Of a stretch of 64,000 nt of DNA, positions 1 to 64,000 are shown one piece after another. The notes beneath the pieces are model-generated. The model searched no databases. It saw only the letters and a program-made list of their open reading frames with translations, and was not told the DNA's origin. Position numbers and translations under genes: made by a program. The stretch covers positions 1-64,000 of the forward strand of contig NMRA01000935.1 of assembly GCA_002633005.1 (NCBI GenBank), written 5' to 3'. The DNA comes from Phoronis australis (lineage: Eukaryota; Animalia; Phoronida). Within the stretch, counting starts at the first letter, position 1. Each line of letters starts with the position of its first letter.

Positions 1-85
1 AGATTGCCTGGGACTATTGAAGGCTGCAATATTGAGAGGTCCGAACAGTTTAATTGTGTGACTGCCATTAACAATTGCCCAAAAG
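1..85 (+). CDS. Gene A, exon 2 equivalent (5' end at or beyond the window edge): RLPGTIEGCNIERSEQFNCVTAINNCPK
   Basis: Open frame ends in G|GTAAGT (phase 1). Homologous to exon 51969-52069 (GCNI...C.TAI.NCP), and the following intron is also similar. Confidence 0.85.
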
Positions 86-311
86 GTAAGTACAAATTTC
101 AACAATTTGCAGCATTCCAGCGTGTTTTTCATGAAATTTACAAAATTCCATGATCAATATTTGATCCTTGCACACTACTAATTGACAGTGTTATCTAATG
201 GAGTTTTTTCTACAAAGTAATCACACATTTACCTCAGTCAAAATAAATTTGAAGTGTTTGACCTGGAATGAAACAGTATAGAGACGTACTTTATTTTCAC
301 TAAATCAATAA

Positions 312-1658
312 AGGTGAATGTCACCAAAGAACAACCCCTTTTGTATCAATTTACGTGAGTGGATGCACTCAGTAACATCAAGATCAGTTTTTTACGTGGC
401 AACAGACGACAGACGGAGGTGCTGAAATTAACCAATGACGTATGTTCTGACTAACACAGTCTGTTCAGCAGTGCACAACACGCTAACTTGTGTCAGCTTA
501 TTGCTTCACTTCATAGCTTTACACCAGTAAATCATCTTTATTCGATGCAGAGCCCTTACAAATGCAGTGAGTTTTTCAACAAACAACTTATTTCATTTCG
601 TTATTAAGGATTTATAGACATTTTAGTGAACCATAGCCTACAAAGTTAGGTAAGCCAACTTACCGAGGACGGTTGCGGTAATTAAGTTTGGTTCTGTTCG
701 TTGAGAAATTATAATTATGCTTCCGTCAAATACAGACAAGAGAGCATAGCTGTGTGTTGTGATCTTAGATTTGCGAATTTTTTCAAGTCTAAAGACAAAA
801 ACACTCGGTATAACCCAGTGGCTCGGAACCAGATCGCGGACTAGAGACGTACGAACATAAAACATCCGAGTTCGTCGGCTACTAAAGTTGAAAACTGGAC
901 TTCCAGTCACGAAAAATCAAACCTATTGAACCAAAGAAATAATGTGCACGTGAATATTTTGGTGAATTGGCCGCAAAATGTAAGGTTGTACAATAACAAT
1001 GATTCGAATAATGAATATATACCTAAATAAAGATTCCCCTAACATCAGACCATAACATATAATTTCGAGTTATTGTTTCACAACAGCTTAATGTCGGCAA
1101 ACATTGGATGCGCTCACACGTCCTCGGGTGCCCGGTCAATTACAGTTTTAATGCATCTGAAGTCATTACACAAGTTGATTTATTCGTTGTTGGTTTCTCA
1201 ATATTTGCACTCATGAACACTCCAAAGGCATTACAAATTGTATCAGCATGTACTTCATTTTTAAGTTTATATTGGTTAGAGTGAGAATAAGTCATATTGG
1301 AACAGAAATAGACCGGTCACAGACACGGAAATATGTCACAGCCTCATCCTTGAAATTAATAACGGCGTGCTTTTCATTCTTTACTGCCGCGAGCTTGTTC
1401 TGAAGCATTTCGGTTTCCCGGGAATATCGAAAAAACGATATACCCGCTTTCCTCGCAGCTTCATGGTTCGAGAACGATACACCAAACCAGAGTGGCACAC
1501 ACTCAGCTCAAGAACGACGGACGTCGCTGCGTCGTTTACTCACCTTCCTCACAAGTTAATGCAGCACCTGTCGGCGAGATGAGCTCAACCGCAAACGAGG
1601 TGAAGTGGATATAGACCGATTAAGGCGGTAAAAAAACGATATAAATCGGGTGTCTCTT
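312..1658. mobile_element. Kolobok-like non-autonomous DNA transposon (family K), copy 1
   Basis: Left end ATAA|AGGTGAATGTCACC; degenerate right end followed by TTAA; reverse-complement homology to 48056-49483 and 53563-54798. Confidence 0.75.
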
Positions 1659-2565
1659 TTAATTTGATTGCAACCATACAGTTTTTGCATACAAACAGTA
1701 CTGCGACAATATTCCATCAACATCAGTTTTTCTCAAACACAGTCACAAGGTGGAGCAGGTTAGCCTGTTCTATGACCTTTAGTCATAGTTTGTGTTTCCA
1801 CACGGAAGAAAGATTAGTATCATATACAAATTAGCACAGACAATAATTGTAAATTGCCCTGTTTCTGTTCAAGTCTCTTGTGTATCATGCCATAGTCAAA
1901 GATTGGTTCCGTTGTAGATCAACAAAACACTGTAACATACAAACGATTCGAACTAGTAGCCGCATCCGGAAATCAATCCTTTTTTCTTGCAAAGACGGAA
2001 AACGCATTTTATGATTGTTCTAGTTTTTTTTTGCAGATTAAGCATGCTTCCCACATACTTTTGTAATGATTCGAAATGGAAATCAACGAAACTGGTAGGC
2101 GTGAATCTGTAGCTAAATATGCTCACTGTGTGTGCTTTTTGTCCCACTGTATCGGAGACTTACTTGTCTGTGCAAAATGCGTCGACTTAGATTAATTTGA
2201 AATTGGATTTGGTTATGGAAAGATATTATTCATTCTTACTCAGTCATTTTTAATACGCTACATAATCTAGCGAGCAGATGTATTTTACCGGAGAAAAAAC
2301 TGCTCACTCAATCCGTAGATACGCTTCAAAAAGAAAGTTTTAATGTTCTTACATTTATCCCAGTTCTTGAACTTTTTCATACTGAAGAGTCACTAAAACT
2401 GGAATCTCACTCACCGATAATATTTTTTCAAAGGCGTTCATCCCAGGAGTGAATTTAATCATTGATTGCTTTTACGGAATGCTTTCCAGATTTGACGTAA
2501 TAAAACAAGAGGTACATGTAAGCAGTAAATGTCAAAGTCAGTTTACCGCTTATTTTCTTGAATAG

Positions 2566-2709
2566 AATGTAAAGATAGCAGTGGTCGCATTCACAAGCAG
2601 AACGAAGAGTGGGAGGAGTTAAAGTTCGGGGTTCTACATGATTGTACGTGTAAAGTCCCAATCCCATGGATTCCTCATATGCCACCTACAGGAATGTGCA
2701 ATCCACGAG
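2566..2709 (+). CDS. Gene A, exon 3: FN1-like module 1 (ECKDSSGRIHKQNEEWEELKFGVLHDCTCKVPIPWIPHMPPTGMCNPRG)
   Basis: TTTTCTTGAATAG acceptor, AG|GTATAC donor, 144 nt, phase 1-1, no stops; paralogous to 60493-60669. Confidence 0.88.
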
Positions 2710-3700
2710 GTATACACTTTTAGTCATTTAATATACAACATATGAATGAACAGATAATTTCTCATTTCATTACCTAATGTGGAACGTTAGAGGGTTGCAA
2801 TAATTAGTCAATCATTAAACAGTAATGAGAACTTGGGTTATTTTTCAGAAACAGCGTCAAAGAACTTAATTATCATCATCTTGAGTTAACCTTTATATAC
2901 ATGTATGGCACGTACGAAAAAAGATAAGAACTTTCCAATAAGAACAAATTGGAAGAATCATTGTTATGAACGAATTTGAGTAAGAATAAGATACCGTAGT
3001 CACGTTTTATGCTTATCCGATTACCACTTAAAGAGACATGGAACGCGAAAACTCGTCAGAAATTTCTTTTAAACACTTCCTGGCGAACGGTACCATCGCG
3101 CAACGTCTAGTACAGAGTAATGTAATTCACTGACTCCTGTGAGGAAAGTTCCACAAAAATTCCCAAAATTCACGATTTTTGAAAGACTCGCGAAGGAAAA
3201 ACTCTGTGGTAACTTCAAAGTTTCTAATCTCCTCAAAGATGATAAATGTGCGCATGCACACACAGTCAGTAGATTGAGGCCAAAGGTCACATTTTCCATA
3301 TAAAGGAATTGTGCTACGTTCACGTCTTGCCATTCCACATAAGGAGACGTGCTTTACCTTGTAGGAGAAAAATGGACAAAGTGGCAAGTAGTTGACAGAT
3401 CGTTTTTTTTGAAATTTGAAACTAAAATCACATGCTTTGATATCAACAGAAATTAATCAACTTCACGAACAAACCCTAAAAATACCTGGTGTGCAGGTTG
3501 CATTCTGTTTCAGTGGAAGAGAAGTACTTTCAATATTGCAATTTAGTCTGTTCATGGCGTTCCTGGCCTCTCTAAGTAAACGCATACAGTATTATAAAAA
3601 TATTACTTTCTACCGATTTGGTTCGGAAAGCACACAACAGTCAGTGATCATTATGTAGGTTAAATTATCACTCGATTGATTATCATGTCTTTATCTTAAG

Positions 3701-3858
3701 GTTGCGCTGGTCCATGCAGTCGTCAAATGCGCTACGGGGAGCAGTATTACAAGGTACTTGATGGCAACAGATACGTGTGCGGGTGCTACGAAGGGCCATC
3801 TCCCAATTTAGAGAATGACTCTTCCCTTTCGCACATTTTGTGTGCTATTCTTCGTTAG
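3701..3858 (+). CDS. Gene A, last exon: FN1-like module 2 (GCAGPCSRQMRYGEQYYKVLDGNRYVCGCYEGPSPNLENDSSLSHILCAILR*)
   Basis: TCTTTATCTTAAG acceptor, phase 1, TAG at 3856-3858; paralogous to 61037-61179 including the first 40 nt of 3'UTR. Confidence 0.88.
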
Positions 3859-4900
3859 CAAACATTCAGAGTTTGCACATTGACTTGTAAAGAATGAAAA
3901 GATGTCAATACAAAAAGTGTGCTAACTATTGGTCTGGTGTCAAGTGTTTGAAAGATCAAGATAATAGTGAACAATGCCTCCCACCATCACTTTCAAAACA
4001 CCTTAAGTTCGAAAGTGTCATGCGTGTAAGTGCGACATTTCAAACGACAGGGGCATTCATATATGTTTTTGTTGCGTCTATTAAATTACAATTTCTAAAG
4101 TTGGTTCAATTATTATATATGTACTAGTTAATAAGTATTGGAACTGGCAACTGCTGTTTTGCTCAATTTAAGTAACCGTGTTGCATTTTGCGGTAGTCGT
4201 AAAAACGGTGCCGAATGTAAACAGTTGAATTCAAAGATAGCCATTTATGAAAGTGAACATGTTGTTCTAATTCAAATAAACATTCTCCAGTTTCATGAGA
4301 TTAACCAATTCCATTTTCTTTCTTGTTTTCCACGTACTCAGGCGGACGTGTTAAGACAGAGGATTTGCAGAGTAACATTCGTTATTACGTTTTGCTCCAC
4401 CAGAATCCACACGCTAATGACTCACCGATCTGCGCGCGCATCTCATGTAATCTCGAAGTGCAGTTAGCAGTGAGTTAACATCGTGTATTCCCAGTCGAGG
4501 CTAAGGATTGGATAGAGTAACAAAACGTCTCGACTGCACCACGGCAATGACAAAAGTAACTTCTAAATATGCGAGCAAAGGTAATGCTAAATTGATCCGA
4601 TGCAAGGCGCTCAACGCTTGCTAAATAAAAACATATAAATGTACGAAGTTGTACTAAATATTGAACACAAACGGTTACAAGCATGCTGCAAATTAGTCGG
4701 TAAACCAAAGATTAAACAAATTTGTGAAAACGTTTTGAATTAAATAAGGTCATGTACCTAACCTTATCTCAAAGGGGACGTCTTGAATTCAAAGAAGGAC
4801 GCGCCTCTTTCCTGCTCAGCATTTTACTATCAAGCTTTGTTTCACATAAAAATCACCGATACAGAAATGTAAATATATATCTTATTCATTGAGGCGTGGA

Positions 4901-5164
4901 ATATGTTGCAAGCAGTTTATCCAGTTCAATCCGACATCTTTTTGGTCACACCACGTGACCTAATGAATACAAGTCCGAAAAGATTTCTGACCACCTACCA
5001 GGACTCGAACAAAGAACCTTCTGCTCAGCGTGCAGAGGCTCAAGCCTCTGGACGATCGGGTTCCGGTCGGGGACAGAAATCTTTTCGGACTCCTGTTCAT
5101 TAGGCCACATGACGTGACCAACAAAAAATGGCGGATTGAACGGGATAAACTGCTTGCAAAATAT
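4901..5164. repeat. ~265 bp foldback (palindromic MITE-like element) with tRNA-3'-end-like inner arms
   Basis: TTGCAAGCAGTTTATCC...GTCCGAAAAGATTTCTG is the reverse complement of CAGAAATCTTTTCGGAC...GGATAAACTGCTTGCAA; arms ~110 bp. Confidence 0.85.
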
Positions 5165-7715
5165 ACAAAAATGTTTGCACTGATTTTACTGCTGTGTGCC
5201 ATCATATACCCTCATGATCAAGGTTTCATTGAAATACTTCAACAAAGAATCGTGTTCCACAATACATTCGCAGCATTTCACAGCGCGATTGAAAAGTTAT
5301 CCACAGCGCTTCAACCTCACATACCACGCGCATGGAAACTAAAAAATAATGTAGTACGTTTTCCTGTTATTCAGAGAGTTACATGTACATTCAGTTTTCT
5401 CAATCCCGTTAGTCGCCGTAGCCCTGAATTAAAATATCCTCGAGCCCCAGATATTGTCTCTGCTTCAGAATGAGTCGTTTTGCATTCAAGAATCGCGATT
5501 GTTTGTGATTGGAACTTAGTTCATTTGCACACAATGCAATCAATGTTTTAAGAACTATTCAACTTTTTCAGACCCTTTAAAGGGTTACTAAATGGAATAA
5601 AAACACATTTTATTTATGCCAGTTCCGCCTCATAGGTAGACATTCAGAGTAGTAAACTGTATGTAAGTTGTGAACCTGATTTCGGAATGGTGAAAATTCG
5701 GAGTAATAAGCCTTCAGAGTAGTGAACATTCGGAATAAATGCATGTAACCTCAGGAATCTCTTCCATCAAGTTCGTTGCTAACATGAAGTGTGCGAGGTT
5801 GTTCCCAATTGACAGTGATTTACAAGAGAAGACTTTTATTCACTAAACAAAAATTTTTATTAAATCCAAATTCTACGTATTTTATCTTTGTATTCTTATT
5901 CTTCTTATTACTCTGCGCGTGTAAGCGCAGAGCTGTTGTTCCTGGGTTTTCTTCAATTTTATTCTTATTCTTATTACTCTTCTCTTTAAAGCGCAGAGTT
6001 TTGCTGTTCTACGTATTTTATCTTTTTTATTCTTATTCTTCTTATTCTTCCTTCCTTTTCAGATTGTTATTACTGTTATATCGATTCACTAACAAAAGTC
6101 ATATTCACTGTAGTGGATACGATCATCAAGGGATTTCTATTGATGATATACATGTAGTTTTGACCCAAAATGCACCGGAATGACCTCAAATGGGTCAAGG
6201 AGTGCTTTTTTACAAAATGCTTCTTTTCCTACAGGTTTTTAGATAGAATTTTCGAATTTTGGTCACAAGTAGACAATAGAAATATGCATCAGACATTTAT
6301 TTGGAATTCTAATCAGATGAATGGAATTGAGTTTCCGGGTCAAAGGTCATTCAGTGCAAAATTGATTTTTGAGCTAGACCTTAGATAAACATACATATGA
6401 TTAACATTCAAAAAGGAAGTTCAGTCAAAAACTTGTGGGTCAGTAGGTGCAACTTAAGGGTCATAAAGTGCAGTTTTCTGTTAAATTTAAGACTTTTTCA
6501 ATCAGCTTGTACTTACATGTAAATGATAACAAGCAGGTACTAGAGAAGTGCACCCGAAATTTACTTGGAATTTAACTCAGATCAAGGGAACCGATATTCC
6601 GGGTTAAAGGGCATAAATTCAAAAGTGATTATTGAGCTAGACCTTCCCTAATCACGCATATGATCAATATCCATAAAGAAGTTCAGTCACAAACTTTGGT
6701 GTCACTAATGGCAAGTTTGGGGTCATTTAGTGCAGTTTTCTGTTAATTTTAAGACTTTTTCAGTCAACATGTACTTACCTGATGCAAGAGTGAGAGCGTT
6801 CATATTCATGGTGGTTCAATCAAGTGCACCTTGATGTATTTTCTATCATTTTTTCGACATCACAATCGCTTTACCAAAGATTCACGCACATATGCCGCGT
6901 AGAGACAAATACCTCTTCACCACGTATTCACATCTTCCCGTTCGCAATTGTTTTATTTTACATAATTTGTCAATATGTTGTTGACAGAAAATATTTATTT
7001 TTGGAACAACGTGAACGACCAACTGATAGGGGCCTACGTGAACATGTAACTAGTCCAGATTTTAACGTCACCGATACCTCAAAAAACGGAATGCGCAAAG
7101 CTACAATTGGCTGTTGCCTCAACAGTGGTCATTCCGTGTTTGATGACACCGTGGAAACCGTAACCATAGTATGATTTCGAAGTAGGAGCCATCGCAGTCA
7201 GTGGGTTTAGGGCATACTAGACCATGAATTTCGCGTCTGTACTGCAAGGGTCAATATGAAAATAAAACTCCCGGAGTGAGAGCTCTTCGCGGTGTAACAA
7301 CTCACTCACTATCCCAACATCATGGGTGCGTGATAGGAGACCCGTGAATAACTTAAAAAACACAAAAAGATGCAGTTTGGCGTAACACAAACAAAATCAA
7401 TTGTGGGCGAAAGACTGTCAAAAATAGCTGCGTTTACAAAATGACTAAAGCGTTGTATTGACCGGGAAGCAGCCAATCTAATTCAACTTATTGACGTCAC
7501 GAGTCAAATTAAATATCAAATGTAAAGAAAACTTTCACGTTTTTTATCCAAAACTTCTTGCATTGTCCATAATCCAATGTTTACTATTACCGATTGCCCT
7601 GAAGTGGTGTTACACAACCGACGTTAACTCATGTAACCGAGACAGTAAAACCAGGTTAATTTATTTGACCCTGTGCTACGACGAACATGCATCGACACGC
7701 AGAGTGGTATCAGCC

Positions 7716-8731
7716 TGACAACATATTACCCAACTGCTACTCTAGCCTAAAAATAGCAGCCTACCAGCTGGTCGGCTGATGGCCGGTCGGCTGAAGGGTC
7801 GGCTGGAGGGTCGGCTGGGGAGTCGCCTAATGAGTCGGCACTGCGGGCGGCTAATAGTAGCTTGACCGGCCGGCTATTATTACGTATTAGCCTCTGTTTG
7901 TTACGCGGGTTTTGGTGACTAGCGTTTCTCGTGTATAGCGGCATTCGTTGACAAGATCTGTAAGGCGAATCATGTGTTTTCATCGGATGCTGAAACTTTT
8001 ATATTGAGCAGACTGTTAGCCAAACTGTTGTAAGTACTGAGTATTATGGCATAGTATGTTTGTACTCGTGTGCATTTATAAGTTTAGAGCGTGTATACAT
8101 GTACATGTAGTTGTTTAAAGGATAGTATATTCGGCTGCTTGTTAATTTATTTACGCTTACTAGCCGAGTACTTAGACTGTGTTTTTTCTTCATTACAGAT
8201 AACCGCTTTATTGGACACTTCTTATCGGTAGCAACCAAATAATAAAGTGTGTTATGGAAACGGCTTTGTTTTGTTATCCCTGTAGCCAGACGCGGTTACA
8301 GTTATTACTCTAGCTTACATTCATTCATTTAGAACAATAATATTCATTGTTATTGATCAGATAGTTAAGAGATTTATATTGATATTTTTTCGACCCTAAA
8401 TGCACTAGGATGACCTGAAAGGGGTCAATTAGTGCATTTTTTCAAAATGCTTATTCTTCTACAGTTTTTTAGATAGACTCTTCGAATTTTGTTAACAAGT
8501 AGGGACTAAAGAAGTGCATCAGAAATTTACACGGATTTCCAATCGGACCAAGGGAACCGAGTTTCCGGGTCAAAGGTCATTAAGTGCAAAAGTGATTTTT
8601 GAGCTAGACCTTTCATAATCATGCATATTATTACCACTTCTTATCGGTAGCAACCAAATAATAAAGTGTGTTATGCAAACGGCTTTGTTTTGTTATCCCT
8701 GTAGCCAGACGCGGCCACATTAGTTATAACA
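7716..8731 (+). mobile_element. Probable 5' LTR of a BEL/Pao retrotransposon (start approximate; 3' part duplicated)
   Basis: AATAAA-containing segment ends TATAACA, followed by PBS-like TGGTGTCC and then gag; ~12 bp GGTCGGCTG tandem repeats at 7770-7840. Confidence 0.55.
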
Positions 8732-8763
8732 GTGGTGTCCTAGCACTATTGACAGTCGTGCTA

Positions 8764-11700
8764 ATGGAAGTTTCACCAACCGACCATGAGACCGTCTCAC
8801 ATTCTGACGAATTACCAGGTGAGGCGGAGTTGCGTGAGAGACAAGTTGTCGTTCCTGCGTATTGTGTGTATGGTGAGGACGCCCTTACATGTAGCTCTGT
8901 ATCCGCTCACACAGCAAACACTGCTTTGAGTGCTAGGTCGCAGTCTTCAGTTGTTAGCGTCGGGTTGAAGAAGGCCAAGTTGCTGGCGCGTAAACAAGCA
9001 TTGGAAGCGGAGATGCTGATCAAGGAACAGAAGGCAAAACTGGAGTCGCGGATCAAGCAGCAGCAGTTGGAGCGTGAAACAAGAGCGAAAATACGTGAGA
9101 TACGAGCCAGAGAACGCGAGGCTGAGGCGACAGCTTGTGAAGAAGGAGAATGTCTGATGTTTAGAGTCACAGGTTAAAGAAGAACAGTTGTCCTTAGAAA
9201 GACGTGCGAGAGCACTGCAGATAGACACGAAACTCGCAATAGCCGATGCACACGAGAGCATTTCCCATGGACAGGAGCCGACGTCTATTAGTTGGCCAGC
9301 GTCATCAGTGCCGATGGTGCGTGGACCATCCGTCATCGTCAGTACGCCAGTGACTTCAAAGCTGTTATCATGTAACCTGCCCGTGACGGTTAGTGCGTCA
9401 GCGACTTCAACGCCACCGGTTGACGAACCTACGCCGATCGCGTGGAAACAAGTGACGTCATCAGTGCCTTATTGTGGAACGTCGAAAGTTGCTGTCCAAT
9501 CAGTGGACAAAGCTACACATGTGGACGTTGTGCAACAGACTGTTAATGAGCAAGGGACTCAAAATAGTTTATCTCGTAATAGTTTGGTTCATAGTGATCC
9601 TACATTAGCAAATATTCAAGTATCTACTGATAATGCTCATGTTGTGTCTGGTTGTTGCTCTGTGCCTATTTTCAGTCTAACTGCAGGTGATAGTTCGGCC
9701 GTTCGGATTTCTGCTGCGAAGAATGACGTCAAGAGTACAGGGTAATACCTACATCTACAGAGGTCGATGCAGTTGCACTACCATTGAGTGTTTCATCTTC
9801 GCATGCTACCGTCACTCAGTTTGAGGGATGTGGTAAGCAGTACAGATATCCTGAGGTATGTCATAGAGAACTGTTAGATCCTACAGCTCGTTCCTTTACA
9901 CCGAACGACACTTCAACAAATACAGTTGTTGCAGCTTATCAAAACTTAGCCTGTTCGGTGTCGCTGCCGATTACTGAGGTTCCCAAGTTTGATGGAGATG
10001 TATTAATTTACTCGTCCTTCCTTATGGCGTTTGATGCTAGAGTGTCTGCGAAGGTATCTAACCGGTCAGACTTTACTATTTAGATCAACAGCTGGTTGGG
10101 GAACCGAAGGATTTGATTGGAGGATGCTTGTACATGGATCCTGCACGTGGTTATATGGAAGCACGGAAACTGTTGGACATGGAATACGGCGACCACTTCA
10201 AGATAGCGAATGCTTATGTGGACAAACTTTACAAGTGGTCCAGCATCAAGAGTGAAGATGCTTCTGCTTTGCGTCGGTATGCTCATTATCTAGATCGATG
10301 TCGGCATGCGATGATGAGTATTTCATCACTTAAATCATCCATCTAACCTTCAGACGGCTGTACGTAAGTTACCCTTGTACTTGCAAAATAAATGGAGGGA
10401 CAAAGCTGCATCTTATAGAAATGCAAGGTTTCGGGCATGCTTCACTGATTTAGTTGACTTTGTTTCACACGCTTCTCAGGCCGCAAGTGATCCAGTGTTT
10501 GGCAAAGATGCATTGTTTAGTTCGGGTGCTGCCTATTCCGATCAAACCCGCACCACTAAGAGTGCTAATTCCTTCTCTGCCGAGTTTGGCAGAAGTGGAG
10601 AGGTTGTCATGTCATGTTTATTTTGTAGCCGAGATCACGATATCAATAGCTGTTCCAACTTTATGGAAAAGACGTATGAAGAAAGAAGAGCCTTCATTGC
10701 AGCTGTGTTTCGGGTGTCTTCGAGGTAACCATTTGGTGAAGGGCTGTCCAAAAAAGAAAATTTGTGCCAGATATTCCCAGCCTCATCCGACATGTCTTCA
10801 CAACAATGGGTATACGTCACGTAAGAACCGAATTGATTCTGGAACTCAGACCGAGGGAGCTAATCAGCATTATTGTCTGGTAGTTGATGATGCAATTGCT
10901 TCTTGCGAGATTTTGCAATTCATACTTCCGGTTAGAATTTATCATGAATCATCAGATTCCTTTACTAACACTTACGCATTCTATGATCAGGGTAGCACTG
11001 CATGCTTTATTTCGGAGGCGCTGCTACAGCAGATTGATGTTGATTCCGTACCTGTTACGCTGCATCTTAATACCATGCATGGATCTACGTTTTTTGATTC
11101 TAGCGTCGTTTCAGGACTTGTAGTCAAGGACTTACAGGGGGCGAATGCCGTGCGTCTTCCCAAGACTTACTCTCGTCACGAAATACCTGTTCAGCATTGT
11201 CACATTCCCAGGCCAGAGGTTCTTCGCAAGTCTTGAGGCGTTAGCTGACTGTGTTGCAAATTTTGTGCCGCTTCTTGATATTGGGTTGTTGATTGGCAGC
11301 AATTGTCCGCTTGCATTGGAGTCTTTGGAGGTGTTTCCATCCTCAAGGAATGGACCGTTTGGCGTGATGCTACGGCATGGGTGGACTGTCAATGGCCCTG
11401 TGAACGTGGCCGGAGGTGAAGTACGCGAGACGTCGTGCCACACGGTGTGTGTTCAGGATGTTGCTGTCAGCAGGAGAATAGCTATGAACCAGAGTATTGA
11501 TGATAATCGCCAGGTGCTGGAACGAGATTTCTGTGATACAGAAAGTCATCACTTCGACGAGAAGGGTATGTGTGTGGAAGATCGTCGATTTATGAAGAAA
11601 TCTTTTGTGGCCTTGACACAGGGGCTTCTCTTACCACTGATAGTTGTTGAGCTGGCATCCCTCTTGGTTGTGTTATTCTTCTTGAGTGGTTATTCAATTC

Positions 11701-12295
11701 GTGTACCATTCCTGCTGTCAATTGGACCGAGGGAACATCCACTAGTTGATGCAAGGGAAGTACGCAAACTTACAGATGAGGCACTGGCTGTAACATTCAC
11801 CCGGTTTATTGTTGAGCCTTTTGAACACATTGTGGAGGCCATCAAGGAAATTAACCAGGAAGCGGTGAGTGATGTGCTTTTAAAGGACGGTATTCGTTGG
11901 CATTTCAACCCTCCGGCTGCAAGCCATATGGGCGGCGTCTGGGAACGGCAAATTCACTCAATTCGCAGGGTGCTGTCAGTATTGTTGAGAGATTTGGGTA
12001 GCCAGTGTAACGACGAGATACTGCGGACATTGTTTTGCGAAGTTGAAAGTATTATCAATTCGAGGCCTCTTACGACTGTCTCTTCTGATCCTATAGATTT
12101 ACAGCCACTCACCCCAAGCCATTTGCTCTCTCTGAAGACTTCGACTATTACGCCACCTGGTGTGTTCGAGACAGCGGACTTGTACAGTCGAAAACGATGG
12201 CGGAGAGTCCAGAAATTTAGCTGAGCAGTTCTGGGTTAGATGGCGCAAGGAGTACTTAGTGATGCTTCAGGCTCGTCAGAAATGGCATTACCCTA
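8764..12295 (+). mobile_element. Degenerate BEL/Pao gag-protease-integrase; RT/RNaseH missing, 3' LTR absent
   Basis: VPKFDGDV, LIGGCLYMDPARGYMEAR, three Cys/His knuckles, protease YAFYDQGSTACFISE, LLIGSNCPLALE, integrase WHFNPPAASHMGGVWER / IINSRPLT / LTPSHLL / FWVRWRKEYL; multiple stops and frameshifts. Confidence 0.93.
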
Positions 12296-15200
12296 GGTGC
12301 AACTTTGGGATCACTAAGTGCAGTTTTGTGTAAAATGTAAGACGTTTTAATCAGCTTGTACTTAATTGATGCATTAGGAAGAGCGTTCAAATTCATGGTG
12401 GTTCAACCAATTGACGATCAAATTCTAGTGATAATACGTGTAATGACCCAAAATGCTCTACAGGACCGCAAGAGGGTCGACCAGTATAATTCCTTGAAGT
12501 GCTTCTCCTTCTGCGATTTTTGAGATTGCCTTTTAAATTTCGTGAACAGCTTGGTGCCATATAACAGCACCTACAACTTACATGGAATTTCGATCTGATC
12601 AACTGAACCGAATTTCTGGGAAAAAGGTCAGTAAGTGCAAAAGAAATTTTTGAGCTAGACTTTACATAATCATGTATATCATTTTCATTCGCGAAGGAAA
12701 TCCATTCACAAATTTTAGGGTCATTAGGTGCAACTGTGGGGTCATTAAGTGCAGTTTTCACTTGATATTCTAACTTTTCACTCTTGCTCTTTCATAGTTA
12801 CCAGGGACATCTCTCTCTTTCACACAAAAGATGCAACTTCTATGCAATGTAATGCGCCTGTACTCCATTCTGCATGTGCGTACACCACGCGCAGAGTTGT
12901 AAGTGCGCATACGCATTCTAGTTATTTTTCTCATTCTTCTTATTCTTCCTTCCTTTTCAGATTGTTATTACTCTTATATCGATTCAGTTACAACAATCAT
13001 ATTCGCTGTGGTTGACATGCTTATCAAGGGATTTCTATTGATAATATAGTTTTGACCCAAAATGCACATTATTGACCCAAACCGGGTCAAGGAGTACATG
13101 TACATTCCGTTAAAATGCTTCTTCTTCTAAGGGTGTTTAGATAGACTCTTCGAACTTTGCTAACAAGTAGGCACCAGAGATCTGCATCCGAAATTTACTT
13201 GGAATACCAATCGGATCAATGGAACCGAGTTTCCGGGTCAAAGGTCATTTAGTGCAAAACTGATTTTTGAGCTAGACCTTTCATAACCTTTCATATGATT
13301 AACATTCAAAAAGGAAGTTCAGTCACAAACTTTGGGGTCACTAGGTGCAATTTGCAGGTCACTTAAGTGCAGTTTGCTGTTAAATTTAAAACTTTTTCAA
13401 TCAGCTTGTACTTAAATTATGCATTAAGGAGAGCATTGATATTCATGGTTGTTTAACCAATTGCCAACCAAATTTTATTCAACACATTCGTTTGACTCAA
13501 AGTGCACTGCAATGACCCGAAACAGGTCAAGGAGTGCATTCCGTTAAATTACTTCTTCTACAGGTTTTTAGATAGACTCCCCGAACTTTGACAACAATCA
13601 GGCACTAGGGAATTGCACCCGAAAATAACTTGGAATTTAAATTAGATCAAGGGAACCGAGTTTCCGGGTCAAAGGTCAATAAGAGCAAAAGTGATTTTTG
13701 AGCCAGACATTTCATAACCATGCATGTGATAACAATTGATAAAGGAAGTTCACTCAAAACTTTTGGGGTCACTAGGTGCAACTTAGGGGTCATTAAGTGC
13801 AGTTTTCTGTTAATTTTAAGACTTCAATCAGCTGGTACTTAAATGATAATTTAGGCAGAGCGATCATATTCATGGTGGTTCAAACAATTGCCATTCAAAT
13901 TTTCGGACAGGTTTTTTAAATAGACTACCCGTATTTGATAACAAGCGCGTACTAGATAAGTGCATCCGAAATTTACGTGGAATTTAAATAGGATCAAGGG
14001 AACCGAGTTTCTGGGTCAAAAGTCATTAAGTGTAAAAGTGATTTTCGAGCTAGACCTTACATAATCACGTATATAATTCGTAAAGAAAATTCAGTCACAA
14101 ACTTTGGGGTCATTAAGTGCAATTGTGTGGTCATTAGGTGCAATTTTCCGTCGTGGAGAACACTGTCTCTCTTTCAAACGAAGGATGCAATTTCTATGCA
14201 ATATAATGCCCCTTTACTTCACTATGCACATGCATACACCGCGCGCAGAGTTGTAGGTGCGCATACGCAATTGCGTTCTAGTTCTTATTCTTATTCCCCT
14301 TCCTTCCTTTTCAGATTGTTATTACTCTTACATAGATTCATTGACAACAGTCATATTCATTGTGATTGATACGATGATCAACGGATTTCTCTTGAGAATC
14401 TTGTTTTGAGCCAAAATGCACCGGAATGACCCAAAACGGTTCAAGAAGTACATTCCGCTGAAATGCTTCTTCTTCTACACGTTTTTATATATACTGTTCC
14501 AATTTTGGTAGCAAGTAGGCACCAGAGATCTGCGTCCGAAATTTACTTGGAATTCCATAAAGCAGACCGAGTTTCCAGGTCAAAGGTCATTAAGTGCAAA
14601 ATTGATTTTTGAACTAGACCTTTCATAATCTTGCCTGTGTTTGCCCTTCATAAAGGAAGTTTAGTCACAAACATTGGGGTCACTAGGTGCAACTTTGGGG
14701 TCATTAAGTGCAGTTTTCTGTTGATATTCTAACTTTTCACTCTCGCTCTTTCATAGTTAGCAGGGTCATGTATTTTTTCACACATTGGATGCAAATTCTA
14801 TGCAATGTAATGCCCCTATACTTCACTGTGCACCACGCGCAGCGTTGTAAGTGCGCATACGCGATTGCATTCTAGCTCTTCTTATTCTTCTTTTTGTCCC
14901 TTCCTTTTCGGATTATTATTGCTCTTACGTGTACATCGATTCGTTGACAACAATCATATTCATTGTGGTTGATAAGATGATCAAGGGATTTTTATTAATT
15001 ATAATGTTTTGACCCAAAATGCACCTGAATGACCAGAAATAAATCAAGAAATGCATTTCGTAAAGATGCTTTTTCTACGGGTTTTTCAGATAGACACTTC
15101 AAATTTTGTCAACAACTACGGCCTAAGAAACTGCTTCAGAAATTTACATGGACTTCCATTCGGACTAAGGGAACCGAGTTTCAGGGTCAAAGGTCATTAA

Positions 15201-17770
15201 GTGCAAAAGTGATGTTTGAGCTAGACCTTTCATAAGAACGCATATGTTTTCAGTGTTGAATGAAGTTTAACCACAAACTTTTGTGTCATTAGGTGCAACT
15301 TTGGGATCATTAAGTGCAATTTTGTGCCAAATTTTAGACTTTTTTAATTAGCTAGTACTTACATTTCGTCTTAGAGAGAACGTTCATTTTCATGGTAGTC
15401 CGACCATTTGCCAGTCAAATTCTACTGCTCATATGAGTATGACCCAAAATGCACCGAAATGAACCAAAATGGGCCAAGGAGTGCATTTCGTCAAAATACT
15501 TCTTCTACAGGATTTTAGACAGAATCTTTGAATTTTGTTAGCAAATATGTACTAAAGAAGTGCATCCTGAATTCACTTGGAATTCGAATTGGATCTAGGG
15601 AACGAGTTTCCAGGTCAATTGTCATTAAGTGCAAAAGTCATTTTTGAGCTACATGTTTCATTATTACGCATGTGACTTAGATTTATAAAGGAAGTTCAGA
15701 CAGAAACTCTGGGGTCATTAGGTGCAGTTTTCTGTTAAATTTCAGACATTTTCAATCAGCTCCTTCTTACATGAAGCATACGGGAGAGCGTTCACACCAG
15801 GGAATCTCTCTTTTTCACACCAACAACGCAAATTCTAAACTCCGTTACACGGCTATAACTTCCCATGCACGTGCGTACAACACGCGCAGAGTTGTAAGTG
15901 CGCATACGCAATTGCGTTCTAGTTCTTATTTTTATTCTTCTTATTCTTCCTTCTCCAAATTGTTATTAGTCTTACACCGATTTGTTGGCAACAATTATAT
16001 TCATTGTGAATGATACCACGACGAAGGGTTTTTTATCAATTATAATGTTTTGACCCAAAAGCACCCGAATGACCCGAAACGGGTCATAGAGTGCATTCCA
16101 TCAGCATGCTTCTTCTTCTACGAGTTTTTAGATAGACTCTTCAAAGTTTGTCAACAAGTACACCCTTAAAAACTGCATCTGAAATTTACTTGGAATTCCA
16201 ATCGGATAAAGGGAACTGAGTTTCCGGGTCAAAGGTCATTAAGTGCAAAAGTGATTTTTGAGCTACACCTTTGAAAATCACGCATGTGATTACTATTGAT
16301 AAAGGAAGTTCAGTCGCAAATTTTGAGGTCACTGGGTGCAACTTTTGGGTCATTAACTGCAGTTTTGTGTTAAATTTAAGACTTTTTCAATCAGTTTGTA
16401 CTTAAATGATGCATAACGGAGAACGTTCAAATTCATGGTGGTTCAACAAATTGGCGATCAAATTCTATTGATCTCATGGATTTGAGTCAAAATGCACCTG
16501 ACTAACCCGAAATGGGTCATGGAGTTCATTCCGTCAAATTGTTTCTCCTTCTACAGGTTTTTAGATAGACTCTACAAATTATATTAACAAGTAACCACTA
16601 GAAAACAAGGAGTGCATTCCATTAAATTGCTTCTTCTTGGACAGTATTTTAGATAGACTCTCCGAATTTTGATAACAAGCAGGCACTAGAGAAATGCATC
16701 CGAAATTTACGTGGAATTTAAATCGGATAAAAGGAACCGAGTTTCCGGGTCCAAGGTTATTAAGTGCAAAAGTGATTTTTGAGCTAGACCTTACATAATC
16801 ACGCATAAAGTTTTCATTCGTAAAGAAGATTCGGTCACAAACTTTGGGGTCATGATTTGCAACTGTGTGGTCATACGTCCAGTTTTCCGTTGACATTCTT
16901 ACTCTTTACTCTGCGCGTGCAAGCGTAGAGTACTGTTGTTCCTGTGTTACTCTTTCTCTTTCACTAAGGAAGTGCATCCGATATTTACTTGGATTTCCAA
17001 TCGGATAAAGGGAACTGAGTTTCCGGGACAAAGGTCATTCAGTGCAAAATTGATTTTTGAGCTAGACCTTTAAAAATCATGCATATGATTACCATTCATA
17101 AAGGAAGTACAGTCACACACTTTGAGGTCACTAGGTGCAAATTTGGGGTCGTTAAGTTTAGTTTTCTGTTAAATTTAAGACTTTATCAATCAGCTTGTAC
17201 TTAGTTAATAAATTAGGAAGAGCGCTCAAATTGGTGGTGGTTCAACCATTTGCCAATCAAAATCTATTGTTCACATGGGTTTGGTTCAAAATGCACCGGA
17301 TTGACCTGAAATGGGTCAGAGAGTGCATTCTGTCAAATTTCATCTCCTTCTACAGGTTTTTATATAGACTCTTCAAATTTTATTAACAAGTAGGCACTAG
17401 AGATCTGCATCCGTAATTTCCTTGGGAACCGAGTTTTCTGATCAAAGGTCATTAAGTGCAAAAGTGACTTTTGAGCTAGACCTTACATAATCACGTACAT
17501 ACTCTTCAAACGTAAAGGAAATTCAGTCACAAACTTTGGGGACATTAGGTGCAGCAGTGGGGACATTAGGTGCAACAGTGGGGTCATTAGTTGCAAGTTT
17601 TCGTTGATTTTCTTACTTTGGATTCTTGCTCTGTCATAGTTACCAGGGACATCTTTCTCTTTCTCACAAAGGATGCAACTTCTATGCAATGTAATGCTCC
17701 TATACTTCAATGTGCACGTGCATACACCATGCGCAGAGTTGTAAGTGTGCATACTCAATTGCATTATAAT

Positions 17771-18600
17771 TTACTGTTGTTCCTGGGTTTTCTTCAATTT
17801 TATTATTACGCTGCGATTATAAGCGCAGAGTACTGTTGTTCCTGGGTTTTCTTCAATTTTATTATTACTCTGCGCCTGCAAACGCAGAGTACTGTTGTTC
17901 CTGGGTTTTCTTCAATTTTATTACTCTGCGCGTGCAAGCGCAGAGTACTGTTGTTCCTGGTTTTTCTTCAATTTTATTATTACTCTTCGCCTGTAAGCGC
18001 AGAGTACTGTTGTTCCTGGGTTTTCTTCAATTTTAGTATTACTCTGCGCCTGTAAACGCAGAGTACTGTTGTTCCGGGGTTTTCTTCTCTGCGCGTGCAA
18101 GCGCTGAGTACTGTTGTTCCTGGGTTGTCTTCAATTTTATTCTTATTCTTATTCTTCTTCCGACCAATTTTGGCACTTAATAATTTTAAAATGGTTGCAG
18201 GTATGTTCTTCAATTTAACATGTGAGTTTAGGCAGTACATAACAATCCCAGTAATACGCACGCGCAGAGTCACGCCGTGACAATAATCTTTCTAGTTCTT
18301 ATTCTTATTACTCTGTGCGTGTAAGCGCAGAGTACTGTTGTTCCTGGGTTTTCTTCAATTTTATTCTTATTCTTATTACTCTGCACGTGTAAGCGCAGAG
18401 TATTGTTGTTCCTGGGTTTTCTTCAATTTTATTACTCTGCGCGTGTAAGCGCAGAGTACTGTTGTTCCTGGGTTTTCTTCAATTTTATTCTTATTACTCT
18501 GCGCGTGTAAGCGCAGAGTACTGTTGTTCCTGGGTTTTCTTCAATTTTATTACTCTGCGCGTGTAAGCGCAGAGTACTGTTGTTCCTGGGTTTTCTTCAA
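17771..18600 (+). repeat. Minisatellite (~55-65 bp unit, ~7 + 5 copies) derived from the HINE 5' hairpin cassette
   Basis: Unit TTATTACTCTGCGCGTGTAAGCGCAGAGTACTGTTGTTCCTGGGTTTTCTTCAATT repeated at 17771-18135 and 18305-18600. Confidence 0.92.
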
Positions 18601-21600
18601 GTTTATTCTTCTTATTCTTATTCTTCTTATTCTTCTTATTCTTATTCTTCTTCCGACCAACTTTGAGGCTTAATAACTCCAAAATGGGTGCAGGTATGGT
18701 CTTTAAACAGTACACACCATGGATTTTTGCACATTTTGAATTACCGGTGGCCACAGACTAAATGTATGACGTAAAATTTAGGTAAACCCATGTTTATTTT
18801 GTGTAATTAGCTCAAAATTTTGATTTTTCTTTCAATTTTGCCAATTTTCACATTTCCCGCCATGTGACGTCATGGGTTGAACACAAGAGATCAGTGACTA
18901 TCATTGAACAATGGCGGAGACCAGGGAATTTGAAAGTGACGACGATTATGAGCAAGAATTGAACGAATACTATGAAGAAACGTATGGAAATGGTGGCCAG
19001 GATGAGGAAATGGGGTTGCACGAAANTTTTAAAGAATTCCTTTTCTGAAAATTAGACCTTTTCAATCAGCAAGTATTCTGATGTGTCAACTGTTAGACAA
19101 CTGTGATTCTCATCGTTAAACACATTTTCCATGGGCTTTGCAATAATTCTCCTAAAGATGCTTAAAATGCACCGGATAAGGTCAATTAGTGCAAAGGTCA
19201 TGTAACATTCAAAATGTTATATGTCTTACGTTCTTCAAGGAATTCTTTTCAATTTCAGCACACTAGTGTAAGTCAACATGCCAATTGAATACCCTTCTTT
19301 ACTTCGCATTAGGCCTAACCAACCAGAAAAAAATAGGTCAAAGGTAATTGAGAGCAAACTAAAATTTTGAGCTAGAGACTTCATAATTACATAATTATCT
19401 ATTTACTAAGTGCGATTGAGTTTGAATTCTAAATTTTCGGGTCATTTGGTGCACCCATGGGGTCATTAGATGCATTTTTCTTCTGAAAGTTTGACCACTT
19501 CATTCATCTTGTATTCTGAAGTGCTTAAAGTAAAACATCTGTGACTATTAGCATTAACCACACTTTTAATCTAGTTAACAATTACTCCCTCATCGGGGCC
19601 CATAATGCACCGGAAGAGGTCAATTATTGGAAAGATCATCAAAAAATTAGTATGTAATTTCTCCTACAATTTTAAAGAATTCCTTTTCATATTGGTAAAC
19701 GGGTTGCTGTCAGTAACTTCCCATAATAATTCCAGTAATACGCACGCGCAGAGTCCGTTATTGTCACGCCGTGACAATAATCTTTCTAGTTCGTATTCGT
19801 ACTCTTCTTATTCTTCTTCCGACCAAATTTGAGGCTTAATAACTCCAAATTGGGTGCAGGTACGGTCTTTAAATTCAGCATATGACATTTGACGGTATAT
19901 AAATTTTGATTGGTTAGATAATCATATTCCATATTGCACCGGAAGAGGTCGTTTGGTGCAAAGGTCATATAATTTTCAAAATGCTACTCCTCCTTCAGTT
20001 TTAAAGCTATCTTTTTCAAATTTGGTGCACTGGTATAAGTCAGCATGACAATTTAAAAAATTACTTTTCTAAGTAATCGGTTATCCAATCAGGTGAAACA
20101 GGTCAAAGGTAATTAGGTGCAAACTAAAAGATTGAGCTAGACACTTCAAATTGACAGGTCTGATTGCCACAGGTAAATCAAATCGGAATCCAAAGTTTCA
20201 GGTCATTTATTGCAAACATGGGGTCATTAGGTGCATTTTTCTTCTGAAAATTTGACCTTTTCAATCAGCAAGTATTCTGATGTGTCGACCTTTAGACAAT
20301 TGTGATTCTCAGCATTAAACACATTTTCCATGGGCTTTGCAATAATTTTCCTCAAGATGCTTAAAATGCATGGGATGAAGTCAATTAGTGCAAAGGTCAT
20401 GTAACGTTCAAGGAATTCTTTTCAATTTCAGCACACTAGTGTAAGTCAACATGCCAATTGAACAACCTACTTAACTACGCATCAGGCCTAACCAATCAGA
20501 AAAAATAGGTCAAAGGTAATTGAGTGCAAAATTAATATTTTGAGCTAGAGACTTCAAAATTATATATCTGTTTACTAAACGCGATTGAGTTTGAATTTTA
20601 AATTTTTGGGTCATTTGGTGCACCCATGGGGTCACTAGGTGCATTTTTCTTTTGAAAGTTTGACCAATTCATTCATGTTGTATTCTTAACTGCTTAAAGT
20701 CAAACATCTGTGATTCTTAGAATTAATCAAACTTTAAATTGGTTTTACAATTATTCCCTCATCGGGTTTCATAATGCACCGGAAGAGGTCAGTTAGTGGA
20801 AAGGTCATCAAAATATTAACATGTAATTTCTCGTACAATTTTAAAGAATTTCTTTTCATATTGGTAAACGAGTTGCTGTCAGTAACTTCCCAAAACAATT
20901 CCAGTAATACGCACCCGCAGAGTCCGTTATTGTCACGCCGTGACAATAATCTTTCGAGTTCTTCTTATTCTTCTTCCGACCAACTTCGAGGCTTAATAAC
21001 TCCAAAATGGGTGCAGGTATGTTCTTTAAATTCTGCCTGTGATTTTTGGCTGTATATACATTTTGATTCGTGTATAGAATCATATTCCATATCGCACCGG
21101 AGGATGTCGTTTGGTGCAAATTGTCAAAATGCTACTCCTCCTTCAGTTTTAAAGCTATCTTTTTCAAATTCGGTGCACAGGTATAAGTCAACAAGACAAT
21201 TTAAAAACTTACTTTTCTAAGTAATCGTATCATCCAATCAAGTAAAAAAGGTCAAAGATCATTACGTGAAAATTAAATTATGAGCTAGACACTTCAAATT
21301 CACAAGCTTGATTGGCACGTCTAATTAAATTCGAAACACAAATTTTCAGGTCATTCAGTGCAACCATAGGCTCATTAGGTGCAGTTTTCTTCAGAAAAAT
21401 TGTCATTTTCATTCACCAAGTGTTCCGATGTGTCAACCGTTAGACAACTGTTATTCTCAGCATTCAACACACTTTTCATGGGCTTTGCAATAATTCTCCT
21501 TAAGACGCTTATAATGCACCGCATATGGTCAATTAGTGCAAAGGTTATCTAACGTTAAAACTGTTATATCTCTTACATTTTTCAAGGAAATCTTTTCAAT

Positions 21601-23736
21601 TTCAGCACACGGGTGTAAGTCAACATGCCAATTGAACACCCTACTTTACTAAGCAATATGCCTATCCAATCAGAAAAAATAGGTCGGACATTGAGTGGAA
21701 ACTAAAATTTTGAGCTTGAGACTTCAAAATTACATGACTATTTAGTGAATGCAATAGAGTTTCAATTCTAAAGCTTCGGGTCATTTGGTGCATCCAACGG
21801 GTCATTAGGTGCATTTTATTTTGAAAGTTTGACCAATTTAATTATCTTGTATTCTGAAGTGCTTAAAGTAAAATATCTGTGATTCTTAGCATTAGCCACA
21901 CTTTTAATCGAGTTAACAATTATTCCCTCATCGGGGGCTCATTATGCACCGGACGAGGTCATTTAGTAGAAATATCAAAATATTAACATGTAATTTTTCC
22001 TATAACTTTAAAGAATTCCTTTTTATATTTGTAAACGGGTTGCTGTCAGTAACTTCCCATAACAATTCCAGTAATACGCACGCGCAGAGTCCATTATTGT
22101 CACGCCGTGACAATAATCTTTCTAGTTCATCTTATTGTTCTTCCAAACAACTTGGAGGCTTAATAACTCCAAATTCGTTGCAGGCACGTTCTTTAAATTC
22201 AGCATATGATATTTGACAAGACATAAAGTTTGATTCGTTTTATAATCATATTCCATATTGCACCGGAAGAGGTCGTTTGGTGCAAAGGTCATATACTTTT
22301 CAAAATGCTACTCTTTCTTCAGGTATAAAGCTATCTTTTTCAAATTCGGTGCACAGGTATAAGTCCACAAGACAAATTAAAAAACTACTTTTCTAAGTAA
22401 TCGAATCATCCAATCAGATAAAACAGGTCAAAGGTCATTAGGTGCTAACTAAAATTTTGAGCTAGACACTTCAAATATACAAGGCTAATTGGTACATCTA
22501 ATTCATATCGAAATACAAAGGTACCGGTCATTTAGTGCAACCATGGTATCATTATGTGTATTTTTCTTCTGAAAATTTGTCCTCTTCATTCACCAAGTAT
22601 TCTGATGTGTCAACCGTTAGACAAATGTGATTCTCGGCATTAAATATACTTTTCACCTAATTTGAAATAGTTCTACTAAGATTGCTTGTAATGCACTGGA
22701 TAGGGTCAATTAGTGAAAAGGTCATCTACTTTTGAATATTACTTTTCCTACATTTTTCAAGGAATTCTCTTCAATTCCAGCTCATTGGTGCAAACCTACA
22801 TGCCAAAGAGCTTACCCTTCTTTACTAACCAATAGGGCCATCCAATCAAAGAAATAGGTCAAAGGTCATTGAGTGCAAACCAAAATTTTGAGCTAGACAT
22901 TTCAAATTCAAAAGTCTGATTGGTACGTCTAATTCAATTCGAGATACAAAGTTTCATGTTATTTAGTGCAACCATGAGGTCATTAGGTGCATTTTTCTTC
23001 TGAAATTGTGTCCTTTTAATTCACCAAGCTTTCTGATTTGTCAACCGTTAGACAACTGTGGTCCTCAGCATTAAACACACTTTTCACGCGCTTTGCAATT
23101 ATTCTCTTAAAGACGCATATAATGCACAGGATAGGGTAACTTAGTTCAAAGTTCATCTAACGTTCAAAATGTTATGTCTCATAAATTTTTCAAGGAATTC
23201 TTTTCAAGTTCAGCGCACTGGTGTAAATCAACATGCCAATCGAACGCTCTACATTACTACGCAATAGACCTCACCAGTCAAAAAAGGTCATTGAGTGCAA
23301 ACTAAAATTTTGAGCTAGAGACTTCAAAAGAGCATACATGTATCTGTTGAGTAAATGCGATTGAGTTTGAATACTAAATTATCAGGTCATTTGGTGCACC
23401 CATGGAGTCATTAGGTGCATTTTTCTTTTGAAAGTTTGACCAATTCATTCATGCTGTATTCTGAAGTGCTTAAAGTAAAACATTTGGGATTCTTAGCATG
23501 AACCACACTTTTAGTCGAGTTTACAATTATTCCCTCACCGGGGCTCATAATGCACCGAAAGAGGTCAGTTAGTGTAAAGTTCATCAAAATATTAACATGT
23601 AATTTCTCCTACAATTTTAAAGAATTTCTTTTCATATTGGTAAACGGGTTGTTGTCAGTAACTTCCCATAACAATTCCAGAAATAAGCACCCGCAGAGTC
23701 CATTATTGTCACGCCGTGACAATAATCTTTCTAGTT
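18601..23736 (+). mobile_element. Tandem array of Helentron/HINE-like elements, subfamily B (~1.17 kb unit)
   Basis: Each unit ends ACGCAC(G/C)CGCAGAGTCC + perfect hairpin TTATTGTCAC-GCC-GTGACAATAA + TCTTTC(T/G)AG, at 19786, 20955, 22122, 23731 (periods 1169, 1167, 1609). Confidence 0.75.
18708..19025 (+). mobile_element. Unrelated insertion in the array with an acidic ORF start (MAETREFESDDDYEQELNEYYEE...), cut at an N
   Basis: Array homology breaks abruptly after CTTTAAA; ATG at 18911; ambiguous base at 19026, where the array resumes. Probably the left end of a DNA transposon. Confidence 0.45.
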
Positions 23737-23794
23737 TACTTTTATTATTAACAGTTACAGCCCGCTGAACGTCAGGTCCAGCCCCAACATATTC

Positions 23795-25710
23795 GGGAAA
23801 GATGTAAATCGACAACATCAAAATTGTTGCAACAACTGGTGCTACTAAGTACAATGACAACTATGTTAGTAATAATTTTGAATTTGCTTCTGATTCAGAG
23901 CGCTTTACGTGGCATCGATCCGTACTCGGCCAAATTCGGCCGAGTGCCGCTGCTTGTGTAGATGACAGGATCGTGCATGCGATTAGAGGAAGCTTTATGT
24001 TATTCATAAACTACGCGCGTGGTGGCTACAACAAAGGGCAACCAGGGATTCTAGAAAAGCTTAGCCCTACGACGTAAGAAAGCTACATGTATGTAGCAGC
24101 GAGAGAGCTTCCAAAGTTAGTGTGGCATGAATGCCTTAAACTCGACCAAGAAACCAAACAACAGAAAACTGAGATTTGTTATTCTGCCATTTTAGTACGG
24201 TAGAAGTGAAGACGTTTTCAAATATTGAATTGAAAGTGATCGTCAAATATGCAAGTACATGTATGTTGTTCATCCAGTGTCCACTTTGATTGCGGATTGG
24301 TGGATTGACATCCATGCGTGTACAAGTGTGAGCGTTTCTGTTCTTTTAAATTCAGTGAGTTCATTACAGGCAGTCTTCTGTCGTGCTCAAAATCCTGACA
24401 TTCAGCTACCGTGTTTTCTTGCATTGAGAATACCCCCATCGAGCATATTCAGGTTATGATGGAAAAATAGGTCTAGACCTCAACTTCAATCAATGAAAGT
24501 CTTCTTTAGTCAATCAATATTAATGGTGCACAACCCTGCAGACTTCATACGAGCTACAAACTTGATGGAAAATTTTGCCAAGGTTCCATGTCAGTATGAC
24601 GAAAGTTCAGTACTCCGAAGGTCCAGTACTCCGAATGTCCACTACTCTGAAGGTTGGTTACCTTCTACAATTCACAACTTTAAATTTCCACTGTCCCAAA
24701 ACTCCCGACAGTTCACTACTCACAACTCATATTCTCAAGCAGAGACAACATCTGGGACACGCGTCAAGGCTGCAGAGACCAACGGCGGTTTCAAATTTAA
24801 GAAGACTGAATGGGACTCCCTAACTTCGTGAGAACTGTCAGGGACAGCGTGGTCTACTAACTACATTTAGTTTCGGCCGTGTGCTTCTTGCTGCGATGAG
24901 ACCTTGACATAGATTTGATGAATCTGTCATGGTTGATAATTCATCAGTATTCTATTTCATAGCACTTTAATATGCAAGTGCGTAGTCATTTTAAGACATA
25001 CGGGCAATTTCTCATGCACAGTGAAATCTGACAACCGTTTCCTAAGTTGTGCTTGTCAGCTGGAGACGGTGGTCATTATCTACATGAAATTCAAACAAAG
25101 TGTTTCAGTGCCCGGGCGTGCGTTGTTTTCGGTATAGGTGCATCTAATAACGAAAACATCGTTTATTTTACATGTAAAAGGTTTTTAAAAAATCACACCT
25201 GAGTTTGAAAGCTTGGATATTATTGGAGCAGTGAATTTCCGGAATAGTGAATCTTTGAAGTAGTGAACCTTCGAAATAGTGGACTGTTCCCATTTCCAGC
25301 GATGTAAGCATCTTTTAGTAACACGCTAAAATATAACCCGAAAAACAATTTTGTCAATGAAGTCATTCGCCGACTAAATTTTATATTTCCGTCTGAGTAT
25401 GCAGTGAGGTGTAATCACGCATTTAAGCGTGGCTGATCTTTGGCAGCAGATAACGCGAAAACGTTTTCTTTCTGGAACACATTACATCCGAATTTGTGTC
25501 CCGTTCTTTACGAGCAACTGTCTCAGCATCCTCTTTCTGATATTACAAATTCCGTCTCATCTCATGAACATAGACCTGGGAGTCGTCGTTCATACAAGTT
25601 TACTTTCCCCCTAATTGAGCTGCGTCAAAGGCCCTGACGAAAACTCTACAGTGTCGGCGTTTACAAAATATCAAAGGTCCACCGTTCCTAAAATTCGAAC
25701 CACCTCCACT
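23795..25710 (+). repeat. Dispersed repeat family C, longest copy
   Basis: Homologous to 57310-57710, 63020-63945 and (3' part) 40490-41220; contains TACTCCGAA motif repeats. Confidence 0.8.
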
Positions 25711-25869
25711 TACTTCTGGCTGCGGGCCTGAATAGGAGATATACACTGTATGTATTTGAGTTGAGAGAGAGAGAGGCGTCCAATAAAAAGTCGCCCCTGC
25801 ATCGACCAAACATCTGCATGCTACTGCCCCACGGCTGAGAATGTCTGTAAAGGACCTTTTGTTAGATGC

Positions 25870-26590
25870 AGAATGATTTCAAAAGGTTACCTGGTGGACA
25901 AATCTGACAAAACTCAGATATTTGGTCGTGTGTGGCTGGGCTAACCCACCCCTAGACTTGTCTCGCAGTGTTTGTTCATGATGCATGGACTTACGGTGAA
26001 TATTTTGCAATTGGTTTAAAGCGGTTACCTCTTGGGTTGATCTAGTTCAATTTTAACCCTTTTTGATAATCCCCTTGCAGGACACTCCACCACTGAAATT
26101 GTCTGGCATCTAGCTGTTGTGCCATGTACAGCGATGCTGAACATCGTGCAATTGGTTTCCAACGATTACCTAGTGGGTTGACCTAGCTCAACGCAGGTAT
26201 TTGGGCGTGTCTGGCGGGGCTTACCCACCACTAGATTTGCCTGGGCTCACGGTAAATATTGTGCAACTAGTTTCATGCGGATACCTTTTGGAATGATATA
26301 CCTCACTTTTAACCTTGTTTATAACCGTCTGACTGATACTCCCCATCACTGTAATTGTCTGGCAGTGATCAATTTTGATACAGTGGATTACGTAGTAGGT
26401 ATCGAAGGCAACTTGAAGAGGTTACCAGAAAAGTTGGTCTAGCTCAATTTTTAGTGCCATTCTCTTGGCTCCCCTGACTGCACCCACCAAAGCAAACCTA
26501 CCAGATGGCCATTTCCAAGCACGGGGATACACATAGACCACTGTGGTACCAAAATAAATTGGTTACCTTTTCATGCCCAAAAAAGCTCTG
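25870..26590 (+). repeat. Dispersed repeat family E with internal sub-repeats (GGTTACC...TCTAGCTCAA)
   Basis: Homologous to 59425-59755 (same strand) and 55640-56170 (opposite strand). Confidence 0.8.
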
Positions 26591-26699
26591 GGACCCCGGT
26601 CAACTACGGTTGTGGGCAGTTTATCGAACTCCAAAGTTCAAATTAAAATGTTAACTAAGGTATACAGAATGACGTAGGACGACGCTTGTGGATTGGCTC

Positions 26700-27720
26700 A
26701 GGCGATGGGGCAGGCAGACAAAGGATCGATGCATACCTTTCTGCCGACAAACCTTGCTTTAGATGTGGTGCCCTGATGGCTGTGGTTTTTCCAAGTGTAA
26801 TCTTCCAATTCTGGCAAGGGTATTTGCAGAAAAAATGTCCGAAACCAAAGACGAAAGTGAATAATACTAAGTATTGTTCACGCCCAGAACATAAAGTTAC
26901 CTTTAGTCGTTGTGCAAAGTGACCGCATCGTCCCGTTGAACTGGGTGCACCATTAGACATTGGGAATATCAGTTTCGAGTGTCCGGGGAAAATACACCCT
27001 AGCTGTAACAAAATACTGCAGTGATATGCCATCGTGATTCAACCAGCAACAGATCAGGATGTTTCAAAACAACACATGGACGACATTAGGGTGGTGGATA
27101 ATGCTCAGCCCATATTTTGCATATCATGTCCGATGCCATTCGCCATGCTTGAAAAGGTCAGCGAAGAACTAGACACAAAGAAACGAGAAGTAGTGTTTGT
27201 GAAAGTCAAGCGAAGTTACATTGCAACTCCAATTGTCGTAGTTCCAAAGACCAATTGCAAAATATTTTTGTTATGATTTTAGACAACATTAAAGTTTTTG
27301 AACCTCAGCCGTATTCATTACATTCTGTTGAGAACCTTTTCACGTCATAGGCTGGTGCTTGTGTGTTCAGTGTAACTGACTTGACCAATGACCTCTATCA
27401 GCTCAAACAGACACTAAGAACCTGCTTAGTGTCAAAGCACACACGCAGGGCATACATATGGTGTTGGTACAGCATTCATGGTATTTCAAGCAATGCTAAA
27501 TAAAATACTGGCAGGATTAAAATGTGCATGCTGCTTCCGGGACGACAGTTTGACAGGAAAACCTGATGAAAAACAGCAGTTACAGCTGTTAGGAACAGAG
27601 CTGACAAGAATGTTGGGTCACCACCATGTGTTTCAGTGCGACTCTCTAAGGTTACAAAATCAACGCTTAAAGTCCTTGTCTCACGCGTTGTTAACCCTTA
27701 TTACATGGTTAGAAGATGTT
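26700..27720 (+). mobile_element. Highly decayed Ty3/Gypsy gag-pol fragment
   Basis: Knuckle remnants CFRCG and GYLQKKC; RT remnants PMPFAMLEKVSEELD, IATPIVVVPK, FQAMLNKILAGLK...RDD. Confidence 0.75.
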
Positions 27721-27769
27721 ATAAGGATCCAAGAAGTACCTACCCCATAACTAATACACGATCCGTACT

Positions 27770-28817
27770 CGAAAACAGTTTAAATGAACGCGCCACTCAC
27801 GATTCGCACCCGAAGAAACACCGCCATTTTGAACTTGCCGCGAACCCGGAAGTACAATTCATTCAGGAACCCAGGCCGAGAAAACGCCGTCAGTGCGACT
27901 GGAGCAGTGCCTGTACTGTTACCAGCCAGCAAACGGGGATAAAAAAAATCGACAGCGCGCCTTAATTTTGATAAAATCAAACTACGGACAATTTTATGGA
28001 ATTTGCTGAAGAAATGTGGCGAATAAATTTTGACAGAAATTATTTTGCCAGACTCGGGACCGCAGCCTACCGGACCCGGTGCGGATCGAGACCAGACACT
28101 GGCGAACGGTAAATGCATGCGGTTGCAAGCTGTTTTGTCGAAGTAAAATGGTCAAATGATAAATGCTGCATATATTCAAAGGTAGTTTCAGACACTTGCA
28201 TGAAATTACGGGCTGGTTAGTCCTGTGTCACACTGCTGGCCACAAACACAAAAAACACGAAAATTGAACAAAGTTTCTTTTTTGTAGCAACGTTTGTCAA
28301 AATGTATCAACGTTAAATCTTCACAAATTACAAAGTAGCCGATTGAACATGCCTTTCAGTTCAGCAAAAGTCGACATTGTAGGTGCCGCCAGAAATGAGA
28401 CGATCGAAGTCCAACGTACGGGAATCGTGAGCACAGATTTATCACTTAATGAGTAACAACTGCGAGGCTGAAATTTGGTGAACACTGCTAAATCGTGCAG
28501 AATAGTAAGTAAAGATATATCTAACTAAATTTTACCGTAATTTGTTGGCGAAAACAATTTACACAAAGTTTTAAACTCGTAACTCATCTCGCTGTCCTCC
28601 AATATGGCCGACGCGATCCAAACAAAGTGACCCAATTTTCGCCACAAAACTTGCAATAACTTTACAGTGCTTGCCCCGATTTTGATACTTTTTCGATTTT
28701 TACTGAGTAGAATGTACTACCTTTCCGATGATAGCAAAGTACTTTTTCAAAACGAGGAAAAAAATAAAACCGAAAAAAATTGGTTCGACCCATATTGGTT
28801 CCTAGGTTCGACCGGCC
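27770..28817. mobile_element. Probable DNA transposon terminal region
   Basis: CpG-richer block ending GGTTCGACCGGCCT; no partner TIR found, boundaries approximate. Confidence 0.3.
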
Positions 28818-30474
28818 TACGTAAGGAACTAAACACCAATGCTATTTTAACATACTAAGTACGCGTAACATTCCAAAAAAATCAACGACCACTAACTACA
28901 AACTATAAATACACTACATATGCAAACGAATCACGATATATTACTAATAAAACAAAATAATGAAGACTTTTCGAGCAAGCCATAGCACATTCAGTTACAA
29001 GGAAAAAATGGCGGCGTTCAGGACAAGTTCCTGAACTGATGAGCCGGAAATGTGGGTACGGAAATAACCGGTAATCATACGCTCAGAGTGAAGGGTCAAA
29101 TACTGTTAAAAAATCGCTTTTGGCAAGAAAGGCGAAAAGAATATAAAGAAAGGGTGTCGAAAATAAGAATTTATGTAGTAAGTATTTTCGGATACTGGAA
29201 CCACATGGGCAGTTTGCAACAAGGACTTTAAGGTTTTCATCCGACAGCAAGGACAGAGCACTTAAAGGTGCACCAGTGCATGAAGGTGTCGATCACCCTG
29301 AAAAGCTTAATCGGACTTGTAGCGTTTTTCCAAGTCTTTATTCTCGATTCGCACCATTCGACCAAACACGCGACTGAAATGAAAGGCCACCAGGAGGCAC
29401 TGCAACAAAAAGGGTGCAGAAGGGGGGGGGGCAAGCGCATAACTAATATACGTTTCTTCCAGGGGGGATAGTCCCATAGCTATGTTCGTGTGCGGCCCTA
29501 ACCCAATGTCATAATCCAACCACCACAACTACCACCGTCAATGCAGCATTTCAATGAAAGACCTAATATCAAACCACACAGAGGTTCTTTTGCACATTTA
29601 AAGTAAAGTGGTGTTGCTTAAGAAGATATGAGATTACAGAAATAATTTTGTAATGACGCCGTGGGATCTTGATTTTATAACCGTGCGTCAATTTAAATTC
29701 CGTTCACAAGTGCCAGGTGTAAATTTTCACTTATGAACTTTGCCTTTACATGCACATGATCTTTAAAGGTTGTGTAATTATTCACAACAGTGCTGCTTTA
29801 CACCCTGGTGTATTTACGTTTGTATGGCAAATTATACTCTGTACGCACATGTAAATACACATTCGGGTGTAAATAGACACTCGTGTGTAAACACCGTCAA
29901 GTAAACAGGTCCTAACTTGCATGAAGCGTTGGTTATGATCACTGGTTTACTAGACTGTAAAGAGTTTCCAAATTTGTTTCAAACTTTTACGAGTTGCTGA
30001 ATGTTACATAGCATTATGTATTGTTTTAAAGAGCTTGAAGGGGAAGGCATTGATAGGCCAACACTGGGCTTAGCATCCTTTTAATGTTTGATTGCAGTAT
30101 TGTTGGAGTATCCGTAGACCCGTGCCTATAGTCACGTATGCCGTGCATGTGTAATTCTTCGTTCACAATTTACATGTTATTGCTGTGACCAGTTGTGGTG
30201 GTACGAGCTTCAGTTGTCAGGGGACATAAATAATGTTTTTAAGTCGACGCTGGGGTACACGTGTACTTGGTAAGACACAATTTGCATTTTGCGAAAGACC
30301 GGTGTGCCTACGGTAAAAATACGTACGTCACAAACTAGCGTTATCACGTATGAAAAGGACACCGAGGTGGGCGAAATAAGGTAATTTATTATGGTAAGAT
30401 AAAAGTACAAAGAACCTCCCTGTATCGGGGTACGCTGGCAACAGTATGATACTTTAGGCCTACGCTGTATTTGT

Positions 30475-30482
30475 TATAAAAG
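30475..30482 (+). promoter_or_regulatory. TATA box of gene B
   Basis: TATAAAAG starting 58 nt upstream of the signal-peptide ATG at 30533. Confidence 0.65.
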
Positions 30483-30532
30483 CCCTGTTAAGCAGAGAAC
30501 GTGCGACTGGAGAAGTTAGTCACTAACCGTAC

Positions 30533-30648
30533 ATGATGTGGTCCTCTGCTGTCCTAACTTTCATTGCGCTGTCCGTCTCCTTATCACTGCCGCACATGCA
30601 AGGTCTGGGGCAGCGTGAGATCGTGAGCCCACGTTTGGCGAGATCTAG
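30533..30648 (+). CDS. Gene B, exon 1: signal peptide + short propeptide (MMWSSAVLTFIALSVSLSLPHMQGLGQREIVSPRLARS)
   Basis: Hydrophobic N-terminus, R-x-x-R site, AG|GTAAGA phase-2 donor matching the phase-2 acceptor at 51969. Linkage across the 21.3 kb intron is inferred. Confidence 0.75.
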
Positions 30649-32694
30649 GTAAGACAGGTGATCAAGACACACTCGAATAACTTAGGGCAATCCTTTCACT
30701 CAGTCGAAATGTGTTTTGGCGACGGAAGATGAGAGATCGACACGCTTCCTAGTTGAAGTAGTTAATTTTTTACAAGTTGTGTTTGTCAATAAAGAGACTC
30801 TGCAGTCCGTTGAAGTGAATCCCATTTTATTTGTGGTCCCCGATCACCATCCAATGTTATTCGGAATCGGGTACACGGTTGATTTGTTTGCACCGTGGAG
30901 GTCCTGAGTAAAAAAGTGTTATCATTTGCCTTGCGTCCGAAACTTATTTACATGTACATTTGTTTATTTTCAATACGACGTGGGGCCTGTAATACGCGTT
31001 TAGGTTCGTCATGAGCGGTAGGCAACGCACTAGCCACGAATGGTTTGAGGTAAAATTACGATGATGTAATTTGAAAAGAATGCATCATTCTCTCAATCTC
31101 CGTCTCACCCGCTCCACTACAGGTTTTCATTGTGCTTGTTTCGGCCCCGCCTTCTTCCCAGGTAGTGCATCCGCCCCCCACTTAAATTTGAGGTGTTTTA
31201 TTTTTTCTTGCGGGCCATTTTTTCGCGGAAGCGGAGGGACGGTGGCCAGTTTTGTAGTGACATTGTTGACGTCAGTCCGTCGGCTTTATTTCACTCCCTC
31301 CGGTTTCCGCCGTCAAACTTAATCGAAGTCATAAAAAACTAAATTTTTCCGTGAGTAAACTTAAAATTTACCGATGTTGAAAAAATTGGCGTTTTATCGT
31401 TATTTTGCTGCTAAATTAGAGTGGGCTGTTTTGAGTTAGCTTTCGGCGCCATTGCGTCACCCAATGGCCAATTTCCTCAATCTATTCTTCAATCAACTAT
31501 TCTTCTCTTCCACGAGGTTGCCTACATGTCATAACAATGGGAACTGGTTTCATTTCATTACAAGTTTTTAGTATTTTAATACCAGCACACCCAATTTGCT
31601 GCGAAGCTGTCATCATCCATCTCGAGAGATATCGCAAAAGTTCAGTTGGAAATGGCGCACCTGTGCGTATCACGAGCGCGCTGTTTTCAAAACGACAGAT
31701 TTTTCTCTGTTACAAAAGGCGGAGAATTACGTAGAAATTAGATTTTTAGATTTGTTCACTCAAACGGCTGTAACGGGCAAGGTTGATTCCTAGATCCTGC
31801 ATGCACCTTCACCGGTCGTTAGCTCTGTACATAATGACTAGACATAAGTTTCACGACGAGGTGACGAGATGAGCTACCCAGATTGTGCGGCGTTTTGATG
31901 TCTAACGGAGCTCAACAAACAGCTACCTAACTGTAACTTGGCGATAGTCTTCATACAGCAATACCTGGCTTTCTATCTTAGTATATACATTTATGTGACA
32001 TTGGTAAATACATTATATAATTTGTGTACAATGCTATTATTTTTAAATGCTTCCTTACTGAGTTTTCACTTTAAAGAATAGCAGATTATTGTACATTATG
32101 TTATGGCAAGGTCAAATGTTCTGGAAAGAAGAACTATTTTGACTGCCTGGGGAAAGACCGGAAGCCGCACACCCAACCTAAATCTGAGAGAAATTCTGAT
32201 TGAAGCTTTAAAATAAAACGGTCTCTTCAAGAATTATCCGTCTCTTGCGATGAACACTAAATTCTGACTTGAAGGTGTAGTATTTCTCTTCGGCATTCCC
32301 TTATACTAGTCGCCACCCGTGCAGAAGCACGGTTGGCTGCTAGTTAACTTATAAACATCTCCAGTCCATTGTGACCAGCAATGGCGAACCAGTGCTTTTC
32401 GATCTCTAGCTGTAGTGTTCTGAACATTTCAAGATATTGGTGAATTTTTGCAATAACAGGACCCACGGTGTTGTAGGTTTAAAGCACTCCATAGTGTGCA
32501 TGCTGGCTTCTACAGAACTTAAACTTATATCATGCAACATTAACAAAGATGTATAAACTAATTAAAAATCCGAGACTGTTCGGACGCGTTCGAGCCAACT
32601 GTAGGAAACTGGTATTAAATCCGTGCTTTCAGTCAAAACAGTTTTAATTTAATCCACTTGCAATTATAAAAGTGGTGTGAAATTCTTTCTTACA

Positions 32695-33060
32695 AAGATG
32701 ACTGTGCAATTTCCCTCTGCAGTTAAATATGTCTTCCGCCTTGTTTGGAGATCCAGCTTAGATTAGAAGGTGTAAATTTAAGTTTTGCTTAGCGACATTT
32801 CATTTATATAGACAAAGACTACAAAAGTCATTTTTACGTGAGGTATGTGATTACTACAGCATGGAAAAAATATTTACAATGATAAATTGGATCTTGAGAG
32901 ATTCCAGGCAAGGTGGTCTTTTTTGCCTAACTAGCTTTTATAGGGTCCGATAATGTTCGTAATTTGTTTTGATGTACACTAACTAGGTTTCATATTGTTG
33001 CACATCTACATGTATGTACTGGTTGGTTGAATTAATAAACGTTTCATCGTGAAAAAAGAT
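32695..33060 (+). mobile_element. 5'-truncated 3' end of an L1/Tx1-like LINE
   Basis: Reverse-complement match to 43850-44215, the 3' end of the RT-bearing LINE. Confidence 0.85.
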
Positions 33061-33589
33061 GACTGGGATGATTTTCTGGCAATAAACGATCTGACATCTC
33101 AAAGCAAGCTCATAAATTTTCCGATCACGCCGTGACCTGAAATTTTATTAGCTTCTCATGATGTGATATAGAACAGTCGGTTCTTTCCAAGTCCAGGGGT
33201 CAGTTCTAAGCTGAGCAAGTAACAGGGCATAACCAGTTTTGTAACGGTAAGTTGCCTAAATAAGGTCTCGTTTTTGATAGAAACCGCGGGCTAAATGCCG
33301 CTTTAAGTACTCGTCAGTGAGCAGGTAAAGAATTAATCAAAATAAAAGTAAAATAATTCACAGATTAATCCCATTAAACGATTAAATCACAATCAAGGTC
33401 CTTGTTCGGCGGCCACTTCTGGTAAAACTATAATGCTGAAAAAACTATAAAGACTGGGTTAATTTAAAGTAATCAAGCATATTTTTGCACAAGAACCGAC
33501 ACAACTCAAAAATAATGAGAACGTTTTCTCCTGAAATATGATACTTACAAAAAGAAATCGATAAATAACTTGTACCTTGTACCTTTCTT

Positions 33590-33905
33590 CTAGGCAATGT
33601 CAATCCACTCCTGTTTGTACCCTTATCTCTGGGTGTAGAATCCTGTCCAGTAATTTTATTCCAAGCATTTTTCTCTCCATTGCTGTCTGTGTTGGTCTTA
33701 GCTTAGCAATGGCCTGTTTTGTTAAGGTCCATGTTTGGCATCCATAGGCGATTGTGTGGATGATGCACTGGTCAAATACTTTTCTTTTCAGCGATATGGG
33801 TATGATCTTATCTTGGAATATTTCTCTGTTTTTCCAAAACAACTCCGTCCAGCTGTTATTCGGATTTGTATTTCATTGGTCATACGGTTCCCCATTTATA
33901 TAGTT
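33590..33905 (-). mobile_element. RTE-clade LINE fragment (C-terminal to RT)
   Basis: LKRKVFDQCI...YGCQTWTLTK...TQTAMERKMLGIKLLDR. Confidence 0.85.
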
Positions 33906-34559
33906 TGTCCAGTTATTTGAAATAGATAAAGCAATGCTAGGTACAGTGTTCAATTTGTAAACATTATAAACAAATGGTAGTGCTCGGGGTACGTACTTTA
34001 CATGTACGTAATTGCGTACACTCAATCAATATCATTTTACTAAGTTGCAAATGTCTCAAGTGTTGTGCTGTCACTACTTGTTGGTTTGCTGTAAGTTGTT
34101 TTGAGAGATAGAGCACCTGCCTTTGTAAACTCTGTTGTCACACGACTTGTACGTCTTCTAGGATGTTACTGGCTAAGTCCTGTGTGGCATTCTATTGCCC
34201 ACAAATTCGATAATAGCCATTGTTTTATGTCTGATTGGATGCATTTAAGTTTTACCGGCATGATTAATGAAAACAGCATTATGTATAAGCACCTGTAGGC
34301 AGTATTTTATTGCACAGAGGTTGAAGGAACGTACACTACACAGGAATACGTACACCACGTTTCAATGACATGTAAGACTTATAATTAAATACTTAGAATC
34401 TACTGAGAGTTAGTTCATTCATCAAATGTATTCAATGTGCATATCTGTTATTCTTTAAAATCAGACACTTGTTGAAACACAACACAAATACTAATATTTC
34501 ACTCAAAACAAAAGTATTTTAATCAACACCATTAAACCTAACATTTTTAAAGGAGGAAA

Positions 34560-36200
34560 CTGACTACGATCAACGTTGCTCCCTTACCAAGTGGTATTTA
34601 TTAACGTCGGGCTACGAACACTACAAAAAGAGTAAACGTACACCACATCATCGTTTCTGCATCTCGTGATAACATTGTGGTATATTTTTGTAACCATTTT
34701 ATTTCTAAACACACTAAGATATACAACAATGAGGTGTATACAAATGAAACACCGACACTCACGCATGCGCACACACACGCAGATATCTAAATAATACAAC
34801 TTTAAGGTTGATCTAATCCAAATAAGTATCGAGGGTTTCCCAAAAGGCAGTTTTGAGGGGTTGAATATTTCTTACTTTACAACAATCATACAAGAACCAT
34901 CGAAATTGTGAACATTCAGGAATAATCTTGTCTCTACAGCATTTATAAATGAACTGCTTACAAATAGTTAATATAGTATTAATATCTCTAAAATTACATC
35001 CAGAATATGCTGTGAAAATAACGTTTTTATCTAAGTTTAAATCATGTTGTGCAGTTACATAAATTAAAGTTTCTGAATTTCACACCACAGTTTTCACAGC
35101 ACCACATCCCATAAAATATGGTTAAAAGTTACAAAAGTTTCACAAAATGCACACTTGTCATTACTTACTAAATACATCTTTTTTCAACGAAGTTTTGTAA
35201 CACTTTTCTATGAGTATGAAAATGTTTAAAGGTTTTAACATATGGAGGTAACAATAGTTTGTTTGGAAGAACATAAATTTGTTTAAATCGTTGTCCAGAG
35301 TAAATATCAGTTAAGCTGCATTCTATATCAGGATGCAAAATAATTTTGGAAAGCAAAATATTTCTAGAAATCACATTAGTAATTTTACTTGACTGGAGGG
35401 TATGTATACATTTTGACATAGAAGGCTCAGTGTTCAACTTAATCGTACGTCTCAAAGCAGCATAATGAATCCAGTTTGAAAGCTTAAATCTATTTTTCAA
35501 AACCGCTCATGTCAGAAATTTATTTTCAAAATTCAAAAGATCCTTCACAAAAATAACTCCAGCTTCAAAGAAACTGTTAAAGAAAACACTCCACCCATTA
35601 ATCAGGATGTTTTTGTTATTCCACGCTACTTGGTTTACAAGTGTTATGTCATCATGTAAATGAGCAATTATTTCTTCCCAAGCAATTACTATGAGGTGAT
35701 AGAAGGTACATGTAGTAACATTTGCAATAAACAGTAAATTACAATCACAATTTGATTAAAGATCATACTACCCACATATGTTTTGAAAATATACCTTGAA
35801 AACACTTTAAAAACTTCATTGTTTCCATTTTCACAACGCGTAACCCACTTATCTAGTAATGATTTCTACATAGTATTTATATCAGGAACTGACAAAGCAA
35901 CATTTTCATGGATACATGTATTTACAGCCACATCTTTTCTAATTCTGGGTGGTTTGTTTTGCCAAAAAAAAACATTTTATAAAAGTATTTATCTTAGCTC
36001 TACGTTAGCTGTCAATTCCAAAGTTGCTCATAACATAAATTAATTTAGACAACGCAAAAGTTTCAATTACACTGATCCTTCCTCACAATGAAATATTGCG
36101 ACTTTCCAAATATCAAGAGACATTTTAAACAACTTAATTTTGAGTTCAAAATTTCAAAAGTCACTTTGTTTTTGTTGTAACTAAAAATATTCCCATACTC
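34560..36200 (-). mobile_element. Decayed L1/Tx1-like ORF2 3' half
   Basis: Remnants RISVIETFALSKLIYVM, VAWNNKNILINGWSVFFNSFFEAGVIFVKDL and FWETL; many stops. Confidence 0.65.
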
Positions 36201-36339
36201 ATATTGCCCAGGCTAACATGTTCTGCAGTTCCTGTTATTATAGAGTGTTAACTTTTTAACCTTCTTTACAATAGACGAGGGTTAGAAACACAGAATTTAC
36301 AAATTCCTGTTTTATGATGAACTGTACCATTCCTCAGTG

Positions 36340-37550
36340 ATTAAGCACAACTTACATGTAAACTAAGGAGGTGCACCAACCGAGTTGATCAGGCTCGGTC
36401 CAGGACTGTATGGCTCATCTCGTCTCCTACAACTTCACTAATGCAGCATCAGGAGCCTGCCCACTTCACCTACTCTTCTTGCACCACTGTTCATTCCTCT
36501 TCTTCCATATCCACTGTGACGCCCTCTCCGCTCGCTCGCTTATAACACCGATAGCCTTCATCCTTTCCTTTCCTGTCACCCCTGATGCACGAAATGCCCT
36601 CCATACTGGCTGCCCAACAAATCCCCTGCATCCAACTCCAACTGGCCAGTACCATACTCTCCACCCCCTACTTCGACATTTTTCGCACAACTGTTGATAT
36701 TTCTCTTTCTTCCTTGCATGTGCTTCATCTACCCGCTCTCCCCATGACACTGTCAGCTCCAGCAATATTACCTGCTTCGTTGCCTGTGACCACATCACGA
36801 TGTCTGGCCTTAGACTTGTCTCCGCTATCTCACTTGGGAAGGTCATCCTTCGGTACAGATTGAAGTTCATTTTCAAGATGTTTGCCGTGTTCAGTACACC
36901 TGCTCCTCCTGTATGTCCCCGAGTTGAAGTACCTGTCAGCAAAAATTAACAAACTGAGGTTCTTTCAGCACTTTTCGTTCCTTCTTGTGTTCCCTCCTGC
37001 TCTCCGCGACCACCTCCAGCACCGGGTCATGCCTTCAAGTATATCGCCCGTCTGATAACGCTGATGAGCATGATGACAGCACGTGTTCCAGGTTTGCTGG
37101 CTTCTTGCACAATGCACAAGTCGTATCTTCCACTAACCCCCACGCGCGAAAATTGGTTGGGCTGGGGAAAACATTATACACAGACCTCAGCAAAAACCTT
37201 AATCTGCTCTCCTGCATTGTCCAGATCTCTTGCCACTTCAAAGCCCTCTGTCTAACTCCATGAAAATTCAGCCAACTGCCTTACTGCCCTCATGCCTGCT
37301 GCTCTGGCTCTTCTTGTTTCTTCTTCCATGCTTCTCACTTGCTGCTGTACCATGCTACGTCTCTCCTTAGGACTCTCTTCTCCCCAACGTGCCTGTGGAA
37401 ACAAACCAAGTCCTTGTCTGCCCACTGCAACTGTGCCTACTATATCATCGTGCTTGAGTCTTTCTTCTGCCTACTTGACTGCTTGTTTGCACTCGACCCT
37501 GACTCTGGCTCCTCGCACTTTCTCATCCACACTGTCCCTCAGAGTTAACA
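36340..37550 (-). mobile_element. HERO-type non-LTR retrotransposon 3' fragment (restriction-like endonuclease)
   Basis: LRFLLRSVYNVFPSPTN, CALCKKPANLEHVLSSC knuckle, LRPDIVMWS...ILLELTV..KKEKY, PVGVGCRGFVG. Confidence 0.9.
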
Positions 37551-37903
37551 CTTGATCTCAAGGGCTATCCCAAATGAGTGATCGGTTTTTCGCTACAATA
37601 TATATTTGTCGAGTTTTTCGAGATTTGCCAATGAGTGTTTTATTATTCTGTGACTTCTCGTGCCGTAGCTCTGGGTTCTTTTGAAATTTGGTTCGTAAGT
37701 ACACCTTGTCATGTACTACAAAATGTTTAGATGAAGTTTCTGGGTCCGACTTACAGTGACGCTCACAGTTGAACCTCGGAGAAGACGATTTTTACACGCA
37801 TAACGGTAAGCTACAATGTACAATATTATATTAGTGAGACAATATTGGCACGCAAGGGACATTGCCCAAAGTATTTCATTACGTGCAGAAATGTCAATTT
37901 TGA

Positions 37904-38197
37904 TTAAAAGGACGTTATATCAAGAGTAGTGTGAATAAAATGGTGGTTGCTGTAGTGGGGCCACAAAGTACAATTCACGTATTCCGCACTCCCGCTCTTC
38001 TCGGCCGTGAGGTAAGACTGTATAGATTCCACAATGGTGGCGCTGTACAACGATGGGCTTTGCTGTCTTTTGTCCTTCAGAGCCGTCAAAAAGGGGTGAA
38101 ATGGGACATGTTGCATCCAAGGATATTTATCAACCTTATCCCACTTTCTTGAATCGGCATTGAAGCCCACGGTACAGTAGAAATACTTTCGAGGCAT
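37904..38197 (-). pseudogene. Degenerate THAP zinc-finger ORF, probably from a DNA transposon
   Basis: MPRKYFYCTVG..N..R...FHPF...R spacing and terminal NHHF resemble the THAP consensus (M..C.V..C / FH.FP / CS.HF), with several ligands lost. Confidence 0.55.
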
Positions 38198-39429
38198 GGC
38201 TTAAGTATGATGTAAAATACAAAGCTTTCAGACGACAGAGAAGTGCTAACTTGTGAATCTCCATGGGAGCAAAAGCGTGGCTGCTGAACTGCCTGCCGTG
38301 TCTGGTGGAGTGGTGCTATTTCATACCTCACTGCATTAGAGAGCAATCAATGTGGAAGGTGAGAACTAGTACACTTTGGTTACAGTCCTTCCTTCAAACA
38401 TGTAGTTTTGAAAACCAGTAGGGTGCAATTTGTACGAACTAAAAGTGCTTAAAAATACCATTTGCTTTTTGTTTGACAAGTAGCAACACTCGCCAGTATC
38501 ATTAAACCTTCCTTTATAACATTACATATCACAACTGTGTAATATCCCAAAAACGAGAAAAGCGGCTTAGTTGAAAGTTCCGTAGCTCCAATGCCACTAG
38601 AGTGACTTGTGAACGTACCCAGCGTTTAAGTGCGTCATGTCCACCAACATGCGGGTTTCTTCTAAAAGAAGTTGCGCCATATCTGCACATCTCTGATGTC
38701 CCGCGGGATTGTAACAAGGGCCGTTTCGTTCTTAAATACTGCTTTGTCACAACTACAAACGCAACGTCTCGTGTCATTTTTTACTATATCACAGACCACG
38801 GGAAAACGAGCAGCAATATCTGACGACTTTTCACACTAAACGTAATGAAGTAAGATTAATGCTATGATTGACTGTCCCGATTGTACGTTGCATACATCAA
38901 CCAATGAAATGCGTGTAACTCAAGATAAGCTACGTAACACATAGTCAGAAAGTGTTTGCAAGTGTGTTCATTTGACAGCTGGTCGACAGGCCGTGTTGTT
39001 TCTTGGCGTTTTGATATGAAATTTGTAATTTTGAGCACTTAAAGTTCGACCAATTTATTGTCAAGGTTAACTACATGTAGGTTAATCATATTTTTATTGC
39101 AAGCCGTAAAAGGTGAGTTTCATTAAAAAATTATCTTTACGTGGATGTTAAGAGTGTTATAGAAAACGCATGGCAAACCCTTTTTTCGTCCATAAGAGTA
39201 CATGCGACGCATTTTGTTGACCAAAAGCTGTAAAAACGGGTGTGTAGGCCGGAGTGCTGTCGCTGCCGAGCACAACATTCTTCATCACGTCGTTAATTTT
39301 GTAACTAAAAACTCATTCATTTACAAGTGAATAGTTACTGTGTGTGAGAAGAATAAGAAGTAAATTATCAGAAAAAGTCACTACGTTAATGATCTTTTAA
39401 AGGTGTGCGATTAATCAGCCGCGTCAGCG

Positions 39430-42400
39430 CATCAGCACAGTCACGGTGGCTGGACCTTCACTACGTGTTTGGACTGGTCATGAGGAATACGGCGTCGTCA
39501 TGAGCAAAATCGGCAAAAATTTTCCGACAAGGCTTACTTTCGGAGATCTTTCACCTCACTAAAAATTGCTTTTTGCAACAAAACTGTTGGCATGCACTCA
39601 GTGGAAGTGTAGTCGTTGAATGTGACCTAATTACAATAATAGGGTCACTACATTGAATAGGCTCAAGAGATTTCACTTATTGTTTACACAATGATAAACT
39701 TAGAATATCAGTTTTTTTACTTTTATTCTTGTTTGTCTATTTTATGTATTTGAGAACTACCATGTTGCCATAGACAACGCGCATGAGAAGTATAGTTGAT
39801 ATTTGTAATTTTTAGTTTAAGTTCTGTAGCATTTTATGATACCTACTCTCAAAATATCTATACTGACTTGTCACACTCGAGTTTCCGGTGATTGTCCGAA
39901 CTCGTCATGAGCAACTGTACGGTTTCGCATTCAGCCGCTGGTGTTTTCAACGTATTGTTGTCGTCTAATTATGCATCAATACCTGCAAAAAGTAACGCAT
40001 TCCTATTACACATGAACCAGTATCTTGATAAATAATGTCAAATGAGTCTCAAAACTGGTTACCGGCCAAAACTTGCTGCCCGACTTACTGCACCGATTAT
40101 ATCTCCCAGGAATAACTGAGATTTGTTGGTTTCGATGACGTAAACCATGTAAATTGCCCAGCACTAAACTTCAAAGATTAGCAGACTGTTGCAAAGACTT
40201 CGAGTTGGAGGAAATATCTAAAATTCACATAAAACATACCGCAAGGTTTGGCGCCTGAGTAACTCACTACACCGATTTCCACATTTGGCATGTAGGACCG
40301 CACAACTTCGTGAATTTCTCCACTGCTAGTTCACGTCCCTTCTTAGTGGAACTAATCCTTTAAATCTCAGTGACAAAATGTCACATACTTTGTATGTACA
40401 TTATTTCAACTCCAAGCGCGAAGGGGTGGGGATTTGTTAAAATGTATGCACTAATGGCGGAAAATGTCCAGCCCGGGTCACGGGTCTGGGCTACAGCGAC
40501 CTACTGGGGTTTTGAATTTAAGAAGACTAGATGAGACTTTCGTGAAGACTGCAAGGACTAACTAAATTCAATTTCGACACACCGTGCGAGTAGTTCCAAT
40601 GGGTGAAAATGAGGTGCAGCGGCCCTAAGCCTTTCAGTCGCGCTGTGAAATGATGTGATCTTGACATGGACTTGATGAATGTATCGTGAATTATAATTAA
40701 TCAATATACCAACTTCATACATATTCTTTTAGAAATGCAAGTACATGTACGTACATGTACTCACTTTTACGTATTCGCATGAAATCCAAACAACGTGGGG
40801 TATAGTTGAATCTGTTAACCGAAATGTCGTTTATTTTTGTATGTAAAATTATAACAATTACATGAAAGTTTAGATACTTTCGGAGTAGTGAACATGAAAA
40901 GTTATTCTCCAACTAAATGTTTCCGTCCGAGTATGTAATAAGGTGTAATCATTGATTTAAACATGCTTAATTTGATAATTTGGCACGAGCTAACGCGAGA
41001 ACTTTCCGTTTATGGACCACATTACATCCGAATTTGAGCAACCGTCACGGCATCCTCATTTCTGGTATTACGAATTCTGTCTTATCCCAGGAGCATACAA
41101 CTGAGAGCCATCGTTGCCGTGCATACAAATTTCCCATCCCCTGAGGGCCTTACCGAAAACTCTATTGTTGACGTTTGCAAAATATCAATGGTCCACCTTT
41201 CTAGACATTCGAACCACCCCCGCGCAATGCTGGCTACGAGCATGCAAATTCCTCAGTTTCCATACTCTCTAGTTTTCCTGTTTAAGTCTTTGTTGTCCAT
41301 CTTTCAAGTTTGGTTAATCTCCGTAGCCGAACTGGTCAATGTCTCCACCAGATTTAGTTTTAACGACATGTATCTTCTAGCCGTCAAAGCTCAACTCACA
41401 CGCACCGTCTTTGGGTGCGATATCAACAAATTTGTGAATAATTCCAGGAGTTATAGACATATCCACTTTTGACGTAGGCAGTTTGCTTAAGGTTGTCGAG
41501 GGTAACAATTCCGCCACATCTAAAAACAGTAGAGAACGCTATCTTGTTTAAGGGGAGCGTGTCATCTGCTACCATCCTATTAAACTTGACCCAGGTGTTT
41601 GACTTGACTATTGTTTTCAAAACATCGATCACGCATGGTGTGACATCACATATTTCTTTTACTGTATGGGCGCACCTAGGGGGGGGCGGTCCCGGGAGGG
41701 CTCGAAAGAGCCCCCCCTCCCCCCTATTTGGCAAATTGAGCAAAAAGGTCCGCCTTACTGAAACAAAAAATCCGAGTAAACGAGACAAAAGTCCACAAAG
41801 TCCACAGGCGCGGATGCACAATTCGTAGGCCTGAACCTTGTGGCCCCGTTTTGCTTAGTCCTCGTTGATTTTATTCAGAAAATTTTAAGATGGGTGGGGG
41901 CATGTATTGCACCGTATACTCGTGCTAAATCTGTCTCAATATCCCTTTCTCATTCTTTTCTCTCGGTTTATTCTTCATTTTTCCTTCTCGTTCTTCTTTT
42001 GCCTTCTTGTGATCAAACTCTTTTCCTCTTATAGATATGTTTTGCTTGAACTGGTTTCGCAGCCCTCCTCCAAAACAATGTCGGGAATGCACCAATATTT
42101 TTTACTCTGAAACATTCCAAACCGCTGTGTTCATGAAATGTTAGATACCCAATACTTAGTACTTGATCGCCGTGATATGCGATGCCGTGGCCAATTACTT
42201 CAGCAAAGTGATCTGTGCAAACATAGAAGTAACACCATCTGAAGGCGGTTGACTGGAAAAATTGTAAAATGTTTTTACATCGATTTCACTCTGTCCAAAA
42301 TGATTAATGACAATGGCCTAACACTTCTTATCTGTGGTCTCACTTTGGTACACCGTTTTCAAATGCATCCAATCTTTCTCAAGTCATCTAGTTAAACGGT

Positions 42401-42870
42401 CTAAAATTTGACTAATTCTTAACCAGCTCATTGACGAGTCCGTACAGTCGTTTGTCTGACTGCCTAATTTATATCTTCCATATCTTTGTTTATCAAGCAC
42501 AATTTTAGGTTGAAACATTGCACATTTTCATAAAATACTACTTACAGTATGAAATGTATTAAATCAACTACATTATGCATCATTTTATAACAAACTTTCA
42601 CCGCTATTCCTGATTTTTTTCGCACAACCACGGCTACCGAGTCGCATTGAGCCGTCATTGATAGTCACTAACGAGAGAATCTTTCAGCGTTTGGCAAGAC
42701 TCTTAAGCTATTGGGCAAACAGTTTCTTATTACATATAGGATCGATTTCTACATTTTAAAGACAATTTTGTTCGACTGGTGGTGAATTCCTGCATGAAAT
42801 TGCTCGTGACGACGCCGTACTCCTCATGACCAGTCCAAATACGTAGCACAGGTCTCCACACCGTGACAGT
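39430..42870. repeat. Inverted repeat pair (39430-39530 and 42775-42870) enclosing decayed coding-like sequence
   Basis: TTTGGACTGGTCATGAGGAATACGGCGTCGTCA is the near reverse complement of TGACGACGCCGTACTCCTCATGACCAGTCCAAA. Confidence 0.55.
40490..41220 (+). repeat. Dispersed repeat family C, 3' part
   Basis: Colinear similarity to 24760-25710. Confidence 0.75.
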
Positions 42871-42984
42871 GACCTAGCAAAAGACGAAAAGACAGTAAAC
42901 ACGAGCACACGTGCTAGGTTCACGCGTCTTTGACATATATCGTAATAGCTGGAATATATACACAAAGCGTACCGAGAGTGGCGT

Positions 42985-43740
42985 ATAAATATATATTATT
43001 ACATGTTCTCAGTCGTTATCCCCGTATTCTAGAGCCCGAGTGGATTTTGGAGAATTATCGCGAACGAGAAACGTTGCAATGAATCGATCTACCTTTCTCG
43101 ACTGGCCTCGGCTTTGTAACTACAGTGTACTTTCTATGTCAGAGACCCGGGGTCGGAGGTCGTGCCCTTTTAGAAAATCCTATCTATTTTTGTCAAATAC
43201 TCAAAACCAATTGAAAATTTAAACAGAGTGGATAGAAAGTGAATCTATAAATTAAGGTTTGCCAACTATTGTAGCTTACTACACATTTTATCACGCTAAG
43301 CTTCGACCGAGAAAATAACGTCGGCTAATGAAGGTCACCAGTGGTAACTGAGTATAATGCTCAAGTCGAAGGATCCTGACGACAAGATACCCGCATTCGA
43401 ATTGGAGATCGGTGATTTACAAGTGAGAGAAAATGAGAGATAAATTGCACTAAATTGAAATATCGTTTTTATGGAAATTATGCGTCTAAGTCTTCATAGC
43501 GTATAAATGTTGGTACAATGCCTTTTGTTGATCATGCGATTGTTGCGCGTGCTCATTTAAGTATTCTATTTTCATGTGTGATGACGTCAGCCACTGAGTG
43601 GTGCGGTCGACGACTTGAAACTCTTGCGGATCGGGTTCGAAACCGGCCTCGATTCCCGCAAAATGTTATCTAACTAAATGGGTTATTACACGGCTCTATT
43701 GGCCATTTGAGGCTGATATTGTGGTCTGAGAAGTAATATC
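42985..43740 (+). mobile_element. Composite repeat with tRNA-like A/B-box segment, copy 1
   Basis: Homologous to 54805-55545; B box GGTTCGAAACC near 43634. Confidence 0.75.
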
Positions 43741-43781
43741 AATATTAATAATATACATTATATGTACACTCCTTTGTAATG

Positions 43782-43840
43782 TCCCACAAGACATTATTCC
43801 GCGTATCGACCGATGCGAGGAATAATAATGTCGAGTGGGA
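43782..43840. repeat. Short imperfect palindrome
   Basis: TCCCAC..GACATTATTCC..GTATCG / CGATGC..GGAATAATAATGTC..GTGGGA. Confidence 0.6.
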
Positions 43841-43849
43841 TAAAACGGC

Positions 43850-46575
43850 AATCTTTTTTATGATGAAACATTTAATTATTCAACCAACCAGTACATACAG
43901 TTGTGCAGCAAAATGAAATCTACTTAAGTGTACATCAAACAAATTACGAACATTATCGGACCCTATAAAAGCTAGTTACGCAAAAAAGACCACCTTGCCT
44001 GGAATCTCTCAAGATCCCTTATATCATTGTAAATAATTTTTTCCAGGTTGTAGTAATCACATACCTCACGTAAGAATTACTGAAAATTGGGCTTAGCCTT
44101 TTGTAGTCTTTGTCTATATAAAGAATTAAATTTACAACTTCTAATCTACAGCCTGGATCTCCAAACAAGGCGGAAGACATATTTAACTGCAGAGGGAAAT
44201 TGCACTGATTTATCATCCATGTTTTTAAACATCCCCAAAACTTCTGAACAAGTGAACATTCCCAATACAAATGTAGAATTGTTTCTTCATGTTGCTCACA
44301 GAAAGAGCATAAAGACGATTCACTAACACTTATTTTCTTTAAATAAGAGTTTGTACCAATAAGTCTGTGATTGATACGGAATTGAAGCTATCTGAGTCTG
44401 ACATCGGAAGTACAATGATAAATTACAGAATGAATTTTTTCCCAAGATTGAGTGTTATCGCATAAGTTAATTTCTCTCTCCCACTTCAATTCTGCGACAG
44501 GTTTATATACAAATTAGAAATGAATAATTCATAGATTTTCCCAGTCCCTTTATTTTCCGAGGAGATTCGAAAAATATGTTCTGGAAAAAGTGGAGTGACT
44601 ATAGTACTCTTGTATCTTAGATAATTCCAAGAACGAAGTATTGAACTTCGAATTCCATAGAAATGAATAATACAAGGACAAAATTGAAAACGTGTACAAA
44701 AGGTATGATAATCATAAATATATCCCTTATCAGGGTCAATTAAATTGTATACGTACCGTATACCCTTTTGAAACCACTTGTTCCAAAAAATGGAGTATTG
44801 TCTATACAAATTTTGGGGTTATACCACAAAGGTTGGTACAAAGGATCATCTATCTTACAAAGATTGATAAATTCGTATAAGATATAAAAAACATCCTTCG
44901 AAAAATATTCTTAGTACGGTTTGATACTTCAAGGAAAAAACAAGAACCTAACTGGAAAGAGTCATTTTTTATATTAGGAATAATTTCACATAAAATATTT
45001 AGCCAATGAGAAGAATCTTCGAATCCAAGTTTAATAGCTTTGACAAATGACGCAACATGGACCATATTCCCACCTCCATCTTCAATTTTCTGCACCATGT
45101 TTTTTCTAGAGATTCTATCAGAAGAGGTACCCCATATAAATTAAAAAAAAATTTTTCAATGTCCTTAAAAAAGTAGCACTTGGAAGAGGAAGTGTGTAAA
45201 AGAGGTGAATCAGTTTCGGTAATAAGAAAGATTTGACAACCTTTATCTTACCAAAGGTAGATAAATATCTTTTTGACCAATTTCCAATGCCATTTCTAAC
45301 CTTGATTAATTTTACATCGTAGTTTAAGTGAATCATGTCCTGTAAGTTGACAGAGAAGGTAATTCCAAGAGATGTGAACTGGGAATTTTCCCATTTTAAA
45401 TCTTTTTCACAGCAAAGCCTATCACCACACCATATCTTAGAACAAATCCATATACAAACAGTTTTATCGATATTGGGTGTCAAACCAGAACACGTAGCAA
45501 ACTGATCAAGAAGGTTAAGTGACGATTTTAAAGTTCGATGGACCATCTAGAAAGAGGACCGTGTCGTCTGCATATACTCTTAAGAGCCTACTTTTATGTC
45601 TTTAACATTCTCGCATTGCCTCAACATAGATGCCATAATTTCGGCACACAACAAAAAAGGTAAGGTGAAAGGGGATCCCCTTGTTTGCAACCTCGGCAAA
45701 TGTTAAAGTAGTTCGACGTAAAGCCATACTGAATGACCGAAAGTTGGACACTTTCATTGAGTATTGTGAACCAACAAATAATATCGTCACCAAAATTGAA
45801 ATAGTGTAGAACTTTCTTAAGAAATCTCCAGGACACAGAACCAAAGGCTTTTTCAAAATCAATTAATACCAGAAGTCCTGGAATATCCTTAACTTGAGTA
45901 TATTGTAAGATGTCATAAATCACTCTGGTGTTCTCCCCCATAAAGCGACCTGGGAAAAACCCAGTTTGATTAGGATGAATTAACTTATTTAAAACAGATT
46001 TTATCCTTTGTGCAATACATGCTGATAATAGTTTATAACTTGAATTTAGTAAGGAGATTGATCTCCAATTTTTAATGTATTCACGTGGTTTCTTGCCCTT
46101 GGGAATCAAAGTAATGACACCTTGACGCATAGTGGTAGGGAGACGGCCGATTCGAAAACTGTCATTAAAAGATTTGATCAAAAATGGCGACAATTCTTTC
46201 CAAAAAAAATTGTGAAACTCTACAGGAAAACCATCAGTCCCCGGAGTTTTGTCATTTTTCATACATTTAAGGACAGCCGCAGCTTCGATCAGTATATGTT
46301 ATTGGTCCTTCTAGTTTTTCTTTCAAGTCGGCGTCTAGTTTAGGCATATTTTCAGGGGTCACCAAGTTCTCCAACTCATATTGGAGAGAGTCATTTTCTT
46401 TGGATGCATATAAATTTGCATAGAATTTTTCGATTGCACGCAGTATAGCTTTTTGGTTCGTCAAGCTTCTTCCAGTCTCGTCTATAAGTTTGTGGACATT
46501 CTTGTTCACGTAACTGCGTTTTTCGCCAATCTTGGTGCATTTTGTATTTATCCCATGCGCTTCGAATTCTGAAGT
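43850..46575 (-). mobile_element. 5'-truncated L1/Tx1-like LINE with frameshifted reverse transcriptase
   Basis: KTPGTDGFPVEF, ITLIPK..K..IKNWRSISLLNSSYK, LIDFEKAF, RGCKQGDPLSPYLF, YADDT. Confidence 0.93.
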
Positions 46576-46609
46576 TTCTTTCATTTTTAGCAAATATTTT
46601 AAATACTTA

Positions 46610-46678
46610 CATGGGCGGCGCAGCACTGACATAAGTAGGGGGCTGTATCCCCAAACCCCGTATAGTCCGCCGCCCATG
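46610..46678. mobile_element. 69 bp miniature TIR element
   Basis: Perfect 11 bp TIR CATGGGCGGCG/CGCCGCCCATG; related end at ~63577; no TSD seen. Confidence 0.55.
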
Positions 46679-48055
46679 TCACATGGTCTGCAACTCAGGC
46701 GCCGATTCCTCGGTAAATGCTACAAGTAAAATGCAAAGTTACCGTTGTTTTCATCGTTGTTATCTATCTCTTTTTAAGTTATAAATCGTTACATTTAAAA
46801 CTATTTTACTAGAGAAAACTTGAAACCTAACTCGCAAGTGAATACCTAATAGGTTGTGATCCGCCATGGGGGATGGGGGACTATACCCCCACTTACTGCA
46901 GTGCTGTATAATATTTAGCAAATAAAACTGAGGCAGAAGTGTCATATAATTAACAGTTCTGTACCAGATATTATGTTTGGGACATGATTGCATCTTGAGT
47001 GTTATTTATACTGCTGTAATTAAACTATTTTGGGAAAGTTTGATGATCGAACCGGCTATCAATGTAGAGTCAACATTGACCTACTTTTTGACATTTCGAT
47101 GTCCAAGCGCACTGTTAAAGTAATTCCGGGATTGCAATGCGGAAAACAATATAACATGCCCGTATTGCATTCGACTTCGTCAACGCGTATGGGATGAAAG
47201 GCCATGGCCTTATGGCTCAAATAATGCGTTTTTTAGAACACTTAAACCTGCAAATGATCCATAAGACCATACCGGTATTTCGGATATAAGGCCATTTTTG
47301 TTTTTGTCAACCAGTCATGACCAAAACGTTAAATAATGAGTAATATTATGAATTATTGCTTCTCTAAAAAGCATTTGATACAAATATTGAATAAATAATA
47401 AAACATAGAAATATAAGAAGCGCGACAACATGTGTAGTGAATTCCGAAATGGCCAACACCAAACACTTTCTGTCTGGGTACGGAAGAACGGTGCTGCATA
47501 CATTTAGTACTTGCTCTGCGAGGTGTTCACGCTTATCGTGTTTCCCCTAAACTTAATCAGACAATTGTGGTTGGGACTGATGCATCTTCAAAGTCCAGGG
47601 ACTATATTTGAGTGACGTCATGTTGCACGAGAGCACCCTGTACTGGCTTATACAGCGTAGATGGTTAATGAAAGTACAGCTCCTCACAGCAGCTGTCATG
47701 AAGAGCCGAGTGAGATGGTCTCGTCGAGCTGGAGGACATGAAATAACAATCAACCTTCATGTTATGTCCAAAGACGAACCGCGAATGCAAGACTTGCACA
47801 GAACTACCCAAATGAGCCATTATATTGTGCTGTGAACAGTTATACGTGCATTCAAGGGGCAGACAAAAACTACTTTGGAATTACACTCGTTTTAAATAAT
47901 TTCATCAGTAGAACTTACACCGAAAATACATTTCATTGTAAAGTTATTTCATCGTTTTCTCACATCTGACACTATAAAACAACTTTAAATAATTAAAAGA
48001 GGGATACACATTGTCCATTTCTCAACTCTATGTTGTTGAGACAATTCACTCTTAA

Positions 48056-49483
48056 AGGAGAATGCCACCCGAATTAATTTGGTCTATATCCACATCACCT
48101 CCTACGCAGTCGATCTCACCTCGCCGAAAGGTGTCGCGTTAACCTGCGAAGAAGGTGAGTACGCGAAGCAGTGGTTCTTCAGTGAGTGTGTGCCGCTATT
48201 GTGTGGCGTCCCGTTCCCGCTTGTGCGAATCACGAACCTGCGCGGAAAGCGGGTATATCGTTTTTTTTTTTTCGATTTCCTCGAGAACACGAAAAGCTTA
48301 GGAGGTGGTTCCCGGCAGTAAAGAACGAAAAGTACGACGTAATACCAAAAAGTGTGATGCCTTCAAGTACATGTATCTCCGTGTCTGTGGGCGGCAAAGC
48401 GGTTCTGATTCAAAATGAATTATTTTCACCCTAATCAATATTTATATAAAACTGAAACAATATGTCAAAGTCTGTCTCAGTAGATACAGTTTGTAATGCC
48501 TTAAAAGTGTTCGTGAGTGCAGATGTTTTGAGAAATCAACAATGAATAAATCATACTGCGTTACCGGCTTCAGTTGTAATAAAATTAATTGACCGCCGTG
48601 TGAGCGCATGCTAATTCAGTGTTTGCTGACAGAAATCTGTTGTAAAACTAAAACTCGTTTTTATGTGCTATGGTCGATGTTATATTATTCAAATCATTTT
48701 TGTTGTGCACCTTTTCTCTGTACGGTTCTATGGAAGGGGAACCTAGCTTCGCGATACCCGACGAGTAAGTAGATTTGCAACTTCGCGGCGAATTCGCCGA
48801 AATACTCACGTGCACATTATTTCTTTGGTTCGCTAGTCTAGTCCTTTCGTAACTGGAATTTAGTTTTCAACTTTGGCAGCTATCTAATCCGGCTGGTTTA
48901 TGTTCGCAATGTCTCCAGTCCGGCCGCGACGGACCAGATCGTGTTCCAAGCTACTGGGTTATAACGAGCGTTTTGTGTTTAGAACATGAAATTCGCAAGT
49001 CAAAAGTTACAACACACGGCTATGCTTTTCTCAGTGTCTCTATTTCACGGAGGAATGATTCTAGTTTATCACCGAACAGACTCCATACTTCCCGCGACAG
49101 ACCACGTTAAGTTGACGTTAAGTTGGTCTACCCCGGCGAACTTTGAAAGCTACATGTACGGTACGTTCAAAATTTCTATACATCTGTAGTAGCGAAATAA
49201 AACGATTCATTTGTTTAAAAATGAATGTATGTGTGAGGGTTTCAAATCGAATTGTGATGGTTTATTTTTGTAAAACGATGAATTCAAGCGATGAGCTGAC
49301 ACCAGTGAGCGTCTCGTGAACTGCTGAGCAGACTGTGTTAGAACTTGTGACGTCATTCGTTAAATTTAACACCTCCGTCTGTCGTCTGGTGTCAGCTAAA
49401 AGAACTGAACTTGCTGTCATCGAGTGTAACTACTCGATCTAAATTCGGATGCAAAGTACGTTGTTTTTTGGTGACAATCTCCT
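48056..49483. mobile_element. Kolobok-like non-autonomous DNA transposon (family K), copy 2, complete
   Basis: TTAA|AGGAGAATGCCACC ... GGTGACAATCTCCT|TTAC: 14 bp imperfect TIRs with a TTAA-type TSD. Confidence 0.82.
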
Positions 49484-51049
49484 TTACTGAGCACTAACTT
49501 CATCGACTGAAGAACGACAAATTTGAATTGAACTGTTTCAGTTAGTCAACGGCCTCGTCGTCACCCGCGTTGTCATCTGCGGGGTCAATCTCGATGACTT
49601 ATTCAGGCATGACATCGCCTTGAAGAAAAGTTTTTAGTCTCTGGTGTGGCCTGGGCTGTGCTTCCTCTGAAGGAACTCCGCAACACTTAATTGCATGTTT
49701 GAAAATCTCTTTATACGCGGAACTTCAGGCATTACGTCTTAGCGGACCACGTCGGCATAACTCACCCGATTGCGCTTGCCACTTCTTGTGTAGAGGACTT
49801 CAGCGTCTGCGACCCATTCTTTTCATTTCATTTTCACTGAGTTCTTAAATGACTGCAAAAAAGAAAATGAGATCGATGAACAGGCCTAATTTGTACATAT
49901 AGCCGACAAGGCTGCATAACAGATTTTTTGAATGAGCCCTACCAAATAGGTATTTACAGGTGAAGTCCAAGAAAATGGTAAACAAATTAACGGTCATAAA
50001 AAGGATTCTTCTAAAATACCCCACGACCCACAACCACCTAGACCCACGACCTGCGGCAATAGAGGTATCTTTGCGCTTTTTACACATTTCATAATCTTAT
50101 TACCTTGCTGAGTGACTTTCCCGTAAAACTTAAATGTACCTACACGAATTTGCTCTTGCTCAAAATTGGTAGTTAAAAACAAAGCCTGAGACCTACCGTA
50201 GTTAACTGTTTATCCAGGACAAGATGAGTTTGTATCTTGGCTTTGAGCCTTATTTCTTATCAAAATACTTCGCTCTAGGATTAGAAAAGTATAAGCAGTG
50301 TTATTGACTCGACCTGTTTTACTCGCGGAATCCCATCTAGTGACCTACTTTTCATTCAACGGAATTTAGCAAACGGCAGAATAAAAGTATCGGTGACTGT
50401 TCACTGATTGAGCATAGCGCATAGTGGCCTTGTCATTTGTCAGCTGAAGGTGAACTGTGTGGGGTTTTTCGGATTTTCACTGGCTCCGGAATCCTTTCCC
50501 CGAACACTTACTTTTTCATCGTCTCCTTTACAAATTCTCACATCTCGTGCTGAAAATCATCGTCTGTTGTAGAAACGTTTTCGGATAGTCCAAAACTCTC
50601 ATCGATTCCATCAGGAACGTTGTTCAGCGACAGTGTATTTGACTCCGGCACCTTGTTTGTTTGTTTCTTTGTTTGTTTGTCGGGTGTCACGAGACTGTTT
50701 GCAAGGTGGCGGAGCTTGTAATAGGTCAATTATTTAGGTATTAGTATTTGTCACGCGCATTCACTTTTTGGGCCCACGCTTGATGATGGCCTTATAGGCC
50801 AACTAATGCGTTTATGTATACAGAGCATTTGAAAATACAAATGGCCCATGCTACGGCATTATTGGGGACAAATAAAAAAACAAGAATAATAAATATTTTA
50901 AGTTGTATTGGGAATTTCAGGGTCACAGCTCTACAAATAAATATTTCACAGAAGGAACCAGATGGGTTCCTTAATTACAAGAGATAACACACACATTTCC
51001 GATACCCAAAGTGTAACTGAGTATCGGATACTAAGTGGCACAGGTTAGC

Positions 51050-51200
51050 ATAGTACCAAATGGGTACATAATACCAAATGGGTATTGGCCGATTGCCTAC
51101 CAACTGGGTCGAGCAAAGCGGCAAATTCAATAACAAGTACCAAGTGGGTACAAACTGCCAAATGGGCAAATATCATATAAAGTACCAAGTGGGTACACCA
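51050..51200 (+). repeat. Short motif cluster ACCAA(A/G)TGGGTA
   Basis: At least five near-identical copies with irregular spacing. Confidence 0.6.
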
Positions 51201-51968
51201 AACAGCCAACTGGGCTATAACAACCTGCAAAGCAGGTTCCGGACAAGCTGAGTGAGCAGACCAGCCGGAGTGATAAAAAGAGATATTGTAAGAAACGTGG
51301 TGTTGTGGCTCAGTATGTGCCACATGGGCAGGGTTGTTCATGGATGAACAATCCTGTCCACCGCCACAACTGGCATTATATTCGAGTATAAGGCCATACT
51401 CTACTATGAAGCCATGGTAGCTTTATATTCCAGGTAATACGGTAAGTATACGCCACCATGCGGGAAAAAGAGTAACATAATGTCCGCTTGCGTTGGCTAA
51501 CGTGGTAAATGATGGCAAACGTTCATGTATTGAACCAAAGATAGACAAGTGCAAATTTTCCACCTACAATGCAACTGCAAATAACAATAGGGGTCATATT
51601 TTTAAAAATACATCGACGCAGGACATAAGCAAATAAAGATAGTGTGGTCGTATGCCAACTTCGTTTGCAATGCAAGGCGATATCTCGGGAAACCTCGCGT
51701 GACCATGCGTTTTCGCGAGTTTCTGGAGTCTACGGCGTGCGGGCCTGCATTCAGATAATCACGTGTGGTCACTAGTACGTGCACCACGCCGAAGAACTAC
51801 TTTCTGCTTTCCATTTTTCAAATAGACCTATTTAGCAGTGGAACTTTTCTTCGTTAGAACCTGGTGAGAAGTCCATTGGACTGAACTCCGGAGTGTTTTG
51901 TAGTGTGAAGAATGTGGGATTAGAAGCATGCCAGTAGTAGAATCTATTTTTTCATCGATTTCTTTCAG

Positions 51969-52069
51969 TTGTCTACCATTAAGGGACGGGGATCTTTACT
52001 GGTTTACAGGCTGCAATATCACGAAGTCGTCGTCTACTTGTATCACTGCTATTGAAAATTGCCCAACAA
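51969..52069 (+). CDS. Gene B, exon 2: 4-Cys module (SCLPLRDGDLYWFTGCNITKSSSTCITAIENCPT)
   Basis: TTTCTTTCAG acceptor (phase 2), AA|GTAAGT donor (phase 1); paralogous to 1-85. Confidence 0.88.
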
Positions 52070-53234
52070 GTAAGTACAATCGTCAACAATGTGCTGCACT
52101 CAACGAATTAATTATGAAACTATAGAAATTCCCTAACCAAATTTTCTCTATTTGCACAAGTTGATAGCGTTATTTAATGGTCTGTAAAAGTTGCTTTTTG
52201 GAAGGGCTCATACTTCAATCAAAAAGACTTTTTATACAAAAAATATACTAAGCGAATTGAAACGTTATCGAAACTTTCCTCTGCATATATCTGTACCACT
52301 TGGAAAAAGTATTTTGAATATTTTCACTTAATGGTTTAATCCATACAATGGTCGAGAGTAAAATTCTGTGCGTGGGCCAACATTTGCGCGAAAATTTCTT
52401 GAACATCAGCTACTGTTCTCAAATATTGGCACTGGGTGGAGCTGGTCAGCCTGTTCCAGGCCTCTCCCATTATATGGTTTTACATCATCCCTCTCCATCC
52501 CCTTGCAGGCAGAAGTTTGCATTCCATGCGTGTTGTTCTACTATGGTGTCAAACCTGGGTTGCGTTCCGTAAGCGCAAGACACTCAAGAGGCGCTTATGG
52601 CCGCAAAGCATAGTCTAGTCAGCTGGCCAAAACTTAATAAATCTTCCAATTAAGTCATGTTAGAAGCACACAACACATATCACAATCACTCAAAACTATC
52701 ACTAATCACTGTTGGAGGGGTTGCCTGTTTTAAAATTTAAATTTAGATTAGGATTATTCTTCGGAAGCTTGCCTTATGATAAAGGGACAACTAAGGAAGA
52801 TCATCACAGTTTCTTAAGTAAACACATTCTCGATAGTTACAGATGGACAGTCTCTTTAAATTGCGAATATGCAAACAAAGCGCTAATTTACAAACAACCC
52901 CAGGTCCTCCAGAGTGCCGGAAACCATCCGAGGACCAGTTGATACAATAATCTCGCAAAAGTCTCGTGTTGCGAGATCATTTTTATGTAAATGAGTACGG
53001 TTTTATTTCATCATTACCCTAATGAAACAAGACAGGTTTTATTATTTGTTGATTTCGCTTTCAAATAACGATTGGCTGCGAAATATTTGGAATTGCCAGG
53101 GTTTTTATATGTTCACACTTGTTTTTAGTTAACCAGCTTTAAGTGTTTAATAAAACCGCAATTTATTTACAAATTGTTCCTTTTCCTGCTGCCACTTGTG
53201 CTGCTTTATTTACATCTATCTTCTCGGCAGTCTC

Positions 53235-53370
53235 TGTCGTGCCCTTGATAAAGAGCGTGCCGCTCGAAATGTTGGGAATATTTTGATATCTTTTAGTACC
53301 GACGTTCGTCGTTTTACTTTCACTATTTTATATTTATATCGGTCGGTAACTGCACGACATTCCAACATCT
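53235..53370 (+). ncRNA. Penelope-like pLTR remnant with a minimal hammerhead-like motif
   Basis: CTTGATAAA-GAGC-GTGCC-GCTC-GAAA-TGTTGG: variant core, stem II and GAAA; two downstream segments complementary to the flanks. Confidence 0.4.
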
Positions 53371-53562
53371 ATTTTATTTATTGATTTCTTTACCTGGAAG
53401 GTCCTAATTAGCTCATGCTACAAATTTAAATATTCACGGTTTTAATGTGACGTAACATTTTTGATATCTGTCTAATATGGTTTACACCAGCCAATGAAAA
53501 GGAGGGTCCCATAACTAGAACAACTTCATATATGTCTACTGCCAAGTAACTGGTAAGCTTAC

Positions 53563-54798
53563 AGGAGAATGCAACGTGATCTATTTTGTTTTTGTCTTAA
53601 TCGGTCTATATCCACTTCACTTCTTGCACGTATACGGTCGATATCCCCTCGCCGAGAGGTGTCGCGTTAACCTGGGAGGAAAGTGAATAACCAACGCAAC
53701 GATGTCAGTGGTTCTTCAGCTGAGTGTTTGTCGCTATAATGAGGCGTATCGTTCCCGTTTGTGTGAAACACGAAGCTGGAAGGAACGCGGGTATGTCGTT
53801 TTTTTTTTCGATTTCGTCGCGAACCCGAAATGTTTCGGAAGTGGCTTGCGACCGTAAAGAATGAAAAATACGCCGTTAATACGTAGTGTGAAACCGTGAA
53901 ATATTTCCGTTCCTGTGGCCGGCCTTGCTCTGTTTCAAAACGAATTATTCTCACCCTAACCGGCGTTTCTATAAAACGGAAACAAAATTGTCTCTGAGTA
54001 GATGCAATTTGTAATGCCTTTGGGGTGTTCGGGAGTGCAAATGTTTTGAGAAACCGACAATGAATAAACCATTCTGCGTTACTGGCTTCAGATGCAATAA
54101 ACCAGTAATTGCCTGGGCGTCTGAGTGCATGCTAATTCAGTGTTTGACAACAGAAAACTGTTGTGAAACAATACATGTAACTCTTATATATGATATGGTC
54201 CGATGTCAGGGGAACCTTATTTGGTTATATATGAATTATTCGAATCATTCCTATTGTGCACCTTTTCCCTGTACGGTTCTATGGAAGTGCAACCTGACTT
54301 GCTAGCGCCCGACGAGTAAGTAGATTTGCAATTTCGAAGCCAATTCACCAAAATATTCACGTGCACATTATTTTTGGTTCACTAATCTAGTCTTTTCGTG
54401 ACTGGAAGTTCAGTTTTCAACTTTGGCAGCCGAATAACTCGGCTTGTTTATATCCGCGACGGACCTGATCGAGTTCCAGACCACTGGGTTATACCCTGCG
54501 TTTTGTTTGCTTAGAACTAAAAAAAAATCTCAACACTAAAATCAAAACACACGGTTATGCTCGTCTGTCTGTTTTTGACGGTAGAATAATTCTTATTTAT
54601 GACGGAATAGATCAAAACTTAATTATCGCAACCGACCTCGGTAAGTTGGCATATCGAGCTTTGAAGGTTGCCGTAGTACGTTAAAAATTTCTATAGATCT
54701 GTAACAGCGAAATAAAACAACTCGTTTGTTTAAAAACTCAATGCATTTGTATCGATTTGCATCGAAATTTGCTGATTTATTGGTGAAAAGCGATGAAG
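53563..54798. mobile_element. Kolobok-like family K, copy 3 (one end lost)
   Basis: TTAC|AGGAGAATGCAAC start; colinear with 48056-49290; ends where the composite repeat begins. Confidence 0.8.
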
Positions 54799-54804
54799 CT
54801 CCTA

Positions 54805-55545
54805 GGGCGATAATTCTCCAAAGTCCACTCGTGCTCTAGATAAGGGGGATAACGACTGAGAAATGTAATAATCTATTTATACTACATACTGAACGAGAAA
54901 CATTGTAATGAATCGATCTACCTTTCTCGACTCGCCTCAGCTTTTTTAACTACTTCCTATGTCAGAGGCCTGAGGTCGGAGGTCGTGACATTTCAAGAAA
55001 TGCTGGGTTTTTCTTGTTAAAACGGTGTTTTTACTTAAAACCAAATAAAAATTGAAACAAAATATAACTAAATTTACACATCTTATCATGCTAAGCTTCC
55101 ACCGTGAAAATATTGTATGCTAAAGTAGGTTACTTGTTACTTAGTTTGATGTCCAAGTCAAAGCATTCCGACCACACGTTATTGGCATTCAAACTGGAGA
55201 TCGATGATTTATGGGTGAGAGAAAATGACTGATAAATTTTACTGAATTAAGGATATCATTTTTTATTGAAATTTTGCTTCTTATTTTTCATTGCGTATAA
55301 ATGTCGGTACAAGCTGTTTGTTGAACATATGATTGTTGCGCGTGCTCATTTAAGTATTCTATTTTCACGCCCGATGACGTGAGCCGTTGAGTGGTGCAGT
55401 GGTAAAGTCGACTGCCCGAAACTCCTGAGGGCCGGGTTCGAAACCGGACACGGTTTCCCGCCAAAATGTTATTTAACGTCGTTAAATAACTAAATAGGTT
55501 ATTAAACTGTTGTATTGGCCATTCGAGGCCGATATTGTGGTATCA
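54805..55545 (+). mobile_element. Composite repeat with tRNA-like segment (55383-55455), copy 2
   Basis: A box TGGTGCAGTGG, B box GGTTCGAAACC, T-stem CCGG/CCGG, anticodon arm broken; homologous to 42985-43740. Confidence 0.75.
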
Positions 55546-55639
55546 ATAATAAAACAATACGTTTTGCAAAGCTAGGTTACAATAGGTTGCATAGGTCGAA
55601 ATAATGCGTTTCCAAAGAAAATTTTAGACTGGGATCCCA

Positions 55640-56170
55640 AAGCGTTTTGGGCATGAAAAGGTAATCAAATTTCTTTGGTGCCACAGTACTCTATGGGTAT
55701 TCTCATGCTTGGATATGGTCGTCAGGCAGGTTCGCTCTGGTGGGTGTGGTCAGGGGAGCCAAGAGAATGACACCAAAAAATTGAGCTAGGTCAACTTTTT
55801 TGGTAACCACTTCAAACTGCCTTCGATACCTACTGCGTAATCCACTGTAACAAAATTCAGTGGTGGAGAGTATCAGCCAGACGGTTGAAAACAAGGGAAA
55901 ATCTGAGCTAGATCAATCCAAGAGGTAACCGCATGAAACCAATTGCATAATATTCACCGTGAGCCCAGGTGTCACGAATGAACACTGCCAGACCAATCTA
56001 GCATTGGGTTAGCCCAGACACACACGCCCAAGTACCTGAGTTGAGCTAGATCAACCCAACAGGTAACCGTTGAAACCAATCGCCCGATGTTCAGTATCAC
56101 TGCACGTGGCACAACAGTAAGATGGCTAACAATTTCAGCGGTGGGGTGCCCCATGTCAGACAAATAAAGA
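55640..56170 (-). repeat. Dispersed repeat family E
   Basis: Reverse-complement similarity to 25870-26590. Confidence 0.75.
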
Positions 56171-56599
56171 GTCGAAACAAAATTGATTATAATCCCATTC
56201 ACGCTGAACCAGGCACTAAGATTTTTAATAAAGCCAGTGAGTCCGTACGACATAGAGGCCAGGTGAGAGATCTTTGTCTGCAAGTTTACGTTTAGGCATG
56301 AAAACCAGAAACATCGCGCCCGAAGTTGGAGTGACCTCACAAGTCCATGCGACAACAGCGTAATACTCCATAGGATTTAAAACAAAACTTAAAAACCCGT
56401 CCGTGACGGATGGCACATTGTGTTTGAGTGTGGTGAGTCATTTGATGCAACTGCTATAACGAGGAATAGTCGAAATGCCGTCTTTCGCTGTCGTCTGCCT
56501 ATGTATGCGCACCAACTACGGTTACTTCATTTCACACAGTAAGTAATGGCAAATTTGGCAAAACATCTTTCTCATAAACCGAGCCCGCAGAAAACTCCA

Positions 56600-56780
56600 G
56601 AGATGCGTCAAGACCAGTGACGTTAGTTAGTGGCTATGTGAACATTTTCCCGACAATGCTAGATGTATTCTTTGCCCGGAACAGCCCAAACTACGCCCGA
56701 TGGGAAATATTGTTTTACCAAAAGCTGAAATTCACAGACCCAACATTACGTGAAGCGCTGAAAAACGGTGCGACTATTCA
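56600..56780 (+). mobile_element. Academ-like transposase fragment
   Basis: MLDVFFARNSPNYARW...LKNGA resembles the FFA.N..NYARW motif I recall from Academ-type transposases (not verified by search). Confidence 0.5.
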
Positions 56781-57226
56781 CCTTTCTTTCAAACAGTCCG
56801 TATTTTTATCTTTGATATGGTGTTCTCCAAAAAGACTGAAAACACCTCTGCAGCACCTGATATTGAGTCCGTATGCCGAGTCATCGTGTTAGATTGCGTG
56901 GAAACTATCAAAGCTGTAACGTAGGTAAAATTCTGTTCTGGTTGCGAACTTGTTATTTGCAATTCGTGGGAAGAACGAGTCCTGGCAGTTTTTCAGTTTA
57001 GTTAGATTGGCATTTGCACGACACAGATATGCAAACAATGGGACTGTTCCTTTTTTGTTTTCACAGTGAACATAAAACACGTTCAAATTAATTATTCAGG
57101 GGTATCCAACCACCATGTGTAATCTTTGTGGAAATAGTGACTGATTTGCAGTTGAATCAAATAAAGATTATAGTTTGTGTTTCACCTTTTACTTTTATTA
57201 TTAATTTTATTCTTTTATTAATAGTA

Positions 57227-57330
57227 CAGGCCCGTAGCCGTAGCCAGGGGGGTTCAGTGGTTCAATCGAACTCCTCCTCTGATAAAAAGGTGCTGCCCCA
57301 GCTTATTCGTTAAAGATAGGATATAACTGG

Positions 57331-57406
<76 letters not shown>

Positions 57407-57710
57407 AACTGTTGTACATGTAGCTACTGGTGCTACTAACTACAATGCACAATGATAAATAAGTTGGTAATAATTTTGAATTTGCTTCTGATTCAAAGCG
57501 CTTCACGTGCATCGGTGTGTACTCGGCCAACTTCGCCCGAGTGCCGCTGTTTGTGTAAATGACAGGATCGTGTATTCGATAAGAGGAAGCTTTATGTTAT
57601 TCATAAACCACGTGCGTGGTGGCTTCACCAAAGGGTAACAGTGGAGTCTAGAAGTGAAAGTCTATACCTGAGCATAAAAGTCTAGCCCTACGACCTAAGT
57701 GAGCTACATG
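57227..57710 (+). repeat. CAGGCCCGTAGCC-type end + family C copy
   Basis: Same arrangement at 62945-63945; homologous to 23795-24100. Confidence 0.75.
57331..57406 (+). repeat. (CAA)n microsatellite, ~25 units
   Basis: Perfect trinucleotide run. Confidence 0.98.
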
Positions 57711-59424
57711 TCAGGGCAGTAGGAAGCGGGAGACCGGCGTCAGGGTTAAACCGTGGTAACCGACATAGACTTGGGGCCGGGGACAGTCGAGAAAAGAAAG
57801 ACTGCGAAATACGTATGAGGGAGAAAATTCAAGAGAACTCTGCATCAGTGCCTGGTTTACCTTTTGAGGACCCTGGCAGCACAGGTCGTCTAAACCCATC
57901 CATATATTTCGAAAAATCGATAAAATTTGTAATGCGAAGCTTTTGCGGAGCCTACTAATTTATTGGATGTTTAAATTCAATAAGACAATTTTTGCGATCG
58001 CAAAACTATATTTTCCAGAAGCCCCTCTCTGGCAAGGGATAACGGAGACAACTTTCGCTTTATTTTTTTTCTCGAAAGTGTATATCACTTGAGAAAAACT
58101 GATGACCTGACAGATAAAATCAATTGTTGCGCATTTTCTGATATTTGATAATATAGGTATCTTCATATTTAGGGGCCCTGGCCTTGAAAGAGGCTATTAA
58201 TGACATTCAAGTGGCCATCTTTTTGTGTTTTTATTAACAAATTATTAAGGGTCCAATGTTGGAATCTTTTACCTCTATTTTCATGTTTTTTGTGAAATCG
58301 GGCAACCGGCTTTCATGTTGAAGGAGGTCACTCCCTGCATCGCTTTGGGACCACACGACAGTGAAATGAAAGGTCCCTCTATATATGTAAATCCGACAGT
58401 GCCAAGTATTCACGAGGGAAGTTGAGACTCCAAATTCATCAAAAAAACACAAAACATTCATGCACAGCACAGCCATTCGACCCAAACAACCAAAAAATGT
58501 GAAAAAATACAGTGGGATTGCCGCCATCGAAAGGGTGGAATTTTGAAGAACGCGAAGACCACTGCACAAATGGACTATTTCCGATGGTTAGTTATAAAAT
58601 AATGTTACTGTTTCCCGTAGTATCACAAGAATAGTATCTCTTTTGAAGATGGTTAGTACATGTATGAGTTGTTTTTAAGAAATTCCCACATGTGGAATAC
58701 ACTGCTGTCTAGGCTACTATTTGTAGTTATCGTGTACATGTCGAGAGGGGTAGGCCTACTCAAAGAACTCTCGCAATCATCAACAAAGATTTCAGCGTTT
58801 TTTGTCAGTGGAGTTCAAGTTTACATCGTAAACCGTTATAGGTACCGCTGAAATGAGCAAATATACACCTTAATAGGTATGCCCCATTTCCCATGTTCCC
58901 CGGGTTACCTGTCAAAAGCGTGAGCATGCATGCGGAAGTTGCTTATAACATTCCGTTTTGATAAACAAATTCGTTGGTTTCTGACTTACTTGTTTATGTA
59001 TATACAAAACTGGATAGATTCATAGATAATTTTTGACAATTAGAAGCTAATCGTGTAGGAACTGATGATGTTTCAGTGAATTAAATAGCAGTCTGAAGTT
59101 GGGAAAACTCTATAATCCGATCCCCAAAGACTAAAGTACACTTAGACGATTTTTAGATATTTAAAATAACCCTCAAAGGCATTGATGAAATTCGGACACA
59201 CAAACCGTAGATAGAAAAAACGTTTTAAAAATCCTTAAATAAACAAAATTAAACTCATTGCTTGGAAAGGTTGTCTTTGGACTTCCTTGGTGGTTTTTGT
59301 TTCCAGTAGTATTCAGTAGTGAATTTTTGTCCTTCAAAACTGAATTGATTGCTTGCCCTAACTCGCGTGCATGTCATGACTGACGTACACACGTTAAAAA
59401 GGGTGGCAGTGTTCATTCGTGATA

Positions 59425-59755
59425 CCTGGACTCACGGAAATGTTTTGCAACTGGTTTAATGTGGTTACCTCTCATTTTTTACCTTGTTTATAACCGTCTG
59501 GCTGATACTTCCCAACACTGAAATTGTCCGGCAGTGACCAATTTTGATACAGTGGATTACCAAGTAGGCATCGAAGGCCGTTTGAAGTGGTTACCAGAAA
59601 AGTTGATCTAGCTCAATTTTTGAGTGTCAATCTCTTTGCTCCCATGACCACACCCACCAGAGCGAACCTGCAAGACAGCCATTTCCAAGCATGAGGAAAC
59701 CCATAGAGCACTGTGACACCAACGAAAATTGGTTACATTTTCATGCTCAAAAAAC
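59425..59755 (+). repeat. Dispersed repeat family E
   Basis: Colinear similarity to 26240-26590. Confidence 0.75.
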
Positions 59756-60290
59756 AATAGGTGCTGAGAACATTAGGCATATGGATATGAGCTTTTGAGG
59801 AAGGTGGGAAAAGTCCTTTTTATGCCAAATTATTTCACATTTTTGTCTCAAAATTTAATCATTTTAAATTTGCGTTATGGGATTGTTTCTGCTATAACAA
59901 CCAAGACAACAGAACAATTACAAAGTTTCGTTCGTCAGATCACTTACAATTCGTAATTACAGTAATATACTCAAGACTTACATTTGCAAGTCACTTTTTC
60001 ACACTCCTAGAATCATCAGTAAAACTAAAATACCCTGTTCTGTTCTTGATACGATAAACACCCACGGCTTCTCACTAGCTTGAATTTCAAGATATTACAG
60101 GAACAAAGTATTAGATGCTTACTATTCAGTGACTCCATCTGCTTCTATATCCTCCGTGAATAATAGCATACAAATAGTATCATGACACAGAAACACTGCT
60201 CATTCTTACACACACACGTGCATGGAAATACAAATGTACTTATCATTTACACACGTTGTATTTTAGTAAGTGTTATATGAGTGAATAAAT

Positions 60291-60292
<2 letters not shown>

Positions 60293-60321
<29 letters not shown>
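60293..60321 (+). repeat. (TC)n microsatellite abutting an N at 60322
   Basis: Dinucleotide run; true length uncertain. Confidence 0.95.
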
Positions 60322-60492
60322 NTCCCTCCCTCCGAGAAAGAAAAAGTTTAATCGGGTACTGGGGAGCGCATTTGTTTAAGTATGTTAGTGGTTTTTGAAG
60401 GAAGTCAACATTTGACTCCAATCTGCAACATAAGCGGCTTGGCAAAAAATAGAAAATACTAAGATTTTGCTGAGTCTTCTTTTGTTCCGTAG

Positions 60493-60669
60493 CATGTACA
60501 GATACAAATGGTCAGACTCACCAACGGAACGACACGTGGGAGGAGACAAGGGACAACGTGGCTACGTTTGACTGTGAGTGTACCAATGAAGTAACGTGGA
60601 TCTATCCCTACCACTTGCCGTTGAGTTTGCGCAACAAAATTCCACCGTTTCCAACCTGCTATCGAAGAG
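60493..60669 (+). CDS. Gene B, exon 3: FN1-like module 1 (TCTDTNGQTHQRNDTWEETRDNVATFDCECTNEVTWIYPYHLPLSLRNKIPPFPTCYRRG)
   Basis: TCTTCTTTTGTTCCGTAG acceptor, AG|GTATGC donor, 177 nt, phase 1-1, no stops; paralogous to 2566-2709. Confidence 0.9.
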
Positions 60670-61036
60670 GTATGCTCTTTTTACTCATTCAGAGCATAAC
60701 AATATTCCATGATATTACCTAACCTGCAACATTGCAAAAAGAACTTGGTAGTAGGTAATTAGAAATTACTTCAATAATATATGGATTCATCAATCGAAAT
60801 GACATGTAAGAAACAGATCAGACCTAACTGAAAGTATGGGTATAGTGAACCATTTTGAATAAACTGCGTAGTAAGATAACAGTTTTCGCATCCGATTCCC
60901 ACTTACGTAAACCCATGCAGTAGATGTATGCTAAAAAGACATTGTTTATCGATTTAATTGGAACAGCACACGTCAATCTATCATTATGCAGGGTAAAACG
61001 TGGCCCAAATCACCATGATCATGCCTTTGTTTTAAG

Positions 61037-61179
61037 GTTGTCTTCGTTACGACGACGTTCACATGGAGTACGGCGACTGGTTTTTATTCGGCGGAGAGAA
61101 CTGCACTTGCGTCAACGAACCAGATCCCCTCTATGAGGATTACGAATTCCATTCGCACGTGAAATGTGAGCCTGTGTAG
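61037..61179 (+). CDS. Gene B, last exon: FN1-like module 2 (GCLRYDDVHMEYGDWFLFGGENCTCVNEPDPLYEDYEFHSHVKCEPV*)
   Basis: CCTTTGTTTTAAG acceptor, phase 1, TAG at 61177-61179; paralogous to 3701-3858. Confidence 0.9.
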
Positions 61180-62944
61180 CAAACATTCCGAGTTTTCACA
61201 TTTACTTGTAAAGAATGAAGTGGAAACATACATGTAGACGTTGATGTGGAGATTTGTTGACATTTTATATACTCAGAAACTCTGGAATTCGATTCGACGT
61301 CAATAGAATTGTGCCACGTTAGAATAGAGTTACCTTGAAATTATCCACATTCCTTAAAGCTGCTATCAATTCGCCCTCCGCTAGAAAAAGTAATTTCTTA
61401 TTTAGACAGCTTTTAAACGTTATGAAATTGGTCTGAAATTGTTCTCCAGTCAAAATAGGTGTGATTGCTTGAAACTACATGTAGGCGCTACAAGTTGACT
61501 TAACGCGGCGTGTCACTTGATGCGCCTAAATTGTTCAGTCGAGTGACGAGTTGTTGATTCTTTGCAAGACCAAAAATCGCATCCCACTTGAGTAAGGAAC
61601 CATTGAGGCAATTTTATAGCGGTGAGTAGTCTAAATCAGCATCTAACTTCTTCGGTACCGCTTTAACACATGTCGTCATAACAAAATGAAATTCAATCAA
61701 GAATGGTCACTACTGTTTCCGTCATTTCTTTAAGCGGCAATAATCCCGCGTTCCGTCGAAGAAATTATCATTTTTATTTAATCCTCTTACAGCTGTGAAA
61801 TTGATCCCAACTTGTTACTTACACATATAAAAAGGGACACTTTGTGTCACGTTTTCCCACTTGGATTGGGTTGGTGCAGGTTGTTTCCGTCCAGTGCTAA
61901 TAGCTTTCGGTACGACGATAGACTAAAGACTGGTTCAAGCTTATCAATTAAGAGTGACCCCGTATAAAAACCAACAACCAGAGTCTTTACTCAAAATCAC
62001 AGATATTTTGAGACATAGCACATGAGTTAGGCTCGATGGGATGTAGACAAATTTCGCTTGTTAGGAATTTTCATCCATTATTTCTTTTTTTATCACCTGT
62101 ACATGTACCTCCATTTTGCAACAAAATTGGGCCCCGAAGTAGACATATTTGAATGCATTTTACTAGCATGTATAGTAAGCTGATAACAAATGAGTGAGAC
62201 AGTTTGAAAGAACAATAATTAAATAGTTTAATTGCACGACTTTCAAATTGTATGTTTTGATTATGTGTGGCAAAAACGACTACCTTGAAGGTTTTCACTG
62301 GAGCCATTTTCGGCCAACTTTGTAGCAGCCATATTGCACCTTTCCAAAAACTGACAGTTGCCTCAACTACCAATAGGTGGCTCTTATAATAATTTGTTCA
62401 CTCATTCCTACTCTGTCCATAGTCTAAATTAGACCATCTTTGCTTTCCCGTAGTTTTTGCTTACGAAGCATTACATGAAGCGCACGTGGTCCTATCTGCC
62501 TTTTCTCAGTTCCCTCAATCACCAATAGGGGGCTTTTGGAACATGTAATTAGCTTGTAAAAACACGACCCTCTGTTTACTGTAAAAAAATCGTCAACACG
62601 GTCAAAACTCATTGTAATTATGCGTTCTTATTGTTCCAAATTTTGTCTTTAAGCACATGATACCCTCGATAAGTCTTTACAAATAACAATTCTTACAAGG
62701 TATTGATTTCTAATTAAAAACTCTAAAGAGTGTTTAGATTAACCTGTGAATGGAAGAAAATAAGAGAGTTACAAGGTTTTTATAAATCCTCAAACCTAAT
62801 GTCAACTGACTCACTGAGCAAAGGTCATCGGGTTCAGTTTTAAAACTGACCGAGCAATACATGCAGAACTCAACTTGTTTTCATTTGAGAGAGCTTAGAC
62901 TTGATTTTTACATCAATTTTTATCAAATTTTCGTTGAAATGGTC

Positions 62945-63945
62945 CAGGCCCGTAGCCAGGGGGGCTCGGGGGTTCGATCGAACCCCCCCCCCGCGGAAAA
63001 GGTCCAGCCCCGACCTATCCGTTAAAGATGGAACATAGATAGACAACAACAACAAAATTGTTGCAGTTACTGGTACTACTACCTACAATCATAAACTAAG
63101 TCACTAATAATTTTGAATTTAGTTCACATCGGGCCGTGCCAGGTCAACTTCGTCCGAATGATGTTTGATGATAGGATCGTGCAGACGATTAGAGGATGCT
63201 TTATGTTATTCATCGGCATTGGTGGCTACAACATAGGGTAACACAAGAATCTAGAAGTTAATGGCTATACCTTAATAGGCTACCGTATATAGCAGCGAGA
63301 GAGCTCCCAAAAAGTAGTTCCGTGTGAAAGTTTTAAAATCGACCAAGAAACAAAATAGCAAAAAGTAGGTTTATCTGCTATTTTGATAGTGGCAGAGTAC
63401 GGTAAAGTGCAGACATTTTCAAATTTCCGGCCACTTTGATTGTGGATTGGTGGATGACATGCATGCGTATACACGTGTGTGCGTTTCCATTCTTTTAAAC
63501 TCAGTACACGCCTATGATAATTAAATTCACTATAGGCAGTCCTCCGTCGTTGCTCAAAAATCAGACATTTAACTACATGGGCGGCGCACAATAGGGGGTT
63601 GGAGGGCTATAGTCCCCACTTTTTTCAGTGCTATGCCGCCCCAACGAACATGTTCATATTATTAGGGAAAAGTAGGTCTAGACCTAATAAAAACTTGGGT
63701 CAATGAAGAAAATCTTTTCTTGTCAATCAGTGCCGATGGCGCTCGGCCTCGCAAGCGTCATACGAACAAAAAAACTTGATGAAAAAGATTTCCAAGGTTA
63801 CATGTCACTATTCCGAATGTTTATCACTCCGAAAGTCCACTACTCCGAAGTAACTGCAAAGGTTCGCTACCTTCGAAAGTTCACTCTACTTCGAATGTCC
63901 ACAATTCGAAACCAAAACTCCGACAGTTCATTACTCTACCTTGTC
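62945..63945 (+). repeat. CAGGCCCGTAGCC-type end + family C copy
   Basis: Colinear with 23795-24730 and 57227-57710. Confidence 0.78.
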
Positions 63946-64000
63946 TGCTAACGAGTCGGAACTGAAATGAGAAAAGTATTGTATTTGTGCCCATTTAGTA

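Follow-up and report, generated by a model that had tools for sequence, protein, structure and literature searches.

A transcribed family of small cysteine-rich, fibronectin type I-like genes in Phoronis australis, probably under diversifying selection

Layout of the two genes and their surroundings

The window (the whole 64,000-nt stretch of Phoronis australis DNA analysed here) is repeat-rich animal DNA with a GC content of 39%, and its + strand carries two paralogous genes, A and B. The 5' end of gene A lies upstream of the window, which enters one of its exons mid-way at position 1. A sequence-only reading had singled out the acceptor flank of the last intron of gene A together with the last exon and the start of the 3' UTR, and had claimed that the non-coding flanks are more conserved between the paralogues than the exons. 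The features on which the argument depends are the following.

1..85, + strand: 3' part of the gene A module-1 exon, homologous to 52008-52069, with a GT donor in the sequence (phase 1)
86..205, + strand: donor-side flank of gene A intron I, 77/107 identical to gene B (z 9.6), including a 26/32 block
1702..1770, + strand: deep block in gene A intron I, 53/69 identical to gene B 52385-52456
2566..2709, + strand: gene A module-2 exon, cysteine pattern C..CxC..C, fibronectin type I (FN1)-like; phase 1-1, boundaries predicted
3566..3700, + strand: acceptor-side flank of gene A intron II, 79/111 identical to gene B; many genomic copies carry the same flank
3701..3858, + strand: last coding exon of gene A (module 3, five Cys, stop TAG), 83/138 nt identical to gene B
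3859..3898, + strand: gene A copy of the 40-nt 3' UTR block, 37/40 identical to gene B and common to all members seen
3899..4120, + strand: 3' UTR of gene A beyond the block, ~84% identical to paralogue C and unalignable with gene B
30533..30648, + strand: putative first coding exon of gene B, with a phase-2 donor and a frame compatible with the acceptor at 51969
51969..52069, + strand: gene B module-1 exon, 4 Cys, without family match
60493..60669, + strand: gene B module-2 exon, FN1-like (Pfam fn1 E 0.0037; model pLDDT 69.5)
61037..61179, + strand: last coding exon of gene B (module 3, FN1/VWC-like), with splice reads (model pLDDT 82.8)
61180..61219, + strand: gene B copy of the 40-nt 3' UTR block

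Joined, the exons of gene B leave a reading frame open over 180 residues, with introns in phases 2, 1 and 1. The putative first exon, which has a TATA-like box ~60 nt upstream, would encode a hydrophobic, signal-like N-terminus followed by a short pro-region with a terminal RxxR, furin-like site; it would be joined to 51969 across ~21 kb. Exons 2-4 hold four cysteines apiece, one module per exon, for a total of 12 without a CC pair. In both genes the stop codon directly follows module 3, an arrangement that UTR reads confirm. The last exon of gene A is the most diverged part of the gene. Its module 3 has an extra fifth cysteine near the start, and it has altered the HSH-x-KC end that is retained in paralogues B, C and D (the latter two introduced below), so that A is the derived one at that site. 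The deep block in gene A intron I (alignment score 65, the best of 30 shuffles reaching 26) sits past the insertion of a ~1.3-kb dispersed repeat.

That repeat occurs at 305-1650, 48081-49490 and 53578-54798. Two of the copies lie in intron I of A and of B, in opposite orientation and at non-matching places, and are likely to be independent insertions; the third lies upstream. Much of the space between A and B is occupied by two degenerate tandem arrays (12290-17770 and 19040-23740), their repeat units measuring about 500 and 400-1150 nt. They follow a degenerate LTR-retrotransposon-like element with broken frames at 8700-12290, which we take from its motifs to be BEL/Pao-like; ahead of it lies a direct repeat of 80 nt whose two copies are nearly perfect (8216-8295 / 8635-8714). 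The - strand carries a broken LINE at 44000-46600, whose reverse-transcriptase frame is 62% identical to its best match (one match bears the label of a bacterial symbiont MAG, which is probably contaminated with host DNA), and, within the long first intron of gene B, a second retroelement-like frame of 159 residues (36466-36945). A self-complementary, MITE-like element of 264 nt (77%) occupies 4901-5164. No further paralogue exons were found within the 64-kb window.

Transcription, further members and predicted fold

Expression was followed in three RNA runs with the same species label (X5, X6 and X7), about 18-19% of each being sampled, and paralogues were recognised only through alignments of reads or contigs to the window. 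The last intron of gene B is spliced 60669>61037 with GT-AG ends in 4 RNA reads on the + strand. The last exon of gene A is transcribed on the + strand in X5, where 54 of 980 aligned reads match at >=99%; no RNA reads fall in its intron at 3545-3684. Reads over the 40-nt UTR block number 463 in X5, 345 in X6 and 4 in X7 at similar sampled depth, an expression difference of ~100-fold between samples, and most of them derive from a third member, paralogue C. A fourth coding end, D, occurs in a contig of run X8. The DNA run X1 is not independent of the window, for which it may have been the source; in it, variant bases in the flanks are carried by 7-9 contigs (8-9 on the acceptor-side flank of gene A intron II), some of which may be alleles. 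In the same run, contig depths add up to 340-810 over the intron flank, climb to as much as about 1000 where the exon starts, drop to 138.5, from two contigs, at 3785-3844 inside exon 3, and stand at about 590 over the UTR block; one 238-nt contig covers the last exon of gene A with 23 differences. The family has at least four genes, and probably more. Each of the four coding ends seen (A, B, C and D) keeps its frame and its cysteines intact.

Two further observations concern the assembly. Gene B (60330-61900) lies in a single unbranched 1813-nt contig at depth 43, and the pieces of gene A have depths of 96-133; gene B may be hemizygous, or gene A may exist in near-identical copies. At window positions 3628 and 3660, both intronic, all aligned X1 contigs show a different base, which is an allele or an assembly error.

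Paralogue C extends the comparison beyond the A-B pair and provides the most telling independent sign of the pattern. Its 3' UTR is ~84% identical to that of gene A over ~260 nt, with 5 differences in the 40-nt block. Across 151 nt of X1 record 7 there are 24 differences and a single gap, and alignment resumes from about 4012 to 4120. The ~350-570 reads of paralogue C end at the stop codon, and none matches the last exon of A at the 80% threshold. Over the last ten codons, counted by hand on a consensus of loose read ends and defined as the 30 nt where alignment fails, C and A differ in 12 nucleotides and in 6 of the ten residues, the four unchanged codons being identical; this coding end is more diverged than the C UTR (Fisher p 0.006). 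At ~260 nt the shared A-C tract is no short motif, though it may owe something to conversion. Across several paralogues, non-coding DNA is more alike than the mature coding DNA.

Module 2 of gene A matches the Pfam fn1 family (PF00039) at E 1.6e-4 and 22.2 bits, and module 2 of gene B at 17.8 bits, both below the gathering cut-off of 27; modules 1 and 3 have no Pfam fn1 match, and module 1 matches no family. The C..CxC..C spacing is invariant in the four modules aligned (4/4), and a profile built from these four retrieves fibronectin chains as 6 of 6 PDB matches (best E 5.6e-7). For the model of B module 2, FN1 modules fill the top 12 rows both of Foldseek (E 0.2-1.0) and of VIA (Z 3.4-5.0, rmsd 1.3-1.4 over 41 residues), with VWC and MSMB following. 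The best Foldseek row for B module 3 is the C-terminal domains of MUC2 (E 0.64), and FN1 appears too, among many unrelated rows. All of these are weak matches of small domains modelled as single modules (Foldseek E > 0.001, Z at most 5). Sequence and fold matches, each weak, agree on a likeness to FN1, and modules 2 and 3 are predicted to adopt its small two-sheet beta fold, in which the disulfides join cysteines 1-3 and 2-4.

Resemblance to the FN1 modules of fibronectin, tPA, factor XII and HGFA extends to the C..CxC..C spacing, to a G-x-x-aromatic/His motif and a Trp in the first two strands, to the predicted small beta-sheet fold, and to the encoding of one module per exon. The modules of A and B differ in falling below the Pfam cut-off and in a long insertion before the last cysteine; their proteins stand alone at ~140 residues without FN2, FN3, EGF, kringle or protease domains, and belong to a multi-copy, fast-evolving family. 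VWC and mucin domains come next: VWF C4, CCN3 and collagen VWC score Z 2.3-3.2 against B module 2 in VIA, but the A/B modules have four cysteines each and lack the second VWC subdomain. Argos and the 2FTX proteins, a rival three-domain scaffold, are likewise secreted and often built of three small disulfide-held beta domains, but with intron phases 0,1,0 or 0,2,0 (PMC12514838) against 2,1,1 in gene B. They are absent among the Foldseek and VIA rows listed for the singly folded modules, and the searches point to FN1 instead. Two other homologue searches, each confined to longer proteins and to shared 5-mers, gave 5 and 54 candidates, none of which scored. Four matches from another homologue search were rejected as repetitive singleton frames or as a FAST-repeat protein with unrelated families. 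Every query in these searches was a single exon of 46-58 residues, with which remote relatives may be missed. In the open literature searched no paper describing the A/B family was found.

Coding and non-coding divergence between A and B

The contrast between flanks and exons is real, though smaller and more local than had been claimed. Over 109 Cys-anchored codons the coding sequences of A and B are identical at 190 of 327 nt (58%), and the three alignable intron flanks at 197 of 276 (71%, a figure biased upward by gapped alignment and by the selection of alignable blocks), with Fisher p 0.0009. The original contrast had been drawn from the two best blocks and had set nucleotide identity against amino-acid identity (43/109 in all, 33-46% per exon), which is not a like-for-like measure. 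Its counts are another matter: 37 of 40 nt after the stop (3859-3898 vs 61180-61219) is exact, and 26 of 32 at the start of an intron is right by hand count, but the latter block is at 86-117 vs 52070-52101 in intron I, outside the stretch to which it had been assigned. Acceptor-side alignment was confirmed for the last intron (z 8.8 for the 79/111 flank, splice core removed, 200 local shuffles).

Four of seven non-coding stretches are conserved above chance by this measure: the donor side of intron I, the acceptor side of intron II, the donor flank of intron II (41/58, z 3.5, splice core removed) and UTR positions 1-40 (z 12.0). The other three are at chance: intron I 121-300 (z 1.0), the acceptor side of intron I (z 2.0) and UTR 41-160 (z -1.7). 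Not all of the coding sequence lags behind: exon 1 near its end (43/59) and exon 2 near its start (44/66) show roughly the same conservation as the intron flanks. Most of the shortfall comes from exon 3 and from the latter half of exon 2, where A and B are also unequal in length. The intron distance is about 0.36, and the similarity of the intron flanks may mostly be regarded as ordinary homology that has decayed by some 0.35-0.45 substitutions per site.

Among the A-B flanks, special conservation looks confined to the 40-nt UTR block. Judged by the introns it should have about 11 differences, and it has 3 (p 0.001). It is therefore probably no neutral clock; it is likely to be either a motif under constraint of its own or a tract of gene conversion. 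The sequence-only reading had named short motifs or gene conversion as the way in which its evidence might fail, and for this block, though not for the flanks at large, that caution was warranted. A structured RNA element in the UTR was considered and rejected: an Rfam scan of 3500-4300 returned no family, and the UTRs show no unusual folding (z -1.0 and 0.75).

Selection was assessed with pairwise codon models, implemented in our own likelihood code and applied to one full pair (A vs B, 109 codons) on an alignment set by hand on the cysteines, whose misalignment would inflate dN/dS and lies outside the bootstrap. Under M0 the whole-gene dN/dS is 1.12 with dS 0.58; for exon 3 alone the ratio is 1.6. 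M2a improves on M1a by an LRT of 10.2-11.9 under three frequency models (p 0.003-0.006) and places about 60-65% of sites at dN/dS 3.7-5.3 with dS about 0.45. At the LRT of 10.2 (p 0.006) the class holds 62-65% of sites at about 3.7; when 400 data sets were simulated under the fitted neutral model, 1 reached that LRT. Multi-nucleotide mutations are reportedly a known source of false positives in such tests (10.1101/165969), and with a term for them p becomes 0.047 on the full alignment. For the 76 best-anchored codons p is 0.08, and 0.18 with the multi-nucleotide term; for exon 3 alone it goes from 0.048 to 0.30; subsets overall range over 0.05-0.30. NG86 counting gives dN 0.54-0.65, dS 0.68-0.77 and a ratio of 0.74-0.91, with bootstrap intervals that span 1. 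Identity by codon position is 65, 58 and 67 of 109. The earlier suggestion of diversifying selection is partly supported, by the full-alignment site test and by a dN/dS of ~1 despite 11 fixed cysteines, but significance is lost on the 76 codons; a dN/dS well below 1 with saturated dS, the outcome that had been named as adverse to it, was looked for and is not what the genes display.

Synonymous change can also be set beside the introns. Of the unchanged degenerate codons 30/40 are identical (10/11 for cysteine), so that synonymous sites are not saturated, and this identity fits that of the introns (p 0.71), as the M2a dS of ~0.45 lies near the intron distance of 0.36 and is consistent with it. 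Agreement is incomplete: four-fold sites differ at 7/18, above the intron expectation, and third-position identity falls below intron identity (p 0.07). The neutral model requires dS 0.96 (0.72 with multiple hits). Flanks simulated at dS 0.96 have an identity of 0.60 and a score of -23, as against observed scores of 61 and 50: they would be unalignable, unlike the flanks observed. With moderate confidence, then, diversifying selection appears to be the best reading of the sequence comparison.

Competing readings and a possible role

What we judge probable, with reservations, is that A and B belong to a transcribed, multi-copy family of small, cysteine-rich, likely secreted FN1-like proteins whose non-cysteine positions have been diversified by selection after duplication; the family itself is real and apparently undescribed. 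The mechanism proposed is as follows. Gene B would encode a 180-residue precursor with a signal, a short pro-peptide and three disulfide-held modules, one per exon; export and cleavage at RxxR would yield a three-module protein with six disulfides. Duplication would have produced the tandem family, in which the cysteines and a few core Gly, Trp and Tyr residues would be kept constant while roughly 60% of positions evolve at 3-4 times the silent rate. Change would be favoured on exposed strands and loops, including length shifts before the last cysteine of each module, with selection favouring new binding surfaces.

The chief rival, which we hold to be unlikely though a serious contender, is relaxed constraint: neutral drift outside the cysteines at a divergence of about 0.7-1.0, with flanks that are regulatory or homogenised by gene conversion. 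An M0 dN/dS of about 1 and the NG86 estimates of dS are what it would predict, the excess conservation of the 40-nt block suits it, and so does the abrupt end of A-B conservation after 40 nt of UTR and ~120 nt of intron I; on the 76-codon core set with multi-nucleotide mutations, M1a stands. It demands, however, four separate constrained or converted tracts, one of them deep in an intron, in addition to the ~260-nt UTR tract that A and paralogue C have in common, and it sits badly with degenerate codons as alike as the introns and with the retention of frame and cysteines in all four coding ends seen.

If selection has indeed diversified the family, the question becomes for what, and here defence or recognition ranks first by inference, with toxin and reproductive functions next. 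A reasonable guess, held at somewhat less than even likelihood among the functional options, is a binder that acts outside the cell in host defence or recognition. FN1 pairs bind extended peptides by strand addition; the fold matches include PDB entries titled as FN1 pairs with staphylococcal and collagen peptides bound, and such binding of bacterial and matrix peptides suggests that the partners here may be variable proteins, whether foreign or conspecific. Such a binder would grip its protein along the exposed beta-strands and loops, each paralogue having a separate target. More speculatively, and probably too boldly, invertebrate stand-alone FN1-like fingers might form a germline repertoire of hypervariable secreted binders, serving in immune recognition, as decoys against microbial adhesins, or as a toxin scaffold.

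A set of toxins or deterrents secreted by a gland, conotoxin-like, would evolve in the same manner for another job, and is in our estimation rather improbable. Conserved non-coding flanks are a property of conotoxin-type families, which share with A and B the pre-pro-mature layout and a fixed cysteine frame with retained codons and variable loops. A putative signal and pro-region, a basic cleavage site and a fixed cysteine frame can be read from the sequence, expression is strongly restricted by sample, and cysteine codons are retained much as described for conotoxins (PMC3823881). The A/B product is larger, however, and three-module, no sequence or fold link to conotoxins was found, no toxin is among the PDB sequence matches or the fold rows listed, and expression is modest, at hundreds of reads in ~12 million records. 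A secretion that serves reproduction or gamete recognition would have its parallel in the beta-microseminoproteins, which are duplicated and fast-evolving and have a related beta-sheet fold; to this reading we give a similarly slim chance. MSMB3 is at VIA rank 14 (Z 3.1) for B module 2 and human MSMB at Foldseek rank 39, the ~100-fold difference between samples would suit such a role, and published work describes duplicated MSMB genes as fast-evolving in marmosets (PMC2746217) and MSMB/PSP94/SSP proteins as small, secreted, disulfide-rich and encoded in a tandem array among transposons with accelerated coding evolution (PMC6609765). The cysteine pattern is unlike: MSMB has ten conserved cysteines with an adjacent pair (PMC8167871), as against the 12 of gene B in three four-cysteine modules. 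Gene B falls outside the MSMB family by its cysteines and by lacking the two-domain architecture, and single exons gave no match to the PSP94 Pfam family.

Exons that outrun their introns are a well-known pattern, one that marks genes in molecular arms races; it is the family and its scaffold that are apparently undescribed, and the family is probably under diversifying selection. The scaffold is unusual in consisting of tandem FN1-like modules without another domain and in having no homologue in the libraries searched. One review calls FN1 chordate-specific (PMC3308698), and the carriers given in passages of two other papers are chordates only (PMC6337849, PMC5006582). If the host is truly a non-chordate, the family would bear on the origin of FN1 in relation to VWC and MSMB; and if its targets should prove to be microbial or neuronal, it would constitute a new natural small binding scaffold.
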